DNA of 64,000 bases, from positions 1,291-65,290 of the forward strand of contig JAQVCB010000003.1 in the NCBI GenBank assembly GCA_028689995.1, given 5' to 3'. This DNA comes from Candidatus Gastranaerophilales bacterium. GTDB taxonomy: Bacteria; Cyanobacteriota; Vampirovibrionia; Gastranaerophilales; UBA9579. The notes under the pieces were generated by a model. It was not told the origin of the DNA and searched no databases. It worked only from the letters and a program-made list of their open reading frames with translations. Below are positions 1-64,000 of this stretch, piece by piece; position 1 is the stretch's first letter, and the number at the start of each line of letters is the position of its first letter. Both the position numbers and the translations under genes were made by a program.

Positions 1-422
1 AGTGCATTAACTTCAGCAGGATCACCGGGACAACAAACTGTCATATTTGGCAATGACCTCATAATAGCAATATCCTCAACAGAATGATGTGTCGTTCCTG
101 CTGCTCCGTAGGATAAACCGGCTCCGACTCCTATTATTTTTACATTTGTATTCATATAAGCAATATCCAACCTGATTTGTTCAAAACATCTCATTGTTAT
201 AAAAGGAATAATACTATATATGTATACATGTTTACCTGATAAAGCCAGTCCTGATGCAATCCCTATTGCATTTTGTTCGGCTATTCCTACATTAAGAAAC
301 CTTTCAGGGAATTTTTCAGCAAATTTTTCCAGAATATAAAAGCCAAGATCAGGAGTTATTAAAAAAATCTTTTTATCATCTTCTGCCTGCTCAATTAAAC
401 AATTTATAAAGTTGTTTCTCAT
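1..422 (-). CDS. Transketolase C-terminal (pyrimidine-binding) subunit; the 3' end runs off the window
   Basis: Own minus-strand translation from the ATG at 422-420: MRNNFINCLIEQAEDDKKIFLITPDLGF...FLNVGIAEQNAIGIASGLALSGK...GAGLSYGAAGTTHHSVEDIAIMRSLPNM. This is typical of a transketolase/DXS Pyr domain. It lies directly downstream of the N-terminal subunit gene. It is not in the ORF track because no stop falls in the window. Confidence 0.75.
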   Translation of the reverse strand, partial: MRNNFINCLIEQAEDDKKIFLITPDLGFYILEKFAEKFPERFLNVGIAEQNAIGIASGLALSGKHVYIYSIIPFITMRCFEQIRLDIAYMNTNVKIIGVGAGLSYGAAGTTHHSVEDIAIMRSLPNMTVCCPGDPAEVNA

Positions 423-455
423 TAGTACAATATATTCCTTAAAATTATGTTTATT

Positions 456-1259
456 TTAACTGTTTTGCTTATTAGATATGATATTTAGTTCATTTATAGC
501 TTGTTTATATTGATTTTCATTCGGCGATTTATAATGCCACTCAAGTTTATTTTCCATAAATGAAATATCTTTTCCTTTTACAGTGTTAGCAATAAGTATT
601 TTGGGACACAAAGATTCTTTTTTCAATGAATCATTCAGTTTTTGAACATCATGCCCGTCAACTTCCATAACTTCCCAGCCAAAACTTTGCCATCTTTCAA
701 TCATATTTGATTGATTAATAATTTCGTTTGTATATCCAAAACCCTGTAATTTATTATAATCAATAATTACTGTAAGATTATTCAGCTTAAGAGTTGGAGC
801 TATCATTGCTGCTTCCCAGATAGATCCCTCGTTGCATTCCCCATCTCCAATTAAAACAAATATTTTACCGGAATTATTATCAATTTTGTTAGCTAAAGCC
901 ATACCAACACCTATTGAAAGACCATGACCAAGAGATCCTGCTGAAATCTCAATACCTGGAACAGATTGCATATCAAGATGACCCGGTAAAACTCCATCAT
1001 CAATATAGTATTTATCTAATAACTTTTTAGGAAAAAACCCTCTTTCTGCAAGAGTAGCATACAAGGCTGCACTGGCATGGCCTTTACTGAGAATAAATTT
1101 ATCTCTGTTTTTCTTTTCAGGATTTGAGGGATCAATGTGTAACACTTTAAAATATAGTGTATAAAGGATTTCCACGATTGATAAACAGGCTCCTATATGT
1201 GATGCCATTGAGTAATGAGCCATATATACTATTGATTTTCTTATTTCATTAGTTATCAT
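456..1259 (-). CDS. Transketolase N-terminal (thiamine-diphosphate-binding) subunit
   Basis: 267 aa with LSKGHASAALYA, GSLGHGLSIGVGMA and the TPP motif GDGECNEGSIWEA. It pairs with the downstream C-terminal subunit gene (split transketolase). Confidence 0.85.
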   Translation of the reverse strand: MITNEIRKSIVYMAHYSMASHIGACLSIVEILYTLYFKVLHIDPSNPEKKNRDKFILSKGHASAALYATLAERGFFPKKLLDKYYIDDGVLPGHLDMQSVPGIEISAGSLGHGLSIGVGMALANKIDNNSGKIFVLIGDGECNEGSIWEAAMIAPTLKLNNLTVIIDYNKLQGFGYTNEIINQSNMIERWQSFGWEVMEVDGHDVQKLNDSLKKESLCPKILIANTVKGKDISFMENKLEWHYKSPNENQYKQAINELNIISNKQNS

Positions 1260-1265
1260 ATATTT

Positions 1266-2633
1266 TTATTTCTTATTATGAAAATAAATTCTAAATTTAT
1301 TTATTATGTAATTTATATCTTTTTCCGTCATTCCCGGCCAGACACCTGTCCAGAATGTTGAATTCATAACTATATCAGTATTTGGCAGTAACTTATAGTG
1401 TTCTTCCTTGAGTTCCTGAGAATTAAGCAGAGTGGAATTGCTGATTTTAAGTTTTATATTGTCGTCCACAAAAGCAGGCTGTCTGAGTATATTACCTGCA
1501 AATAGCTGTCTTGTTCCAATTTTATTATCTTCAAGATATTTACAAAGATCAATTTTATTAAATCCTGAATTTTCTTTTATTGTAATCAAAAATCCAAACC
1601 AGGATGGATCAGCATTTTCGATTATTTCAGGAAGTATCAGATAATCTTCAAATTCTTTCAATCCTTCAAAAAGTAATTTAAAATTTTCTTTTCTCTTTTT
1701 AACAAATTTATCAAGCTTGGCAAGTTGTGATAATCCTATAGCTGCCTGCCAATCAGTAATTTTAAGGTTATAACCGGTATGAGAATATGTATATTTGTGA
1801 TCATAACCAAAAGGAAGGTTGCCTAACTGCATATTAAAACGATTTTTACAGGTATTATCTTTTCCGGGCGGACACCAGCAATCTCTGCCCCAGTCCCTGT
1901 ATGACATAATTATCCTGTAAAGATTACTATCGCTGGTAATAAGTGCTCCGCCTTCTCCCATTGTTATATGATGAGCAGGGTAGAAACTTAAAGTTCCAAT
2001 ATGTCCGAATGAACCGGTATATTTATCTTTGTATTTTGAACCAAGAGCGTCACAATTATCTTCAATCAGCCATAAGTTATGTTTTTGGCAAATTTCAAGA
2101 ATTTTATCAATATTAAAAGGATTTCCAAGTGTATGAGCAATAAATATTGCCCTGGTTTTTTCTGTTATAGATTCTTCGATTAAGTCGGGATTGATATTGT
2201 ATGTTCCAATTTCAACATCAACAAAAACAGGAATTAATCCGTTTTGTATTATTGGATTTATTGTAGTTGGAAAGCCTGCTGCAACAGTAATTACTTCATC
2301 ATCTTTCTTTAATCTTCTTTCTCCGAGTTTATGAGATGTAAGTGCTGATAAAGCCAGAAGATTTGCAGAAGATCCTGAATTGGTTGTCAAAATATATTTA
2401 ACACCAAGATAATCAGCAAGTTTCTTCTCAAATTCATCGTTAAATCTTCCTGTGGTTAGCCACATGTCAAGGCTTGCATCAATGAGATTTGACAGGTCTT
2501 TGTCATCTAAAACTTTGCCTGATGCAGGAATATAGTCAGAATTCCTTTTATTTGGATTTACTGTATTGAAATAAAGTTTGGACGTTAATTTAATTGCATT
2601 TCTTAATATTTTTTCAATGATAGTTTTTTTCAT
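1266..2633 (-). CDS. rfbH: CDP-4-keto-6-deoxy-D-glucose 3-dehydratase (E1; RfbH/DdhC/AscC type), DegT-fold
   Basis: 455 aa DegT/DnrJ-fold protein. The active site reads LSFYPAHHITMGEGG, with His where aminotransferases have the Schiff-base Lys. It also has CWCPPGKDNTC (C-x-C-x7-C), the E1-type [2Fe-2S] motif. The gene is adjacent to rfbF. Confidence 0.85.
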   Translation of the reverse strand: MKKTIIEKILRNAIKLTSKLYFNTVNPNKRNSDYIPASGKVLDDKDLSNLIDASLDMWLTTGRFNDEFEKKLADYLGVKYILTTNSGSSANLLALSALTSHKLGERRLKKDDEVITVAAGFPTTINPIIQNGLIPVFVDVEIGTYNINPDLIEESITEKTRAIFIAHTLGNPFNIDKILEICQKHNLWLIEDNCDALGSKYKDKYTGSFGHIGTLSFYPAHHITMGEGGALITSDSNLYRIIMSYRDWGRDCWCPPGKDNTCKNRFNMQLGNLPFGYDHKYTYSHTGYNLKITDWQAAIGLSQLAKLDKFVKKRKENFKLLFEGLKEFEDYLILPEIIENADPSWFGFLITIKENSGFNKIDLCKYLEDNKIGTRQLFAGNILRQPAFVDDNIKLKISNSTLLNSQELKEEHYKLLPNTDIVMNSTFWTGVWPGMTEKDINYIINKFRIYFHNKK

Positions 2634-2711
2634 ATTGATTATCTGCTCTAAATCCTTTAAATAATTTCTTCTACAGCTATATTATAAGCATAAATTGGTT
2701 TTCTATTGATT

Positions 2712-3485
2712 TTATTGCCAAATTTTCCATGGTGCATTATTGCTATTCCAGAGTTTTTCGAGTTCAATTTTATCTCTTAATGTATCCATTGGTTTCCAAA
2801 AATCATGATGCTTAAAAGCAGCTAACTGGTTATTTTTTGCCAAATTTTCCATGGAATCTTTTTCCCATACAGTATTATCATCTTTAATATAATTGAATAT
2901 ATCCGGTTCAAGAACAAAGAAACCACCATTTATCCAAGCTCCATCTCCTTTTGGTTTTTCATGAAAAGAAAGAATATTGTTGTTATTATCAATATTTAAC
3001 GCACCAAATTTCCCCATAGGCATTATTGCTGTTAAAGTTACAAATTTTCCGGTTTTTTTATGAAAGTTAATTAATTCGGGAATATTTATATTGCTAACGC
3101 CATCACCGTAAGTCAGCATAAAAGTTTCATTATTAAGGTATTTTTGTACTCTTTTAATACGTCCACCTGTCATAGTATTTAACCCTGTATCAATAAGTGT
3201 TATTTTCCAGGGTTCCGCCTTTGAAATATGTGTTTCTATACTGTTATTTTCAAGATCAATAGTAACATCGGATTGATGAAGAAAATAATTAGCAAAATAT
3301 TCTTTAATGAGATAACCTTTGTAACCTAAAAGAATTATAAAATCATTGAATCCATAGTGAGAGTATAATTTCATTATATGCCAAAGAATTGGTTTACCAC
3401 CGATTTCTATCATAGGTTTCGGCTTTATATCAGTTTCTTCACTAATTCTGGTTCCAAGTCCACCAGCTAATAATACAACTTTCAA
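2712..3485 (-). CDS. rfbF: Glucose-1-phosphate cytidylyltransferase
   Basis: 257 aa. N-terminus MKVVLLAGGLGTRISEETDIKPKPMIEIGGKPILWHIM is a nucleotidyltransferase G-loop, and the length and pattern are RfbF-like. Confidence 0.9.
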   Translation of the reverse strand: MKVVLLAGGLGTRISEETDIKPKPMIEIGGKPILWHIMKLYSHYGFNDFIILLGYKGYLIKEYFANYFLHQSDVTIDLENNSIETHISKAEPWKITLIDTGLNTMTGGRIKRVQKYLNNETFMLTYGDGVSNINIPELINFHKKTGKFVTLTAIMPMGKFGALNIDNNNNILSFHEKPKGDGAWINGGFFVLEPDIFNYIKDDNTVWEKDSMENLAKNNQLAAFKHHDFWKPMDTLRDKIELEKLWNSNNAPWKIWQ

Positions 3486-3677
3486 TTTAATTTCTCACTC
3501 ATTTTAATTACTAAAATTAATCATATTATAGTTGAAAAGTTAAAAAAAATGTTAACAATGTTGAAAAGCTATTAAATTTATCGGAAAATGCTTTTAATGT
3601 AGTATTGAACTTTGACAGGGAAAGTACATATAGAACTTCTATAAAAATACTGAAAGAGCTATAAAGACAGGAATAAT

Positions 3678-4244
3678 ATGCCATTTGAATTTAAAAAAAC
3701 AGAAATACCTGAAGTTTTGATTATAACCCCGAGAGTTTTTGATGATGAAAGAGGATTTTTCTTAGAATCGTACAAGCTTTCAGAATTTATTAACAATGGA
3801 ATAAATGAAAAATTTGTTCAGGACAATCATTCAAAATCTACCATAGGTGTTTTAAGGGGGCTTCATTATCAAAAGGATCCTAAAGCACAGGGGAAATTAA
3901 TCAGATGCATTAACGGGAAAATCTTTGATGTTGCTGTTGACATAAGAAAGAATTCGCCAACTTTCGGAAAATGGGTTGGAGAAATCTTATCTTCGGAAAA
4001 TAAAAAAATGCTCTATATCCCAGCAGGTTTTGCCCATGGTTTTCTTGTATTAAGCGAAGTTGCGGAACTGTTTTATAAATCAACGGAAGAATATTCACCT
4101 GAAAATGATCGGGGAATCAAATGGAATGATCCTGAAATAAATATTGATTGGGGAACTAAAAATCCTGTAATCTCGGAAAAAGATAAAAATTTACCATTCC
4201 TGAAAAATGCGGATATTAATTTTAACTATGGAGAAAAGGTATGA
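3678..4244 (+). CDS. rfbC: dTDP-4-dehydrorhamnose 3,5-epimerase
   Basis: 188 aa cupin with DERGFF, RGLHYQ and AHGF motifs. It is the first gene of an rfbC-B-D-A operon and its TGA stop overlaps the next ATG (ATGA). Confidence 0.9.
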   Translation: MPFEFKKTEIPEVLIITPRVFDDERGFFLESYKLSEFINNGINEKFVQDNHSKSTIGVLRGLHYQKDPKAQGKLIRCINGKIFDVAVDIRKNSPTFGKWVGEILSSENKKMLYIPAGFAHGFLVLSEVAELFYKSTEEYSPENDRGIKWNDPEINIDWGTKNPVISEKDKNLPFLKNADINFNYGEKV

Positions 4245-5221
4245 AGCTTCTTGTAACAGGTGGAGCGGGCTTTATTGGAAGCTGCTTTATCAGGCATATC
4301 ATCGATAAATATCCTGATTACAAAATTATAAATCTTGATTTGTTGACCTATGCAGGAAATATTGACAATTTAAAAGATATTGAAAATAATCCTAATTATA
4401 CTTTTGTTCAGGGAAATATCTGTGACAAAAAGCTTGTGGCTGATCTTATGAGTCAGGTTGACTGTTGTTTGAACTTTGCGGCTGAAACACATGTTGACAG
4501 AAGCATCACAGGTCCTGAAATTTTCGTTTATACAAATATTTTGGGGACTCAAAATCTGCTTGAATTTGCAAAAGAGTTTAAAATACAAAGATATATTCAG
4601 GTATCAACAGATGAAGTATACGGAACACTCGGATCTACAGGATATTTTACTGAAACTACTCCTCTTGCACCAAACAGCCCTTATTCTGCAAGTAAGGCAG
4701 GGGCTGATCTTCTTGTAAGGTCATATTTTGAAACCTTTAAAACTCCTGCTCTCATAACAAGATGTTCAAATAATTATGGACCATATCAATACCCTGAAAA
4801 GCTTATACCGCTTTTTATCAAGAATCTTCTCAATAATAAGCAGGTTCCTGTTTATGGTGATGGCATGAATGTCAGAGACTGGCTCTATGTTTATGATCAT
4901 TGCAGCGCAATTGATGCTGTTCTTCATAAGGGAAAAGAAGGAGAAGTCTATAATATTGGCGGAAATAATGAAAAAGCTAATATTGAAATTACAAAGCTCC
5001 TTATTAATGCTCTTGGTAAGGATGAATCTATGATAAATTACGTTGAAGACCGTCTTGGACACGATAGAAGGTACGCTATTGACAGTTCGAAAATTCAAAA
5101 TAAACTTGGCTGGCAGCCGGAAGTCTGTTTTGAAGAAGGTATTAAGTTGACAATAAAATGGTATATCAACAATCAAAAATGGATTGACTCTATAGAAGCT
5201 AAAAAGGGAGCAGTTGTTTAA
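4241..5221 (+). CDS. rfbB: dTDP-glucose 4,6-dehydratase
   Basis: 326 aa SDR with GGAGFIGS, the YSASK catalytic motif and STDEVYG. Confidence 0.92.
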   Translation: MKLLVTGGAGFIGSCFIRHIIDKYPDYKIINLDLLTYAGNIDNLKDIENNPNYTFVQGNICDKKLVADLMSQVDCCLNFAAETHVDRSITGPEIFVYTNILGTQNLLEFAKEFKIQRYIQVSTDEVYGTLGSTGYFTETTPLAPNSPYSASKAGADLLVRSYFETFKTPALITRCSNNYGPYQYPEKLIPLFIKNLLNNKQVPVYGDGMNVRDWLYVYDHCSAIDAVLHKGKEGEVYNIGGNNEKANIEITKLLINALGKDESMINYVEDRLGHDRRYAIDSSKIQNKLGWQPEVCFEEGIKLTIKWYINNQKWIDSIEAKKGAVV

Positions 5222-6045
5222 TGAAGATTCTTGTAACAGGTGCAAATGGTATGCTCGGACAGGATCTTGTTCCTGTATTAAAAAATGCAGGTCATAATGT
5301 GCTTGAAACAGATATTCATAACCTGGATATAACTGATAAAGATCAGGTTTCTAAATATATATTAACCAACAAGCCAGAACTAATAATACATGCAGCTGCA
5401 TACACAAATGTTGATGGAGCTGAAACAGAAACAGAAAAAGCTTTTCTTATAAATCAAACCGGAACTGAAAACATTGCCCTTATTTCAGGCAACTTAAATA
5501 TACCAATTGTCTATATAAGTACAGATTACGTTTTCGACGGCCAAAAAAGTTCTCCTTATTTGCCTGACGATGGAACAAAACCGATTAATGTTTATGGTTA
5601 TTCAAAATTAATGGGTGAAGAAACTGTTAAAGAGCTTAATAGTAAATATTTTATAGTAAGAACAAGCTGGCTGTATGGGCACAAAGGTAAAAACTTTGTT
5701 GAAACAATGATCAATCTTGCAAGAACAAAGCCTGAATTAAGAGTTGTAGAGGATCAGGTTGGATGTCCAACCTGGACTGTGGCTCTGTCAGAAGCTATTT
5801 TAAATCTTATTCATAATGAAAAATATGGCATATATCATGTTTGCGGATCAGGAAGCACCAGTTGGTATGGGTTTGCAACTAAAATACTTGAATTTATGAA
5901 TATTGATATTCCTGTTATTCCTGTTACAAGCGAAGAATTTAAAACAGCAGCAAAAAGACCCAAATATTCAATTATGGACAACGGTGGGCTGTGTCCTGAC
6001 TGGAAGGAATCACTTAAAAAATATATTGAATTGAGAGGTGAATAA
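5221..6045 (+). CDS. rfbD: dTDP-4-dehydrorhamnose reductase
   Basis: 274 aa with GANGMLG and YGYSKLMGE. It overlaps both neighbours (translational coupling). Confidence 0.9.
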
Positions 6046-6905
6046 TGAAAGGAATTATACTTGCGGGCGGCAGCGGAACACGGTTATATCCGGTGACAAG
6101 GTGTGTTTCCAAACAGCTTTTACCTGTGTATGACAAGCCTTTAATATATTATCCTCTTTCTGTCCTGATGCTTGCAGGCATAAAAGATATTCTGATTATT
6201 TCTACCCCGCAGGATACGCCAAGATTTGAACAGCTTCTTGGAAACGGAAACTCTATTGGTCTTTCAATATCATATAAAGTTCAGCCCTCTCCTGATGGAC
6301 TTGCGCAGGCTTTTATTATTGGTGAAGAATTTATCGGCAGTGATAATGTAGCACTTGTACTGGGAGATAATATATTTTATGGGCAGAGTTTTACAGATCT
6401 GCTTAAGAAAGCTTCTAACAGGGAAAAAGGAGCAACAGTTTTTGCATATAAAGTCAAAGATCCGAATCGTTTTGGAGTTGTAGAATTTGATTCAAATAAT
6501 AAGGCTGTTTCTATTGAAGAAAAACCTCAAATGCCAAAATCAAGTTATGCTGTTACAGGGCTTTATTTTTACGATAATAACGTGATTAAATATGCAAAAA
6601 GCTTAAAGCCTTCGGTAAGAGGCGAGTTGGAAATTACTGATCTTAATAATTTATACCTTAATAACAAGGAATTAAATGTTGAAGTATTCGGCAGAGGCTT
6701 TGCATGGCTTGATACCGGTACTCATGAGTCTTTACTGCAAGCATCTCAATATATTCATACAATTGAAGTAAATCAGGGTGTTAAGGTGGCGTGTCTTGAA
6801 GAGATTGCTTACAGCAAAGGCTTTATATCAAAAGACCTGCTTTTAAAACTGGCCTCTGAATATAATAATGATTTTAAACAATACCTTAAAGCTATTGCAG
6901 GTTAA
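6045..6905 (+). CDS. rfbA: Glucose-1-phosphate thymidylyltransferase
   Basis: 286 aa with [26 protein letters not shown] and [10 protein letters not shown]. Confidence 0.92.
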
Positions 6906-8692
6906 ACTTCAACAGTAATTTGTTCTTTTTCTTTTTGCTTAAATTGTGCATAGTAAAGATTTTTGTATATGCCATCTGTTTTTGCAACAAGATCATCGTG
7001 GCTTCCCGTTTCAACAATATGTCCATCATCAATAACAGCTATTCTTGTTGCATTTTTAACAGTCGAAAGTCTGTGTGCTATAACAAAAACAGTTCTATTC
7101 TGCATAAGACTGTCAATAGCTTTTTGAACTATGGCTTCTGATTTATTGTCAAGTGCACTTGTTGCTTCATCAAGAATTACAATGGGAGCATTTTTAATAA
7201 GCGCTCTTGCAATAGCAACCCTCTGCTTTTGACCCCCTGAAAGAAGAACACCTCTTTCGCCTATCTGAGTATCAAGTCCTTTTTCAAGAGTAGTAATGAA
7301 TTCATCAAGGAAAGAGTCTCTAATTGCTTTTTGCAGTTCTTCTTCTGTTGCATCAGCATTACCTAAAAGAATATTGTCTCTTATAGTGCCATCAAAAAGG
7401 AAATTGTCCTGAAAAACAACAGCTATGTTATTTCTTAACGAATCCAGTTTAATATTCCTGATATCAACATCATCAATTTTTATACTGCCTTCAAGAACAT
7501 CATAAAATCTGGGAATAAGATTAACTATAGTTGACTTTCCTCCTCCAGAGTTGCCAACCAGAGCTAAAGTCTCGCCTATTTTTACGTCAAGATTAATATT
7601 ATTTAATATTGGCTTATCTTTTTCATATTCAAACCTGACATTTTCAAATTTGATACCGTTTTGAACATTTTGAACTTCAACCGCATCATGTTTATCTTTA
7701 ATTTGAGTCTTATAATCAAGAAGCTCAAGTATTCTACCTATTGCGAAAAACGAGTTTTGAGCTTGAATAACTGTTCCGCCAATTCCTCTCATAGGATTAT
7801 ATAATGCAATTAATGCAAGTACAAAAGAAGCAAAACTTCCTGCTGTAAGTTTATTCGATGTAATAAGATAACTACCAAAGCCTACAACTATTGCGATACC
7901 TATGGATGCTATGATGTGCATGATTGGACCGAGCCATCCACTGATTTGAGCACTTTTCATACTCAGTCTGAATGCATTATTAATACTTCCCATGAATTTT
8001 TTTTCCTGAGTATCCTGTAAGTTGTATGCAGCAACAATTCTGTTACCGGAACAAGATTCGTTAAAATTGGTATAAACATGACTGTTGACTTTTACACCTT
8101 CTTCCGAGATGTATTTTAGTTTTTTACGAAGTTTTGCTAAAGGCAGAAAAGAAGAAACAAGAACAATTACTGCGATTATTGCAAGTTGCCAGGAATTATA
8201 AATAAGAACTCCAATCAATGCTATTGATGTAAAAATTCTTTGTAAAAATGTTCTTACATTGCCAATTAGTCCATTAGAAGCAGAATCAACATCACTTAAA
8301 AATCTTGAAACTATGTAACCTGTTGCATTTTTGTCATAAAATGCCGTTTCAAGTTTTAATAATTTGTTAAATAATTCTCTTTTAATATCATTTGTGATTT
8401 TCATGCCAACCCAGTTGTTTGTATAGGTTGAGATATAGTTAAGAATTCCCTGAACAAGTGCAAATACTATTATTCCTATAGTAAAATATTGTGCCATATG
8501 AACGTTTTTACCAACAAGAACCCCATCTGTAAAAGGTTTTATTGACCATGCCATCAAACCTTCCATTGCACCTATAGGAAGTGAAATAAAAGTAGCAACT
8601 AAAACCCTGAACATATAAGGTTTTACATAAAGAAAAAGTCTTTTATAGTAATATATAAAGTCATCTTTAAATATTTTTTTATACAATTTCAT
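6902..8692 (-). CDS. ABC exporter, fused permease/ATPase (MsbA/lipid-flippase-like)
   Basis: 596 aa. A six-helix TMD is followed by an NBD with Walker [10 protein letters not shown], signature LSGGQKQR and Walker [11 protein letters not shown]. Confidence 0.85.
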
Positions 8693-8716
8693 CTAAAACT
8701 CCAGTTTTTATAATGT

Positions 8717-8872
8717 GATATCTAGTCTTCAACCCTATCGGCCGTGCCAAGACATGAATGAGCTAAAAAGAAAACTTCTCGTTTTTTTAAACGCTCCCGC
8801 TTCGCATGTTTTACAAGGGTCGACCGCAAATTTCTGATATTTTACAAAAATTTAAGTTATACTACGGTCGCG
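8717..8872 (-). repeat. Diverged, shorter copy of the 204-bp MITE-like intergenic element (family also at 27413-27616 and 38217-38420)
   Basis: Shares blocks with the other copies in the same order as the 38.2-kb copy: ...gaatgag..., ...aacgctcccgcttcgc..., ttttacaagggtcgaccgcaaat..., ...agttata..acggtc. Confidence 0.6.
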
Positions 8873-9029
8873 TATTTAAACATTATCATATTATAGATAT
8901 AATTTTGTGGCATGTATTTTGTTTGAGTCTTCATAAGTCAAACTTCTTAATAAAATGCCATTTTATATACAATTAATGTAAAATTATTATTAAATAATAA
9001 GAATTTTAATTTTTAAAAGGAAATTATAC

Positions 9030-10034
9030 ATGGTAAAAAAAGCGTTTATAACTGGAATTACAGGACAAGATGGTTCGTATCTTGCAGAATTTTTATTGGA
9101 AAAAGGGTATGAAGTACATGGAATAATAAGACGATCAAGTTCATTTAATACAGGAAGGATTGATCATCTGTTTCAGGATCCTCATATTCAGGGAGTAAAA
9201 TTATTTCTTCATTACGGCGATCTTTCAGATGCGTCCAGCGTATCAAGATTGTTGGAAAAAGTCGCACCGGATGAAATATATAATCTTGGGGCACAGAGTC
9301 ATGTAAGAGTTAGCTTTGATATTCCCGAATATACCGGTGATATTGTTGGACTCGGAACGCTTAGGCTTCTTGATGCCATTAAGGAAACACAGATTAAAAC
9401 CAGATTTTATCAGGCATCATCAAGTGAAATGTATGGAAAAGTTCTGGAAGTTCCTCAGACAGAAAAGACGCCATTCTATCCCAGAAGCCCTTATGCCTGT
9501 GCAAAGGTTTATGCATATTGGTTAACAGTTAATTACAGGGAATCCTATAATCTTTTTGCCTGCAATGGTGTACTATTTAACCATGAATCTCCTAGAAGGG
9601 GCGAAACTTTTGTAACAAGGAAAATTACACAAGCACTGGCTAAAATTGTTGCAGGTAAACAGGATAAACTTTATCTGGGAAATCTTGATTCAAAAAGGGA
9701 CTGGGGCTACGCAAAAGATTATGTTGAAGCTATGTGGTTAATGCTTCAGTATGATAAGCCTGATGATTATGTCATAGCTACAGGTGAAACTTTCTCAGTA
9801 AGAGAATTTCTTGAAGAAGCTTTTTCTTATGTAAACCTTGACTGGGAAAAGTTTGTTGAGATAGATCCCAGATACTTCAGACCTGCAGAAGTTGATCTTT
9901 TAATAGGTAACCCGGCAAAAGCCAAAGAACAACTCGGATGGGAACCAAAAGTTAAATTCAGAGAACTTGTAAAACTTATGGTAGAAGCTGATTTAAAAGC
10001 TGAAGACTTAGAATCTCAGTTGTTAGCAAGGTGA
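9030..10034 (+). CDS. gmd: GDP-mannose 4,6-dehydratase
   Basis: 334 aa with [41 protein letters not shown] and NHESPRRG. Confidence 0.92.
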
Positions 10035-10040
10035 TAACTT

Positions 10041-10982
10041 ATGCGAATTCTAATAACCGGTTCAACCGGCATGGTCGGAAAAAATCTGCTTGAACATCCA
10101 GATATAAAAAAACATGATGTTTTAACTCCATCAAGTAAAGAGCTTAATTTGCTTGATGATAAGATAGTTTTTGATTATCTTACTTCTAATAAACCGAATA
10201 TTATTATACATGCCGCTGGAAAAGTTGGTGGAATTCAGGTGAATATGAAAAATCCTACATCTTTTCTGATTGAAAATATAAATATGGGCATAAACCTGGT
10301 AATGTCAGCAAAAAAAACAAATATTAAAAGGTTTTTAAACCTTGGAAGTTCTTGCATGTATCCAAGAGATGCACAAAATCCTTTAAATGAGGAGTTAATT
10401 CTTAAAGGTGAACTGGAACCTACCAATGAAGGTTATGCTATAGCTAAAGTTACAATAGCAAGGCTGTGTGAATATATATCCAGAGAAGATCCGACTTTTT
10501 ATTATAAAACATTAATACCTTGTAACTTATACGGTAAGTGGGATAAATTTGATCCTTCTCATTCGCATATGATTCCGGCAGTCATTAAAAAAATTCATGA
10601 AGCAAAGATAAACAAACAGGATTCAATAGAAATATGGGGAGACGGTAAAGCAAGACGGGAATTTTTGTATGCGGGTGATCTTGCAGATTGTATTCTTCAG
10701 TCAATACAAAATTTTGACTCAGTACCAACTTATATGAATGTGGGGTTAGGTTTCGATTTTACAATAAATGAATATTATGAAATTATTGGCAAAGTAGTAG
10801 GGTTTACGGGAGAATTTACCCATGATCTGTCAAAACCCGTGGGAATGAAGCAAAAGCTTGTCGATATATCAAAATTAAACCAATTTGGGTGGAAATATAA
10901 AACAAATCTTGAGGAAGGAATAAAGAAAACATATGAGTTTTACCTCGAAAATGAAAAAGATCAATTATCAATTAGCCAGTAG
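10041..10982 (+). CDS. fcl: GDP-4-keto-6-deoxymannose epimerase/reductase (GDP-L-fucose synthase Fcl, or ColC-type GDP-L-colitose synthase)
   Basis: 313 aa SDR with ITGSTGMVG, SSCMYP and YAIAK. It sits between gmd and a ColD-like dehydratase gene, so ColC function is equally possible. Confidence 0.8.
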   Translation: MRILITGSTGMVGKNLLEHPDIKKHDVLTPSSKELNLLDDKIVFDYLTSNKPNIIIHAAGKVGGIQVNMKNPTSFLIENINMGINLVMSAKKTNIKRFLNLGSSCMYPRDAQNPLNEELILKGELEPTNEGYAIAKVTIARLCEYISREDPTFYYKTLIPCNLYGKWDKFDPSHSHMIPAVIKKIHEAKINKQDSIEIWGDGKARREFLYAGDLADCILQSIQNFDSVPTYMNVGLGFDFTINEYYEIIGKVVGFTGEFTHDLSKPVGMKQKLVDISKLNQFGWKYKTNLEEGIKKTYEFYLENEKDQLSISQ

Positions 10983-12132
10983 CACTTGGGATAAAGCAGA
11001 ACTAGATGCCATTCAGCGGGTTATAGATTCTGCTGTATTTACTATGGATAAAAATGTTAAAACTTTTGAAGAAAATTTTGCTAAATATGTAGGCAGTAAA
11101 TACTGTGTAATGGTTAATTCAGGATCATCTGCCAATTTACTTGCTGTAGCTGCTCTTTTTTACAAAGAAAATAATTCCCTGAAAAAAGGTGATGAGGTTA
11201 TTGTACCTGCTGTATCTTGGCCAACAACATATTATCCTTTGGATCAATACGGATTAAAATTGAAATTTGTCGATATAGACTTAAATACATTAAATTATGA
11301 CCTTGAAGCATTAGCTGGCGCAGTATCAGATAAAACACGAATGATAATGACTGTAAATCTTCTTGGTAATCCAAATGATTTTAATAAAATCAAGGAAATT
11401 ATAGGATCAAGAAATATAATCCTTATCGAAGACAACTGTGAATCTATGGGAGCTGTTTATGAAGGTAATCAGGCTGGAACCTTCGGTCTTCTTGGAACAT
11501 TCAGCACATTCTTTAGCCATCATATGTCGACGATGGAAGGCGGATTAATTGTAACAGATGATGAGGAACTTTATCATATATTACTATGCCTTCGGGCTCA
11601 TGGTTGGACACGAAATCTACCTAAAGAAAATAAAATTTGTACAAAAAGTGATGATCTTTTTGAAGAGTCTTTCAGATTCTTATTACCGGGTTATAATGTC
11701 AGACCAATTGAAATGAGTGGGGCTATAGGAATTGAACAATTAAAAAAACTACCGGGTTTTCTTGAAGAAAGACGTAAAAATGCTGCGTATTTTCAGGAAA
11801 TTTTTAAGGATAACACTGATTTTTATATCCAAAAGGAAATCGGACAAAGCAGCTGGTTTGGATTTTCCTTTGTTATAAAGGAAAAATCCCCGTTAAAACG
11901 TAAAGATATTGTAAATAAGCTGACAAACGCAGGCATTGAATGCAGACCAATTGTAGCCGGCAATTTTGCAAAAAATGAAGTTGTAAAACATTTTAATTAT
12001 GAAATTTTCGATACATTAAAAAATGCTGAATTTATTGATAAAAATGGCTTTTTTGTAGGAAATCATCAGTTTGAAATAAAAGATAAAATCGAGTATTTAA
12101 GCAGTATTTTGAATGAATTATTAAACAGGTAA
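10951..12132 (+). CDS. colD: GDP-4-keto-6-deoxy-D-mannose 3-dehydratase-like (ColD-type), DegT-fold
   Basis: N-terminus MKKINYQLASSTWDKAELDAIQ. The active-site stretch FSTFFSHHMSTMEGG has His in place of the usual Lys, a ColD hallmark. The gene follows gmd and fcl. The track start at 10933 is an alternative. Confidence 0.72.
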   Translation: MKKINYQLASSTWDKAELDAIQRVIDSAVFTMDKNVKTFEENFAKYVGSKYCVMVNSGSSANLLAVAALFYKENNSLKKGDEVIVPAVSWPTTYYPLDQYGLKLKFVDIDLNTLNYDLEALAGAVSDKTRMIMTVNLLGNPNDFNKIKEIIGSRNIILIEDNCESMGAVYEGNQAGTFGLLGTFSTFFSHHMSTMEGGLIVTDDEELYHILLCLRAHGWTRNLPKENKICTKSDDLFEESFRFLLPGYNVRPIEMSGAIGIEQLKKLPGFLEERRKNAAYFQEIFKDNTDFYIQKEIGQSSWFGFSFVIKEKSPLKRKDIVNKLTNAGIECRPIVAGNFAKNEVVKHFNYEIFDTLKNAEFIDKNGFFVGNHQFEIKDKIEYLSSILNELLNR

Positions 12133-12136
12133 ACTT

Positions 12137-12940
12137 ATGATAATAGTCAAACTTATTGGCGGACTTGGAAATCAAATGTTTCAGTATGCTTTGGGTAAAT
12201 ATCTTGCTGTTAAGCATGATTCAAAGCTCAAGCTTGATTTATCCGGTTTTGAAAGCTATAAAGCTTGGAAATTTGAACTTGATAATCTGAATGTTCAATA
12301 TGAAAGTTACAATCCGGATGAAATAACTTCTTTAAATTATATTCAGGAAAAACAATTTCACTTTGATTCTGATATGCTTAATTTGTCTGATAATGTACAT
12401 CTTGATGGTTACTGGCAATCAGAGAAATATTTTAAAGAAATCGAAGAATATATAAGAAAAGATTTTTCCGTTGTAACCCCTATAAATAAAGAAAATCAGA
12501 GTCTGCTCGATCTGATTAACTCAACAAATTCCGTAAGTTTACATGTAAGAAGAGGGGATTATATTACAAATCCTTCTGCAAATGCTTTTCATGGCACATG
12601 CAGTCTTGATTATTACAATAAATCTGTCGAACATATTATAGAAAATATTGATAATCCTCATTTTTTCCTGTTTTCCGATGAATCTGAGTGGGTAAAAGAT
12701 AATATTTTAATAAATAAACCTGTTACAGTTGTTGATATTAATACTATTGATAATGGTTATGATGATTTAAGACTTATGTATAACTGTAAACATAATATTA
12801 TTGCAAATAGTTCATTCAGCTGGTGGGCGGCATGGCTTAATAATAATCCGCAAAAAATCGTTATTGCTCCTGACAAATGGTTTTTAAGTCCTGTACATGA
12901 TACTAAAGATTTAATACCGCAGGGATGGATAAAATTATGA
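12137..12940 (+). CDS. GT11 alpha-1,2-fucosyltransferase-family glycosyltransferase
   Basis: 267 aa with GGLGNQMFQYA, HVRRGDY and SSFSWWAAWL, the family-11 motifs. Confidence 0.85.
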   Translation: MIIVKLIGGLGNQMFQYALGKYLAVKHDSKLKLDLSGFESYKAWKFELDNLNVQYESYNPDEITSLNYIQEKQFHFDSDMLNLSDNVHLDGYWQSEKYFKEIEEYIRKDFSVVTPINKENQSLLDLINSTNSVSLHVRRGDYITNPSANAFHGTCSLDYYNKSVEHIIENIDNPHFFLFSDESEWVKDNILINKPVTVVDINTIDNGYDDLRLMYNCKHNIIANSSFSWWAAWLNNNPQKIVIAPDKWFLSPVHDTKDLIPQGWIKL

Positions 12941-13827
12941 ATCCTGAAATTACCGTATTAATGCCTGTATATAATTCTGAAAAATACTTAAAAGAATCCA
13001 TTGAAAGTATTTTAAATCAGACATTTAAAGATTTTGAATTTCTGATACTAAATGACGGTTCAACAGATCAAAGTGTAAATATTATTGAATCCTACAGTGA
13101 TTCTCGTATCAGATTAATCCACAATGAACAAAACCTTGGATTAATCAGTACTCTAAACAGGGGGATCGATCTTTCGCAGGGCAAATATATTGCAAGAATG
13201 GATTCAGACGATATTTCTTTTCCAGAGCGTTTGGAAAAGCAATTTAAACTTATGGAAGAAAAAAAAGATATAGGCATTTGCGGAACTTTATTTCAAGTTT
13301 TTGGAAAGCATAATTACATACCAAATCATCCTGAAAACACTGAATTAATAAAAGCATATCTTATATTTGGCTGTTATATTGGTCATCCGACAATAATGAT
13401 ACGAAAAAGTATTCTGGAACAACATGATCTAAAATATGATGACAATTTTAAACATGCTGAAGATTATGAATTGTGGACAAGAGTAATTAAATATTCAAAA
13501 TTTACCAATATTCAGGAAATTTTATTGCATTACAGGAGTCATGACAGCCAAATTTGTCAAAAATTTACACAAATTCAGTCGCAAAATTTAAGAAAAATTC
13601 ACTTCAACTATCTAAAAAATCTTGGATTTGAGCCATCAGAAAATGAAATAGGTATTCATAATGCTGTAATTGAGCAAAGATATAAAGACGATATTTCTTT
13701 TAAGGAAAAAGCCCGTATCTTGTACAATAAAATCATTGATGCAAATAAAAAAACGGGTTTTTTTGATGAAAAGGCTCTTGATTTTACAATAAAAAGTCTT
13801 TTTTATAACCCTTATAACTACAACTAA
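12925..13827 (+). CDS. GT2 glycosyltransferase (paralog of 18240-19253)
   Basis: Has VLMPVYNSEKYL, LNDGSTDQS and ARMDSDDIS (DxD). The likely start is the ATG at 12937, which overlaps the upstream TGA (ATGA). Confidence 0.85.
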   Translation: MDKIMNPEITVLMPVYNSEKYLKESIESILNQTFKDFEFLILNDGSTDQSVNIIESYSDSRIRLIHNEQNLGLISTLNRGIDLSQGKYIARMDSDDISFPERLEKQFKLMEEKKDIGICGTLFQVFGKHNYIPNHPENTELIKAYLIFGCYIGHPTIMIRKSILEQHDLKYDDNFKHAEDYELWTRVIKYSKFTNIQEILLHYRSHDSQICQKFTQIQSQNLRKIHFNYLKNLGFEPSENEIGIHNAVIEQRYKDDISFKEKARILYNKIIDANKKTGFFDEKALDFTIKSLFYNPYNYN

Positions 13828-13857
13828 TATGTAAAAATTTTTCAATAGAGGATAAAA

Positions 13858-14604
13858 ATGAATAAAGATGATATTAAAAATATTCCCGTTTTTATCATAA
13901 CCAGAAACAGACTTGAATGTTTAAAGAAACTTATAGAGTGGCTCGGGAAAAATGATCTTAAAAACATACATATTCTTGATAATAACTCGACATACAAACC
14001 TCTTGTAGATTATCTCGATAAATTGCCATATAAAGTCTATAAATTTGAGGAAAATATTGGTCATCTCGTTTTATGGAAATGCAATTTATTTGATAACATA
14101 ATAAAAACGCAAAATTTTATTCTTTCAGACCCCGATGTGATACCATTTGATGATTGTCCGACAGATGTAATTGAACAGTTTTTGAAAATATTAAATGAAA
14201 ATTCACAATTAACGAAAGTTGGTTTTTCTCTTGAAATAAATGATATACCTGATTATAATCCCTTGAGAGAATCGATCTGCGAATGGGAAAGTCAATATTG
14301 GACTAAAAAAATAGACAATCCGAATTATGATTTTGATTTATATACTGCACATATTGATACAACCTTTGCATTATACAGACCTGATATTCATTATAGAGAC
14401 GAAAAGTGGTATGATGCTATCCGAACAGGCAAGCCCTATATTGCAAGGCATCTGCCCTGGTATCAAAATCCTGATAATTTAAACGAAGAAGATGAATATT
14501 ATAAATCTACAGTAGCATATGATTATAGTAACTGGACTTTAGCAGAAAGTAATCAGGATATAAAGGACAGACTCAGATTTGATCTTATTGACAATCAAAA
14601 ATAG
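13858..14604 (+). CDS. Hypothetical protein, possibly a GT-A-like glycosyltransferase
   Basis: 248 aa. IPVFIITRNRLECLKKLI...ILDNNST...SDPDVIP resembles a GT-A Rossmann start plus a DxD. The context is a glycan locus. Function is not established. Confidence 0.45.
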   Translation: MNKDDIKNIPVFIITRNRLECLKKLIEWLGKNDLKNIHILDNNSTYKPLVDYLDKLPYKVYKFEENIGHLVLWKCNLFDNIIKTQNFILSDPDVIPFDDCPTDVIEQFLKILNENSQLTKVGFSLEINDIPDYNPLRESICEWESQYWTKKIDNPNYDFDLYTAHIDTTFALYRPDIHYRDEKWYDAIRTGKPYIARHLPWYQNPDNLNEEDEYYKSTVAYDYSNWTLAESNQDIKDRLRFDLIDNQK

Positions 14605-14633
14605 AAATATAAATTATAATAAGGATTATCTTA

Positions 14634-15500
14634 ATGAGAGTATCAATATGTATACCTGCATATAAACAGCCAGAATGTTTTAAAAGAGCTTTATTATCAA
14701 TTTTTGAACAGACATTTGAAGATTATGAAGTTATTATTACTGACGATTCCCCCGATAATTCAATTTTAGATGTTGTAAATGAATTTAATGATAGCAGAAT
14801 AAAATACTTTAAAAATGCTGAAAGAAAAGGTTCTCCTGAAAATTGGAATGCCTGTATTGATATTGCCACAGGTGAATATATTAAGTTTCTTCACCATGAT
14901 GACTGGTTTAAAGAAAAAGAAAGCCTGTCAAAATTTATCAAAATGCTGGATGATAATCCTAATGATGATCTTGCTTTCTGTGCAAGTGCAAACTGTTATC
15001 CTGATACAAGAATAAAAAATATTTTTCAACCAACTACTAATAAAATTAATGCGCTTAAAAAAGATCCTTTATTTTTATTTCCCTCTAACATTATTGGATC
15101 TCCAAGTGTAACTATATACAGAAAAAAAGTTAATAAAAAATTTGATAAAAAATTAAAATGGGTTGTTGATGTTGATTTTTATATAAGTATTCTGTCCGAG
15201 AATTCAGGTATTGTCTTTTGTAATGAGCCTTTAATTTCAGTTATGACAGGATCAGAAAATCAGGTAACTTCTTCCTGTCAAGATAATAAGAATGTTGAAC
15301 TGTATGAATGGCTGTATTTATATAATAAAAATATTAAAAAGATAAAAATTAGACAAACAAGATTTATATGCAAATTATTGAGTATTTATAAAATAAAATC
15401 AGAAAAAGAAATTCTGGATATGGGAATTAAATTGCCTACTAATATACTTTTTTATATAACATTATTTGCTAATAAATACATTTTTAAAGATTTATTATGA
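14634..15500 (+). CDS. GT2 glycosyltransferase
   Basis: 288 aa with VSICIPAYKQPE, ITDDSPDN and LHHDDW (DxD-like). Confidence 0.8.
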   Translation: MRVSICIPAYKQPECFKRALLSIFEQTFEDYEVIITDDSPDNSILDVVNEFNDSRIKYFKNAERKGSPENWNACIDIATGEYIKFLHHDDWFKEKESLSKFIKMLDDNPNDDLAFCASANCYPDTRIKNIFQPTTNKINALKKDPLFLFPSNIIGSPSVTIYRKKVNKKFDKKLKWVVDVDFYISILSENSGIVFCNEPLISVMTGSENQVTSSCQDNKNVELYEWLYLYNKNIKKIKIRQTRFICKLLSIYKIKSEKEILDMGIKLPTNILFYITLFANKYIFKDLL

Positions 15501-15513
15501 AAAAATCAGTATT

Positions 15514-16692
15514 TTACAGGTTCAAATACATTTTTTCATATTCTTTTGCTATTTTTTCCCAGGAAAACTTTTCTTTCCACGATTTAAAACCGTTTTGAGC
15601 GTATAATTTTCTTTTTTCATAATCTTTAAAAATATTTTCAAGTATTCTAACAGATTTTTCTATATCAACAAAAGTTAACCCAAACAATTCGGTTTGTTTG
15701 GTCGTAGGTAACAGTTCACCCGCATTGGACCAGCTGATAATTTCTGCTGAATTACCGACATCACTTGTTAGAAAAGGTGTTTTTGATGCCATGCATTCAA
15801 ATAGAACTATTGGTGAACATTCTATATTTGAAGGAAAGAGAAAAAGATCTGCTTCCTGGTATAATGCCACTGTTCTTTCTCTTGAAAATTCACCAACTAT
15901 AAACTGCTTTTTATCAAAAACTCGCTTTGGATTTAATTTAAAATAAAATTTTCTTTTTTTACATTGTTTTGTACATTTATCTCCAAAATCATTTGCTGAT
16001 ATTACAAAAGAAGCATTTGAAATATTTGCTTTTTCAAATATTTCAAATGCTTCTTTATGTCCTTTTGTCCCTGTATGGGAACCCACATGTAAAATCAAAA
16101 TATGATCTTTCGGTATGCCAAGTTCTTCTCTTATGCTACCGGGATATTCAATGGAAAACTCTCTTTCTTCTGCCCCATTTGGAATTAAAATTCTTTTTTC
16201 AACACCATTTTTACGTGCAAAATTTATATCTCTGTAATTATCTGATAGAAAAACATTCATGTCGTATTTTTTTAGCCAGACTTTCATTTTTTCAAAATAA
16301 TCAGAGAAATTTTCATCATACAAACGTGAAAAGCCTGTAGGAACAAAGACTTTTTTTGCCTTGATGTCATCAAGAATATTAAGACAAGCATCAGTTGTCC
16401 ATTGATGTGCTGCAAAATTCGTTATAACATTAAAATCAGAATTTTTTAATAAATCGTGATATCTTGGAAGTTCGCCTCTTTTCCCGAATATACCACTAAC
16501 GTAATTGCCTTTAATTTCAAATTCTTCTATTTTTACTCCGTTATATTCAGAAAAAGTTCTATCTTTATGCTTTGTAGTTACAACAGTAACATTATGTCCC
16601 AGTTTAACAAGTTTTTCTGAAAGATGTTTCACAACTTCCGGCATTCCGCCTATTGATGGATAATAATGTTCGACAGTATGTAAAATCTTCAT
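15514..16692 (-). CDS. GT4 (GT-B fold) glycosyltransferase
   Basis: 392 aa. N-terminus MKILHTVEHYYPSIGGMPEVV, and C-terminal FLFPSNIECSPIVLFECMASKTPFL (E-x7-E-like region). Confidence 0.8.
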   Translation of the reverse strand: MKILHTVEHYYPSIGGMPEVVKHLSEKLVKLGHNVTVVTTKHKDRTFSEYNGVKIEEFEIKGNYVSGIFGKRGELPRYHDLLKNSDFNVITNFAAHQWTTDACLNILDDIKAKKVFVPTGFSRLYDENFSDYFEKMKVWLKKYDMNVFLSDNYRDINFARKNGVEKRILIPNGAEEREFSIEYPGSIREELGIPKDHILILHVGSHTGTKGHKEAFEIFEKANISNASFVISANDFGDKCTKQCKKRKFYFKLNPKRVFDKKQFIVGEFSRERTVALYQEADLFLFPSNIECSPIVLFECMASKTPFLTSDVGNSAEIISWSNAGELLPTTKQTELFGLTFVDIEKSVRILENIFKDYEKRKLYAQNGFKSWKEKFSWEKIAKEYEKMYLNL

Positions 16693-16702
16693 TGCTTCTT
16701 TA

Positions 16703-17110
16703 TCAACATTCTAAAATGAAGAATCTGATTTTTTCAAGAAAATTCCTCGGAATAACCGAGACCATAGGAATTTTAATTTCAGGATAATCTTCTTCAAAGA
16801 ATTCCTTAATAATAAGATCGTTATAAACACATAACAGTATTAGATCAGGCTTAATTTCTTCGATTTGATCAGGAGAAAAAGTCTTATAATTTTTGAAATC
16901 TTCTTGCTCAAAGTATAAATATTTACTGTCTGCAAATCCAATAATATTGAGTTTTGATAGATCATAATTGTCTAAAATATTTTCTGCCAAAAGACCTGTT
17001 CCATATGCAAGAATTTTTTTATCTGCATATTTTTTAGCCAGAGTATCAAGATATTTTTGTAATTTCTTTTTTTCTAATATGTTCTTTAATTCATCACTTG
17101 TTTTACCCAT
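16703..17110 (-). CDS. Small hypothetical protein with a Rossmann-like domain shared with the C-terminus of the radical-SAM protein at 32322-33560
   Basis: 135 aa. KILAYGTGLLAENILDNYDLSKLNIIGFADS... aligns by eye with KICFWGAGDLAKIILDAYDFSKLNVLGFIDG... in the radical-SAM protein. Confidence 0.6.
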   Translation of the reverse strand: MGKTSDELKNILEKKKLQKYLDTLAKKYADKKILAYGTGLLAENILDNYDLSKLNIIGFADSKYLYFEQEDFKNYKTFSPDQIEEIKPDLILLCVYNDLIIKEFFEEDYPEIKIPMVSVIPRNFLEKIRFFILEC

Positions 17111-17209
17111 TTTGATTCCCTTTTTATAAATATTTTCTTAAATTATAGTTTAATTTATTAACTAAATAAAATTATTAAGTTTTTTATATCTCATTTTTTA
17201 TCGGAATTG

Positions 17210-18121
17210 TTAAGAATGATTAGTATTTTTCCATTTTATTGTATTTTTCAGACCTTCTTCAAGATTAATCTCATAATTCCAGTTTAGCATATTCTTTGCT
17301 TTTGAATTATCCAGTACACTGTCTTTTATATCACCTTCTCTTGGTACTATATAAGTAGCCTCGCTATTGTAGCCACTTATTGTCTTTAAAACATCGAATA
17401 AACTGTTAATACTAATACTATTATTAGTGGAAATATTCAATATTTCATTTTTTACGTCCGATTCAATTGCAAGCAGATTTGCTTTTGCTATATCTTCAAC
17501 ATAAACAAAATCTCTGGTCTGTTCTCCATCCCCATGTATTTCTATAGGCTGATCATTAAGCATCTTATCAATAAATATTGATATAACTCCTGCTTCTCCG
17601 AGTGCATCCTGTCTCGGTCCATAGACATTGGCATAACGGAAAATAATATAATCAATCCCAAAAAGCTTTATGTAACTTTCCATTGTTATTTTTGAAAGTC
17701 CATAAAAAGATAATGCAGTAATTTTATGTTTTTCATCCACAGGAAGATATTCAGGAATACCGTAAACAGCAGCTGTTGAAGCTGCAATAAGCTTTTTTAC
17801 TCCAAATTTTTTACAGTTTTGAAGTAAATTAACGCTTGCAGCAACATTCTGCTGAAGATCAAAAAGAGGATCCTTCATTGAAACAGAAACACTTGCCTGT
17901 GCAGCATGGTGACTGATATAATCTATCTGATTTTCAGTAAAAATTTTCTCAAGTTCCTGACTTTTTAAGTCAATTTTATAGAATTTAGCTTTAGGATTAA
18001 TATTATAATCTTTGCCAACGGATAAATTATCCGCAATAATCACTTCATAACCTTTTTCTATAAGTTTATCAACTATATGTGAGCCTATAAATCCGGCTCC
18101 ACCTGTTACTAATACTGCCAT
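17210..18121 (-). CDS. NAD-dependent sugar epimerase/dehydratase (UDP-glucose 4-epimerase-like SDR)
   Basis: 303 aa with VTGGAGFIGSH and YGLSK (YxxxK). Confidence 0.85.
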   Translation of the reverse strand: MAVLVTGGAGFIGSHIVDKLIEKGYEVIIADNLSVGKDYNINPKAKFYKIDLKSQELEKIFTENQIDYISHHAAQASVSVSMKDPLFDLQQNVAASVNLLQNCKKFGVKKLIAASTAAVYGIPEYLPVDEKHKITALSFYGLSKITMESYIKLFGIDYIIFRYANVYGPRQDALGEAGVISIFIDKMLNDQPIEIHGDGEQTRDFVYVEDIAKANLLAIESDVKNEILNISTNNSISINSLFDVLKTISGYNSEATYIVPREGDIKDSVLDNSKAKNMLNWNYEINLEEGLKNTIKWKNTNHS

Positions 18122-18239
18122 AAAACTCCTGACGCAAATATTTTTTCAAACGGTTTCTAAAATTATTATATTACATATGATAAAATTATTTATAACATAA
18201 TAAACAGGAAATTTGGATATTTATCGGGAGAAAGCTGGC

Positions 18240-19253
18240 ATGAATTTAGAAAATCCAAAAGTAACAGTATTAATGCCTGTTTATAACAGCGAAAAATATT
18301 TAAGAGAAGCTATAAAAAGCATTTTAAATCAAACGTTTTACGATTTTGAATTTTTAATTATAAATGACGGATCTACCGATAAAAGCGTTGATATCATCGA
18401 ATCATTCAATGACCCTCGTATCAGATTAGTCCATAATAAAAAGAATCTTGGATTAATTGCGTCGTTAAACAAGGGACTTGACTTGTGTAAAGGTGAATAT
18501 ATAGCAAGAATGGATGCTGATGATATTAGTCTGCCTACAAGACTAGAAAAACAGGTTGAATTTCTCGATTCTAATTCTGATACAGTAATTTGCAGCTCAT
18601 TGATAAAGACTTTTGGAGATGTAAATCCCTCTGTATTCAGATATCCTGAAAATCATGAATCAATAAAATCAACCCTGTTATTTAAAAATTCAATAGCTCA
18701 TCCTGCTGTAATGATGAAAAAATCTGCAATTAAAGGGTTATATTTTGATCCTGAATATAAACATGCAGAAGATTATGAATTATGGGTAAGAGCTTCAAAA
18801 TATTTAAAATTATATAATATGCAGGAAGTCCTCCTGCTCTACAGGATGCATGCTGAGCAGGTCAGTCAGCATCATCTCGAAGCACAATCAGCATCTTCAA
18901 GAAAGATTATGTTAAGTCAACTTGAAGATCTTGGAGTTAAACCGACAGAAGAAGAACTTGAACTTCATAAACAGATCGGCACTGGAAAAATTCAACCTTC
19001 AAATGAATTTGTTAACAGAGCGGAAAACTGGTTGATTAAGCTCAAAGATATTAATAAAAAGACATCTTATTATTCAGAATCTGCTTTTTCTTATGTAGTT
19101 GCAGAACATTGGTTTCTGGTGTGCATAAAAGCTTCAAAACTCGGCATATGGTCTTGCCGGAAGTTCTTTTATTCACCTTTGAGCAAGAAGAATAATTTAA
19201 GCCTGAAATCTAAACTAAAGCTTGTTTATAAATGCTTAAAACAGTTGAATTAA
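18240..19253 (+). CDS. GT2 glycosyltransferase (paralog of 12925-13827)
   Basis: Has VTVLMPVYNSEKYLREAIKSILNQTF...INDGSTDKS...ARMDADDIS. The ATG at 18240 is preferred over the TTG at 18213 (GGGAGA lies upstream). Confidence 0.85.
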   Translation: MNLENPKVTVLMPVYNSEKYLREAIKSILNQTFYDFEFLIINDGSTDKSVDIIESFNDPRIRLVHNKKNLGLIASLNKGLDLCKGEYIARMDADDISLPTRLEKQVEFLDSNSDTVICSSLIKTFGDVNPSVFRYPENHESIKSTLLFKNSIAHPAVMMKKSAIKGLYFDPEYKHAEDYELWVRASKYLKLYNMQEVLLLYRMHAEQVSQHHLEAQSASSRKIMLSQLEDLGVKPTEEELELHKQIGTGKIQPSNEFVNRAENWLIKLKDINKKTSYYSESAFSYVVAEHWFLVCIKASKLGIWSCRKFFYSPLSKKNNLSLKSKLKLVYKCLKQLN

Positions 19254-19339
19254 TAGATGCTGAAACAAGTTTAGTATGACACGTAATTTATCAATCATAA
19301 TTTGACTACTCCCAAATATTTTGTTTTAAAATAATAATC

Positions 19340-20173
19340 ATGAATAAAGGAATTTTGTATATTTGTCCTACTCCTATTGGAAATCTCGAAGATATTACTC
19401 TTCGGGTGCTTCGTGTATTAAAAGAAGTTGACCTGATTGCCTGTGAAGATACCAGAGTCACTCAAAAGCTTTTAAATCATTATAATATTTCAACCAAACT
19501 AACCAGTTATCATAAATTTAGCGAAAAACAAAAGAGTGAATATTTAATAAATCTGTTATTAGAAGGTAAAAGCATTGCACTTGTTTCTGATGCAGGTACT
19601 CCGGTTATAAGTGACCCGGGTTTTGAGCTTGTAAAGCAGGCACATAAAAATAATATTAAGGTTGAACCTTTACCGGGTGCGTCTGCTGTTATGACAGCGT
19701 TTTCTGCAAGCGGTCTTGACAGCCCTTATTTTACGTTTGTGGGTTTTCTTCCAAGATCCAGGAAAGAAAAAGAAACTCTGGTAAGCAAGTATAAAGAAGT
19801 AAACATTATTTTTTTTGAAGCTCCAACAAGGTTTGTAAAGACCCTTGAAGAATTGAAAGAAATTCTGGGCAATGTTAATTTGGTTGTGACAAGAGAACTG
19901 ACGAAAATTTATGAAGAAATACGTCGTGATACAATCGAAAATCAGATTAATTACTATACGGCAAAGCCTCCTAAAGGAGAAATTACTGCAATTATAGAGG
20001 GTATCGAAGAAAAAACGACTATGGATGAGCGTTTAATTATAGAAAAAATTAAAATTTTAAAAACCGCAGGTTATCCAACAAAAGAAATTAGCAGGATTCT
20101 TTCGCTTTTAACATCTTGCCCTAAAGGTAAAATTTATGATTTAGCTGTGGAAATGATTGAAAAATCTAAGTAA
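19340..20173 (+). CDS. rsmI: 16S rRNA (cytidine1402-2'-O)-methyltransferase
   Basis: 277 aa with GILYICPTPIGNLEDITLRVLRVLKEVDLIACEDTR and SDAGTPVISDPG. Confidence 0.9.
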   Translation: MNKGILYICPTPIGNLEDITLRVLRVLKEVDLIACEDTRVTQKLLNHYNISTKLTSYHKFSEKQKSEYLINLLLEGKSIALVSDAGTPVISDPGFELVKQAHKNNIKVEPLPGASAVMTAFSASGLDSPYFTFVGFLPRSRKEKETLVSKYKEVNIIFFEAPTRFVKTLEELKEILGNVNLVVTRELTKIYEEIRRDTIENQINYYTAKPPKGEITAIIEGIEEKTTMDERLIIEKIKILKTAGYPTKEISRILSLLTSCPKGKIYDLAVEMIEKSK

Positions 20174-20251
20174 ATTGCTTATTTTACAACTTTCTATAAG
20201 CTGAATTTTATGATATTATAAAATAACTGCTTAAAGTTTACCGGAGCTGAT

Positions 20252-21394
20252 ATGAATATTAAAACGCTTTTTAAAGGGATTCAGGTTCACGATATTTACG
20301 ATAATTATCCTGATGCTGTGATTATTATCAATTCCCAGAAAAATATTGTTTTCTGGAATAAGCGTGCACAAAATATTTTTGGGTTTTCAAAAAGAGATAT
20401 TATCGGTAAAAACATCGGGATTATTTTTACGGATGATATTGGAAAGATTCATCAGAATCTTACTGCGGCAAAAAGCTCTATTCTAACAGCCATAACAAAA
20501 ACTGATAAGGAAATCTTTATTGAAATATGCTGTTCAGAAGCTAATGAAAATGAAGAAGTAATTATTGCAGTCAGAGATGTAACCAGAAATCAAAAAATTA
20601 TTGAAAAGCTTTTATTGGAATATGATAAGGTTCTTACTATCAGTAAAAACAAAAGTAACCTTATTGCAAGCCTATCTCACGAGCTCAGATCTCCTATTCA
20701 TTTTATAATTGGTTTCGGTCAAGTTCTTTTGGACGGGCTTGGCGGTAAACTAACCGAAAAACAGGAAAAATATGTCTCATTAATAAGCAAAAATGCTAAT
20801 AACTTACTGGCTTTTCTGAATAATATTCTGGATTTATCTAAAATAGAAGCCGGAAAAATGGAAGTAAATATTAAATTATTTGATGTCGCGCAGTTAATTA
20901 ATTCCGTTACTGAATCATTAAATCCCGTTATGGAAGATAAGAAACTTAATTTTACTGTTGATCTGACTGATCTGGTCAAAAAAAATATTCATTCAGACGA
21001 GAATTTACTCAGGCAGATTTTAATTAATGTTCTTGCAAATGCTGTAAAATTTACTGAAATGGGATCTATTAACCTAAAAGTAATACATCCTGATCAGGAT
21101 CTTGTAAGTAGTTATAATTTAAAAATTCATCCTGAATATACAGATAAGTCATTCCTCATGTTTTCAGTTACTGATACAGGAATAGGAATTCCTGAAGATG
21201 GTCTTGAAACAATTTTTGATGAATACAGGCAGGTAGACCGTACAATATCTAAAAAATATGGCGGAACAGGACTTGGTCTTGCCATAACCAGAAAAATACT
21301 GGAAGAACTTGGCGGTGTAATCTGGGTTGAAAGTGAACTTAAGCAGGGTTCAACATTCAGCTTTATCATTCCGATTGATAAATTGGAACAGTAG
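20252..21394 (+). CDS. Cytoplasmic PAS-domain sensor histidine kinase
   Basis: 380 aa. H-box SLSHELRSPI, N-box NAVKFT, and G-boxes DTGIGI and GGTGLGLAI. Confidence 0.85.
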   Translation: MNIKTLFKGIQVHDIYDNYPDAVIIINSQKNIVFWNKRAQNIFGFSKRDIIGKNIGIIFTDDIGKIHQNLTAAKSSILTAITKTDKEIFIEICCSEANENEEVIIAVRDVTRNQKIIEKLLLEYDKVLTISKNKSNLIASLSHELRSPIHFIIGFGQVLLDGLGGKLTEKQEKYVSLISKNANNLLAFLNNILDLSKIEAGKMEVNIKLFDVAQLINSVTESLNPVMEDKKLNFTVDLTDLVKKNIHSDENLLRQILINVLANAVKFTEMGSINLKVIHPDQDLVSSYNLKIHPEYTDKSFLMFSVTDTGIGIPEDGLETIFDEYRQVDRTISKKYGGTGLGLAITRKILEELGGVIWVESELKQGSTFSFIIPIDKLEQ

Positions 21395-21399
21395 AATTC

Positions 21400-21684
21400 A
21401 TGAAAAAATTGAAAGCTTTATTTTATAAACATCACAGAATATTCGGAATAATACTGTTTATACCGTTATTTTTAACCGCAATTACCGGTGTACTTGCAAT
21501 TATATTTGATGAAGTTTTCGATAATAGAGCCCTTGCGAAACTTATGATTGAAATTCATACAATGGAAATTCTTGGAATCGAAGATATATATTGCATTATA
21601 GTAGGTATTGGAATGATATGGCTTTTGGTGACAGGTCTTGTATTAAGCGGAATATTCCCTTTTAAGCCAAAGAAAACAAATTAA
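21400..21684 (+). CDS. Small membrane protein (PepSY-TM-like helix pattern)
   Basis: 94 aa with two or three hydrophobic helices. The gene starts 5 nt after the kinase gene ends. Confidence 0.5.
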   Translation: MKKLKALFYKHHRIFGIILFIPLFLTAITGVLAIIFDEVFDNRALAKLMIEIHTMEILGIEDIYCIIVGIGMIWLLVTGLVLSGIFPFKPKKTN

Positions 21685-21814
21685 GCCAATTTTAATATAT
21701 CTTTGTAAATCTGCTTGAATAGCCAGTCGGCTATTTGTTTTGATGCCTGATTACTGTATTCTGACAAAATGTATACAATGAAATACTGATATAAAAGGTT
21801 ATTACTTTTGTCAG

Positions 21815-23125
21815 ATGTTTGAATTTTGGACGAGCATATTATTAAGGCTTTTTGTAATTGGCTTGCTGGTTTTTGCCAATGCATTCTTTGTTGTGTCTGA
21901 ATTTGCTCTTGTAAGTGTAAGAAAAACAAGAATTCAACAGCTATCGAAGGAAGGAAATGAAACTGCTCAGTTAGTTTCAACTGAACTTACAAATATTCCA
22001 AAATTTATTGCTGCAGTTCAGCTGGGAGTTACTATTTCAAGTCTTGGACTTGGTTGGGTCGGTGAATCAACCCTTGCAAGTTTGTTTTATCCTTTATTTA
22101 AATTTTTGCCTGAAACAGGTCAGTTGATTACGACTCATACAATTGCTGCAGGTATTGCGTTTATTCTTATTACAATATTGCATGTTGAGTTTGGAGAGCT
22201 GGTACCAAAATCTATAGCTCTTCAGTATCCAGAAAACTCTTCTTTGATAGTTGCAAAGCCTATGAAGTTTATCCTGAAAATATTTTCTCCGTTTATAATT
22301 TTTTTGAACGGACTGGGGACTGTTATACTTGGATTGTTAAAAATACAACCCGCAAAGGGAATACATCTTGTGCATTCTATAGAAGAGCTGGATATGCTTG
22401 TTAGTGCAAGTTATCAGGAAGGCATATTGAATGAAACTGAAAGAGAAATGCTTCATAATGTGTTTAAATTTTCTGATTTAATTACAAGGCAGATTATGAT
22501 ACCGAGACCTGATATGCTATGTATTCCAGTGGATATTTCTCTTGAAGATCTTATAGCTTTCGTTCAGGAACATCAGTTTACCAGATATCCGGTTTTTGAA
22601 AATGATCAGGATCATATTATTGGAATTGTGCATATAAAGGATGTTATTCCGTTTATCGAAACTAAAGATGCCTTTATACTCGCTGATATTATTAGAAAAG
22701 TTATGATTGTGCCCGAAACTTTGACAATTGATAAGCTGTTAATTGAATTTAAAAGGTATCGTAATCAAATGGCTATAGTAATAGATGAGTTTGGCGGTAC
22801 ATCAGGTCTTGTAACGCTTGAAGATGTACTGGAAGAAATATTCGGAGATGTTCAGGATGAATTTGATGTTGAAGAAGCTGATGTTAAGGTTATTTCTGAT
22901 AACGAATTTCTTATTAATGCAATGCTCAGAATTGATGAGGTTAATGAGCTTTTTAATCTGGATGTTAAGGAAGAAGAAATAGAGACAATAGGCGGACTTG
23001 TACTCAAAGAACTAGGAAGAATCGCTCAGATTAACGATTCTATTGATATAGACAAATATAATTTTACGGTTGACAGTGTTGAGGGGCTAAGAATTACAAA
23101 ACTAAGAGTGATTAAAAAGCCATAG
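21815..23125 (+). CDS. CNNM/HlyC-CorC family membrane protein (DUF21-CBS pair-CorC_HlyC)
   Basis: 436 aa. The TM N-terminus has EFALVSVRK, followed by a CBS pair region and C-terminal GGLVLKELGRI. Confidence 0.85.
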   Translation: MFEFWTSILLRLFVIGLLVFANAFFVVSEFALVSVRKTRIQQLSKEGNETAQLVSTELTNIPKFIAAVQLGVTISSLGLGWVGESTLASLFYPLFKFLPETGQLITTHTIAAGIAFILITILHVEFGELVPKSIALQYPENSSLIVAKPMKFILKIFSPFIIFLNGLGTVILGLLKIQPAKGIHLVHSIEELDMLVSASYQEGILNETEREMLHNVFKFSDLITRQIMIPRPDMLCIPVDISLEDLIAFVQEHQFTRYPVFENDQDHIIGIVHIKDVIPFIETKDAFILADIIRKVMIVPETLTIDKLLIEFKRYRNQMAIVIDEFGGTSGLVTLEDVLEEIFGDVQDEFDVEEADVKVISDNEFLINAMLRIDEVNELFNLDVKEEEIETIGGLVLKELGRIAQINDSIDIDKYNFTVDSVEGLRITKLRVIKKP

Positions 23126-23151
23126 GATGTGCATAATTGGTAATTTCACAA

Positions 23152-23601
23152 TTAACAGATATTTACTGTTTCTGGTAGATTTTCTTTAATATGATTTTCA
23201 AGAATTTCTGCAGTATCTGAAACAATAGATAAACAATGATGACGTCTTTCTGAAGAATGAAAGTCAAATCCTTTTGTCAAAACCCTGCAACAGGTTGCGT
23301 TTTTTTTATCTTTGAATTTTTGGATAAACTGACCGGATAAAGCTTTAATTGATTTAGGGGGGGTATCTGTATTATTACGTCCAAATGTACATCCAAGAAC
23401 TATTTGAGCGCCTGCAACTGCTCCGCAAAGACATCCGCTTTCGCCCATTCCTCCTGAAAATGCCGAAGCAATTCTGGTTAAATTTTCAATATCAGATTTA
23501 TTATCAATAATATTCAACTCAAGAGCAGCTCTGACAATTGATTCTGAGCATGAATAACCCTGATTAAATAATTCAGTTGCTTTTTGGGATAAATCAGACA
23601 T
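23152..23601 (-). CDS. C_GCAxxG_C_C family protein
   Basis: 149 aa with GYSCSES, GCLCGAVAGA (the GCAxxG-type motif) and CC in CCRV. Confidence 0.8.
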   Translation of the reverse strand: MSDLSQKATELFNQGYSCSESIVRAALELNIIDNKSDIENLTRIASAFSGGMGESGCLCGAVAGAQIVLGCTFGRNNTDTPPKSIKALSGQFIQKFKDKKNATCCRVLTKGFDFHSSERRHHCLSIVSDTAEILENHIKENLPETVNIC

Positions 23602-23624
23602 AATTATCTCCTTTATATATTTAT

Positions 23625-24926
23625 TTATGGTTTAATTCTGTCCATAAGTCTTGGGAATGGAATTGTTTCTCTGACGTGGTGAAGGCCGCAAACCCAGCTT
23701 ACGGTTCTTTCAATGCCAAGTCCGAATCCTGCATGCGGTACGCTGCCGTAGCGTCTTAGGTCAAGATACCAGTCAAAAGCTTCTTCCGGTAAATTATGTT
23801 CTTTTATTTTATTTAAAAGAGTATCGAGATTATCTTCACGCTGGCCGCCGCCTATAACTTCACCATAACCTTCAGGAGCAATCATATCAACGCAAAGCGC
23901 AAGTTTCGTATTTTCAGGATCCTGCTTCATATAAAAAGCCTTGCATACTGTCGGATATCTGTGAATAAAGACAGGACGGTCAAACTGTTCAGAGATAACT
24001 GTTTCTTCATCTGCGCCAAAGTCTTCACCCCATGGTACTTCTTTGCCGTTTTTCCTTAAAATTTCAATGGCTTCATCGTAGCTGATTCTTGGGAATGGCT
24101 TTTTAATATTTTCCAGCTTGGAAATATCTCTTTCAAGAAGTTCACGTTCGGCTCTTCTGTTTTTAACGACCTGCCCAACTACATATTCAACAAAGTCTTC
24201 GGCAAGATTCATATCGCTATCAAGATCCATATAAGCCACTTCAGGCTCTACCATCCAGAATTCAGTCAGATGTCTTCTTGTTTTTGACTTTTCAGCTCTA
24301 AATGTTGGGCCGAAGCAGTATACTTTGCCGAATGCCATTGCGGCTGCTTCCATATAAAGCTGTCCGCTCTGGGTTAAATATGCTTTTTCGTCGAAATATT
24401 TTGTTTCAAACAGATTTGTAGTACCTTCGCAGGCTGCCGGGGTAAAAATAGGTGCATCTACAAGCATAAAATCATTATTATCAAAATAATCTCTTACAGC
24501 TTTGATGATTTCATGCCGGATTTTAATAATGGCATGCTGTCTTGGAGATCTTAGCCAGAGATGCCTGTTTTCCATAAGGAATGCAACGCCATGTTCTTTC
24601 GGGGTAATAGGATATTCATGACTTTCAGAAACAATTTTCAGGTCTTTTACACCAAGCTCAAAGCCTAAAGGTGATCTTTTGTCTTCTTTTACAGTTCCAT
24701 AAACAATCAAGGATGTTTCCTGCGATATTTTATCGGCTCTCTCAAAAACTTCAGGATCTACATCACCTTTAAACACAACAGCCTGAATGATTCCAGAGCC
24801 GTCTCTTACTTGAAGAAAATGCAGTTTTCCGCTTGATCTTTTGCCGTAAAGCCAGCCTTTTATGCATACATCCTGACTTTCATATTTCCCGATTTCTGAG
24901 ATATAGCTGTGTTTATATTCTGACAT
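23625..24926 (-). CDS. asnS: Asparagine--tRNA ligase
   Basis: 433 aa class IIb aaRS with [21 protein letters not shown] and [10 protein letters not shown]. Confidence 0.92.
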
Positions 24927-24947
24927 TTAATATCCCCCTCTGTTTAA

Positions 24948-26021
24948 TTAAATATTTAAGACTTTTACGATTTCTTTCATTGAAGATGAGGTCTTTTTAA
25001 TTTCACAATTTGAATATTTTATTGCTGAATCAGGGTCTTTTAGTCCATTTCCCGTGAGAACGCAGACTATTGTAGAACCTTCCTTAAACAAACCGGCTTT
25101 TGCGGATTTAATTAGGCCAGCAATTGATGCAGCACTTCCCGGTTCTGCGAATACACCTTCGCATCTTCCCAAAAGTCTGTATGCTTCTATTATTTCTTCA
25201 TCAGTAACGCTCTCTATAATACCGCCTGATTCGTCTCTTGCTTTAACCGCAAAATCCCAGCTGGCTGGATTACCTATTCTTATTGCTGTTGCAATAGTTT
25301 CAGGTTTTAAAACTTTTTCTCCTTTTACAATCGGAGCTGATCCTTCTGCCTGGAAGCCGTACATTTTTGGTACGTTTGGAATGATTTTCTTTTTATAAAA
25401 TTCTGTAAACCCTTTCCAATAAGCAGTTATATTGCCTGCATTTCCGACAGGTATACATAAATAATCGGGTGCCTGGCCTAAAACGTCGCATACTTCAAAA
25501 GCGGCTGTTTTTTGGCCTTCTATTCTGTATGGATTAACTGAATTTACAAGTGTAATAGGGTAATTTGCCGCAATCTCCCTTACCAGTTCAAGTGCTTCAT
25601 CAAAATTGCCTTTAATTGCAACTACGTCTGCACCATAAAGCATTGCCTGTGACAGTTTGCCCAATGCAATATATCCGTCTGGAATCAGTACAAAAGCTTT
25701 TATTCCTGCTTTTGCTGCATAAGCTGCTGCTGATGCGCTTGTATTTCCTGTGCTTGCGCAAATTATTGCTCTGCTATCTTCTTCAACTGCTTTTGAGACA
25801 GCCATTGTCATTCCCCTGTCTTTGAAGCTTCCTGTCGGGTTCGCTCCTTCAAATTTAAGGAATATATTTGCTTTTAAGCCTATATTTTTTGCCAGATTTT
25901 CTGCTTTGATTAATGGCGTATTGCCTTCATTTATTGTTATTATCGGAGTTTTATCTGAAACAGGCAGATAATTGAAATATCTTTCAATTAAGCCTCTATA
26001 CGGTCTGCATCTTGAATCCAT
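24948..26021 (-). CDS. thrC: Threonine synthase
   Basis: 357 aa with [16 protein letters not shown] (PLP lysine) and GNAGN. Confidence 0.92.
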
Positions 26022-26044
26022 TTTCTAACCTTCTTATATTCTGC

Positions 26045-27319
26045 TTAATCCATAACTCTTATGACGTTTTCAACTCTTTTCATTGTGCGTTTCTGGTACA
26101 TTTCTTTCAGAGCTTCCTGAATGTCTTTTTCATATGCCAGTGCAGTTAATAGAACTATTCTTGCTGTACCGTCAGGCAGAAGCCCCTTTTGTATTATACT
26201 ACAAAGATTTATTCCTTTTCTCCCGCAGGTTAATCCAAGATCGCCGATTACCCCCGGAAGGTTGTCCGTATTTACCCTGATGTAATATCTGCTCCTTGAG
26301 TCGTCAATTTTAAGCTGAACTGCATTTGTACTGTGATTGTTTCGCATCATCGGTAATGGGTATTCGTTAATTCCAAGTTCACTTGCAATAGAAAGAACAT
26401 CTCCCGTAACCGAGCTTGCTGTAGGCATTTCACCTGCACCTGGACCTGAGAACATTACCTGTCCAACTGCATCACCTTCAACTACTATAGCGTTCATTAC
26501 ATCGTTTATATGAGCAAGCGGATGTTTTTTGGAAATAAGCATCGGATGAACCCTGATATCCAGAGCTTTATCTTTTGTTTCCTGTGCAAGAGCTATTAAT
26601 TTTATGTTATAGCCAAATTCAGACGCATATGAAATATCTATCGGGCTGATATAGTCTATGCCTTCTCTGTAAATTTTGTCTACGTCCACTTTTTTATTAA
26701 ATGCAAGAGAAGCGAGTATAGAGATTTTGTTGGCAGCATCGTGTCCCTGAACGTCTCCGCTTGGATCAGATTCTGCATATCCAAGTTCCTGAGCTTCTTT
26801 TAAAACTGCATTAAATTCACTGCCTTCTGATTCCATTTTGGTCAGGATATAATTTGTTGTACCATTCATAATGCCGGCTATTTTTGTAATGGAATTTCCT
26901 GAAAGTGACTGTCTTAATGGCATTAATATCGGTATACCGCCTGCAACTGCGGCTTCATACATAATCACTACATTATTTTCTTTGGCAAGACTGAATAAAT
27001 CTTCTCCATGCTTTGCAATTAAGTCTTTATTTGCAGTAACAATGTGTTTTCCGTTTTGAAGAGCTTTTTTAATTAATTCAAATGCGGGGTGTAATCCGCC
27101 CATAACTTCTACAATGATATCTATATCGGGGTCATTAACAAGCATTTCTGCATCTGTTGTTAAGATGTTGTTGTCCAGTCCTTCTATATTTCTTTTTTTA
27201 TTGGTATCTCTGACTGCGATATTCTTAATAATAATATTATCAAATTTATTTAGAACCTTTAGTGTACCGCTCCCAACTGTCCCCAGTCCAAGTAGTCCAA
27301 TTACTGTCTTTTTACTCAT
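26045..27319 (-). CDS. hom: Homoserine dehydrogenase
   Basis: 424 aa with GLLGLGTVGSG, NGTTNYIL and a C-terminal ACT-like domain. Confidence 0.9.
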   Translation of the reverse strand: MSKKTVIGLLGLGTVGSGTLKVLNKFDNIIIKNIAVRDTNKKRNIEGLDNNILTTDAEMLVNDPDIDIIVEVMGGLHPAFELIKKALQNGKHIVTANKDLIAKHGEDLFSLAKENNVVIMYEAAVAGGIPILMPLRQSLSGNSITKIAGIMNGTTNYILTKMESEGSEFNAVLKEAQELGYAESDPSGDVQGHDAANKISILASLAFNKKVDVDKIYREGIDYISPIDISYASEFGYNIKLIALAQETKDKALDIRVHPMLISKKHPLAHINDVMNAIVVEGDAVGQVMFSGPGAGEMPTASSVTGDVLSIASELGINEYPLPMMRNNHSTNAVQLKIDDSRSRYYIRVNTDNLPGVIGDLGLTCGRKGINLCSIIQKGLLPDGTARIVLLTALAYEKDIQEALKEMYQKRTMKRVENVIRVMD

Positions 27320-27412
27320 GAATCACTCCTGAATTAATAAAAAGTATGGTTAACCTAATTGTATTATAAAAAAATTATACAGGTTATTATTAAATCTTAA
27401 AAATATAAAGAT

Positions 27413-27616
27413 GAGACCGCTGCATAACTATAATTTGTGTTAAAAAGTTAAAATTTGCGGTCGATCCTTGTAAAAGCGAAAGCCGAGTAGAGCAAGCGAA
27501 GCGGGAGCGTTAAAAGTGAAACGATGAGTTTTACTTTTAAAAACTCATTCAGGGCTTTGCCCGGTCGTAGCGGCTGTAGGCTGGATATAAAAAAACGATA
27601 TTTTGATAGTTATGCA
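27413..27616 (+). repeat. 204-bp MITE-like element with terminal inverted repeats (tgcataacta...tagttatgca)
   Basis: Near-identical to the reverse complement of 38217-38420. The termini are gagaccgctgcataactata... and ...gatagttatgca. It contains an internal hairpin, atgagtttt-N8-aaaactcat. Confidence 0.8.
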
Positions 27617-27744
27617 TAAGTCTTATGATATTTTATAAACTTCATATATTCGAACTATTGGATAAAATCTCCGAAAAGCTTACAATATGTATGGCTTTTA
27701 GTAGGGTTTTTGCATTTATCAAAGAATAAACTGCGGAGGCGAGA

Positions 27745-28851
27745 GTGCAGAGTTTTAAGAATAAAGAATACTATCAGATACTTGGAATCAAACCTTCTGC
27801 TGCTCAAAAGGAAGTAAAAGTTGCATACAGGGCTCTTGCCAGAAAATATCACCCTGACGTAAACAAGGGTAATAAGCTATCTGAAGAAAAATTTAAGGAA
27901 ATAGGCGAGGCTTATTTTGTTTTAAGTGATGAAAAAAAGCGAAAACAGTATGATCTGTTAAAAGGTTATAATCAAGTAAAAAATGAAGAAAATGCCAGCC
28001 AACAGACTAAAAAACGAGCAAGCGATGCTTATACCGAAAAAAGTGAAGAAAAGTCAACTACTGAAAAGACTTCTAAACCTAATAAAGAACCTCAGCATGA
28101 TAAATCATTCAATGATGTTTTTAATGAATTTTTAGACAATGTATTTAATAAAAATAACTTTACAGAACCTCCTTCAAGTCAGCCCAAACCAAAACAAACC
28201 GGCGCATCTAAAAAACGCGGCGATGATATTATGGCAGATATAAGTATTTCAATTGCTGAAGCTCATAACGGTACCACAAGAAAAGTTAATATACTTCATA
28301 CTGATCCTTGCGGACAATGTAAAGGTACAAAACTTACCAATGGATCTACTTGTATTATCTGTAACGGCAAGGGAGAAGTAACTAATCATAAGAAAATTAA
28401 CGTCAAAATCCCTACAAATGTCAAAGAAGGGTCTAAGATCAGAATTCCTTATGAGGGAAATAAAGGGCAAAATGGCGGTCAGAACGGTGATCTCTATCTT
28501 TTAATACATATTCAGAAACATTCTATGTTTACTTTTGAGAACCTGAATGTGTTATGTGAAATACCTGTTACTCCCAGTGAAGCTGCGCTTGGCGCAGAAA
28601 TTGATGTGCCGACTATTGACGGGCATGTTAACATGAGAATACCTTCTGAAACCCAGTCTGGTCAGAAATTTAGATTAGCGGGCGAAGGAATTGCAGATTC
28701 GCAATCAGGCAAAAGAGGGGATCAGCTTGTTACAATCATGATAGGAATTCCTGACAATTTGTCTGAAAAAGAAAAACAGCTTTATCAGGAACTTGCAAGG
28801 ATAAGAAAATTTAATCCGAGAGAAAATATTGTTTATGAATACGATAAATAA
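27745..28851 (+). CDS. J-domain co-chaperone (DnaJ-like, atypical)
   Basis: GTG start 6 nt after GGAGG. It has a J domain (YYQILG...HPD) and a K/E/S/T-rich linker in place of a G/F region. Only two CxxCxGxG-type motifs are present ([16 protein letters not shown]). The C-terminal domain is DnaJ-like. Confidence 0.8.
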
Positions 28852-29623
28852 TCACGATTTTTCTAATTTACATAGTCATGATGCAAATATAATAGAAATA
28901 TTTTCTTCTATACAGGGAGAAGGTCCTTATATCGGATACAGACAGCTTTTTGTAAGGTTCGCTTTATGTAATTTAAACTGTTTTTATTGCGATACAAAAT
29001 TTGAACCCCAAAAATTCTGTAAAATCGAAGAATGTCCGGGATCAGGCAATTTTGTTGAGCAAGAAAATCCTATTACGAGTGATCAGCTTATATATAAAAT
29101 AAATGAATTTTCTTATTTTAACCATCATAGTCTAAGTCTTACAGGTGGAGAACCGTTGCTTTATTGTGATTTTCTTGATTATTTTTTGTCTGAGTTTCAA
29201 AAGAAGAAGAAAAATAAGAGTTTGAAGATTTATCTTGAGACAAACGGAACGCTGCCCGATGAATTGAAGAAAATTATCAGGTATCTCGATATTATTTCGA
29301 TGGATATAAAAATTGAGTCTTCCTGTAGAAAACCGACTCCATGGAGGGAGCATGGTCAGTTTATTAATACTGCTCTTAATCATAATAAGGAATTGTTTGC
29401 AAAAGTTGTTGTAACTGATAAAATAACCTCGAATGAAATCGATGATATAGCGGAATTTTTAAAGAACAGGGAAGTGTCGGTTATACTTCAGCCTGTTACG
29501 TCTGAGAATAAAGATATAGTTCCAAATGCATCAAAATTATTAAGCACTCAGGAAACCCTGCTTAAAAAGCTCAACGATGTAAGAATAATTCCGCAGGTTC
29601 ACAAATATTTGGATTTACAGTAA
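28829..29623 (+). CDS. queE: 7-carboxy-7-deazaguanine synthase-like radical-SAM enzyme
   Basis: Has [36 protein letters not shown] (QueE signature with Cx3Cx2C). The 5' end overlaps the end of the J-protein gene. Confidence 0.82.
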
Positions 29624-29687
29624 TATTACAGCAGAACTTGTTATTGATGGGCATACTTGCCCATCCTACTAATCACAGGAATAAAAT

Positions 29688-29891
29688 ATGATAAAAATAA
29701 CTCTGAACGGTGAAGAAAAGGAAATTACGCCGAACTCTTCAGTGAAAGATCTTGTTGAAACAATTGAGCTCAAGAGTAAGATGTTTGTTGTTGAAAAAAA
29801 TCTTAAAATAGTGGCAAAAGAAGATTATGAAAGCTGTATTATTCAAGATGGCGACGCTGTTGAGATAGTCGGTTTTTTTGGAGGCGGTTAA
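29688..29891 (+). CDS. thiS: ThiS/MoaD-type sulfur-carrier (ubiquitin-like) protein
   Basis: 67 aa, ITLNGEEKE...DAVEIVGFFGGG, with a C-terminal Gly-Gly. Confidence 0.7.
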   Translation: MIKITLNGEEKEITPNSSVKDLVETIELKSKMFVVEKNLKIVAKEDYESCIIQDGDAVEIVGFFGGG

Positions 29892-29892
29892 A

Positions 29893-31437
29893 TTGAAAAC
29901 AGATATATTAAAAACAGTATATATAGATGGTGAAAACCTTACTTTAGAAGATGTTGAACTTGTTGCAAGGGACAGAGTAAAAGTAGAATTAAGCAAGGAT
30001 GCTTTTGGCAAAATAAATGCCGCCAGAAAATTTGTTGAAGAAGTAATAAATGAAGGAACCCATGTATACGGTATAAATACAGGTTTTGGGGCATTAAGTA
30101 ACGTAATTATTCCTGATAACCAGATTGAAAATCTTCAGCTGAATTTAATAAGAAGCCATGCCTGCGGTGTTGGAGTTCCTCATTCCGAAGAGGTAACGAG
30201 GGCAATTATTCTGTTAAGAGCAAATACTCTGGCAAAAGGCTTTTCTGGGATCAGGCTGGAAACTGTAAATACCATGCTTGAGCTTCTCAATAAACAGGTG
30301 CATCCTGTAATACCAAGTCAGGGGTCTGTTGGGGCAAGCGGTGATCTTGTGCCATTAGCTCATCTAGCACTTGTACTCGTGGGAGAAGGTAAGGCAATTT
30401 ATAAAGGCCAGACAATGTCAGGGCTTGAAGCCCTTAATAAAGCAGGAATTAAGCCGATTGTTTTAGGTGCAAAAGAAGGTCTTGCTCTTACTAATGGCAC
30501 TCAATCCATGTGTGGCATGGCAACATTAAGATTGCTTGAAGCAGAAAGGCTTGTTAAGATTTCTGATATCGCTGGAGCAATGACACTCGAGGCAATAAGA
30601 GGAACTTCTAAGGCATTTGATCCTAAAATTCAAAATTTGAGAAGACATCCCGGACAGATTGCTACCGCAAAAAATTTGTTAAAACTGCTTGCTGACAGTG
30701 AAATTATGTTATCTCACAATGACTGCGGTAAAATTCAGGATCCGTATTCTGTAAGATGCATGCCGCAGGTTCATGGAGCTACAAGGGATGCATTAAACTA
30801 TGTGAGAAAAGTTCTTGAAATTGAAGTCAATTCAGCTACCGATAATCCTCTGATCTTTGCAGAAGAAAGAGAAACGATTTCAGGCGGGAATTTTCATGGT
30901 CAGCCGCTCGCTTTTGCAATGGACTTTCTTGGAATAGCTGTAGCAGAACTTGCTAGTATTTCAGAAAGACGTATAGATAAACTCATTGCACCTGCATTCA
31001 GCGATCTTCCACCATTCTTGACGAATGACAGCGGTATAAATTCAGGTCTTATGATAGTTCAATACACAGCTGCATCGCTAGTTAGCGAAAATAAAATTCT
31101 TGCTCATCCTGCAAGTGTTGATTCCATTCCAACTTCACTCGACAAGGAAGATCATGTCAGCATGGGAGCTACGGCTGCTTTAAAAGCTGAAAACATTATT
31201 AAAAATACCAGAAACGTTCTTGCTATCGAACTATTAACAGCATATCAGGGTATAAACTTCCTGAAAACGCTTTCGCCCGGAATTGGTGTAAAAATTGCAC
31301 ATGAAACAATCGGCAGGACAATTCCTGAAATATCGCAGGACAGAGTTTTTTCTGATGATATTTATAAGATAGCAGAGATGATAAATTCCAACGAGATTCT
31401 TGATAGAGTTCAGGAAGTAATCGGAGAGCTTGAGTAA
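29893..31437 (+). CDS. hutH: Histidine ammonia-lyase (MIO enzyme)
   Basis: Has GSVGASGDL (Ala-Ser-Gly MIO precursor) and NLIRSHACG (the Ser-His selectivity pair typical of HAL). The TTG at 29893 lies 9 nt after GGAGG. The track start at 29878 is an alternative. Confidence 0.9.
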   Translation: MKTDILKTVYIDGENLTLEDVELVARDRVKVELSKDAFGKINAARKFVEEVINEGTHVYGINTGFGALSNVIIPDNQIENLQLNLIRSHACGVGVPHSEEVTRAIILLRANTLAKGFSGIRLETVNTMLELLNKQVHPVIPSQGSVGASGDLVPLAHLALVLVGEGKAIYKGQTMSGLEALNKAGIKPIVLGAKEGLALTNGTQSMCGMATLRLLEAERLVKISDIAGAMTLEAIRGTSKAFDPKIQNLRRHPGQIATAKNLLKLLADSEIMLSHNDCGKIQDPYSVRCMPQVHGATRDALNYVRKVLEIEVNSATDNPLIFAEERETISGGNFHGQPLAFAMDFLGIAVAELASISERRIDKLIAPAFSDLPPFLTNDSGINSGLMIVQYTAASLVSENKILAHPASVDSIPTSLDKEDHVSMGATAALKAENIIKNTRNVLAIELLTAYQGINFLKTLSPGIGVKIAHETIGRTIPEISQDRVFSDDIYKIAEMINSNEILDRVQEVIGELE

Positions 31438-31545
31438 ACTCATCATACATGCTCTGTCATTCTGAGGGCTTTAGCCCGAAGAATCTACTTGCATTATAAT
31501 ACAATTAATAGTGTCATGCTGAACTTGTTTCAGCATCTCTACATA

Positions 31546-31800
31546 TTGTACTTGTTATTTATAATGGGCTTACCACCCAAACCCTGTCTTCATTTTCTTT
31601 GTCCACACAAAGAAAACGAAACAAAAGAAAAGTGCCCCAGAAAATAATTTCTATTTTTCTAAGTTCACTAAATTGCAGTAAAAGACAAAATGTGTCGGCT
31701 GCGGAATCTCACCTGCTTTAGCAGGTTCGGTCAGTCCTCGCCCTCCTAAAGACACGTTCACCAAGAAAAATTACGAAATTCTTTTAAGGGGGGGGTAACG
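31546..31800 (+). repeat. Extra tandem (direct) copy of the core of the long repeat that flanks the radical-SAM gene
   Basis: Aligns with 31879-32135 over about 255 bp (attgtactt.ttatttataatgggcttaccaccc...ggctgcggaatctcacctgctttagcaggttcggtcagtcctcgccctcctaaagacacgttcac). It ends in a G8 run at 31788-31795. Confidence 0.85.
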
Positions 31801-31832
31801 GTGCACCGTGTATTCTAAGTGATTACAAGTGC

Positions 31833-32178
31833 TGTCATCCTGAGGAGTGTAACGACGTGAGGATCTTGTCAACGTGGCAATTGTACTTATTATTTATAAT
31901 GGGCTTACCACCCAAACCCCGTGTCTATTTTCTTTTGCCGCCAAAAGAAAATAGACAAAAAGAAACGTGTCCCGAAAATAATTTCTATTTTTCTAAGTTC
32001 ACTAAATTGAGATGAAAGACAAAATGTGTTGGCTGCGGAATCTCACCTGCTTTAGCAGGTTCGGTCAGTCCTCGCCCTCCTAAAGACACGTTCACTAAGA
32101 AAAACCACGAAATTCTTTTATGGGGGATTTGTTTGAAATATGAAACTGTTGGGTCAAAGTTGACCCAACCTACTTGCT
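31833..32178 (+). repeat. Left arm of the ~350-bp inverted repeat bracketing the radical-SAM gene
   Basis: Reverse complement of 33615-33975 at roughly 90% identity by hand alignment. The inner end carries the palindrome gttgggtcaaagttgacccaac. Confidence 0.9.
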
Positions 32179-32321
32179 GGATAATTACGATTTGAATAAA
32201 CTCCTACCAAAACAGCTTGCATTATTCGAAAAATTAAGTAAAATACATACTTATTAGATTGATTTAAATTACTTACCTTTTAGCTGGGAAATATATTTTT
32301 TTTGATATAAAGGATTATCTT

Positions 32322-33560
32322 ATGAATGATGTTATTTTAAGAGAATATTACGATTTTATTTCATTAGATATTACAAGTAATTGTAATTTAAGATGCCCTT
32401 TTTGTTCTAATGATTTTAGATATATTCCTGATAATATCAATATGACAAAAAAAACTTTTGAAAAAGCGATAAAACTTTTATCATTAGCAAAAGATGATAG
32501 ATTTATGTTTTCCTGTGCGTTTGAACCATCTATAAATCCAAATTACGTTCAATTGTTAAAAATGATTCCTGAAGAAGGAAAAAATAAATGTTTTTTAACT
32601 ACTAATTTATCATTGAAGCAACCAGAGGAAACTTTCAAAGCTTTAGCTGAATCTAATATAAATTATATAAATATTTCTCTTGATTCATTAAATCCTGTTA
32701 CTTATGAATCTTTAAGAAAAGGAGCTAAATTTGATAATTTCATATCAAATTTGGAAACTATGGTGTCTACTTTTAAGAAATATCCAAATGCTCCAAAAAT
32801 TAAATTTATAACAATGGTATTTAAGCAAAATATAGGTGAATTATTAACTGTGGCACATATTTGTCATTCAAGGTATTTAGCCTATGAGCATGAATTTAGA
32901 ACCCCAGTCTATGACACATATTCATATATAGATGAAGAATGGGCAAAGAATTCCGTTATATCAAGATTAGAATGGGATAGTTTAATCGAAAATCTATCCA
33001 AATTGCAATATAGATTTGGATTTGGGCCGCCACCATTTCCTGCTCATTCAGGATCAGAAGCTGAATGCCCAGATTCTATAGTTCTGAGAATTGATTCGGA
33101 TGGTACTACACTAATAAAAAATAAAAATTATGGCAATATTAATGATATAGAAAATCCTTATGAATTTTTCAAAAGTAAGTTATATGAACTTCGTAATGAC
33201 AAGAAGCAAGAAATGATTAATGTTCGTGTTTATAAACCAAAAGAGAAAATAGAAAAGTTTATTAAAGATAATCAAGGTAAAAAAATATGTTTCTGGGGAG
33301 CAGGAGATCTTGCTAAAATAATCTTAGATGCTTATGATTTTTCAAAATTAAATGTACTCGGATTTATAGATGGAAATAAAGATAAAAAGGGTCAAAAAAT
33401 TGGTAATTATACTATTTATTCAAGTGCTGATCTTGAATTACTTGATCCCGAAATTATTGTTCTAAGTGTACTTGAGTTTAAATATTTAGCAAATCTGGTA
33501 AATAAAATATTAAAAGATAAAAATCTAAAAATAAAAGTAATTGATGACTTATTTTATTAG
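32322..33560 (+). CDS. Radical-SAM enzyme with a C-terminal Rossmann-like domain (probable glycan/sugar-modifying enzyme)
   Basis: 412 aa. ITSNCNLRCPFCSN is the CxxxCxxC cluster motif. The C-terminal ~93 aa (KICFWGAGDLAKIILDAY...GFIDGNKDKKGQKIGNY) resembles ORF 16703-17110 and NeuD/WbaP-type N-terminal domains. Confidence 0.8.
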   Translation: MNDVILREYYDFISLDITSNCNLRCPFCSNDFRYIPDNINMTKKTFEKAIKLLSLAKDDRFMFSCAFEPSINPNYVQLLKMIPEEGKNKCFLTTNLSLKQPEETFKALAESNINYINISLDSLNPVTYESLRKGAKFDNFISNLETMVSTFKKYPNAPKIKFITMVFKQNIGELLTVAHICHSRYLAYEHEFRTPVYDTYSYIDEEWAKNSVISRLEWDSLIENLSKLQYRFGFGPPPFPAHSGSEAECPDSIVLRIDSDGTTLIKNKNYGNINDIENPYEFFKSKLYELRNDKKQEMINVRVYKPKEKIEKFIKDNQGKKICFWGAGDLAKIILDAYDFSKLNVLGFIDGNKDKKGQKIGNYTIYSSADLELLDPEIIVLSVLEFKYLANLVNKILKDKNLKIKVIDDLFY

Positions 33561-33614
33561 TTTTTTATAACCTTAAATGGTATTTATGTAAGATTTAAAT
33601 AAAAAGTAGTTTTA

Positions 33615-33975
33615 GCAAGCAAGTAGGTTGGGTCAAAATTGACCCAACAGTTTTATATTCAAACAAATCTCCCCTTAAAATAATTTCGTGATTTTTCTTA
33701 GTGAACGTGTCTTTAGGAGGGCGAGGACTGACCGAACCTGCTAAAGCAGGTGAGATTCCGCAGCCGACACATTTTGTCTTTTATCTCAGTTTAGTGAACT
33801 TAGAAAAATAGAAATTATTTTCGGGGCACGTTTCTTTTGGCTACTTTTCTTTGAGTGACAAAGAAAAGTAGCACGGGTAAAGGGTGGTAAACCCTTTTAT
33901 AAATAATAAGTACAATTGTCACGTTGGCAAGATCTTCACGTTGCTTCTCTCTTCAGTATGACATTCGAGAGTTTG
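33615..33975 (-). repeat. Right arm of the ~350-bp inverted repeat bracketing the radical-SAM gene
   Basis: Reverse complement of 31833-32178. The inner end carries gttgggtcaaaattgacccaac. Confidence 0.9.
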
Positions 33976-34077
33976 TTATTTAATGGGGGCTATCTCACTT
34001 GGTTCTGCATCTAATAGACCCTGAAACAAGTTCAGGGTCACACAAAAACTTATTGCTCTGAACTATAACACTATTGA

Positions 34078-34842
34078 TTACTTAATCAATTCCCTTGCAA
34101 TGTGACTTGCCATCATATAGCCGGCGGCTGGGGGTACGAAAGGAGAGCTTCCGGGTGTAAATTTCCTCAGTTGTATATCTTCTCCTGCAGCCGTCTTAAT
34201 TTCAATAAATTCTTCTTTTTTCTCTGTTATAAAAGGTTTTTCCGTACTGGAAATAACTGTCAGTCCTTCAGTTATACCTCTGATTTTTAGCTTGTGTTTA
34301 ACATTTTTAACAAAAGCACATTTTCTGACTTTTACTTCTGAAATATCAGCTACATAAAGTTGGGCGGGATCAAGCCTGTTTCCTGCTCCCATCGAACTGA
34401 TAATTGAAACGTCAAGGTTACGGCAGGTTTCTATAAGATCAATTTTCGATTTTAAAGTATCTATGGCATCCGCTACAAAATCAACTTTTTCTGAAAATAT
34501 TTGACTATTAAGACTTAAAGAATAAAATTCATTTATTGTAACAACCTGAATATGAGGATTTATGTTTTCTATACGCTTTTTCATCAGTTCTGTCTTGAAT
34601 TTTCCGATATCAGAAATCAAAGCAAGAAGCTGTCTGTTTATATTAGTCTCTGAAACAGTATCAAAATCAATCAGAGTTAACTTTCCAATTCCGCATCTTG
34701 CAAGAGCTTCCGCAGTATAAGAACCGACTCCGCCAAGACCCGCAATAATTACATGTTTTTCAAAGAGCTTTTTTTGAGCCTCTCTGCCCCATATAAGCTC
34801 ATTTCTTTCATAAATTCTATTTATATCAATTTCGTTTGTCAT
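34078..34842 (-). CDS. tcdA: tRNA threonylcarbamoyladenosine dehydratase (ThiF/MoeB-family E1-like)
   Basis: MTNEIDINRIYERNELIWG...VIIAGLGGVGSYTAEALARCGIGKLTLIDFDTVSETNINRQ. The ATG at 34842 is preferred. The longer track ORF would overlap the upstream gene by more than 100 nt. Confidence 0.82.
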   Translation of the reverse strand: MTNEIDINRIYERNELIWGREAQKKLFEKHVIIAGLGGVGSYTAEALARCGIGKLTLIDFDTVSETNINRQLLALISDIGKFKTELMKKRIENINPHIQVVTINEFYSLSLNSQIFSEKVDFVADAIDTLKSKIDLIETCRNLDVSIISSMGAGNRLDPAQLYVADISEVKVRKCAFVKNVKHKLKIRGITEGLTVISSTEKPFITEKKEEFIEIKTAAGEDIQLRKFTPGSSPFVPPAAGYMMASHIARELIK

Positions 34843-35821
34843 TTCTTGATATTTCCAGAAGTTTTTTGTAGAGTTCTTTTTCTTTATCTGTAGGGCTATC
34901 AGGAATAACAATCTTGATTTTAACGTTATGATCGCCAAATCCGCCTTCTTTTTTTGGAAGTCCGAGTTTTTTAAGCCTTAAAGACTTTCCGGCCTGAGTT
35001 CCAGGAGGTATAGTGACTTTTACTACTCCATGCAAAGTATTAACACTTGCTATAGTGCCCAATACCGCTTCAGGAGCAGAGACTTCCAGTTCAGAACTTA
35101 TATCTGATCCTTCGATTTGATAATATGAATTACTTTTAAACCTGACTATAAGATAAAGATTGCCTTTATTATCGTATGCATCAGCCTTTCCTTCTCCTGA
35201 AAGACGTATTTTAGCACCTTCTTTAACGCCTTTTGGAATTTTAACATTTAATGTTTTGGATACTGATTTAACTCCGCTGCCGCCGCATTGATAACAACGG
35301 CTTCCTCTACCTGAACAATTTGGGCATTTATCCATATAGCTAATTTTAACTGATTTAGAAGTATCTCCCATCAGGTCTTCCGGCTCAAGAAACATTTCCT
35401 GAGTTATATCCAGATTTTCAGCATGCCCTCTTGAAGATGCATGACTTCTCGGCCTTTGCGAAAACTGCTGCCCCTGACCTGCAACATCACCAAAAATAGA
35501 TGAGAAAAAGTCACTGAAACCGCCACCCATATCTCCAAAGCCCTGAAATCCTCCAAAATTAATGTTTTCATATCCGGGAGGAGGTGTAAACTCTGATCCT
35601 TGATTCCAGCTTGAACCAAGACTGTCATACCTCTGTCTTTTTTGAGGATCAGAAAGAACTTCGTTAGCCTCATTTATATCTTTAAATTTCTTCACCGCAT
35701 CAGGAGATTTATTTACGTCAGGATGTAATTTTCTTGCCAGCTTTCTGAAAGCCGACTTGATCTCCTGTTCGGTAGCATTTCTGGAGACTCCCAGTATTTC
35801 GTAATAATCTTTATATTTCAT
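34826..35821 (-). CDS. J-domain co-chaperone (CbpA/DnaJ-like)
   Basis: 331 aa. It has a J domain (YYEILGV...HPD) and a G/F-rich region. A single compact pair of zinc motifs is present (CPNCSGRGSRCYQCGGSG). The C-terminal domains are DnaJ-like. Confidence 0.8.
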   Translation of the reverse strand: MKYKDYYEILGVSRNATEQEIKSAFRKLARKLHPDVNKSPDAVKKFKDINEANEVLSDPQKRQRYDSLGSSWNQGSEFTPPPGYENINFGGFQGFGDMGGGFSDFFSSIFGDVAGQGQQFSQRPRSHASSRGHAENLDITQEMFLEPEDLMGDTSKSVKISYMDKCPNCSGRGSRCYQCGGSGVKSVSKTLNVKIPKGVKEGAKIRLSGEGKADAYDNKGNLYLIVRFKSNSYYQIEGSDISSELEVSAPEAVLGTIASVNTLHGVVKVTIPPGTQAGKSLRLKKLGLPKKEGGFGDHNVKIKIVIPDSPTDKEKELYKKLLEISRNDKRN

Positions 35822-36239
35822 ATTGCATTATTATCTTTCAATTATGTTTCAAGTATTCAATCATTATTTTAATATATATCAACTTTATTTATTCAGGAAT
35901 TAAATATTTTTTAATTATTGAATCTTTCTAGAAACCGTTGGTTAGTGTCAAAACGGTGAAAATTCATCGTTTCCGCCGTTTCTCACCTTTGTAAGGTCGT
36001 AGTCTCAAAAGTCTCAAATTTAAAAAAATTGGACTTTTAAGACTACTTCTAACCATTATCCGTTAATAAAACAATTTTTACAAAATATTAAGAATTATAA
36101 AAGTCTTATCTGGCAAAGCTTTTATATGCATTTTTTAAAAAAAATTAATATTTCATGGCAAAAAAATTTTTCAGGATATTTTATACCATTACAGACAAAA
36201 TCTATTTTATAAACATATTACAGAAAGAGGTTCTTAAGC

Positions 36240-38132
36240 ATGAACAATATTAACTCGATCTTAAGTCAATCGTACATTCAACAAAAACAAGCTTATAAAA
36301 ATACAGAAAAAACTCAAAACAGTACCATTCAAACATTTTCAACAAATCTTGATGTAAAACTTCCTGACAGCAGATTTTATCTCCCTTTAATTGCATTTAA
36401 AGGATTAAATAGTTCACATGTTATGTTCGGTTCCGCTCTAACTGAGGCAAGAAAAAATTATACTCCTACTCTTCCTGAAGTATATTCAAATGGAATAAAC
36501 AGCGTTTCTGTTGAAATAGGTAAACCTACTAAAGCTGTTGGTAATGCAAAAGAAATAGAGGCTTTATTCCCAAACACCTATGGACAACCTATAGTCAGCT
36601 TCAAACCTACTTTAACAGGTGAAAATATTAATAAAAAAGGCATTGACGGAAATATTGGCGTAATTTTATCAGGCGGACAAGCTCCTGGCGGACATAATGT
36701 AGTTGCAGGCATCTTTTATGGACTTAAGGAAATTAATCCTGAAAGTAAATTAATTGGATTTTTTAATGGTCCCAAAGGGATTATAACTAACAAACAAAGG
36801 GATCTTCCGCAAAGTAAAATTAAAAACCTTATGAATACCGGTGGATTTAATATGATTGGATCCGGCAGAGACAAGATTGAAAAAGAAGAACATCTTGAAA
36901 AAACTCTTGAAAATTGTAAAAAAAATAATATTAAAGCATTGGTCGTAGTAGGCGGAGATGATTCTAATACAAATGCTGCTGTTATTGCTGAATATTTTAA
37001 GCAAAAAGGTTCAGATATTCAGGTAATTGGAGTACCTAAGACAATTGACGGCGATCTTAAAAATGAAATGATAGAAACTTCATTTGGATTTGATACAGCT
37101 ACAAAAGTATATTCAGAATTAATCGGAAATCTTCAGGCAGATAAACTTTCTTCAAAAAAATATTGGCACTTTGTAAAACTTATGGGAAGAGACGCTTCAC
37201 ATATAACTCTTGAATGTGCTCTTCAATCCAAACCAAATATGGCATTAATTTCTGAAGAAATTGCAAAAGAAAAGAAATCTTTTAATGATGTAATTGAAGA
37301 TATTGGAAATGTTGTTATTGATAATTCCAATAAAGACGAGGATTTTGGTGTTATTCTAATTCCTGAAGGTTTGTTGTTGTTTACTCCTGAAACAAAAAAA
37401 TTATTTGGGAATATCAGTGAAATTTTAGGCAAAATTAAAAATGATAAAGATAAGGAAGAAATGTATTCAACTTATACTACTAAACAGAAAGTTCAATACA
37501 TGGAAGAACATTTAACTTCTAAAAATGGCAATTTATACAAATCACTTCCTGATGCAATTAAGCCTCAACTTTTAAAACTGGATAGTCATGGTAATGTCGA
37601 AGTATCAGGAATTGATACTGAAAGATTATTAATGGATAAAGTCAGCGAATATATTGATAAAAAGAATGAATTTAATAAAAATAACCCTGAATGGAAAAAA
37701 GTTAAATTCTCCCCTAAATCACACTTCTTCGGTTATGAAGGAAGATGTGCTGCTCCCTCAAATTTTGATGCCAATTACTGCTATGCACTTGGCTACAACG
37801 CTGTTGCTTTAATTAATAATGGTTTAACAGGTTATATGTCAACAATTAAAAATCTTGATAAACCTGCGGAAAAATGGAATGTAGGTGGTATGCCACTTAC
37901 CGGAATGATGAACGTTGAAAGAAGAAATGGAGCAGATAAGCCTGTTATCAAGAAAGCGCTTGTTGATCTTGAAGGGGCTCCATTTAAGAAATTTAAAGCT
38001 GAAAGAGATGACTGGAAAGATGGAACTGATTTTGAAACCCCCGGTCCAATTCAATATTGGGGGCCCGATGAAGTTTGCAATGCTAAAACAAAAACTCTTG
38101 AATATGAAAGTGCTGTACGAGCAGCTAAATAA
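36240..38132 (+). CDS. pfp: Diphosphate--fructose-6-phosphate 1-phosphotransferase (PPi-PFK, long form)
   Basis: 630 aa with SGGQAPGGHNV, GGDDSNTNA, PKTIDGD and MGR. An N-terminal extension of about 70 aa has no recognisable motif. Confidence 0.88.
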   Translation: MNNINSILSQSYIQQKQAYKNTEKTQNSTIQTFSTNLDVKLPDSRFYLPLIAFKGLNSSHVMFGSALTEARKNYTPTLPEVYSNGINSVSVEIGKPTKAVGNAKEIEALFPNTYGQPIVSFKPTLTGENINKKGIDGNIGVILSGGQAPGGHNVVAGIFYGLKEINPESKLIGFFNGPKGIITNKQRDLPQSKIKNLMNTGGFNMIGSGRDKIEKEEHLEKTLENCKKNNIKALVVVGGDDSNTNAAVIAEYFKQKGSDIQVIGVPKTIDGDLKNEMIETSFGFDTATKVYSELIGNLQADKLSSKKYWHFVKLMGRDASHITLECALQSKPNMALISEEIAKEKKSFNDVIEDIGNVVIDNSNKDEDFGVILIPEGLLLFTPETKKLFGNISEILGKIKNDKDKEEMYSTYTTKQKVQYMEEHLTSKNGNLYKSLPDAIKPQLLKLDSHGNVEVSGIDTERLLMDKVSEYIDKKNEFNKNNPEWKKVKFSPKSHFFGYEGRCAAPSNFDANYCYALGYNAVALINNGLTGYMSTIKNLDKPAEKWNVGGMPLTGMMNVERRNGADKPVIKKALVDLEGAPFKKFKAERDDWKDGTDFETPGPIQYWGPDEVCNAKTKTLEYESAVRAAK

Positions 38133-38154
38133 AATAAACAATAACTCACAACAT

Positions 38155-38186
38155 AAAAGACTCCATACCGGAGTCTTTTCCTTTTA
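38155..38186 (+). terminator. Rho-independent terminator after pfp
   Basis: aaaagactcc-atacc-ggagtctttt (10-bp stem) followed by ccttttat. Confidence 0.8.
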
Positions 38187-38216
38187 TAATTAAAAATATT
38201 TATAAAGTAATACTGA

Positions 38217-38420
38217 TGCATAACTACCAAAATATTGTTTTTTTATATCCAGCCTACAGCCGCTACGACCGGGCAAAGCCCTGAATGAGTTTTTAAAAGT
38301 AAAACTCATCGTTTCACTTTTAACGCTCCCGCTTCGCTTGCTCTACTCGGTTTTCGCTTTTACAAGGGTCGATCGCAAATTTTAACTTTTTAACAAAAAT
38401 TATAGTTATGTAGCGGTCTC
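38217..38420 (-). repeat. 204-bp MITE-like element, inverted copy of 27413-27616
   Basis: The reverse complement matches 27413-27616 with only scattered substitutions (hand alignment). Confidence 0.8.
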
Positions 38421-38524
38421 AAAGTAAAAACAAATACTCGATAGATTTAGGATTCTTAACCTTGACAAAAAAACAGCCGAAAAATACCATTGATATTTAG
38501 ATTATTAAAAAAGGAGTTAATTAA

Positions 38525-38989
38525 ATGAAATTCAAAACCTCAATATTTGTTATTCTTACTGTAATGATCAGTTTATTTAATTTTAATGCCAGTGCTCTTG
38601 CAGATCAATTAGGCGTTGTTGATATTAATAAAATTTTGCAGGATTACTCTAAATCACAAAGCGCAAGAGCTGATATAAAAATTAAGGAAGCCGAAATTCA
38701 AAAATTTATTGAAAATGCCAAAAAATCTGTAAATGCTGCAAAAACAAAGACTGAAAAGAAAAAACTTGAAGCTAAATATAATACTGACTTAAAACAAAAG
38801 GTAACTGCAATTAATGCAGCACAATCCCGAAAATTACAAGAAATTCAGACAAATATTTTTAATGCAGTTAAATGTGTCGCAGCTCAAAAACAGATATCAA
38901 CAGTACTTACCAAAGAAAGCGTTATTTTGGGCGGTGAAAATCTTACTGATGAAGTTATTAAAGTATTAAATGAACAACCTGCTAAATAA
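38525..38989 (+). CDS. skp: OmpH/Skp-family periplasmic chaperone
   Basis: 154 aa. A signal peptide is followed by LGVVDINKIL and a long K/E/Q-rich coiled region. Confidence 0.78.
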   Translation: MKFKTSIFVILTVMISLFNFNASALADQLGVVDINKILQDYSKSQSARADIKIKEAEIQKFIENAKKSVNAAKTKTEKKKLEAKYNTDLKQKVTAINAAQSRKLQEIQTNIFNAVKCVAAQKQISTVLTKESVILGGENLTDEVIKVLNEQPAK

Positions 38990-39092
38990 TTTTAATAAAA
39001 TTACGCACTAATGGGGTATGAAATCAAATTACATGAATGATTTAATACCCAACAGTCATATTGATTGTTAATTAAAACCGGAGGTCAATATT

Positions 39093-39557
39093 ATGGATAT
39101 TCAATGGAAAAAAATAACTTTTATCACAGCATTAATTTTAACTTTATTCTCGTTTCCATCTTGGGCAGTTGAAGGACAATATCCTAAACAATGCAAACCG
39201 GGCACTGAAATGATGAAACAACACTACGAATCTATGCTGAAAGAACTTGGAGTTACTGCTGATCAAAAACAAAAACTTGATGCCATTATGCAGGAATCTA
39301 GAATTCAGGCAGAACCTGTCAGAAAATGTATGTGGGAAAAGAAACAAGCGCTGATGCAATATATATTTTCATCTCAGGCCACTAAGGAACAGGCTCTCTG
39401 CAAAGCAAAAGAAATAACTGATACAAAGTATCAACTGGAAGAAATTTTTATAAACGGCATGTTTAAAGCAAAATGCATTTTAACTCCTGAACAGCAACAA
39501 AAATTTATTGAACTGCATCAAAAGAAAATGATGAAATTTGAAAAATATAAAAGATAA
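39093..39557 (+). CDS. Spy/CpxP-family periplasmic protein (LTxxQ motifs)
   Basis: 154 aa with a signal peptide and two LTxxQ-type motifs (VTADQKQKL, LTPEQQQKF). Confidence 0.65.
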   Translation: MDIQWKKITFITALILTLFSFPSWAVEGQYPKQCKPGTEMMKQHYESMLKELGVTADQKQKLDAIMQESRIQAEPVRKCMWEKKQALMQYIFSSQATKEQALCKAKEITDTKYQLEEIFINGMFKAKCILTPEQQQKFIELHQKKMMKFEKYKR

Positions 39558-39782
39558 AAACCACATTATATGATGCCAAAACCTTGTCCACGCTAGTAAA
39601 TCATTTAATTTAATGTTTATAAAGTCTTTATAACAAAAGGTTATAACCTCTTGTTATTATTTTCAAGAATATAAACTGAGATTAAAAATTAACTTTTGAA
39701 AAGATTTTCAAATTATAAAATCTTTTTAGTAGACATTCTTTCAACTCTGATATGTAATTTAAATAACCTAGAATTGCAAGAG

Positions 39783-40895
39783 ATGGAGGACAGGAAAATT
39801 AAAGTCGCATTTCCTCATATGGGAACAGTTTATATTATCTGGGCTTCTTTGATTAAATCATTAGGCGGAGAAGTCATAATTCCACCATATACAAGTAAAA
39901 AAACACTTTCTATAGGAACAAAACACAGTCCGGAAGCAATTTGCCTGCCTTATAAGCTAGTGCTTGGAAATTATATTGAAGCAATTGAAGCAGGAGCTGA
40001 AATGGTCATAATGGTAAGCAGTCCCGGCATTTGTAGACTTGGTGAATACAGCAAAAGTATTAAAAATGCTTTGGAAGATCTTGGTTATAAAGCTAAATTT
40101 ATGGATATAGACCTTTATAAAGGCAAATTTATGGAAATGTATAATTGTCTTATCAAGGTCACGGGTAATAGAAATGTTATATCACTCATAAATGCTATTA
40201 ATGTTGCGGTTAATAAAGTTTTTGTTCTTGATAAGCTTGATACTACTCTTTCTTACTATAGAGCAAGAGAGTTTGAAACCGGGCAAGCTGAAAAAGCTTA
40301 TAAAAAAGGTATTGAATGGGTTTTTGAAGCCCAAACTAAAAAAAAATTAAATGAAGCAAAGATAGCAGCTATTGAGGAAATTAAAAAAACTCCGATAGAT
40401 CCTGCTAAAGATGTTCTGCATGTAGACCTGACAGGTGAAATCTTTATGGTTCTTGATGCATTTTCCAATCAAAATCTTGAAAGAGAACTGGGCAGACTGG
40501 GAGTTCAGACAAGAAGAAGTATGACTCTTGGCGGATGGGTAAAAACTGCCATAATTCCGAAAATGTTCAGAAAAGAAGAAACTCATGCTGAAAGATCCTA
40601 CAAATTTGCAAAACCCTATCTTTTAAGAGATATTGGCGGTGACGCTTTGGAATCAGTTGGTGATGTAGCTTACGCAACCAAAACAGGTGTTGACGGCATA
40701 ATTCATATTAGTCCGTTTACATGCATGCCGGAAATTATGTCACAGAATATATTTCCTTTAATGAGAAAAGACGGTTCAATTCCAGTTCTTGCTCTTGTAC
40801 TTGATGAACAAACAGGTAGAGCAGGTTATGTAACAAGACTTGAAGCTTTTGTCGATCTAATGCGTCGCAGAAAGCGTCAGGTGCAAACAGTTTAA
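39783..40895 (+). CDS. Acyl-CoA dehydratase activase-related protein (DUF2229-like)
   Basis: KVAFPHMGTVYIIWASLIKSLGGEVIIPPYTSKKTLSIGTKHSPEAICLPYKLVLGN resembles the non-ATPase domain of CoA-substrate-specific enzyme activases. The start is uncertain (TTG at 39696 in the track). Confidence 0.6.
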   Translation: MEDRKIKVAFPHMGTVYIIWASLIKSLGGEVIIPPYTSKKTLSIGTKHSPEAICLPYKLVLGNYIEAIEAGAEMVIMVSSPGICRLGEYSKSIKNALEDLGYKAKFMDIDLYKGKFMEMYNCLIKVTGNRNVISLINAINVAVNKVFVLDKLDTTLSYYRAREFETGQAEKAYKKGIEWVFEAQTKKKLNEAKIAAIEEIKKTPIDPAKDVLHVDLTGEIFMVLDAFSNQNLERELGRLGVQTRRSMTLGGWVKTAIIPKMFRKEETHAERSYKFAKPYLLRDIGGDALESVGDVAYATKTGVDGIIHISPFTCMPEIMSQNIFPLMRKDGSIPVLALVLDEQTGRAGYVTRLEAFVDLMRRRKRQVQTV

Positions 40896-41018
40896 ATAAA
40901 ATGTTTATATTGATTGTTATACTACTGAATGATTCCGTAAATAAGCATTTTTAGCAATTTAAAAATACTGTATTTTGTTTTAATATTTATCAGATTAGTT
41001 TCATAAAGGAGAGTGCAT

Positions 41019-41291
41019 ATGCTTGATAATGTAATTCTTGTAAGAAATATTTTCTACAAGTGTTTTTTGATAGGATTTGTTTGTACTATTTTTTCGTTTC
41101 TCTTTTATTTATTTAATCCTGATTTTTTAATCGGAATGATGAAAACATATTATAAAATTGAAGCTAAAGATGTGGCGGTAATGATTGGGTATTATTTTAT
41201 ATTTGTCAGGATCGCACTTATTTATTTTATGTTAATACCAGCTCTTGCATTGCATTGGACTTCCTATATACTTAAAAAAGCAGGGAAATAA
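41019..41291 (+). CDS. Small hydrophobic membrane protein
   Basis: The ATG lies 6 nt after AAGGAG. About 90 aa with three predicted hydrophobic helices. No homology recognised. Confidence 0.4.
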   Translation: MLDNVILVRNIFYKCFLIGFVCTIFSFLFYLFNPDFLIGMMKTYYKIEAKDVAVMIGYYFIFVRIALIYFMLIPALALHWTSYILKKAGK

Positions 41292-41296
41292 AATTT

Positions 41297-41875
41297 TTAG
41301 AATTTAAACACTTTTTGAGAAATTTCTTCGGGTATATAGTCTTCTATGTACTTTATTGCACTTTTGGGATCAGAAGCTATATAGTATAAATTTCTGCATT
41401 TCGAATTTGCAAAACGGCTATTATAAACATGTTCAAACAGATCAAAAAGTGGCTTGTAAAAATCATTTATATTCAGAAATACAAGCGGTTTATTATGAAA
41501 ATTAAGTTGTTTCAGAGTAATCATCTCAAGCATTTCCTCAAGAGTTCCAAATCCTCCCGGAAGGGCAATAAATGCATCTGAAAATGTTTCCATAATAGAT
41601 TTGCGTTCTCTCAGATCTTTTGTGACTATAAATTCATCAGCCGCTTCATAAGCAACGCCCATATTTTTTATACCTTTAGGAATAACTCCAACAACCTTCC
41701 CTCCAAAAGAATGTGCTGTTTTTGCTATTTCTCCCATCAAGCCAACGCTTGCGCCTCCGTAAACAAGAGTATGATTTTCGGCAGCTACCAATGCTGCGAG
41801 TTCTTTTGCCGCCTGAAAATATACCAAATCTACTTCGTCACTTGAAGAACAATAAATACAAATCTTTTTCTTCAT
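41297..41875 (-). CDS. LOG-family (TIGR00730) nucleotide 5'-monophosphate nucleosidase
   Basis: 192 aa with YGGASVGLMG and PGGFGTLEE. Confidence 0.88.
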   Translation of the reverse strand: MKKKICIYCSSSDEVDLVYFQAAKELAALVAAENHTLVYGGASVGLMGEIAKTAHSFGGKVVGVIPKGIKNMGVAYEAADEFIVTKDLRERKSIMETFSDAFIALPGGFGTLEEMLEMITLKQLNFHNKPLVFLNINDFYKPLFDLFEHVYNSRFANSKCRNLYYIASDPKSAIKYIEDYIPEEISQKVFKF

Positions 41876-42132
41876 AAGTTTTACCCGTAAGAAACTGCTT
41901 TCTTACTTATTATAAACTATTTTAGGTTTTAGGTGATAGTCATCATCAAACTAATGTTAGAGATTAAAGCTTTGAAGCAGTTAGATTCTGCTGTTATCAG
42001 CTCCTGTTGTAGCACCACAGTTTTCTTAACTATACGAAAAATCAATAAAATATTGGAACTTAAAAAAGAGTATGATATATTCATAGAGTTAAACAGCTTT
42101 TATATCTGAAACAGTTGGTCGGAGGAATTATT

Positions 42133-43347
42133 ATGATAAAGAATTATTCGTCATTTATAGATAGAACAAAATCATCAGCAATCAGAGAATTGTTAAAACT
42201 CACCAGTCAGCCTGATATAATCTCATTTGCCGGAGGTTTGCCTGATCCGAATGTTTTTCCAATAGAAATTATAAATGATATTATTGCTAATATTTTACAG
42301 AATAAAAGTAAAGTGGCTTTACAATATGGTGCAACAGAGGGTGTTCTTGAATTCAAGCAGGAATTAGTAAAATTTATAAGTAAAAGTGAAGGCATTAATC
42401 TTAAGCCGGAAAATATTCTGGTCACCAGTGCTTCTCAGCAGGGTTTAGACCTTATAGGAAAAGCTTTTATAAATGTAAGTGATCCTATTTTAGTTGAATT
42501 ACCTTCATATTTAGGTGCTTTACAAGTTTTTCAGTCTTATGGAGCAGATATTATAGGCGTAAAATCAGATGATGACGGAGTGCTTATAGATGATTTTGCT
42601 GCTAAACTCGATCTTCTCAAAAGACAAAATGCTACCTGCAAGTTCGTATATCTGGTACCCGATTTTCAAAATCCTACCGGAGTAACTATGAGTGTAGAAA
42701 GAAGACATAAGCTGATAGAAATTTCAAAGCATTATGATTTGCCTATTATTGAAGATTCTCCTTATCGACAGGTTCGATTTGAAGGTGATCATTGTGATAT
42801 GTTATATAAGCTTAGTAACTATGATAACGTTATTTCCCTGTTTACTTTTTCAAAAATATTTGTACCGGGACTTAGATTGGGCTATATGATAGGACCTGAA
42901 GAAGCAATTATGAAAATGTCAACTTTAAAGCAATCATTGGATCTTTGCACTTCTCCATTAAATCAGCTTATTGCATCGGAATTTTTAAAAGGTGGATATT
43001 TTGACAGCCATGTTAAAGAGATTATAGGCATATATAAAAAGAAAAAAGATGTAATGTTAAGAGCCTTAAATGAGTTTATGCCGGAAGGTGTGAGCTGGAC
43101 AACTCCTGAGGGGGGATTATTCTTATGGGTACGCCTGCCTGAGTATATGGATGCAAATCAAATGTTTTATAATGCTGTTGATGAAAAGGTTGCTTATGTT
43201 ATTGGGTCTGTTTTTCATTGTGATAATTCAGGGCTTAATACATTAAGATTGAATTTCTCATATCCGTCTGAAGAAGAAATATATGAAGGTATTAAAAGGC
43301 TTGCCAAAGTGGTTAAAGACAGATTAAAAACTCCAAGCAAAGCTTAG
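42133..43347 (+). CDS. PLP-dependent aminotransferase, class I/II fold (2-aminoadipate/aromatic type)
   Basis: The ATG lies 6 nt after GGAGGA. Has FAGGLPDP, PDFQNPTG and FSKIFVPGLRLGY (PLP lysine). Confidence 0.85.
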   Translation: MIKNYSSFIDRTKSSAIRELLKLTSQPDIISFAGGLPDPNVFPIEIINDIIANILQNKSKVALQYGATEGVLEFKQELVKFISKSEGINLKPENILVTSASQQGLDLIGKAFINVSDPILVELPSYLGALQVFQSYGADIIGVKSDDDGVLIDDFAAKLDLLKRQNATCKFVYLVPDFQNPTGVTMSVERRHKLIEISKHYDLPIIEDSPYRQVRFEGDHCDMLYKLSNYDNVISLFTFSKIFVPGLRLGYMIGPEEAIMKMSTLKQSLDLCTSPLNQLIASEFLKGGYFDSHVKEIIGIYKKKKDVMLRALNEFMPEGVSWTTPEGGLFLWVRLPEYMDANQMFYNAVDEKVAYVIGSVFHCDNSGLNTLRLNFSYPSEEEIYEGIKRLAKVVKDRLKTPSKA

Positions 43348-43395
43348 AAATTTAATTGAAGTTTTAATTGAAAATATATTTATAGTGCAGGTTTG

Positions 43396-45228
43396 TTAAA
43401 TTTTTTCAATCAGTGAATCATCAAATTTAAGAGGAATTTTAAATCCAAAAGTACTACCTTCATTTAAGTTGCTTTCTACAAAAATTTGACCGCCATGATG
43501 TTTTTCTACGGTAATTTTTGCCAGATGCAAGCCAAGTCCTGTACCTTTTATGGTGTGGGTCTTGGTCTCAATCCTGTAGAATCTGTCAAATATTTTATCA
43601 ATATGTTCTGTTGAAATGCCGATACCGTTATCTTCAACCATAACCTGAAGGTAATTACCTGTTCTGTCAATTTCAGCCCTTATTTTAATTCTTCCGTTGT
43701 CATTCGAATATTTTATAGCATTTGATAAAAGATTTTTAAGCACTCTTTCAATACTTTCAGGATTGATCACGATTTTTGGAAGATCGGGTTCGATCAGTAT
43801 TGAAAAGGATATATTTCTCTCATCTGCGAGGACTTTCATTGATTTTGTTGTCAATTCAATTATAGGCCCTATATCTGAAGAAATTTTTTCGAGCTCCACA
43901 TTTGGTGATTCAAGTCTTGAAAAATCAAGAATATCATTTACGAGTCTGTTTAGTCTGTCAGATTCATTATTTAAGACATCAATAAATTCTTCTTTTGTCT
44001 TTTCGTCAAATTCATGTCCATAGTTATAAAGAGTATCAATATAACTTCTCAGGACTGTAACTGGAGTTCTGAGTTCATGGCTTACGTTAGAAATAAAGCT
44101 GTTTTTCATACGGTCAATTTCGGCTTCTTTTGTAATGTCATGAAGAACCAGAATATAGCCGAGATATTCCTGATGGAATGCAAATATTGGCGAAATTACA
44201 GCTTGTATAATTTTGCTGTTAATTTTAACTTGTGTATCAAGTGGTTTTGCATCAATATCTTCAAGCGGAGTATCTTTAAACTTTGCAATTTCTTTTTTAA
44301 AACAGAGTTCACCGTTTGAATCGCAGTAATCCATGATTCTACTGCTGATTAATTCTTTAGCATTAAAGCCAAGCATTTTTATAGCGGCATTATTAACAAG
44401 AATAATTTTGTCATAATTGTCACAGACGACTACACCGTTTGCAATACTCATAAGTACCGCTTCAAGCTTGTTTTTTTCATATGTTAGCTGGTCTATGTTC
44501 TTTTCTTCATATTGCCTGAGCCTTGTTGACATATCATTAAAGGACTCAAAAAGCTGTTTTATTTCACCCCATAGATCTTTAGACGTTAATTTATAGCCAA
44601 ATTCTCCTGTAGAAATCCTTCGGACTCCTTCTGAAAGAAGTTTGATCTGTCTTGTAATTAGCAGTGTGTTGATAAGAACTGCTGCAATTGATAGAAACCA
44701 CGCTATTGTAAATATAATAATCATCAGGTTTCTGGTTGATTTGGCAACAATATTTCTTGTATAACCTGTGAGACCTATTTGAACTGTGCCAACAACATTT
44801 TCTGTATTTTCATTGATAGATACAATAGGTACGTTTGGAACAGAATATATTGAGTCCTGATTAGAAAACTTTTTGCTTGAATAGAGAATGCTGCCTTTTT
44901 CATCGGTAAAAATTATAAATGAAATATCATTACTATTCTTCAGAAGCATTTTAGTATGATTTTGAAGCTTTTGAAGATTGTGAGTTACAGGATATTCAGA
45001 AACAACGTCAATACTGGAAATAGCAAGAGTTTTTGCCAGCATTGAACCGTAGTTCTGATAGCTTTCATCTATTTTGTCCTGAGTATTTTTGATTACAACC
45101 CAGGCTGCAACTACAATAAAAAATGAGCATAGGAGGGAGCCTAAAATAATCAGTTTATTCTGGGTACTTAATCCCATAAGTCCTGATTTGTTCTCTCTAT
45201 TATCATTTTGATCTAATTGATTATTCAT
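43396..45228 (-). CDS. Membrane sensor histidine kinase (TM-HAMP-PAS-HisKA-HATPase)
   Basis: 610 aa with H-box VSHELRTPV, N-box NAIKYS, DNGIGI and GTGLGLHLAK. Two TM segments flank an extracytoplasmic domain. Confidence 0.85.
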   Translation of the reverse strand: MNNQLDQNDNRENKSGLMGLSTQNKLIILGSLLCSFFIVVAAWVVIKNTQDKIDESYQNYGSMLAKTLAISSIDVVSEYPVTHNLQKLQNHTKMLLKNSNDISFIIFTDEKGSILYSSKKFSNQDSIYSVPNVPIVSINENTENVVGTVQIGLTGYTRNIVAKSTRNLMIIIFTIAWFLSIAAVLINTLLITRQIKLLSEGVRRISTGEFGYKLTSKDLWGEIKQLFESFNDMSTRLRQYEEKNIDQLTYEKNKLEAVLMSIANGVVVCDNYDKIILVNNAAIKMLGFNAKELISSRIMDYCDSNGELCFKKEIAKFKDTPLEDIDAKPLDTQVKINSKIIQAVISPIFAFHQEYLGYILVLHDITKEAEIDRMKNSFISNVSHELRTPVTVLRSYIDTLYNYGHEFDEKTKEEFIDVLNNESDRLNRLVNDILDFSRLESPNVELEKISSDIGPIIELTTKSMKVLADERNISFSILIEPDLPKIVINPESIERVLKNLLSNAIKYSNDNGRIKIRAEIDRTGNYLQVMVEDNGIGISTEHIDKIFDRFYRIETKTHTIKGTGLGLHLAKITVEKHHGGQIFVESNLNEGSTFGFKIPLKFDDSLIEKI

Positions 45229-45242
45229 TTTGCACTATTCAA

Positions 45243-45821
45243 TTATTGTAAACTGGCTAGAATAAGATTACTAATTGCTTTTAAGGTAGCAAATACTCCG
45301 GAACCGTTCTTTGCGATAGATTCAAAACTTGGAAATCCTTCCTTATTAAGGTCTTTTTCAAGACTTTCAAGATTTAAAACATTGTCCATATCTCTTTTAT
45401 TATACTGGAAAACTATTGGTATATTATCTACAGAAAGATTATAATCTTTTAGATTTTCTATAAGATTGTTATAACTTTCAATATTTTCATCCCGTTTTTC
45501 AATTCTTGAATCAGCAACGAAAATAATGCCGTCAACGCCGTTTAAAATTAATTTTCTTGCTGCATTGTATTCTTTTTGTCCCGGAGCAGTATAGAGACTA
45601 AAGCTTGTATTAAAGCCCCTTAATTCTCCAAGATCAATTGACAAAAAATCAAAAAACAGGGTTCTTTCATTTAAGCCTTCAAGACTTGTCATTTCACCTC
45701 TGATTTTTGAATCAAGTTGTTTGTATATATATTTTAAATTTGTGGTTTTGCCGCTTTCGCCAGTACCACAATATACTATCTTACAGTTCACTTTTCGATC
45801 AGCGTAATTAACAAGAACCAC
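45243..45821 (-). CDS. mglA: MglA-type Ras-like small GTPase
   Basis: 192 aa. NCKIVYCGTGESGKTTNL, RTLFFDFL, LYTAPGQKEY, FVADS and QYNKRD follow the MglA pattern over the whole length. Confidence 0.85.
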   Translation of the reverse strand: MVLVNYADRKVNCKIVYCGTGESGKTTNLKYIYKQLDSKIRGEMTSLEGLNERTLFFDFLSIDLGELRGFNTSFSLYTAPGQKEYNAARKLILNGVDGIIFVADSRIEKRDENIESYNNLIENLKDYNLSVDNIPIVFQYNKRDMDNVLNLESLEKDLNKEGFPSFESIAKNGSGVFATLKAISNLILASLQ

Positions 45822-46079
45822 TTTTTCTCACCCTACAAACTAACTTTATAAGTATAGTATACTATACTTATCTTTAATTTAGTCTTCGATAAATTTTATA
45901 TACACCTATTATCTATGAAATAGCAAATTTGGACAAGATGTACCTCAATCATTTATGTGTATTGTTTACTGTATGAACGTGAATTAGATTGAATTGTACT
46001 TTTATAATTGATAAAATATGTTAATATACCACTCCCAAAATAAATTTGGGATTTTGATAAAAGCCGAAGTTAGGAGAAG

Positions 46080-46703
46080 TTGATGTTTGATTTAAAGTGT
46101 AAAATTATATTCATAGGGCATGGGTCAACTCTATATTCAGAACAGAATCGGCTTTATGACGTGGATGAATACCCGCCGCTTAATGAGCAGGGAAAAAAAG
46201 AGATTGAAAAAATATCAAATTGGTTAAAAAGTTGTTCTCCAAACGTGGACGCAATATTTGCCAGTTCTGCATTAAGGTCTGTTCAAAGTGCCAGAACTAT
46301 TGCGAAAATATTCAGAAAAGATTTTGAAATCCTTGATAATTTGTATGATCGTAGAGCTGGAATATGGGGTGGGATGACATTCAGGCAGGTACAGGAAAAA
46401 TATCCTGTAATGCTTGAAGAATACCATAAGAATCCCTGCAATTTCTGGCCGGAAGATGGCGAATCAACTAAAGAACTTAATAATAGAGTAATTACAACTA
46501 TAGATAATATTATTCAGGATAATTTTCAGAAAAAAATTGTTCTGATTACTAATGTAGGAATTATTCAATCTGCAATTAGTCTTGCTATGGATATAAATCC
46601 TAAAAATCAGGCAAGAGTTTATATACCTCCAGGTTCTGCAACGCAGATTAATTATTATACAGAGTGGTCAAGCCTTGTTTATTCTGGCTATGTACCGGTA
46701 TAG
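46080..46703 (+). CDS. Histidine-phosphatase (PGAM) superfamily protein with non-canonical catalytic positions
   Basis: 207 aa. It has the fold pattern of the cofactor-dependent PGAM family, but IGHGST replaces RHG and ITNVG replaces SHG. Confidence 0.65.
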   Translation: MMFDLKCKIIFIGHGSTLYSEQNRLYDVDEYPPLNEQGKKEIEKISNWLKSCSPNVDAIFASSALRSVQSARTIAKIFRKDFEILDNLYDRRAGIWGGMTFRQVQEKYPVMLEEYHKNPCNFWPEDGESTKELNNRVITTIDNIIQDNFQKKIVLITNVGIIQSAISLAMDINPKNQARVYIPPGSATQINYYTEWSSLVYSGYVPV

Positions 46704-46795
46704 TTTTATTTTTATGTATTGTTAATCATTTTACATGTATAAAAGACTGATATGCTATACTATAATCGTATTTTTAGTTTTTATAGTTAGGATTT

Positions 46796-49186
46796 ATGAC
46801 AAATCAGGAAAATCTAAAAATAATAAAAGAAAATACCAAAATTGCATTTGAACATCATCAAGCAGGAAGATTTCAAGAAGCTGAAGATATTTACAAGCAA
46901 ATTTTGTTGATAGATCCAAATAATGCTAATGTACTGAATTTTCTTGGAATTCTTTTATATAAGGTTAAAAGAGAAAATGAAGCTATTAATTATATAACTA
47001 AGGCTATAGAAATATTTCCATGTGCATATTTTTATAAAAATCTTGGCATAATTTATATTGAATTATCAGAAATTGCTAAAGCAGTTGAATGTCTTGTAAA
47101 AGCTGTTGAACTTGATCCTGAAGAAATCGATATCCTTATGAAACTTGCTGATCTTTATAAAAAAACCAATGATATTGATAATTATATTGAATGCTTAAAA
47201 AAAATAATAAAATTAAAGCCTCAAGAAAGCAGAAATTTTTTATACCTTGGAAATGCCTCTTTAGCAAAAAATAATCTTGATGATGCGATTGATTATTATC
47301 TTAATGTTGTAAAATTAGATCCTGATTATAAAAAAGTACTTTTTAACCTTGCCATAGTCTGCGATAAAAAAAATAATTTTAATGAGGCAATTAATTATTA
47401 TCAAGATTATATTCAGGTTTATCCAAATGACCAGAATGCTCATTTTAATATTGCCAGGATTTTTCACAAAAAAAATAATCTCGAACAATCTATTAAAAGT
47501 TACAGAAAGGCTATTGAGCTGAAACCAGATCTCTCAGAAGCATATTATTATCTTGGTCAAGCATCATTCAAAAAACATAAAATAAACTTAAATAAAAGAT
47601 TAAAAATAAAACCTTTTGATGAAACTCTTCTTAATACTGATCTTCCACTAAAAAATTACTCCGAACTTGAGGAAATAATAAGTTATTTTCAAAAAACAAT
47701 AGAATTGAATCCTGATCAGGCAGGAGTATATATTGATCTTGGTAACGTTTTTCTTGAAACTGATAAAATAAATGAAGCAATAAATTGCTACACAAAAGCA
47801 ATTGAACTGGATCCAAATTATACTGATGCTTATTATAATCTCGGAATAATTTTTAAGAGAAAAGCACAGGCAGCAGAATTGTCTATTGGATGTTATCGAA
47901 AAGCTCTTGAGCTAAATCCAAATGATATTGATGCACTTTTAAATCTTGGAGTTATTTTAGCTCATTTTAATAATTTTGAAGAAGCGCTTGTTAATTATCA
48001 AAAAATAATGAATATAAATCCGGCTTATACAAAAGCATATATTAATATTGGAGCTTTATTTATGAAAATGGATAAATGTGACGAAGCGCTTCAATATTAT
48101 AATAAAGCTTTAGAAATGGGGCATGACAAAGAAGAAACATATTGCTGCATTGCAACAGCCCTTTTTTATCAGGGAAAAATTCAGGAATCAATACGGTATT
48201 ATAATAATACAATCGAATTAAATCCTGAAAGTATCACAGCGCTATATTCTTTAAGTTCACCTTTATTAATAAAAGAAAATTTTAATGAAGGATGGAAACA
48301 TTATGAATTTAGATTGTTATATTTAAATTCCTTGGAAAGTCAAAAAATCTATTCTAAAATGCCTCAAAAATCTAAATGGAATGGAGAATCTATAAATGGC
48401 AAGAAGTTATATGTATATTATGAACAAGGTTTTGGAGATACAATACAATTTTCAAGATTTATTCCAGTTCTCAGTTCTATGGGAGCAAAAGTTATGTTTA
48501 AACCTCAATCACAATTTGACGAATTATTGAAAAAAAATGACATGAAATCTGAAATAATAAATCATTCAGTACCTGATGAACAAATTGATTATGATTATCA
48601 TACCCCCCTTATGAGCTTACCATTTTATCTCGGTATAAATTCTTCTAATATTCCAAAGAGTGAAGGTTATTTAAAAGCTGATAAAGAAAAAACTGCTTTA
48701 TACAAAGAAAAATATTTTAATAACAATGATTTTAAAATTGGATTTGCTTGGCAAGGAAATCCTTTTGGGCTTCAAAACAGAATAGTTCCTTTAGATAATT
48801 TTTTTAAACTTGCAAAAGTAGCAAATATTAGATTATATTCATTACAGAAAGGTAATGTTACGGATGAACTACTTGATAATTTACCCGACAACATTCAAGT
48901 AACCAATCTTGGAAAAACATTTAATGATTTTTCAGATACAGCAGCAGCTATCGAAAATCTTGACCTTGTAATTGTTGCAGATACTTCAGTTGCCCATCTA
49001 AGTGGAGCTTTGGGTAAACAAACCTGGTTGTTATTACCTAAAATACCTGAATGGAGATGGTTGTTAGATAGGGAAGATACTCCATGGTATAAAAGTTTCA
49101 AACTATTCAGACAAAAAGAAGCAGGGGATTGGTCGGAAGTAATGGATAGAGTTATTATAAATCTTAATAATATTTTGAATAAATAA
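46796..49186 (+). CDS. TPR-repeat protein with a C-terminal GT9-like (heptosyltransferase-fold) domain
   Basis: 796 aa. There are about 12 TPR units (repeated A..Y.kAieL.P...), then a C-terminal GFGDTIQFSRFIPVL...ADTSVAHLSGALGK. Confidence 0.75.
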   Translation: MTNQENLKIIKENTKIAFEHHQAGRFQEAEDIYKQILLIDPNNANVLNFLGILLYKVKRENEAINYITKAIEIFPCAYFYKNLGIIYIELSEIAKAVECLVKAVELDPEEIDILMKLADLYKKTNDIDNYIECLKKIIKLKPQESRNFLYLGNASLAKNNLDDAIDYYLNVVKLDPDYKKVLFNLAIVCDKKNNFNEAINYYQDYIQVYPNDQNAHFNIARIFHKKNNLEQSIKSYRKAIELKPDLSEAYYYLGQASFKKHKINLNKRLKIKPFDETLLNTDLPLKNYSELEEIISYFQKTIELNPDQAGVYIDLGNVFLETDKINEAINCYTKAIELDPNYTDAYYNLGIIFKRKAQAAELSIGCYRKALELNPNDIDALLNLGVILAHFNNFEEALVNYQKIMNINPAYTKAYINIGALFMKMDKCDEALQYYNKALEMGHDKEETYCCIATALFYQGKIQESIRYYNNTIELNPESITALYSLSSPLLIKENFNEGWKHYEFRLLYLNSLESQKIYSKMPQKSKWNGESINGKKLYVYYEQGFGDTIQFSRFIPVLSSMGAKVMFKPQSQFDELLKKNDMKSEIINHSVPDEQIDYDYHTPLMSLPFYLGINSSNIPKSEGYLKADKEKTALYKEKYFNNNDFKIGFAWQGNPFGLQNRIVPLDNFFKLAKVANIRLYSLQKGNVTDELLDNLPDNIQVTNLGKTFNDFSDTAAAIENLDLVIVADTSVAHLSGALGKQTWLLLPKIPEWRWLLDREDTPWYKSFKLFRQKEAGDWSEVMDRVIINLNNILNK

Positions 49187-49201
49187 TGAAAAGGATACAA
49201 A

Positions 49202-50008
49202 ATGCAAGATTCTCTTAATTTTATAAAATCTAAAATAGAAAATATTGTTGAAACTCCTGAAATTGCGATTATTTTAGGTTCCGGACTGGGTGATATTGCC
49301 GATCAAGTTGACGGAATAAGTATTCCATATTCAGATATTTTAGGTTTTAAGGCTTCTTTAGTACATGGACATGCCGGAAGACTTGTAATAGGCAAATTAA
49401 GTTCCAGAAATGTTGTTGTCATGCAAGGGCGCTTTCATTACTATGAAGGTCATTCAATGCAGGAAGTAATTTTGCCTGTCAGAGTGATGAAGCTGCTTGG
49501 TGCCGATAAACTCATTGTAACAAATGCAGCAGGAGGAGTTAATCTTAATTTCAACCCCGGTGATTTGATGTTCATCAGCGATCATCTTAATTTAACAGGT
49601 CAAAATCCTCTTATTGGCAAAAATCTTGACGAGCTTGGTCCAAGATTTGTTGATATGAGTTATGCTTATAACAAAAATCTTTTAAATATTGCAGATAAGA
49701 TTGCTAAAAACCTTGATATTAAAACTCAAAAAGGTGTATATGCGGCATTAACAGGTCCTGTATATGAAACTCCGGCAGAAATAAGAATGTTAAGAACTCT
49801 GGGTGCAGATGCAATCGGAATGTCAACCGTTCCTGAAGTTATTGCAGCAAATCATATGGGAATGAAAGTTCTTGGAATATCCTGTATCACAAACATGGCC
49901 GCAGGAATTCTAGATCAACCGCTCTGTCACGATGAAGTTATCAAAACTTCGAACAGAGTAAAAGAGAATTTTATCAAGCTTTTGAAAGAAATAATCAAAG
50001 AAATATAA
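49202..50008 (+). CDS. punA: Purine nucleoside phosphorylase (trimeric PunA type)
   Basis: 268 aa with GRFHYYEGH, VTNAAGG and GMSTVPEV. Confidence 0.88.
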   Translation: MQDSLNFIKSKIENIVETPEIAIILGSGLGDIADQVDGISIPYSDILGFKASLVHGHAGRLVIGKLSSRNVVVMQGRFHYYEGHSMQEVILPVRVMKLLGADKLIVTNAAGGVNLNFNPGDLMFISDHLNLTGQNPLIGKNLDELGPRFVDMSYAYNKNLLNIADKIAKNLDIKTQKGVYAALTGPVYETPAEIRMLRTLGADAIGMSTVPEVIAANHMGMKVLGISCITNMAAGILDQPLCHDEVIKTSNRVKENFIKLLKEIIKEI

Positions 50009-50009
50009 T

Positions 50010-50480
50010 TCACTCAACCCAAAGAGGAAGGTTTGTTTCGTTGTCGATTCCTCTGACAAGTTCTTCGCCTTTAAAAACCTGAATTGTAAATTCTCCTGCA
50101 TAAATTATAGTTCCAGGCATTAAATGGCCGCCAAAGCATCTTCCATTTCTGTCAGATACGACAACATGCAGGTGAAGAAAAGATTTACCGTCCCTTATTG
50201 AAATATTTCCCATGCAACTTGATATTTCGTAGTCAGGAAGTTCCGGATTCTGTTTTTTAAAGTCTGATTTTACAAAATCTTCATCGCTAGGATAGACATA
50301 TTGATGCATTTTCTGATCATAAAAACCAAGTTTTATATTTTTAACAGCACCGATTACTGATATCCATCCTGTTTTAATATTATTTTTGTTACAAAAATTA
50401 GTTAATTCTTCCAGTAAATCTGCATCATAAGAAAGCCTTCCCATAATAATTTTTTCGATTTCATATTGTTTGCTCAGCAT
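50010..50480 (-). CDS. PPC-domain (DUF296) protein
   Basis: 156 aa. GAVKNIKLGFYD...HLHVVVSDRNGRCFGGHL matches the PPC/DUF296 pattern. Confidence 0.72.
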   Translation of the reverse strand: MLSKQYEIEKIIMGRLSYDADLLEELTNFCNKNNIKTGWISVIGAVKNIKLGFYDQKMHQYVYPSDEDFVKSDFKKQNPELPDYEISSCMGNISIRDGKSFLHLHVVVSDRNGRCFGGHLMPGTIIYAGEFTIQVFKGEELVRGIDNETNLPLWVE

Positions 50481-50770
50481 AATTAATTCCTTTAATTCTG
50501 AAAATTAGCTTATACTTTTTTTTAAAAATATTATAGAATTATCTTATATTAATCTGGGAAGTTTTCAAATTAATATAAATAGTGTTTATTTCTTAAAAGA
50601 AGTATCAAATATATTAAATCTGAATAAAAATCATATTTTAAGAAATTTAACAATTTGTGACCTAATCTATTAAGTATTTTGAAAATAAGCCGACATTATA
50701 AATATTGGTATTTATATATAAACAATAACCAAGCATTTTATGGCTGGATTTAAAAGAAAAGAGTTTTATA

Positions 50771-51901
50771 ATGGCTCAACCTGAACAATTTGTTATAAAA
50801 GATAAAATCAAAAGTTGTCAATATATTTTATCGCAAGTAGCCAAAGAACGAATAAGGCATACTATACTTATTGTTGATGATGAAGAAGATAATTTGCAAC
50901 TTTTAAACAGGACTTTGCGTCGTGAATATACTATAATTACTGCATCGGATGGAATTGAAGCTCTTGAGATTCTTAAAAAAGAAGGTAATAATATTTCTCT
51001 AATCCTTAGTGATCAAAGAATGCCTAATATGTCAGGAACAGAATTCTTGTCCAGAACTGTAAATGAATATCCTAATATTATAAGAATGCTTTTAACCGGC
51101 TATAGTGATATTGATGCAATGATAGAAGGCGTTAATAAATGCGGTTTATTTCAGTATCTTACAAAACCTTATGACCCGGAAGATCTTAAATTTGTAATAA
51201 AAAATGGTATTAATGCTTATGAATTAACTGTCAGTAAAAAAGCGCTTCTACATGATCTTAAAGAACTGTTTTTTACAACTATAAAATCCATTTCCAGTGC
51301 GCTTGATGCTAAGGATGCATATACACATGGTCATTCTTTAAGGGTAACACTATTTTCACTTATTTTATGCAAAGAAATGGGTTTGGAGGAAAATTTTATA
51401 GGTGAAATTGAAATCGCAGGTCTTTTGCATGATATTGGAAAAATAGGAGTGCCTGAAAATATTTTATGCAAACCTGGTAAACTGACTGATGAAGAGTTTA
51501 ACATTATTAAACTTCATCCTGAAAAGGGAAGAAAGATTTTAAATGGAATTAAAAGACTTAGTAAAGCAGCTTTTTGGTTAAACAGCCATCATGAAAGATG
51601 GGATGGTTTTGGGTATCCTCAAAAATTAAAAGAAGAAGATATCCCTCTTGCTGCAAGAATTCTTGCTGTAGCTGATACATATGATGCTATGACATCAGAT
51701 AGATCATATAGAAAAGGATTGCCTCATGAAACAGCATTAGAGGAAATAAAACGTTGTTCTGGTTCACAGTTTGATCCATCGATAGTAGAGACTTTTTTAA
51801 AAGTTGAAAATACATTCCTTGAAGCCACAAAGAATTCTGAAGATTATTATAGTAAATACAGTGTTTTTAATAAAATTTTAAGCGACAAAGAACTATTATA
51901 G
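50771..51901 (+). CDS. Response regulator with HD-GYP phosphodiesterase output (RpfG family)
   Basis: 376 aa. It has a REC domain (ILIVDDEE...SDQRMP). The HD-GYP domain shows HGHSLRV, LHDIGK and HHERWDGFGYP. Confidence 0.88.
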   Translation: MAQPEQFVIKDKIKSCQYILSQVAKERIRHTILIVDDEEDNLQLLNRTLRREYTIITASDGIEALEILKKEGNNISLILSDQRMPNMSGTEFLSRTVNEYPNIIRMLLTGYSDIDAMIEGVNKCGLFQYLTKPYDPEDLKFVIKNGINAYELTVSKKALLHDLKELFFTTIKSISSALDAKDAYTHGHSLRVTLFSLILCKEMGLEENFIGEIEIAGLLHDIGKIGVPENILCKPGKLTDEEFNIIKLHPEKGRKILNGIKRLSKAAFWLNSHHERWDGFGYPQKLKEEDIPLAARILAVADTYDAMTSDRSYRKGLPHETALEEIKRCSGSQFDPSIVETFLKVENTFLEATKNSEDYYSKYSVFNKILSDKELL

Positions 51902-51907
51902 AATATA

Positions 51908-52750
51908 TTATTGCGGTATTATGCCTTTTACCCAATTTTTAAAATTTTCTTTTCTATTTACACGTAGATAATCATCATTTGTGGAATAAAAATGACCATC
52001 CATGGTCGTTATTCCATCCTTGGGCTTGTTTTGAAAATTTTGATCTGATGTTGAAATAATATGGCTGTTTACTTGTGTATAACCTGATTGCAATAGTGTT
52101 CCCGCTAAAGTTGCTGAAGCTTTTTTTGATATTTCATAAGAAAAACTTTTAACTTTATTTGTCTGGGAAACATTATCTCCAAAGTATATGGAAGGTGTAG
52201 GCATTGTTGCTCCTGTGATATTTTTTTTGTATGTATTTTCCCAGAGCACAGTTCCACTTTGAGGGTCTATAAGGGTTAACATTATATATAATTTGTATGA
52301 TGGTTTAACGGTTTGAAGACCCGGAATACTTAACGCTGTGAGATTTCCGGGTTCGAGGATCATATTTTGAATATCATATCCTCCAGAAACCAATAATATT
52401 TTGTTTGCACCGATTTTATCGGCGATAATTTGGCATGAATTATAATCAATGGTATAAGTATTTTGAAAATTTTCAATCATTTTGCGGTAAGTGTTTGTTA
52501 ATCCCGCTGATTTTATTAAATTTCGTGAAGAAGAGATATCAATAGTATTAATATTATATCTGGTGGTTAACGAATTAGCCAAATCATTTGCAATCATTCC
52601 GATAGTGACAGGATAAACAGATATATTTGCCCCCTGAGAAGCTATGTCAACAGGAAACACTGCTATTTTATCCGTACTATTAGCACAGGCTGCATGAATA
52701 ATATTAAAAAATATTATAGTAGCAAAAAATATTTTAAATAAATTTTTCAT
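51908..52750 (-). CDS. Secreted hypothetical protein (CsgG/LpoB-like alpha/beta pattern)
   Basis: Signal peptide MKNLFKIFFATIIFFNIIHAACA, with KIAVFPVD...ILLVSGGY...LIDPQSGTVLW. The start is uncertain (GTG at 52789 in the track). Confidence 0.5.
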   Translation of the reverse strand: MKNLFKIFFATIIFFNIIHAACANSTDKIAVFPVDIASQGANISVYPVTIGMIANDLANSLTTRYNINTIDISSSRNLIKSAGLTNTYRKMIENFQNTYTIDYNSCQIIADKIGANKILLVSGGYDIQNMILEPGNLTALSIPGLQTVKPSYKLYIMLTLIDPQSGTVLWENTYKKNITGATMPTPSIYFGDNVSQTNKVKSFSYEISKKASATLAGTLLQSGYTQVNSHIISTSDQNFQNKPKDGITTMDGHFYSTNDDYLRVNRKENFKNWVKGIIPQ

Positions 52751-53126
52751 CTCCCTGAGCCTTTCAAATTTTAGTATAAATTTCCCCACTTTATTTAATA
52801 TTATTTATTAGGTTTTATAAGCTTAAATCCTTCATTTAATTGAATTTAATTTTGCAAAGCGGGAGTGCATAAAAAGCCTCAACGGAAACGTTGAGTTTTC
52901 ATTAACGCTTTTTAGAACTCGTTCTAGTGCGAAACAAGAGAAGGTTAAATCAATAGTCGAGATGATGAGCATTCATTGTTGATTTAATCCTGTTTGTTCT
53001 TGTTGCGAAGCAGGAGTGGATAAAAAAAATTACTTGCTAAGTCAAAAAATCCATGTTATTAGTATTAATGTTCTATAAAGTGAGTATTTTAAACATATAA
53101 GATCTCAAAAGCTCACGAATGGTTAA

Positions 53127-53200
<74 letters not shown>

Positions 53201-53221
53201 ATTTACTCAATTCCCAAACAT

Positions 53222-53294
53222 GGGGGTGTAGCTCAGTTGGTAGAGCGCTTGCCTTGCACGCATGATGTCAGGAGTTCGAGTCTCCTCACCTCCA
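53222..53294 (+). tRNA. tRNA-Ala (anticodon UGC)
   Basis: Acceptor GGGGGTG/CACCTCC includes the G3:U70 alanine identity pair. Anticodon loop CTTGCAC and T arm AGGAG-TTCGAGT-CTCCT. There is one U:U mismatch in the anticodon stem. No encoded CCA. Confidence 0.93.
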
Positions 53295-53296
53295 GA

Positions 53297-53336
53297 TTAA
53301 AGACCACGTTCATTACGAATGTGGTCTTTAATTTTT
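53297..53336 (+). terminator. Rho-independent terminator after the tRNA pair
   Basis: ttaaagaccac-N13-gtggtctttaa (11-bp stem) followed by ttttt. Confidence 0.8.
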
Positions 53337-53522
53337 GGAAAATCACGCACATAGCGGGCTTTGCGGAGTTTGATTTTGGTAGAGAATTTATTTCGGAGAA
53401 AATCAGCAGATTTTTCGGGAGAAAATAAGGAGAATTCTCAGATTGATTTTTTAGTGACGCCGTGGGTATTTCAGGCAAATAAAAAAGCCATTGATATTTA
53501 TTAACGACTTCTTAAAACAAAA

Positions 53523-55178
53523 TTAAAGACATAAAATATTTTCTTGTTCTTGCCAATCGAGAGCTTTTATACTGCATAATTTTTCTACAGTTAGATCGGC
53601 GGGCTGATTTCCTGATAAAATACATTCTACAATTCTGGGGGATAGAATATTTAACCTTATTGCTTTCTTGACATAGTCAACGTTATGCTCTTTTTCGGAT
53701 TCAGCAATTTCTTTTGCTGTTTCAAACTTGCCTTCTCTAATCTGTTTATTCCAATGATGTCCTTTGGCTACAATATTTATAAGGAACGAGTTGATGTTAA
53801 CTTCTTTCTCTTCAGAATTATTGACTACTAAAACACTTCCTTTTCTTGATGTGGTCGATATTCTTACATCTCTTGAAATTGTTATTGCTTCTTCTGGTTC
53901 GTTTTTAATTTTATCAAGTAATGGAACTTCAGTAATAAAACTCTCTAATCCTTTAATAAGCTGGTTCTTACAAATTATAATCTCTATTTTATCTTTGAAT
54001 AAAAATACTTTTGCCAGAATTGCACGCATAAAATCATTTGCCAAATCAAGCGTTGAAGCTTTCGATAGTATCATTTTTTGCTTATGAATATCAAAATCAG
54101 AGATGTATTCCTGAATTCTGTCGTTATCAGATAAAAAATCTGATATTTCCTTCCTTACAAAATTTTCGATTTCTCCTGCCGGAATTTTGGTAAGTGTTCC
54201 TGCTTGTTTTTTATTGCCCTGAATTATCGCTTGACTTACATAATAACGGTAGCGTTTTCCTCTTGTATTACTATGGGAAGGATTCATTCTATTTCCTTTG
54301 TCATCGAATATTTTACCTGCAAGTAAGGACGGAGACTTTGCCGTAAGTTTGCATTTGTTGTTATTACGGTTTTTTTCCAGAAGTTCCTGGGCTTTCTTAA
54401 AAATATATTCCTCAATAATTCCTTCGTGTTCTCCGTTGTAACACGTGTCTTTATGCTTAACCATTCCAATATAAGTCTTGTTTGACAGAATTTTATACAA
54501 ATTACCTTTGCTAAAATTTCTGCCTGTCCTGCTTTTGATATTATTTTCTTCAAGATAACTTTTTAATTTAAAAACACTTTCGAATTCTATATATTTTTCA
54601 AAAATAGTTTCAAGAGTTGGGATGTACTCCTTGTCGGGAACGAGTTTTTTATCTTCAATTTTATATCCAATCGGTACAGATCCGCCGATCCATATTCCTT
54701 TTTTGGCTGAGGCTGCTTTTTTATCTCTGATTCTCTCTCCTGTAACTTCTCTTTCAAATTGGGCAAAAGATAGAAGAATATTAAGTGTTAGTCTGCCCAT
54801 GCTGGTTGTAGTATTGAACTGCTGGGTTATAGAAACAAAGGTAACTGACCGTTTATCAAATAATTCAACAATTTTAGAAAAATCCATAAGGGAACGAGTT
54901 AGCCTGTCTATTTTGTATACTAAAACTGTATCAACTTCGCCATTTTCTATATCTTGAAAAAGCTTTTTAAGGGCAGGTCTTTCAAGAGTCCCGCCTGAGA
55001 AGCCTCCATCGTTATATTGTTTATCGATTAAAACCCAACCTTCATGTTGTTGGGATTTTATGTAAGACTCGCAGGCTTCTCTTTGGGCATCAAGTGAGTT
55101 AAAATCCTGTTCCAAGCCTTCTTCAGAGGATTTTCTTGTATAAATTGCACAACGGATTGTTTTCTTCTTTGCTTCCAT
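53523..55178 (-). CDS. Large serine recombinase (integrase)
   Basis: 551 aa. The N-terminal resolvase domain is IRCAIYTRKSSEEGLEQDFNSLDAQREAC (catalytic Ser) with VLVYKIDRLTRS. A recombinase domain and a long C-terminal extension follow. Confidence 0.9.
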   Translation of the reverse strand: MEAKKKTIRCAIYTRKSSEEGLEQDFNSLDAQREACESYIKSQQHEGWVLIDKQYNDGGFSGGTLERPALKKLFQDIENGEVDTVLVYKIDRLTRSLMDFSKIVELFDKRSVTFVSITQQFNTTTSMGRLTLNILLSFAQFEREVTGERIRDKKAASAKKGIWIGGSVPIGYKIEDKKLVPDKEYIPTLETIFEKYIEFESVFKLKSYLEENNIKSRTGRNFSKGNLYKILSNKTYIGMVKHKDTCYNGEHEGIIEEYIFKKAQELLEKNRNNNKCKLTAKSPSLLAGKIFDDKGNRMNPSHSNTRGKRYRYYVSQAIIQGNKKQAGTLTKIPAGEIENFVRKEISDFLSDNDRIQEYISDFDIHKQKMILSKASTLDLANDFMRAILAKVFLFKDKIEIIICKNQLIKGLESFITEVPLLDKIKNEPEEAITISRDVRISTTSRKGSVLVVNNSEEKEVNINSFLINIVAKGHHWNKQIREGKFETAKEIAESEKEHNVDYVKKAIRLNILSPRIVECILSGNQPADLTVEKLCSIKALDWQEQENILCL

Positions 55179-55615
55179 TATTTTTTAATTCCGAAGAAAA
55201 CTTTTCCGTTCCACTGCGTGCCTGTTATTTCTCTTGCTATTGCAGACAAGCTTTTGTAATATTTGCCTCTATATTCAAAACCTTTATCCAGTGCAATAAC
55301 TTCGTGCTTTTCTCCTTTATATTCCCTTATCAACTTTGTCCCTGTCTTTATTTCAGAATTTTGTCGACAATGTTTATTTATTTCTTTTTCTTTTATTTCT
55401 TCTTTTTTGGCGAGTTTATCGGCAAGTTTATCCAATTGTTTCTGTGTTCGTGCCGAATAACTTCCTTGCTTTTTTGCTTGTAATTCCCACACAATATGCT
55501 TTATCAGGAATTCTTTCCTCGCATGTTGCGGAGAATTTGTTTTAAAGAGCTTTTTCCATTTTTTAATTAACTCTTCTCTGGAAAGTTGTTGGAGTTGTTC
55601 TATTGTTTCTTGCAT
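55178..55615 (-). CDS. DUF2924-family protein (frequent partner of large serine recombinases)
   Basis: 145 aa. GTKLIREYKGEKHEVIALDKGFEYRGKYYKSLSAIAREITGTQWNGKVFFG follows the DUF2924 pattern. Its stop overlaps the recombinase ATG (TAATG). Confidence 0.78.
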   Translation of the reverse strand: MQETIEQLQQLSREELIKKWKKLFKTNSPQHARKEFLIKHIVWELQAKKQGSYSARTQKQLDKLADKLAKKEEIKEKEINKHCRQNSEIKTGTKLIREYKGEKHEVIALDKGFEYRGKYYKSLSAIAREITGTQWNGKVFFGIKK

Positions 55616-55692
55616 GTCTGTAATCCTTTCTAAACTTGATAACAGACATATTAATCACTCTGCTATTCTCAGAAATCAAGTGTTTTCTAACT

Positions 55693-55992
55693 TTATATTT
55701 CTCCATTAATAATTTCTTTTAAAGCCTGTTCCTGTGTAGTTCCGTTTTCTTTACAATAAGAGTCAAGCCACTTAAAATATTGATCAATTTCTTTACTGCA
55801 AAGAGCTTTCATATTTTCTTTGGCTTTACAATCCTCCATAACAATATATTCAAGCAATGCTTTTGCTGTAGCTTTACTTGGTTTCTCTATATCATCGTGA
55901 AGAGTGGATATTATACCGATTATGTCATCAATCAGGATTTTAAAATCATTTCTGATTCACTGAAGCATTATCTTTGAATTGATTTCAGTCAT
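55693..55992 (-). pseudogene. 100-codon reading frame with good RBS-ATG and an in-frame TGA at codon 12 (nonsense-disrupted or recoded small gene)
   Basis: On the minus strand, AAGGAG is followed by 7 nt and then the ATG at 55992. The frame reads MTEINSKIMLQ-TGA(55959-55957)-IRNDFKILIDDIIGIISTLHDDIEKPSKATAKALLEYIVMEDCKAKENMKALCSKEIDQYFKWLDSYCKENGTTQEQALKEIINGEI-TAA. That leaves 87 stop-free codons after the TGA in AT-rich DNA. Confidence 0.5.
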
Positions 55993-56628
55993 AAAAAACT
56001 CCTTATACTTGTAACAGTTGTATGTTAGCTTACATAAGAAGATTGGGGTTATATTGTGTCTGTATGTTAAAATGCCGATGCAAGCATAGGGGCTGCAACC
56101 ATACTTAAAGGTGAAGTAAAGAGGTCTGGATACTCTGATAACATAACAGAATTCATGCAAATATGGCAGCCCGATAAATGCGGAACCAATGAAAATCTGA
56201 AAAAGCATGCAAATAAAAATATTTGAGGTTTATGCTGAGAATAAAACTTCGGCTGCTTATAGAATATTCTGGAATTATGGTCCGGACAAAAAGAATATTT
56301 CTAGTATTGGTATTACACTACATTCATAATTGTTAAAAATATTAAGCATATAAAAAATAACAATACTAATTTAATCAATCAATGATAAACATAAATATTT
56401 ACTACTAAAAATTTCTAGATAAATTTTTTATTTATTGCATAAAGTTATAAATTTGCCATTTTTTCTCTTTAATAAAGAGACCTAAAAGTCAATTATAGCT
56501 TAAAGATTTTTCTTGCAAAAAAAGTTATCTTGATTTTTAAGCATAATATATTTTTCTTACATGAAAAATTTTTCCTAATTTTTATATGGAAGCTTTTGCT
56601 ATCCGTAAAATAAATAAGGAAAATTCTT

Positions 56629-57945
56629 ATGAAAACCCCAAACATTTTAGAAGTACTTTACAAAAATCCAAACGAACTAAAACCGAATCCAAAGAATGCA
56701 AGAACGCATTGTAAGAAACAAGTTCATCAGATGAAAAAGAGTATCAATATCCTAGGGTTTAACAATCCAGTACTTATTGATTCTGATGATGTAATTATTG
56801 CAGGTCACGGGCGTGTTTTAGCAGCGATTGAACTTGGACTTGAAAATATTCCCACTATTTGTTTAACTCATATGACGCCAGAGCAAGTTCGCGCTTACAT
56901 AATTGCAGATAATCGTCTAGCAGAGCAAGCAGGCTGGGATAAAGAAATTTTAAAAATCGAGCTTGATTTTTTGATGAACCTTGATGCTGGCTTTGGCTTT
57001 GATGCTACAATCACTGGCTTTGACATCCCAGATATTGATTTAATTATCAATTCTGAAGCTATTGAGGATGCAAAAAAAGAAAAAGACGATCCAGTAGATG
57101 ACCTTCCTGAAGAAAGTGAAGTAGAAAAAAGAGTATCTTTAGATGATTTGTGGCAATTGGATAATCACAAACTGTTTTGCGGTGATGCTCTTAAAAAGGA
57201 AAGTTTTAAGACTTTGATGGGGCAAGAGCTAGCCAAAATAGCATTTGTAGATATGCCATACAATGTTAAAATACAAGGAAATGTTACTAAGCAAAAACAT
57301 CATAAAGAATTTGCCTATGCCTCTGGGGAAATGAATAATACTCAATTCACTAATTTTATGAAAACTGCAATGACTTTACTTGCAGCTTATTCTGTTGACG
57401 GATCAATTCACTTCCATTGTATGGATTGGAGACATATGCAAGAAATACTTGAGGCCGGACTTTCAGCTTATTCAAGCATAATTAATCTGGCAATATGGGA
57501 TAAAATAACGGCTGGAATGGGATCGTATCTGAGGTCCCAACATGAGCTTATATATATATTTAAAAATGGTACAGCTCCACATATAAACAATATTGAGCTT
57601 GGTATCTATGGTCGTTATCGGACTAATGTCTGGAAATATCGTGGAATGCATGCTTCAAATCCTGAAGCTATTGAGCTTTTAAAGCTACATCCTACAGTAA
57701 AACCAGTTGCTATGATTATGGATGCTATTCTTGACGTATCAAAGCCTGGAGATATAGTTCTTGATTCCTTTGCGGGCTCAGGCTCAACCCTGTTGGCTGC
57801 AGAACGAACCAAGCGTAAAGCTAGAGTAATTGAACTAGAGCCGAAATATGCCGATGTAATTCTATATCGCTGGGAAAAATTAACAGGAAAAAAGGCTAAA
57901 TTAATTAAAAATATAGGAGATATGACTTGTGGAAGACAACAATAA
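56629..57945 (+). CDS. ParB-like N-terminal nuclease domain fused to an N6/N4 DNA methyltransferase (orphan methylase)
   Basis: 438 aa. The ParB/Srx-type N-terminus has NPKNARTH and IIAGHGR. The methyltransferase motif IV variant is FVDMPYN and motif I is DSFAGSGSTLLAAE (beta-class order). Confidence 0.85.
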   Translation: MKTPNILEVLYKNPNELKPNPKNARTHCKKQVHQMKKSINILGFNNPVLIDSDDVIIAGHGRVLAAIELGLENIPTICLTHMTPEQVRAYIIADNRLAEQAGWDKEILKIELDFLMNLDAGFGFDATITGFDIPDIDLIINSEAIEDAKKEKDDPVDDLPEESEVEKRVSLDDLWQLDNHKLFCGDALKKESFKTLMGQELAKIAFVDMPYNVKIQGNVTKQKHHKEFAYASGEMNNTQFTNFMKTAMTLLAAYSVDGSIHFHCMDWRHMQEILEAGLSAYSSIINLAIWDKITAGMGSYLRSQHELIYIFKNGTAPHINNIELGIYGRYRTNVWKYRGMHASNPEAIELLKLHPTVKPVAMIMDAILDVSKPGDIVLDSFAGSGSTLLAAERTKRKARVIELEPKYADVILYRWEKLTGKKAKLIKNIGDMTCGRQQ

Positions 57946-58312
57946 CAACAACTATGAGGTGGGCTATAAACGCCCACCTACTGAACATCAGTTCAAGCCT
58001 GGGCACTCAGGTAACGCTAAAGGGCGCCCAAAGTTAATTAAGGAATTTAAAACCGATCTACGTGAAGAATTAGAAGAAATTATCATAGTTCAAGAGGGCG
58101 GAAAATCGAAACCTATAACTAAGCAACGAGCGTTGATAAAAAAACTGATTTTTAAAGCACTTGGGGGAGAACTAGGCGCACAAAAAGCCTTAACAAGTCT
58201 AATTGCTTTTCATTTAGATGATACTACCTCAGAAGTTAAAGATTTATCTGTAGAAGACCAAAAATTACTAGATAAATATATTTACAAAAATGGAAAGGAG
58301 AAAAAACAATGA
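57929..58312 (+). CDS. DUF5681-like protein (putative terminase small subunit)
   Basis: 127 aa. YKRPPTEHQFKPGHSGNAKGRPK is the characteristic N-terminal motif. The gene is coupled by overlap to both the upstream methylase gene and the downstream terminase large-subunit gene. Confidence 0.62.
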   Translation: MEDNNNNNYEVGYKRPPTEHQFKPGHSGNAKGRPKLIKEFKTDLREELEEIIIVQEGGKSKPITKQRALIKKLIFKALGGELGAQKALTSLIAFHLDDTTSEVKDLSVEDQKLLDKYIYKNGKEKKQ

Positions 58313-59814
58313 TTAACCCAGAGGAAATACTTTTATACGCTGCTCTAGCGCAAAATTTCAATATGTTCCTTGAAAAATGTTACAACGAGATTGATGGTGG
58401 ACAAAAATATACAGAAACAATAGCGACAGAATTAACTATTGATAAACTTAATTGTGTTAGCAACGGAGACATAAAACGTCTTATTATCAATGTTCCACCA
58501 CGAACACTAAAGACAACCATAGTTTCTATTGCATATACAGCATGGCTTTTGGGACATAACCCTAAACTCAAAATTCTATGCATCAGTTATGGCGATGATT
58601 TGGCAAAAGAATTTTCATTCAAAACTCGTCAAATTATGCAAAGCGAATGGTATAAAAAAACTTTTCTTAACACAAGGCTGAAAAAAGGTCGCCAACAAGA
58701 CGATTTTTTTGAGACAACAAAAAATGGTTTTAGAAAAGCAACCTCGCTTGGAGGTTCATTAACCGGACATGGCGCAGATATAATTATTATTGATGACCCA
58801 CAAAAAGCGCAGGAAATTTTATCTGATAAAATCAGAAAAAGCTCAAATGAAACATTTTCCAATACAATTATTTCGCGTTTAAATAATAAAAATGAGGGAA
58901 AAATCATTTTAGTCGCACAAAGATTACATTTAGATGATTTTTCTAACTATGTTCAAAAGTTTGGAAAGTGGGATGTTCTTGCTCTACCTGCAATAGCAGA
59001 GGGTGACGAAACTTACACATTATCAGACGACAGAATCTTAAGACGTAAAGTGGGAGATGTGATAAATCCTGAGCTTGAGTCCCTAAACAATTTAGAAGAA
59101 ATCAGAGAAGGTATGGGTGAATTCAATTTTTCGGCACAATATCAGCAAAATCCAATCCCTACAAAAGGTAATATTATTAATTTTGATGATTTTCAATTTT
59201 ATGAAAGTATTCCTGTTGCGTCCGAAGGTTTAATAATGCAAAGCTGGGATGTGGCCATGAAGACAGGTGATAATAATGATTTTTCGGTTTGTATTACAGC
59301 ACAAATCATTAATAAAGTTGCGTATATTCTTGATATTTGTCGATATAAATTTGATTTTACAAACGTATTGGCACAAGTCAAAATAATGCAAACTAAATAT
59401 GGGGCTCAAAGTATTATCATTGAAGATGCAGGAGTCAGCATTCCACTTATTCAGCTACTAAGAAATGATGAAGTATATGTAATCCCATACCATCCAACAA
59501 TATCAAAAGTAGAAAGAGCCTCTGCATGCACATATATGATACGTTCTCATCGTGTCCTACTGCCTAAAGCTGCACCATGGCTTGACTGTTTTAAAAGCGA
59601 GGTACTGGCTTTTCCATTTGGTGTTCATGACGATCAAGTTGATGCATTCTCGCAATTAATAGAAGAAATCAATAATATCCAGAATAATTACTCAATTGTA
59701 GAAATGGCAGAAGCAATGAAGCGAAGCGAACAAAAAGCACCTGAAGAACAATTTTGGCAAAAGGCTATAACCGGATACAAAAATAAACCAATAGGATGGA
59801 AACCGCCATTTTAA
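58309..59814 (+). CDS. Phage terminase large subunit-like ATPase/nuclease
   Basis: 501 aa. It has a deviant Walker A (VPPRTLKTT), Walker B (ADIIIIDDPQK) and LVAQRLHLDDF. A C-terminal RNaseH-like nuclease region includes HDDQVDA. Confidence 0.8.
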   Translation: MINPEEILLYAALAQNFNMFLEKCYNEIDGGQKYTETIATELTIDKLNCVSNGDIKRLIINVPPRTLKTTIVSIAYTAWLLGHNPKLKILCISYGDDLAKEFSFKTRQIMQSEWYKKTFLNTRLKKGRQQDDFFETTKNGFRKATSLGGSLTGHGADIIIIDDPQKAQEILSDKIRKSSNETFSNTIISRLNNKNEGKIILVAQRLHLDDFSNYVQKFGKWDVLALPAIAEGDETYTLSDDRILRRKVGDVINPELESLNNLEEIREGMGEFNFSAQYQQNPIPTKGNIINFDDFQFYESIPVASEGLIMQSWDVAMKTGDNNDFSVCITAQIINKVAYILDICRYKFDFTNVLAQVKIMQTKYGAQSIIIEDAGVSIPLIQLLRNDEVYVIPYHPTISKVERASACTYMIRSHRVLLPKAAPWLDCFKSEVLAFPFGVHDDQVDAFSQLIEEINNIQNNYSIVEMAEAMKRSEQKAPEEQFWQKAITGYKNKPIGWKPPF

Positions 59815-59843
59815 TATAAATCTCCCGAAAGGGAACTTTTACA

Positions 59844-60056
59844 TTAGAACTCAAACAATTCTTTAACCGGAACCTCAAGTGCATTTGCAAGTTTTATTAT
59901 TGTTCGAAGGTTTGGGGATTTTTCGCAGCGTTCAATTTTACCGATATATGAAATATCTAAATCAGCCAAAGATGATAGCATACTTTTTGTGTATCCTTTG
60001 GCTTTCCTTAGTTTTTGTACTTTTGTTGCAAATTGCTTATAAACATCTTCATTCAT
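59844..60056 (-). CDS. XRE-family helix-turn-helix regulator
   Basis: 70 aa. RKAKGYTKSMLSSLADLDISYIGKIERCEKSPNLRTIIKLANALEV is a classic Cro/CI HTH. Confidence 0.85.
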   Translation of the reverse strand: MNEDVYKQFATKVQKLRKAKGYTKSMLSSLADLDISYIGKIERCEKSPNLRTIIKLANALEVPVKELFEF

Positions 60057-60121
60057 TCTTTTATTGTGATATGCTTGGTTTGCGAAGGGATAGACTAGCA
60101 GTCCAGTAATAAAAATTTGTT

Positions 60122-60138
60122 ACGTCAAGAATTGACAT
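60122..60138. promoter_or_regulatory. Operator-like inverted repeat ACGTCA-N5-TGACAT in the divergent XRE / small-protein intergenic region
   Basis: The sequence is acgtcaagaattgacat. The same half-sites and spacing recur at 61987-62005. Confidence 0.45.
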
Positions 60139-60208
60139 AGACGCATGATAAACTGACATAAAAGTATTCAAAGAAGTTTAGACCTTTTATTTAAAAGGAG
60201 AAAATATT

Positions 60209-60502
60209 ATGAAGCGAGTTGTTTTATTGAGTATTTTGCTATTACTAAATATAAATACTTGCCAAGCACAAGTTGTCTATCAGGGATCTAATGGATATTA
60301 CATATTAGTATGTGATTCTTTAAATCAACATTGTATTCAAAAGCCAGTAAGTTATGCTGATCCTAAGGTAACAGGAGCTAGCACATCTTATGCACAAACA
60401 ACTAATAATATAAGAAATACATTAAATAATGTCCAAAGTGCAGAGTACACAGCACAACAAGCAATATTTACAGCAAAAAACGTGTTTACTAAAAAATATT
60501 AG
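60209..60502 (+). CDS. Small secreted protein of unknown function
   Basis: 97 aa. AAGGAG RBS and signal peptide MKRVVLLSILLLLNINTCQA. The mature part is Q/T/N-rich. Confidence 0.55.
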   Translation: MKRVVLLSILLLLNINTCQAQVVYQGSNGYYILVCDSLNQHCIQKPVSYADPKVTGASTSYAQTTNNIRNTLNNVQSAEYTAQQAIFTAKNVFTKKY

Positions 60503-60517
60503 AAGGAGAAAATTATT

Positions 60518-60685
60518 ATGGCAGAACAAAAATTTTGAGCGAAAATCTATATCAAAACAGTCGCAAATCCTATAACAGTTGAAGTATTTGCGGAAAACTC
60601 TAGCATCGCTCAGCAAATTATTGAGGCAAGACCCGACTTTAAGTCCTTTTACATACGTCCGCAAGTACGAGATTTCTTTTCATAA
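60518..60685 (+). pseudogene. 56-codon frame with good RBS-ATG and an in-frame TGA at codon 7
   Basis: AAGGAGAAAATTATT precedes the ATG at 60518. The frame reads MAEQKF-TGA(60536-60538)-AKIYIKTVANPITVEVFAENSSIAQQIIEARPDFKSFYIRPQVRDFFS-TAA. Confidence 0.4.
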
Positions 60686-60727
60686 TAAATTGTAGAACCT
60701 TATTATAATAAGGTAGAAGGAACATAT

Positions 60728-61921
60728 ATGCTTATAAAAGAACAACAACATCAGCTGGAACAACTTATGCTGTCAGAAGATTTGGAAGAATTGAACGGAT
60801 TAACCGGAGATTTCAACATATTTAATGCATTAAATATGCAAAACAATGAAATCAGGCACTCTAATTTTTTGGGCTGGTTACTTAAACCATATGAGAGTCA
60901 TAACTTAGGTGATTATTTTCTTAAAGAAATACTGAAAATATCCCTAAGACATCATTCAAGAAATGAATCTATCAAAACTAGGCTTGAAGATATCATTTTT
61001 AATAGCTTTGAGGATTCTGAAATAGTATTGGAAAAGTTAACAGATAAAAATCGCAGAATAGATATTTTTATTGATAGTCCAGAAAATCAATTTATATGTT
61101 TAATTGAAAACAAGATATGGTCTGGGGAAGGTATTGACCAACTGAAAGATTACAAAACATACATAGAAAATCATGAAAAATATAAAAATTATAAGCATAA
61201 GGTTTTTATATTTTTAACTCCAAATACTGATTATAACAAAGAAGCCCTGTATAAAAATTATATCAGAATTGACTATAGTCAAATATGTGAAGTTATAAAT
61301 AAAATGCTTAAATTTAAAGAAAAATCAATGTCTGAAGAGGTAAGATTTTTTATTGAACATTATAAAAAAATGGTGGAAAGGAATATTATGGGAAATACTG
61401 ATGAAGAAATAGTAACACTGTGCAAAAAAATTTATAGAGAACACAAAGAAGCAATTGATTTGATTATTGAAAATACAGATATAAACACAGAGTTAATGGA
61501 TCTTTTAATAAAAATCGTCACAGAAAAAAGTGAAATTGTAAATCCGCATAGTTCCTCTATTCATTCTTTACCAAAAGGGATTAAAGATTTAGAAAAATTA
61601 AAATATGGGGAAATGGAAAACTGGCTTCAAGGTAGTATTATTGGGCTATATTTGGCAAAAGGGAAAATGAATGTTGATTTTGGCATAAGTATACAAAAAA
61701 CAGATACAAAATTGGAGGACCGAAGAAATTTGGTATCTATTCTCGAAAAAGAATATGGCAATTTTAGAAATAGAAATGATTCTTGGCGTTGGTTCTCATT
61801 AGAAACTATTAGCCAAGATGAATTTTGCGAAATCGAGGATATTAATGAATTTAAAGTTAAGATTGAACAAAAATTTGCTAGTCATATAAATAAATTTTGC
61901 AATATATTAAATAATATCTAA
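60728..61921 (+). CDS. PD-(D/E)XK nuclease-superfamily protein with a helical C-terminal domain
   Basis: 397 aa. The N-terminal core has NEIRHSNFLGWLL and RRIDIFIDSPENQFICLIENKIW (D...E-x-K). The C-terminal ~220 aa are unassigned. Confidence 0.7.
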   Translation: MLIKEQQHQLEQLMLSEDLEELNGLTGDFNIFNALNMQNNEIRHSNFLGWLLKPYESHNLGDYFLKEILKISLRHHSRNESIKTRLEDIIFNSFEDSEIVLEKLTDKNRRIDIFIDSPENQFICLIENKIWSGEGIDQLKDYKTYIENHEKYKNYKHKVFIFLTPNTDYNKEALYKNYIRIDYSQICEVINKMLKFKEKSMSEEVRFFIEHYKKMVERNIMGNTDEEIVTLCKKIYREHKEAIDLIIENTDINTELMDLLIKIVTEKSEIVNPHSSSIHSLPKGIKDLEKLKYGEMENWLQGSIIGLYLAKGKMNVDFGISIQKTDTKLEDRRNLVSILEKEYGNFRNRNDSWRWFSLETISQDEFCEIEDINEFKVKIEQKFASHINKFCNILNNI

Positions 61922-61983
61922 TTTTTATATGAATTGTATAAATTAGTATAACTTAATGATTATAAGAGATGAATAATTTAATT

Positions 61984-62010
61984 AACTACGTCATAAATTG
62001 ACGTAGTTTT
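61984..62010. promoter_or_regulatory. Perfect 10-bp-arm palindrome (aactacgtca-taaat-tgacgtagtt) plus a T-run. It could be the terminator of the nuclease gene, an operator 40 bp upstream of the WYL gene, or both
   Basis: Read directly from the sequence. The inner half-sites ACGTCA-N5-TGACGT match the 60122-60138 site. Confidence 0.5.
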
Positions 62011-62049
62011 AATATATAATAAAATAGTAAATCAACTTTTGAGGTAAAA

Positions 62050-63021
62050 ATGTCACGATTAACAAAAGCAGAAGAAATAATTCAACTAGCAATGCTTTTT
62101 CAAAATAGTTATTCTGGACTATGTATTGATGATATAAAAGATCATTTTGAATGTTCTCGCCGTAGTGCAGAACGGATGAAAGCCCTGCTTTTTGATATGT
62201 TTCCTGAAAAGATTGAAGAAGTTCAAACAAATGATAAGAAAAAACGCTGGCGATTTGTTAAAGGAACAATGAATGCTTTAATTTCATTTACAGCAGATGA
62301 TTTTGCTAATCTTGAATATCTAAAAGGCTTATCCAATGACAAAAACCGCAGTAAGGATTTGGATGAACTAATTGCAAAAATCAAGGCATTAACTCCACAA
62401 AAAAACTTAAGATCTTTAGATACAGATATTTCAGCAATACTTGAATCCGAAGGTTTTGCAGTACGGCAATATTCAAGGATTAAGGCGGATGCTGAATCTT
62501 TGGGGAAATTGCGTGAAGCATTATTGGCATTTAAAAAGATTCAATTCAAATATTTCATAGATACTAAAGAAAAAACAATCACTCTAAGCCCTTATGGCAT
62601 AATCATTTCTGATAAGTATTATCTTGTCGGGTTTAATGAATATGTAAATGACTTGAGGCTTTATTTAGTTGATAAAATAAAGGATTTGGTAATTCTTGAT
62701 GAATATTTTGAGCGTGATGAAAGCTTTTCCTTGAATAAATATTGCAACAATTCTTTTGGAATTTATCAGGAAAAGCCTTTGGATATCACATTGGAGTTTA
62801 ATAAATACGTTGCAGAAGATGTATTAAATTATCATTTTCACCCGAGTCAAAAAATTAATGAGCAAGATAATGGCAATATCCAAGTAAAATTTACTTCAGG
62901 CGGAACTTACGCTATCTATCAAGAACTCTTTAAGTGGGGGTGTGATGTCAAAATCGTTAAACCGACAAAATTAAAAGAAAATTACAAAAAATATTTGCAA
63001 GATGTATTAGATAATTTCTAA
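62050..63021 (+). CDS. WYL-domain transcriptional regulator (HTH-WYL-WCX architecture, BrxR/CapW-like)
   Basis: 323 aa. The N-terminal wHTH has CIDDIKDHFECSRRSAERM. The WYL core is KIQFKYF...TLSPYGIIISDKYYLVGFNE. The C-terminal domain ends in VKIVKPTKLKENYKKYL. Confidence 0.85.
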   Translation: MSRLTKAEEIIQLAMLFQNSYSGLCIDDIKDHFECSRRSAERMKALLFDMFPEKIEEVQTNDKKKRWRFVKGTMNALISFTADDFANLEYLKGLSNDKNRSKDLDELIAKIKALTPQKNLRSLDTDISAILESEGFAVRQYSRIKADAESLGKLREALLAFKKIQFKYFIDTKEKTITLSPYGIIISDKYYLVGFNEYVNDLRLYLVDKIKDLVILDEYFERDESFSLNKYCNNSFGIYQEKPLDITLEFNKYVAEDVLNYHFHPSQKINEQDNGNIQVKFTSGGTYAIYQELFKWGCDVKIVKPTKLKENYKKYLQDVLDNF

Positions 63022-63237
63022 GTTATATATTGTGTTAAAGACTTGATTTATTACCAGAAATGAGTGATGTATTGTGCTGCGGATAGACTTAAGGCATTAT
63101 TTGTAGATATTGGAGAGCAAAGAAAAAAATGATAATAGAATCAATAGAAAAAAGAAAAGATAAAATAATTGCATTTGCTCTTGATTACTGAAACCAAAAC
63201 GAGTTGTTTTTGGCAAAATGAAAAGGAGAAACTTACT

Positions 63238-63957
63238 ATGAATTCTTACTCAAATTATACATTTGAAAACTTTATAAAAGGTGAAAATAATGAATTTGGT
63301 TACTCAATGGCACTAGAAGTGGCTAAAAATCCAGGAAAGAAAAATAATCCATTGTTTATATATGGAGATGTAAGCACTGGAAAAACTCACTTATTAAAAG
63401 CAATAGAGCATTATGTTTTAGCGAATTGTCCTGATTTAAAGATAAAATATATAAACATGGAAATGTTTACGAATGACCTGGTTAACTCTATTAGAAATGA
63501 CAAAATGAACGCTTTTAGAGTGCAACATCGTCAGGTGGACGTTTTTTTGCTTGATGACATTCAGTTTATCGAGGGAAAAGAAATTACTCAAGAAGAATTG
63601 TTTCATACCTTTAATACCCTTTATGAATCAGGAAAACAGATTATTTTAACAAGTAATAAATCTCTAAACAATATTTCTACTCTTACTAAACGACTTCTAA
63701 GCCGACTTGAAAGCGGTATAATTTGTGAAATCAAGCCTATTAATAGCAAAATATTTATTCAAAATTTTATTGAAGATCAGATAATAACTTTAACTGAGGA
63801 TATAACAGCTTTAAATTCATTAAAAGAAAATGTTGATCTATTTTATGAGCTTGAAAATGCTGATATTAGAAAATTAAAAGCTATATTAAACACAGTTATC
63901 CAATATTCTAAAATTTCGAAAAAGCCACTAACCGAAATAATTAAAACATTAATTTAA
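63238..63957 (+). CDS. DnaA-like AAA+ ATPase consisting only of DnaA domain III (no domain I/II, no DNA-binding domain IV)
   Basis: The ATG lies 8 nt after AAGGAG. Has YTFENFIKGENNEFG, Walker A GDVSTGKTHLL, Walker B VDVFLLDDIQF and box VII-like ILTSNKS...RLLSRLESG. The sensor II region reads DIRKLKAILN. The protein ends about 20 aa later. Confidence 0.8.
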   Translation: MNSYSNYTFENFIKGENNEFGYSMALEVAKNPGKKNNPLFIYGDVSTGKTHLLKAIEHYVLANCPDLKIKYINMEMFTNDLVNSIRNDKMNAFRVQHRQVDVFLLDDIQFIEGKEITQEELFHTFNTLYESGKQIILTSNKSLNNISTLTKRLLSRLESGIICEIKPINSKIFIQNFIEDQIITLTEDITALNSLKENVDLFYELENADIRKLKAILNTVIQYSKISKKPLTEIIKTLI

Positions 63958-64000
63958 AAAATTCATAAATATCAAGAAAGAAAATAAAATGGTTAATTCG

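What the first reader, a model, noticed from the sequence alone, without database searches (positions are those of the whole stretch)
31438..34077. Radical-SAM gene on a cassette bracketed by ~350-bp inverted repeats, sitting between hutH and tcdA
Seen directly: 31833-32178 and 33615-33975 are reverse complements at roughly 90% identity by hand alignment. The long shared core is ggctgcggaatctcacctgctttagcaggttcggtcagtcctcgccctcctaaagacacgttcac. Each arm ends on its gene-proximal side in the near-perfect palindrome gttgggtcaa-NN-ttgacccaac. A third, direct copy of the core (31546-31800) lies in tandem on the left, ending in a G8 run. The 1.43-kb unique segment between the arms holds one gene, a CxxxCxxC radical-SAM enzyme, plus its own AT-rich leader. 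No transposase or recombinase lies inside. The cassette also separates a ThiS-like gene from a ThiF-family gene. Inference: this could be an invertible or mobilisable cassette. Arms this long are substrates for homologous or site-specific inversion. Alternatively the gene was acquired and the flanks are structured RNA or DNA elements. I know of no described element class with this architecture, but I cannot search.
Basis: partly seen in the sequence, partly recalled or inferred. Interest (0 to 1): 0.72.

Follow-up and report, generated by a model that had tools for sequence, protein, structure and literature searches.

The report
Conserved inverted repeats framing a swappable gene slot
Two inward-facing copies of a previously undescribed, strongly conserved ~265-base non-coding repeat frame a small slot between two housekeeping genes, and this bacterium and its closest relative carry completely different accessory genes in that slot.

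Summary
Arms 31833-32184 and 33612-33963 are inverted repeats (88% over ~352 nt, with a 74-nt perfect tract). A third direct copy lies at 31545-31800, and one radical-SAM gene lies between the arms.

The arms do not belong to the gene. They are members of a small family of ~265-nt non-coding, structure-conserving units with no Rfam match. A relative with 91% identical HutH has the same inward-facing pair at the same hutH/tcdA site. There the pair encloses different cargo: a TcmP + DUF5131 pair, which is a candidate defence system. That relative keeps its radical-SAM homologue inside a glycan gene cluster instead.

The relative also has solitary units just downstream of bioA and bioC. Those units are part of a 690-750-bp ORF-less element with terminal inverted repeats (MITE-like). 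Between the two genomes the units are 89-100% identical in their 3' two-thirds, while hutH four-fold sites are only 57.5% identical. Several stems show compensatory changes.

Best reading: this is an accessory-gene slot bounded by conserved repeat units. Cargo is most likely exchanged by homologous recombination, and the arms are homogenised by gene conversion. I found no evidence for a programmed inversion switch. Whether the units act as RNA or as DNA is unresolved.

The parts
29893..31437 (+). hutH (histidine ammonia-lyase family, 514 aa). Left core gene of the slot.
   Evidence: Pfam Lyase_aromatic 4.6e-202 and NCBIfam hutH above cut-off. The database copy is 514 aa. It ends the conserved string dnaJ, QueE-like rSAM, thiS, hutH.
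31455..31488 (+). Short REP-like hairpin SH1 (GTCATTCTGAGGGC-TTTA-GCCCGAAGAATC).
   Evidence: Read. It belongs to the GTCATNCTGA hairpin family, which is also found at 19255-19282.
31511..31540 (+). Short REP-like hairpin SH2 (GTCATGCTGAACTTGTTTCAGCATC), abutting unit A.
   Evidence: (I7). The same hairpin occurs five times in 21.5 kb of the relative. After tcdA in the relative it scores as terminator-like.
31545..31800 (+). Unit A: third, direct copy of the repeat. It ends in a G8 run (31788-31795).
   Evidence: 89% identical to B over 248 nt. Its 5' part is closest to the relative's hutH-side and tcdA-side copies, 81-83%.
31798..31809 (.). 12-bp perfect palindrome ACGGTGCACCGT between units A and B.
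   Evidence: Read directly. Not followed up.
31833..32184 (+). Arm B. It consists of hairpin SH3 (31833-31868), the conserved unit (about 31880-32140) and a 45-nt inner extension that contains the palindrome at 32148-32169.
   Evidence: The family-wide conserved part ends near 32140. The inner extension is shared only with arm C.
32185..32321 (+). AT-rich leader of the radical-SAM gene, unique sequence.
   Evidence: DNA similarity to the homologous genes in L002 and L007 starts only about 15-30 nt upstream of the ATG.
32322..33560 (+). Cargo: radical-SAM enzyme (412 aa) with a C-terminal C2185-like_N / NeuD-like domain.
   Evidence: Pfam, NCBIfam, precomputed PF22674. Its 68% homologue lies inside a glycosyltransferase/epimerase cluster that is syntenic with window 9.0-19.3 kb.
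33612..33963 (-). Arm C. It consists of hairpin SH3' (33928-33963), the conserved unit (about 33655-33916) and the inner extension with the palindrome at 33627-33648. On the + strand that palindrome is followed by AGTTTTATATT, so it is terminator-like for the radical-SAM gene.
   Evidence: Its 5' part is 97% identical to the relative's bioC-linked copy.
34016..34043 (-). Short REP-like hairpin SH2' (GTGACCCTGAACTTGTTTCAGGGTC) downstream of tcdA.
   Evidence: (I7).
34078..34842 (-). ThiF-family gene, TcdA-like. Right core gene of the slot.
   Evidence: Pfam ThiF 7.6e-42. The best NCBIfam hit is TcdA, but below that model's cut-off. The start at 34842 is inferred from the 256-aa orthologue in L088.

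Best explanation
The arms are two members of a small family of ~265-nt non-coding units that are under strong sequence and structure constraint.

Each unit sits just downstream of a gene and points the same way as that gene. Usually it lies directly after a REP-like terminator hairpin.

At the convergent pair hutH/tcdA, two units face each other. This inverted pair predates the split between this genome and its nearest sampled relative.

The DNA between the two units is an accessory-gene slot. Here it holds a radical-SAM gene of the kind otherwise found in surface-glycan clusters. In the relative it holds a TcmP + DUF5131 pair, a candidate anti-phage system.

Shown: the conserved frame, the different cargo, the multi-copy family, the constraint on the units, and their mosaic pattern of similarity.

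Inferred:
- Cargo is exchanged by homologous recombination. Incoming DNA that carries the same flanks (unit plus core gene) replaces whatever lies between them.
- The arms are kept alike within a genome by gene conversion.
- The units derive from, or are carried by, a non-autonomous transposable element (MITE-like) with terminal inverted repeats. That element is seen intact at two other loci of the relative.
- RecA-mediated inversion between the arms is physically possible, but it would be a neutral by-product and not the function.
For: Same frame, different cargo. L088 (HutH 91% identical, same gene order dnaJ, rSAM, thiS, hutH ... tcdA, dnaJ, pfk) has units at 11562-11894 (+) and 14295-13993 (-). 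They enclose TcmP (TIGR04474, 4e-49) and DUF5131 (3.8e-99), which match the PADLOC candidates PDC-M30/M41 (1e-114).

Origin of the cargo. The radical-SAM homologue (68%) lies inside a glycan cluster. Its flanks are 78-93% identical at protein level to window 9.0-19.3 kb.

Family. Further copies lie directly downstream of bioA and of bioF-bioG-bioC in the relative, co-oriented with those genes. There the unit is the 5' part of a 690-750-bp ORF-less element bounded by 19-28-nt terminal inverted repeats. The relative's hutH-side copy keeps a degenerate left terminal repeat.

Constraint. Outside the variable loop, the 3' two-thirds of the unit are 89-100% identical between the window copies and three of the relative's four copies; the bioA-linked copy is 85-90% in the last segment. 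By comparison, hutH four-fold degenerate sites are 57.5% identical.

Structure. 94% of cells pair. Seven pairs have compensatory changes, against 0-2 in the slid controls.

Not coding. The core is 50, 51 or 53 nt long in different copies, and the small ORFs are not conserved.

Gene conversion. The variable loop is 100% identical within the window and about 50% identical between genomes. In contrast, the 5' subtypes are shared across genomes (winC and the relative's bioC copy, 97%).

Real arrangement. A Logan contig and two metagenomes agree with it.
Against: Only two lineages with the frame were recovered, so 'slot' rests on two cargo states.

No exchange event, empty site or donor was seen.

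The breakpoints of cargo divergence coincide with the inner ends of the units. A site-specific process would give the same picture.

The window's arms lack the terminal inverted repeats. Target-site duplications are ambiguous (an AT dinucleotide). No autonomous IS with these ends was found, so the link to a MITE is circumstantial.

Conservation as strong and as patterned as this is unusual for a selfish repeat. It argues that the units have a cellular function that I could not identify.

The copy number of the unit in the window's own genome outside these 64 kb is unknown.
Confidence: 0.5

Rival explanations
1. The units are genes, or cis-acting leaders, for a new structured RNA of about 230-265 nt. 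The RNA is transcribed toward the cargo, and each inward-facing unit drives or regulates the accessory gene placed after it. On this reading the inverted arrangement simply reflects two expression modules facing a shared slot.
For: There is strong purifying selection with invariant blocks, a variable loop and compensatory stem changes.

All copies keep a TATAAT/TATAAA box 1-3 nt before hairpin 1. Four of the five copies at the hutH/tcdA loci end in a G-run followed by a T-rich run; unit A and the two bio-linked copies do not.

All three cargo genes that adjoin a unit are co-oriented with it and start 70-182 nt after its end: rSAM after B, TcmP after L088-left, DUF5131 after L088-right.

The G·U pairs, including an invariant U·G in helix 6 and a G·U/G-C alternation, mildly favour the cargo-facing strand.
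Against: There is no Rfam family.

A sigma-70-type -35 box is present only in window B and C, not in the relative.

A -10 box placed 1-3 nt before hairpin 1 would put the transcription start inside that hairpin.

There is no canonical terminator hairpin next to the T-run.

The bio-linked units are followed by non-coding sequence, not by a gene.

Strand evidence is mixed: hairpin 2 has A·C on this strand and G·U on the other.

The family is absent from relatives at 67-76% HutH identity.

No expression data are available.
Confidence: 0.25
2. The whole structure is a composite, non-autonomous transposon (MITE-flanked or a mobile insertion cassette). It would be moved as one piece, unit-cargo-unit, by a transposase encoded elsewhere.
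For: Two copies of the same element flank the cargo. The family includes copies bounded by terminal inverted repeats at other loci. Described precedents exist: 439-bp and 502-bp MITEs that flank integrons or a 76-kb region (PMC6382973).
Against: The window's arms have no recognisable outer terminal repeats, and no target-site duplication was found.

The frame is at the same chromosomal site in both genomes with different cargo. A transposed module would give the opposite pattern.

The homologous radical-SAM loci have no repeats.

The window's only transposase-related Pfam match is a secondary IstB_IS21 hit on a DnaA-like ATPase at 63169-63957; I identified no transposase in the relative's loci from their called genes, ORF lists and precomputed Pfam annotations.
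Confidence: 0.12
3. This is a programmed invertible (phase-variable) cassette. A site-specific recombinase flips the 1.43-kb segment between the arms, or between the two 22-bp palindromes, to switch the radical-SAM gene on and off.
For: The repeats flanking the gene are inverted. The 10-2-10 palindromes resemble serine-recombinase sites in layout. A large serine recombinase exists in the window. Genes that modify surface glycans are often phase-variable (general knowledge).
Against: The recombinase is 19.5 kb away, at a prophage-like junction beside tRNA genes.

The central dinucleotides of the two palindromes differ (AG and AA), which blocks productive serine-recombinase exchange.

The palindrome is absent from the relative's frame.

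The arms are symmetric and both face inward, so flipping would not change the gene's upstream context.

The only other assembly, a Logan contig that may come from the same sample, shows the same orientation.
Confidence: 0.05
4. The inverted repeat is an assembly artefact: a chimeric or fold-back join in a metagenome assembly.
For: Repeats break short-read assemblies. The Logan contig stops inside both arms.
Against: The inner parts of both arms are confirmed, in inverted orientation, by that Logan contig, although the run may also be the window's own source. The arms differ by 12% and have different 5' subtypes. The same architecture is present in the relative in two metagenomes.
Confidence: 0.02

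Closest known systems
MITE-flanked, composite-transposon-like structures (the 439-bp Acinetobacter MITE flanking class 1 integrons; MITE-297 flanking a 76-kb region)
   Same: Two copies of a non-coding element a few hundred bp long bracket cargo. No transposase lies inside, and different cargo is found between the same flanks (PMC6382973). A version with terminal inverted repeats exists here in the relative.
   Different: Here the flanking copies lack intact terminal repeats and target-site duplications. They sit at one conserved chromosomal site, not on plasmids. They are far more conserved than neutral sites and show compensatory stem changes.
Chromosomal accessory-gene or defence hotspots between conserved core genes (general knowledge; not checked against a paper here)
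   Same: There is a fixed position between conserved core genes. Content varies between related genomes and includes a candidate defence pair. Exchange is presumed to occur through the homologous flanks.
   Different: Here the variable DNA is bounded directly by a pair of inverted, conserved, structured non-coding units. Those units also occur elsewhere in the genome.
Serine-invertase switches (Hin/hix, Gin/gix) and Bacteroides-type invertons
   Same: Inverted repeats bracket a segment, and the cargo is a gene related to the cell surface.
   Different: No adjacent invertase is present. The arms are about 350 bp, not 15-30 bp. The central dinucleotides of the palindromes differ. The context is symmetric, so flipping would not switch expression.
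REP/BIME elements and other structured intergenic repeats (Correia, ERIC, BOX, RUP) (general knowledge)
   Same: They are multi-copy, non-coding and hairpin-forming, lie downstream of genes, and are often co-transcribed. Short REP-like hairpins (GTCATNCTGA...) do accompany the units here.
   Different: The unit is much longer (about 265 nt), has a multi-helix architecture and long invariant blocks, and occurs in few copies.
Structured non-coding ends of IS elements that encode guide RNAs (IS110 bridge RNA, IS200/605 omega RNA) (general knowledge; a lead only)
   Same: A structured RNA-sized module of about 200-250 nt sits next to an element end. Insertion is orientation-specific, beside REP-like hairpins. 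One loop varies between lineages.
   Different: No recombinase gene is linked. Terminal inverted repeats are present in the full element, which is not typical of IS110. No Rfam hit was found. Complementarity between the loop and the neighbouring hairpin is seen in one copy only and was noticed post hoc.

Membership tests
MITE (miniature inverted-repeat transposable element) | Short (under about 800 bp), no coding capacity | tested here: met
   Units are about 265 nt and the full element in the relative is 690-750 nt. Small ORFs are not conserved, and indels in the core are not multiples of three.
MITE (miniature inverted-repeat transposable element) | Terminal inverted repeats at both ends of each copy | tested here: not met
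   Window copies A, B and C have no terminal inverted repeats. Such repeats (ATGTAACAAAATAGTGAAT / ATTCACTATTTTGTTACAT) are present only in the relative's bioA- and bioC-linked elements. The relative's hutH-side copy has a degenerate left one.
MITE (miniature inverted-repeat transposable element) | Target-site duplication flanking the insertion | tested here: inconclusive
   In the bio-linked copies both ends abut AT. Because AT is its own reverse complement, it could be either a 2-bp duplication or part of the terminal repeat.
MITE (miniature inverted-repeat transposable element) | Several dispersed copies per genome | tested here: inconclusive
   The relative has at least four loci on three contigs. 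In this genome, all three copies seen in the 64 kb lie at one locus. The rest of the genome is not available.
MITE (miniature inverted-repeat transposable element) | A related autonomous IS with the same ends | not testable with these tools
   None was found in the 1.56 Mb of sequence held.
Composite / MITE-flanked transposon | Two copies of one element flank the cargo, with intact outer ends and a duplication flanking the whole | tested here: not met
   Two copies do flank the cargo. However, the outer ends carry no terminal repeats, and no flanking duplication is seen.
Composite / MITE-flanked transposon | The same module is found at different genomic sites | tested here: not met
   The frame is at the same hutH/tcdA site in both genomes and holds different cargo. 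The radical-SAM homologues elsewhere have no repeats.
Site-specific invertible switch (inverton / Hin-Gin type) | Inverted recombination sites flanking the segment | tested here: inconclusive
   Inverted arms and two 22-bp palindromes are present. The central dinucleotides differ (AG and AA).
Site-specific invertible switch (inverton / Hin-Gin type) | A cognate invertase in or next to the segment | tested here: not met
   Every ORF of at least 110 aa that is not nested inside a longer ORF was scanned. The only recombinase is a large serine recombinase at 53523-55178, in a prophage-like region.
Site-specific invertible switch (inverton / Hin-Gin type) | Both orientations present in a population | not testable with these tools
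   No reads are available. The one Logan contig has the same orientation.
Any Rfam RNA family | Covariance-model score at or above the gathering threshold | tested here: not met
   No hit was found on the units, even at E up to 10 in the window locus or E up to 0.1 in L088, L092 and L093.
Structured non-coding RNA (generic) | Conserved secondary structure supported by covariation | tested here: inconclusive
   Seven of 64 pairs have compensatory changes, against 0-2 in the slid controls, and 94% of cells pair. However, there are only 7 sequences, the helices with support are simple hairpins that DNA could form equally well, and helices 3-7 never covary.
Structured non-coding RNA (generic) | Evidence of transcription | not testable with these tools
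   No RNA data are available. Promoter-like matches are not conserved between the two genomes.

The most novel reading that the evidence does not exclude
The unit encodes a new structured RNA that works with a recombinase encoded elsewhere. Together they would target REP-like hairpins and capture or exchange genes between two facing units. That would be an RNA-guided cassette-exchange system. The lineage-specific loop would act as the guide.

Nothing here excludes this reading. The features compatible with it are the strong constraint, the lineage-specific loop, the orientation-specific placement beside hairpins, cargo breakpoints exactly at the unit ends, and one 11/12 complementarity between a loop and the neighbouring hairpin.
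Probability: 0.07. Interest if true: 0.9.

Novelty: new variant of a known kind. Interest (0 to 1): 0.55.

Why it matters
If the reading holds, the locus shows how an uncultured, low-GC lineage keeps a fixed docking frame for accessory genes related to the cell surface and to phages. The frame is bounded not only by core genes but by a pair of conserved, structured non-coding units.

The unit itself is a new, strongly constrained non-coding family with no Rfam match. It is far better conserved than synonymous sites. It is therefore a concrete candidate either for a functional RNA or for a protein-bound DNA element.

The system is small enough to test directly, with long reads, RNA-seq and recombination assays. 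Those tests would show whether such repeats only mark exchange hotspots or take an active part in gene capture.

Tried and rejected
Searches that found nothing:
- Exact k-mer scans of the core in GTDB genomes, viral contigs and JGI metagenomes. This was because the loop is lineage-specific. An invariant 20-mer then found five loci.
- Look-ups of the 36-aa ORF that all three copies share on the reverse strand.
- A six-frame pseudo-protein query of arm B against 5.8 billion proteins.
- Plasmid and phage BLAST with arm B.
- HutH loci from 80 GTDB species. They showed no synteny and no repeat.

Readings I rejected:
- Coding or RiPP-precursor. The frame is broken by 1-3-nt indels between copies. 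There is no Shine-Dalgarno sequence. The radical-SAM enzyme matched no SPASM model above its cut-off, and its homologues sit in glycan clusters.
- An autonomous promoter in every unit. The -35 boxes are not conserved.
- The idea that the window's arrangement is an inversion of the relative's, which I based on hairpin SH2 sitting next to unit A. I dropped it because SH2 is a common dispersed hairpin.
- The palindromes as sites for the prophage recombinase. There are only two copies, and their central dinucleotides do not match.

Not done: I built no covariance model, because nhmmer had already found every copy in the sequence held and nothing weaker.
Full report
1. THE OBSERVATION

Arms. Arm B (31833-32184, +) and arm C (33612-33963, -) are reverse complements. 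They are 88% identical over 352-355 nt (blastn E 4.5e-124). Their longest perfect tract is 74 nt, 32031-32104 against 33692-33765.

Third copy. Unit A (31545-31800) lies in tandem to the left of B. It is 89% identical to B and ends in a G8 run.

Core. A 50-nt core occurs three times without a mismatch. No shuffle of the window gave any match.

Palindromes. B and C each end, on the gene side, in GTTGGGTCAA-NN-TTGACCCAAC (32148-32169 and 33627-33648). These are the only two copies in the window.

Gene. The segment between the arms holds one ORF, 32322-33560. It is a 412-aa radical-SAM protein with a CxxxCxxC motif and a C-terminal C2185-like_N / NeuD-like domain.

Is it an assembly artefact? Probably not. 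A Logan contig from SRR22315505 carries the gene and the inner ~95 nt of both arms, although that run may be the window's own source. A relative assembled from two other metagenomes has the same inverted architecture.

2. WHAT THE ARMS ARE NOT

- They match no Rfam family, even at permissive thresholds.
- They are not found in plasmid or phage collections.
- They are not coding. All three window copies share a 36-aa ORF on the reverse strand and a 19-23-aa ORF on the forward strand. In the relative, however, the same core is 51 or 53 nt long instead of 50, which breaks both frames. There is also no ribosome-binding site.
- The two closest homologues of the radical-SAM gene carry no such repeats.

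3. THE DECISIVE COMPARISON

The closest HutH in public data (P0122, 91% identical) lies on a 177-kb JGI contig. That contig has the same gene order: homoserine dehydrogenase, dnaJ, QueE-like rSAM, thiS, hutH, then tcdA, dnaJ, pfk, ompH.

Between hutH and tcdA, this relative also has two inward-facing units: L088 11562-11894 (+) and 14295-13993 (-). The genes between them are different. They are a TcmP protein (TIGR04474, 4e-49) and a DUF5131 protein (3.8e-99). Together they match the PADLOC candidate defence pairs PDC-M30/M41 (1e-114).

The inverted pair is therefore a resident feature of this locus, and the cargo is what varies.

The relative keeps its own radical-SAM homologue (68% identical) inside a glycosyltransferase/epimerase cluster. 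The ends of that cluster are 78-93% identical at protein level to window 9.0-19.3 kb. I take the two contigs to belong to one genome because they come from the same metagenome and are similarly close to the window. The window's cargo is thus a glycan-cluster type of gene sitting in a different place.

A third relative (HutH 84%) keeps only the first ~60 nt of a unit after hutH before its contig ends. Relatives at 76%, 70% and 67% have no unit at all.

4. THE FAMILY

A scan with an invariant 20-mer found further copies in the relative. One lies directly downstream of bioA. Another lies directly downstream of bioF-bioG-bioC. Both are co-oriented with the upstream gene.

In all four distinct loci the unit follows the 3' end of a gene in the same orientation. 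At the hutH/tcdA loci it lies right after a short REP-like hairpin of the form GTCATNCTGA...TCAGNATC. That hairpin family is dispersed: there are five copies in 21.5 kb of the relative. Behind tcdA it scores as an intrinsic terminator.

In the bio loci the unit forms the 5' third of a 690-750-bp ORF-less element. That element is bounded by 19-28-nt terminal inverted repeats (ATGTAACAAAATAGTGAAT ... ATTCACTATTTTGTTACAT). It also contains a second module that folds into a long hairpin. As RNA the whole element folds with z = -12.3.

The relative's hutH-side copy keeps a degenerate left terminal repeat. The window's copies have none.

5. CONSTRAINT AND STRUCTURE

Constraint. Between the two genomes, hutH four-fold degenerate sites are only 57.5% identical. 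Outside the variable loop, the 3' two-thirds of the unit are 89-100% identical between the window copies and three of the relative's four copies; the bioA-linked copy is 85-90% in the last segment. There are invariant blocks of 25-35 nt.

Predicted architecture:
- hairpin 1, directly after a conserved TATAAT/TATAAA box;
- hairpin 2, with a 10-15 bp stem;
- a long closing helix, CCCCGAAAATAATTTCTATTTTTCT paired with AGAAAAAnnACGAAATTCTTTTAnGGGG;
- an inner helix, AATGTGTC paired with GACACGTT;
- a GC-rich core with a variable loop.

Covariation. Hairpins 1 and 2, the loop stem and one position of the closing helix show compensatory changes. At that closing-helix position, U·C becomes U-A in arm C and G-C in the bio copies. 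In total 94% of cells pair, and seven pairs have double changes, against 0-2 in the slid controls. The long helices never vary, so they say nothing either way.

Strand. The evidence is weak and mixed. An invariant U·G and a G·U/G-C alternation favour the cargo-facing strand. Hairpin 2 favours the other strand.

6. MOSAIC PATTERN

The 5' part of the unit comes in three subtypes that are shared across the two genomes:
- Arm C is 97% identical to the relative's bioC copy.
- Unit A is 81-83% identical to the relative's hutH-side and tcdA-side copies.
- Hairpin 2 of arm B resembles that of the relative's bioA copy.

The variable loop behaves in the opposite way. It is 100% identical among A, B and C and only about 50% identical to the relative's loops.

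Copies therefore exchange sequence within a genome, by gene conversion or concerted evolution. Position does not define orthology.

The 45-nt inner extension that carries the palindrome is shared only by B and C. It is missing from unit A and from every copy in the relative.

7. HOW IT MOST LIKELY WORKS

What is shown: a conserved inverted frame, different cargo, a multi-copy family under constraint, and mosaic similarity among copies.

What I infer:
- The hutH/tcdA interval is an accessory-gene slot.
- Incoming DNA that carries the same flanks (unit plus core gene) replaces the cargo by homologous recombination.
- The arms are homogenised by gene conversion.
- The units derive from, or travel with, a MITE-like element that lodges beside terminator hairpins.

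With a 74-nt perfect tract, RecA-dependent inversion of 32185-33611 is possible. But both arms face inward and are alike, so flipping would not change the gene's surroundings.

On the + strand, the palindrome after the radical-SAM gene is followed by AGTTTTATATT. It probably acts as that gene's terminator.

8. RIVALS

(a) A functional RNA or leader that drives the cargo. In favour: all three unit-adjacent cargo genes are co-oriented with the unit and start 70-182 nt after it. Against: the -35 boxes are not conserved, the -10 box abuts hairpin 1, and the bio-linked units precede no gene.

(b) A composite transposon moved in trans. In favour: MITE-flanked precedents exist (PMC6382973). Against: the outer ends are missing, and the frame stays at one site while the cargo changes.

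(c) A programmed inversion switch. Against: no invertase lies nearby. The only recombinase in the window is a large serine recombinase at 53523-55178, in a prophage-like region beside tRNA genes. The central dinucleotides of the palindromes also differ.

(d) An assembly artefact. This is unlikely for the reasons given in section 1.

9. COMPARISON WITH KNOWN SYSTEMS, AND NOVELTY

The architecture resembles two known things: MITE-flanked composite structures, and chromosomal accessory or defence hotspots between core genes. It fails the membership tests for an intact MITE, for a composite transposon and for an inverton.

What is new is the unit itself. It is about 265 nt long, has several helices, is far better conserved than synonymous sites, and matches no Rfam family. 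Its use as the immediate boundary of a variable slot is also new.

I rate the finding as a new variant of a known kind, with moderate interest. The open question is whether the unit acts as RNA or as DNA, and whether it only marks gene exchange or takes an active part in it.

10. LIMITS

- Only two lineages carry the frame.
- The rest of this genome was not available.
- The taxonomy is unresolved. The best named HutH relatives, at 55-61% identity, are Cyanobacteriota, Vampirovibrionales and Melainabacteria MAGs, along with others.
- No reads or RNA data could be examined.

Noticed in passing
window 53127-64000: A prophage-like island lies at the right end of the window. After tRNA-Ile and tRNA-Ala (53127-53294) come a 551-aa large serine recombinase (53523-55178, -), DUF2924, an N6/N4 DNA methylase, DUF5681, a terminase-like protein, a PD-(D/E)XK nuclease, a WYL-domain protein and a DnaA/IstB-like ATPase.
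   Followed up: partly
window 456-19253: This stretch is one large surface-glycan cluster. It holds a transketolase-like gene, DegT aminotransferases, dTDP-rhamnose genes, an ABC exporter, GDP-mannose dehydratase and an epimerase, GT11, GT2 and GT4. Its ends are conserved with the relative's locus L002, but its middle (10.9-14.6 kb) differs. In the relative that middle holds the radical-SAM homologue.
   Followed up: partly
window 27745-31437; L088, L089, L091, L098: The string dnaJ, QueE-like radical SAM, thiS, hutH is conserved down to 67% HutH identity. No hutU or hutI appeared among the called genes or Pfam-scanned ORFs flanking it. thiS abuts or overlaps the hutH start. This 'histidine ammonia-lyase' may therefore serve a pathway other than histidine catabolism.
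   Followed up: no
window 19255-19282, 31455-31488, 31511-31540, 31833-31868, 33928-33963, 34016-34043; L088 (five sites): A family of short REP-like hairpins, GTCATNCTGA...TCAGNATC, is dispersed in intergenic regions. One copy behind tcdA in the relative scores as an intrinsic terminator. At the hutH/tcdA loci the units sit directly after such hairpins.
   Followed up: partly
L092 2734-3484; L093 887-1573 (-); L095 6779-7464: The relative has a 690-750-bp ORF-less element with 19-28-nt terminal inverted repeats downstream of bioA and bioC. It consists of the unit plus a second module with a 23-bp perfect inner stem. Its RNA fold has z = -12.3. Two related assemblies (L093 and L095) differ in the genes immediately after the element.
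   Followed up: partly
L088 about 14100 (tcdA-side unit loop) against the hairpin at L088 11561-11596; window 31716-31723 against 31468-31475: This was noticed post hoc. The variable loop of the relative's tcdA-side unit (CCTCACGTTGTT) is, at 11 of 12 positions, the reverse complement of the neighbouring hairpin (AACGACGTGAGG). The window's loop apex GCTTTAGC equals the apex of hairpin SH1. The other copies need an indel to match, so this may be chance.
   Followed up: no
L088 12033-13940: The relative's cargo is a convergent gene pair that overlaps by 12 nt: TcmP (400 aa, with a weak GMT-like wHTH match) and DUF5131 (238 aa). It matches the PADLOC candidate systems PDC-M30/M41.
   Followed up: partly
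L007 1925-1965: About 190 nt upstream of another radical-SAM homologue (71% identical, no repeats) lies ATTATTTATAAT...CTTACCA. This resembles the start of the unit (TTATTATTTATAATGGGCTTACCA). It may be a shared promoter-like motif, or it may be chance in AT-rich DNA.
   Followed up: no
window 31798-31809: A perfect 12-bp palindrome, ACGGTGCACCGT, sits between units A and B, at the position where B and C carry the 22-bp palindrome.
   Followed up: no

Follow-up and report, generated by a model that had tools for sequence, protein, structure and literature searches.

Several described systems resemble the locus analysed here in part. PICIs of the SaPI type are site-specific integrative islands with no virion or lysis genes, with phage-derived packaging gene(s), accessory or defence cargo and XRE-type regulators, all of which they share with the island, and a 13.2-kb relative of the island lies within the PICI size range. 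They differ in having a tyrosine integrase and a primase/replicase with an origin, where the island pairs a serine integrase with DUF2924 and shows no recognisable replication module, and in encoding no TerL: the PICI's own TerS redirects the large terminase of the helper, or the helper cos site is used, whereas the island encodes a full TerL and, unlike PICIs, a ParB-methyltransferase. The cf-PICIs resemble the island in carrying their own large terminase along with a small one, which frees packaging from the helper's terminase, but their genes further cover the portal, major capsid protein, protease and head-tail connectors, and the helper supplies the tails only; no such gene is found in the island or its family. 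P4-like satellites combine a conserved mobility/hijacking core with a hypervariable slot of anti-phage systems, a plan that the island may share, but P4 depends on a tyrosine integrase, a primase, capsid-size factors and the helper's cos-specific terminase, and its core genes are unrelated to those of the island. Phage operons of the order ParB-methyltransferase, TerS, TerL, portal, known from uncultured contigs (e.g., L133 and L138), match the island in the order of their first genes, in a Terminase_6-type TerL and in its catalytic motifs, but differ in their small gene, a recognisable TerS (phrog_6299) without homology to DUF5681, in the phrog_113 portal and head genes that come after TerL, and in their TerLs, which group apart.

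Tycheposons and VEIMEs, as presented in passages of three reports, are small integrative satellite elements found in metagenomes, of which some adjoin tRNA genes and some have serine recombinases. They have packaging genes without capsid remodelling genes; where these passages treat the terminase they speak of TerS, or of a capsid gene in tycheposons, and do not mention a large terminase (10.1101/2022.07.26.501625; PMC10803314; 10.1101/2020.12.28.424599). The elements mostly have tyrosine recombinases and replication modules, unlike the island core, and VEIMEs were demonstrated inside particles as concatemers.

Results

The window is a stretch of 64,000 nucleotides from a MAG (89% complete, 6% contaminated), and the island lies on contig C2, which breaks off 24.3 kb past attL, within a WYL gene. 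Starting at the tRNA-Ala 3' end and running to the right, the sequence reads as an intact member of a conserved integrative island family. The island core consists of five genes, encoding a large serine integrase, DUF2924, a ParB-methyltransferase, DUF5681 and TerL, which in the window's clade are followed by an XRE / PD-(D/E)XK_4 / WYL backbone and swappable anti-phage cargo. Every gene that the initial annotation had named after tRNA-Ala was found at its given place by ORF calls, Pfam and PHROG.

The left flank is chromosomal and includes tRNA-Ile(GAT) (53127..53200, + strand; ARAGORN; Rfam tRNA, 69 bits); the order response regulator, ORF, tRNA-Ile, tRNA-Ala is common to relatives. The family targets tRNA and tmRNA genes: in ~30 related loci such a gene is found past the 3' end of the integrase gene, the two 3' ends facing each other, and in the window the 3' end of tRNA-Ala(TGC) (53221..53295, +; ARAGORN; Rfam) is the likely integration target on the attL side. 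A terminator hairpin read directly from the sequence (aaagaccac / gtggtcttt, then a T run; 53299..53336, +) comes after tRNA-Ala, and its equivalent trails the tRNA or tmRNA in related loci. The left terminus of the island, aligned with the second copy on contig C80 and with the related locus L021, is a conserved block AAATCACGCACATAGCGGGCTTTGCGG with a small CGC...GCG hairpin (53340..53366), and a 'ccGCACagtGCGGGC'-type block is present at the same place in most of 23 inverted-repeat sites. The inverted repeat itself, GAGAATT-N44-AATTCTC, spans 58 bp (53382..53439), starts 87 nt past tRNA-Ala and is conserved in relatives, where the 23 sites occur in 20 loci and those near a scanned tRNA/tmRNA lie 77-89 bp past it. 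The spacing of its arms (51 bp start to start) is identical in the window, C80 and L021, and the genome has two such sites in total, one for each island copy. Direct repeats reported earlier were found at exactly 53391-53403 and 53413-53426, and they exceed chance because three GAGAAWWT motifs fall within 45 bp there, against 26 in the entire 64 kb. Their proposed role as an att or regulatory site holds in spirit, since they lie inside the inverted repeat that marks the integrase-proximal end, but the true crossover seems to fall to their left, within the 3' end of the tRNA.

The large serine recombinase (integrase; 551 aa; 53523-55178, −) is intact, with matches to Pfam Resolvase (1.8e-39) and Recombinase (2.4e-16) and to the phrog_95 integrases (5e-101), and has the N-terminal YTRKSS...Q catalytic motif. 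The stop of the DUF2924 gene (55178-55615, −; Pfam 5.3e-44) overlaps the integrase start, in line with the translational coupling reported at first, and the gap beyond DUF2924, put at 0.9 kb, measured 1013 bp. In its AF2 model (pLDDT 84), DUF2924 resembles SAP/Rho-N-type domains over residues 1-51 (Z 7.6, rmsd 2.3, 48 aligned, 1a62) and the SAND-like C-terminal domain of CcrM/MPND over residues 88-145 (Z 6.1), and it is predicted to be a two-domain DNA-binding partner of the integrase, which it adjoins in 31 of 80 genome loci. The divergent intergenic region (55616-56628; ORF calls) gave no Rfam family. It contains a 100-codon ORF interrupted by an in-frame TGA (55693-55992, −), for which no homologue was found across 259 loci or in the genome, and two direct repeats of ~33 nt (56506-56538 and 56550-56583) just 5' of the packaging operon.

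This operon opens with a fusion of a ParB/Srx domain to a beta-class N6/N4 DNA methyltransferase (56629-57945, +; Pfam N6_N4_Mtase 4.4e-25, ParB_N 8e-4; phrog_498 1.4e-108, phrog_620 4e-45), in which the motifs GHGR, DMPY and FAGSGST were all found. The DUF5681 gene (57929-58312, +; Pfam 5.9e-19) overlaps it by 17 nt, occupies the small-terminase position and encodes an invariant N-terminal motif, G..PP..(F)..G.SGN..GR. Comparison of DUF5681 with known TerS proteins gave no fold or profile match, and hhalign gave a probability of 0.4% against the TerS of the nearest phage clade; it is the gene's position that suggests a TerS role. The TerL gene (58309-59814, +), which overlaps DUF5681 by 4 nt, is intact and encodes 501 aa matching phrog_38 (1.7e-94), Terminase_6N/6C and, by profile, the ATPase domains of phage TerLs 8dgc and 4bij. 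Across the 62 island-linked TerLs, 61-62 share its Walker A (K68), Walker B (D162/D163) and nuclease (D314/E372/D442/D445) residues, an invariance that points to purifying selection on both activities. Judged by its relationships, the operon from ParB-methyltransferase to TerL is phage-derived. The IMG/VR contigs whose TerL is at most 34% identical are long and carry ParB-methyltransferase, TerS (phrog_6299), TerL and portal (phrog_113) genes, and in a tree of 158 TerL sequences one branch (SH-like support 98) separates 48 entries, among them every one of the 21 portal-linked entries that come from public contigs and not one of the 62 linked to an integrase; in this tree the portal-linked relatives form a separate clade. 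The same MAG carries phage head modules (TerS-like, TerL, phrog_113 portal and minor head protein), to which one contig adds a protease and a tail sheath. These resident phages are candidate helpers, on the assumption, the source being a MAG, that their contigs and the island come from one cell. Their TerL is unrelated to that of the island (no tblastn match at 1e-4; a very long tree branch), and the data hold no functional link between the two.

An XRE-family regulator gene (59844-60056, −; Pfam HTH_3 8e-12) converges on TerL and is part of a semi-conserved right-hand backbone in Melainabacteria-type islands, with homologues of 49-71% identity at the same position in ~14 loci and variable cargo (RtcB and others) between TerL and XRE. 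Next come a 97-aa protein of no known function (60209..60502, +; ORF call) with no Pfam or PHROG match, and a PD-(D/E)XK_4 nuclease that is a PADLOC candidate (60728..61921, +; Pfam 1.7e-31; PDC-S26 9e-77) and is found again after XRE in related islands. They are followed by an HTH-WYL-WCX regulator of BrxR/CapW type (62050..63021, +; Pfam WYL 8.8e-9, WCX 2.4e-7; PADLOC WYL 4.8e-26), homologues of which (66-76% identity) occur in related islands, and by a DnaA-type AAA+ protein with domain III only (63169..63957, +; Pfam Bac_DnaA 3.7e-60), a cargo or accessory gene with paralogues on contigs C44 and C166. Beyond PDC-S26, the WYL regulator and the DnaA-like AAA+ gene, the 17.8 kb past TerL contain RmrT/RmrA, type III Res/Mod, DUF4391 with an SNF2/HKD helicase and a second WYL gene; the defence genes there comprise PDC-S26, Rosmer, type III R-M and the SNF2 system.

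In phages, portal and head genes come directly after TerL. The absence of virion genes from the 4.2 kb after TerL, reported at first, was confirmed, and when the analysis was extended past 64 kb no portal, capsid or tail genes were found in the 17.8 kb that separate the TerL stop from the end of the contig, apart from debris of a resident phage lineage. As far as the assembly reaches, this refutes the reading in the initial annotation by which structural genes may lie beyond the window. The sole exceptions are a 68-codon tail-completion (Neck1) fragment and a gene for a small phage membrane protein. They lie 4.5-5 kb past TerL (L001 5634-6287), in ~650 bp of DNA that belongs to the same lineage as the resident phages of contigs C79 and C168. 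The extension did not yield the right end: nowhere does the assembly repeat the tRNA-Ala 3' end, not even as 13 exact bases. In the conserved core, neither a replication gene nor an origin was recognised.

The same five-gene core was found with varying cargo in ~186 loci of Melainabacteria-type MAGs, Brevinema, Proteobacteria and Acidobacteria, none of which had a portal. In 80 genome loci, TerL was present in 80, ParB-methyltransferase in 67, DUF5681 in 51, the integrase in 38 and DUF2924 in 31, and no other family exceeded 25; among 80 metagenome loci no portal was found, and no locus combined the integrase or DUF2924 with a portal. The genes from ParB-methyltransferase to TerL are linked to the integrase/DUF2924 pair repeatedly, in two gene orders and across phyla. 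Of the 47 loci whose flanks extend at least 9 kb each way, only 26 have a serine integrase or DUF2924 within reach. No Pfam family occurred in more than four of 99 dereplicated ORFs of 250 aa or more that lie downstream of TerLs of the island type, and none of their 25 commonest Pfam families was a virion family; the large ORFs checked after TerL were Dcm, EcoRII, a histidine kinase, a sugar epimerase and Ro60. Cargo in other islands includes RtcB, DUF1643, Dcm, Fic, type I R-M and pAgo, and every element keeps several small ORFs without assigned function. No family contig was found to be circular or to have terminal repeats.

A second, divergent copy is present in the same genome on C80, where tRNA-Val, integrase, DUF2924, TerL, DUF5681 and ParB-methyltransferase lie on one strand, TerL runs directly into DUF2924-integrase, and the distance from tRNA to integrase stop (228 bp) is the same as in the window. 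A relative at locus L245 is complete, with 13.2 kb between 20-nt exact repeats of the tRNA-Ser 3' end, and holds the core, a Piwi-domain Argonaute and a DpnII/MboI-type nuclease; no recognisable virion gene lies between its att repeats.

Discussion

We are confident that the locus belongs to this capsid-less island family. As the best overall explanation we propose that it is a member that spreads as a phage satellite by means of its own terminase, a proposal for which belief and doubt are about evenly balanced; movement by self-directed packaging into helper capsids, taken as a claim of its own, we advance tentatively, with doubt slightly the heavier. Of the three readings in the initial annotation, that of a phage-parasitic island with its own terminase fits best, with helper dependence and packaging as parts that we infer. 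The integrase would use the 3' end of a tRNA or tmRNA gene as the insertion site of the element, which would bring its own copy of that 3' end, a terminator and the conserved 58-bp inverted repeat. Excision would follow a signal, probably helper-phage infection or induction, and the island's own terminase, TerL with DUF5681 as putative DNA-recognition subunit, would then cut island DNA and pump it into helper procapsids. A headful terminase normally requires concatemers, and the lack of a recognised replication gene or origin in the core counts against the proposal. So do the failure of DUF5681 to match any known TerS, the missing right end, the lack of circular or terminally repeated contigs, the 26 of 47 wide-flank loci in which alone the serine integrase or DUF2924 is within reach, the small ORFs without assigned function, the unrelated TerL of the resident phages and the assumption that these phages and the island share a cell.

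That same lack, together with that of any concatemer-forming function, is in keeping with another explanation, in which the island is mobile through its serine integrase while the three packaging-type genes act in the cell and not in transfer, as a device for anti-phage interference or for island DNA processing or maintenance. In the interference variant, a decoy or competing terminase would cut or mis-package invader DNA, or block procapsids. The islands are rich in defence genes, DUF5681 is not recognisable as a TerS, 21 of the 47 wide-flank loci have no serine integrase nearby, and conservation of the TerL nuclease and ATPase would suit any enzymatic role. We nevertheless consider such an in-cell function unlikely: the three genes are constant and the defence genes variable, the reverse of what known island defence genes show, the linkage to integrase/DUF2924 is tight as well as recurrent, and the nearest relatives are genuine packaging operons with portals after them.

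Very improbable, and largely refuted by the comparative data, is a one-off eroded prophage, the cryptic element stripped of morphogenesis genes that had been suggested at first, in which a temperate phage at tRNA-Ala would have lost its head, tail and lysis genes, leaving the integrase and the start of a late operon to be overrun by defence genes. Descent from phage packaging operons, the missing right end and the tail-completion and membrane-protein remnants would accord with such decay, but none of the five core genes is truncated and their motifs are intact, the portal-less arrangement recurs in several phyla and twice in this genome, the L245 relative is a complete bounded unit, and the remnants belong to the C79/C168 lineage, whose TerL is unrelated. 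Slighter still is the chance of an ordinary prophage of odd gene order with its structural genes past the end of C2 or on another draft contig, for even though C2 stops within a WYL gene, attR was not found and two other contigs of the MAG have phage head genes, TerL is followed by non-phage defence genes as far as the assembly reaches, the head-gene contigs have their own unrelated TerS and TerL beside the portal, and family TerLs never share a locus with a portal.

Islands of this kind, with a TerL and a serine integrase, without virus-particle genes and with anti-phage defence genes, are widespread and apparently undescribed. Through packaging by their own terminase into helper capsids, their defence cargo would spread as a phage satellite.

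Organization of the island beside tRNA-Ala

The island lies to the right of a tRNA pair, tRNA-Ile (53127-53200) and tRNA-Ala (53221-53295), the second of which is followed by a terminator hairpin. On the minus strand, the stop codon of a DUF2924 gene (55178-55615) overlaps the start of a gene for a large serine recombinase of 551 aa (53523-55178), and a divergent intergenic region of 1013 bp separates DUF2924 from three plus-strand genes that overlap one another: a ParB/Srx-domain::N6/N4-methyltransferase fusion (56629-57945, here ParB-methyltransferase), a DUF5681 gene (57929-58312) in the position of a small terminase (TerS) gene, and a Terminase_6-type large terminase, TerL (58309-59814). 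This trio is followed by a reversed XRE gene (59844-60056), and the rest of the window holds a PD-(D/E)XK_4 nuclease (PADLOC candidate PDC-S26), an HTH-WYL-WCX regulator and an AAA+ protein made of DnaA domain III only. The ORF, Pfam and PHROG assignments agreed with the gene description in the initial annotation. Rfam recognized the two tRNAs only, with no match in the 1-kb gap, and translation with code 4 improved neither the gene set nor the map.

All five core genes (integrase, DUF2924 and the trio) are full length with their motifs present. In the integrase, the Pfam Resolvase and Recombinase domains cover residues 11-162 and 184-270, phrog_95 and phrog_14161 match residues 3-377 and 459-548, and the YTRKSS motif is present; the protein matches the large serine recombinase layout of a catalytic domain bearing the active-site serine, a recombinase domain and a long C-terminal region. 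The methyltransferase motifs GHGR, DMPY and FAGSGST were all found, and TerL has Walker A/B and nuclease acidic residues, is covered by Pfam 6N and 6C, and matches TerL ATPase domains in the PDB.

Several smaller features accompany these genes. Two direct repeats of about 33 nt (ATTTTTCTTGCAAAAAAAGTTATCTTGATTTTT-like), 44 nt apart at 56506-56583, adjoin the start of the ParB-methyltransferase gene upstream and might represent a promoter or operator of the packaging operon that has been duplicated. Two small ORFs, at 55693-55992 (minus strand) and 60518-60685 (plus strand), each contain an early in-frame TGA; the first has no homolog in the genome or in any related locus examined, and the second has a weak match in one related locus, L015 (38% over 50 residues). 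The AAA+ protein (63169-63957) has paralogs with 75 and 54% identity on two other contigs of the genome, C44 and C166, and the C44 paralog has another WYL regulator nearby, a hint of more islands with similar content.

Defence genes and phage debris past the window end

The initial annotation had allowed for structural genes just past the window, which would make the element an ordinary prophage. The contig continues for 13.6 kb past the window, and the 17.8 kb from the TerL stop codon to the contig end contains no portal, capsid, tail or lysis genes. What lies past the window instead is a set of defence genes comprising the Rosmer pair RmrT/RmrA, a type III restriction-modification pair, and DUF4391 with an SNF2/HKD helicase, and then a second WYL regulator interrupted by the contig end. 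Pfam Phage_portal and Phage_capsid had no matches in the whole genome, a MAG that is 89% complete and 6% contaminated.

The sole phage-like pieces after TerL lie at 5634-6287 of L001, the stretch of this contig that reaches past the window end (window-equivalent 64343-64996). They are an intact gene for a faintly holin-like membrane protein of 88 aa (phrog_23321) and what is left of a tail-completion/Neck1 gene (phrog_26), a C-terminal fragment of 68 codons; both are about 75% DNA-identical to genes on two other contigs of the genome, C79 and C168. C79 (locus L093) carries a myovirus-like prophage region with a TerS-like gene, TerL, a phrog_113 portal, a minor head protein, Neck1, a protease and a tail sheath, and C168 (locus L094) carries a related head module with a TerS-like gene, TerL, a phrog_113 portal, a minor head protein and Neck1. 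Since the TerLs of C79 and C168 are unrelated to the island TerL, the debris derives from another lineage and not from the island's own past. A Caudoviricetes prophage would have portal, major capsid, tail and lysis genes, which are absent from the 17.8 kb after TerL bar this Neck1 fragment of another lineage, and an eroded or a split prophage, taken together, is a very improbable origin. The head module of C168 abuts DndC-like and SbcC-like genes, and the WYL gene of C168 shares 80.6% DNA identity with the one at the right end of the window's contig. C79 and C168 are candidate helper contigs only; the leader of the island packaging operon and the late-operon leaders of the resident phages share no promoter or operator word of at least 12 nt.

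Distribution of related islands

An alignment of the closest TerL homologs was used to scan three collections, namely genomes, metagenomes and IMG/VR; a scan of genome contigs with the single protein gave no match, whereas the alignment-based scan did give loci. The closest TerL relatives (P0002-P0006) are 79-67% identical. With ORFs called in related loci by a simple longest-ORF rule, ParB-methyltransferase was found in 67 of 80 genome loci, DUF5681 in 51, the serine integrase in 38 and DUF2924 in 31, figures in which divergent integrases and small DUF5681 genes are undercounted because the core genes were recognized by BLAST to the window's proteins. Every other TerL neighbor occurred in at most 25 of the 80. 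A serine integrase within 10 kb was absent from 21 of 47 loci with wide flanks. The recurrence of the core in genomes, metagenomes and IMG/VR speaks strongly against a one-off remnant.

No conserved gene of portal size was present among the 80 genome loci, a portal was found in none of 80 metagenome loci, and no locus combined an integrase or DUF2924 with a portal. In IMG/VR, TerLs at least 36% identical sat on short contigs with an integrase or DUF2924, and those at most 34% identical sat on long contigs with ParB-methyltransferase, TerS (phrog_6299), TerL, portal (phrog_113) and head genes. In a FastTree phylogeny of 158 TerL sequences, one branch with SH-like support of 98 split off 48 rows; every one of the 21 public-contig rows linked to a portal falls among these 48, and the 62 rows linked to an integrase all lie outside. 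The root of this tree cannot be relied on, the outgroup branch being very long. Where large ORFs past island-type TerLs were checked, they encode Dcm, EcoRII, Ro60, a histidine kinase and an epimerase. In a dereplicated set of 99 ORFs, each at least 250 aa long and located downstream of an island TerL, every Pfam family occurred at most four times, and the 25 commonest families included no virion family. Cargo in related islands includes RtcB, DUF1643, Fic, Dcm and type I restriction-modification genes. The gap between TerL and XRE in related islands (for example, L015 11614-13172) is a recurrent variable slot that often holds a gene for an RtcB RNA ligase together with one for a partner of 114-160 aa; the window and L181 have nothing in this slot, and XRE directly follows TerL there.

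The ATPase and nuclease residues of TerL are invariant in 61-62 of 62 island copies, which argues for a working enzyme and not a relic, and the island and phage clades share K68, D162/D163, D314, E372, D442 and D445. Judging by record titles, from which all host taxonomy was inferred, related TerLs occur in Gastranaerophilales/Melainabacteria-type MAGs, Brevinema, many Alphaproteobacteria, some Gammaproteobacteria and Acidobacteriota, and the cultured strains that apparently carry members include Methyloceanibacter superfactus R-67175, Methylobacterium oxalidis NBRC 107715, Ruegeria spp., Sphingomonas prati CGMCC 1.15645 and Neoroseomonas eburnea LMG 31228. We use capsid-less terminase island as a working category, which does not correspond to a published family. 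The window element has the five core genes, the tRNA-side integrase and the variable cargo of this category, and no virion genes, and very probably belongs to it.

A second copy in the genome and a bounded relative

The same MAG contains a second, divergent five-gene core on contig C80 (locus L092, 2209-7942), in which tRNA-Val is followed on one strand by integrase, DUF2924, TerL, DUF5681 and ParB-methyltransferase, with TerL running straight into the DUF2924-integrase pair. In both copies, 228 bp separate the tRNA from the integrase stop codon, and these spacers can be aligned. The two copies share 57% identity in the integrase, 70% in DUF2924 and 37% in TerL, and the C80 TerL is placed elsewhere in the tree than the window TerL; the integration and packaging modules have thus been shuffled between lineages and orientations, yet kept together.

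A metagenomic relative, L245, is bounded at both ends, by tRNA-Ser (3587-3677) and by an exact 20-nt copy of the tRNA-Ser 3′ end (AATCCCTTCGTCTCCGCCAG) at 16857-16876. Its 13.2-kb interior consists of the five core genes, five ORFs without matches, and Argonaute/nuclease cargo, in which a 729-aa Piwi-domain Argonaute precedes a 375-aa protein with a DpnII/MboI-type nuclease domain. No recognizable virion genes were found in L245. This content indicates a complete family member that lacks recognizable virion genes and has little room for any.

Architecture of the left end and integration site

Direct repeats at 53391-53403 and 53413-53426, proposed in the initial annotation as possible parts of an att or regulatory site, are real, and belong to a cluster of GAGAAWWT words far denser than in the rest of the window. 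Both repeats fall within an inverted repeat of 58 bp, GAGAATT-N44-AATTCTC (53382-53439), whose arms have the same spacing in the window, C80 and another related locus, L021. In all, 20 of 259 loci have the pattern, at a total of 23 sites, and, wherever a tRNA or tmRNA gene (Ala, Val, Ser, tmRNA) was mapped, it is located 77-89 bp past the 3′ end of the RNA gene on the integrase side. It is preceded by a terminator and a small GC hairpin block and followed by a second terminator-like sequence. In the whole genome the pattern has two sites, one per island copy. Integrase, DUF2924 and terminase are candidates for a protein that binds the inverted repeat.

Three related loci (L016, L027 and L191) have the site twice, each time after a more or less decayed copy of a tRNA or tmRNA 3′ end. 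In L016 (1485-3600), and likewise in the other two, the att regions are near-identical and comprise a copy of the tmRNA 3′ end, the hairpin block and the 58-bp inverted repeat; in L016 a solitary Fic/DOC gene lies between them, ahead of the integrase, and the unit may represent either a miniature element without an integrase or what remains of a tandem insertion. Judged from sequence, the doubled sites carry the signature of tandem insertions at the 3′ end of an RNA gene, each element bringing a replacement 3′ end, a terminator and an inverted repeat. This signature would place the crossover inside the 3′ end of tRNA-Ala, and we take 53296-53522 to be the terminal arm of the element itself.

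Targeting of tRNA or tmRNA 3′ ends was seen in about 30 loci, in addition to the att repeats of L245 and the intact integrase. The right end of the window copy was not found: a BLAST search of the att region against the genome for attR gave nothing convincing, matches to the left terminus in inverted orientation did not exceed chance, and fuzzy and exact searches gave no second tRNA-Ala 3′ end. For an empty-site comparison, the nearest genomes are about 75% identical and their contigs break right after tRNA-Ala. Three loci from relatives (L095, L096 and L097, from genomes G019, G013 and G005) keep the synteny of response regulator, ORF, tRNA-Ile and tRNA-Ala, and all three contigs end about 20-190 bp after tRNA-Ala, which suggests a repeat, an rRNA gene or a variable island there too. 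None of 240 related loci was a circular or terminally repeated contig.

Predicted folds of DUF5681 and DUF2924

Comparisons with known TerS proteins gave no significant match for DUF5681, either by Foldseek against the PDB or in the wide VIA search, in which the best Z was 3.7 and the NV1 TerS reached 3.1. Searches of BFVD and the protein atlas returned only other DUF5681 proteins and DUF5681 clusters, respectively, hhalign against phage-clade TerS gave 0.4%, and a PDB profile search had no significant match. The candidate TerS role of DUF5681 is favored only by its position and its translational coupling to TerL. DUF2924 had no Foldseek match and no PDB sequence match; in its AF2 model (pLDDT 84), the N-terminal domain is SAP/Rho-N-like (Z 7.6) and the C-terminal one SAND/CcrM-C-like (Z 6.1), both Z values being middling. 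The model fits a DNA-binding accessory protein.

Nature of the element and relation to known satellites

The island is a site-specific integrative element with a conserved, intact-looking terminase and defence cargo and without particle genes. Functionally, its closest counterparts are elements of the PICI/SaPI type together with their minimal relatives PICMI, VEIMEs and PICI-like tycheposons. A site-specific integrase and a defined att site are common to PICI/SaPI-type satellites and the island family, although the enzyme here is a serine and not a tyrosine recombinase. PICI/SaPI-type elements redirect packaging by means of TerS or cos with the helper's TerL, whereas the island encodes a full-length TerL of its own; cf-PICIs have TerL plus a complete capsid set, whereas the island has TerL without capsid, portal or connector genes.

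As far as the available parts of the sources describe them, PICI-type satellites and their minimal relatives have a TerS or capsid gene, mostly tyrosine integrases, and replication modules. DUF2924 together with a terminase is described for Wolbachia WO phages, which bear a portal. A literature search that covered few subscription journals gave no paper with DUF5681 in this architecture, and the available parts of the literature on satellites, VEIMEs and tycheposons describe no element with TerL but without a capsid. What is added here is the shuffled second copy, the conserved architecture of the att region, the bounded member, and the candidate helper contigs with the phage debris.

A satellite mechanism, in which the element would excise from its tRNA site and its own terminase would load it into helper-phage procapsids, is our leading though tentative reading, with somewhat less than an even chance of being right. 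Its weak points are that no replication module was recognized in the conserved genes, with no primase, helicase or Rep family among them (ORFs without assignment and the DnaA-like AAA+ gene are present), and that the related loci give no signs of circles, concatemers or encapsidation. The lack of a significant TerS match for DUF5681, the missing right end of the window copy and the 21 of 47 wide-flanked loci without a nearby serine integrase also count against it. The main rival, which we consider unlikely, assigns the trio an intracellular role, for example, interference with phage packaging, or some other role. Within the satellite reading, a stronger version is possible but more doubtful than the mechanism as such: a new satellite class that needs only the empty procapsids and tails of its helper, and whose own terminase recognizes a site on the island and packages the island unaided. 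The recognition site would possibly be the 58-bp inverted repeat or a site within the DUF5681 gene. Such an element would serve as a defence-gene shuttle, inserted at tRNA and tmRNA 3′ ends by the serine integrase and its DUF2924 partner, in at least four bacterial phyla.

Known satellites either borrow the large terminase of the helper (SaPI/PICI, P4, PICMI) or bring a whole capsid (cf-PICI). If the satellite reading is true, a complete terminase with no capsid and no recognizable replication genes would be a third satellite strategy, with a range from gut Melainabacteria-type MAGs to marine and soil Proteobacteria. The integrases would represent a rare serine family directed to the 3′ ends of tRNA and tmRNA genes, for which DUF2924 is a candidate partner protein, and the islands would provide a route by which pAgo, restriction-modification, Rosmer and RtcB modules pass between distant bacteria.
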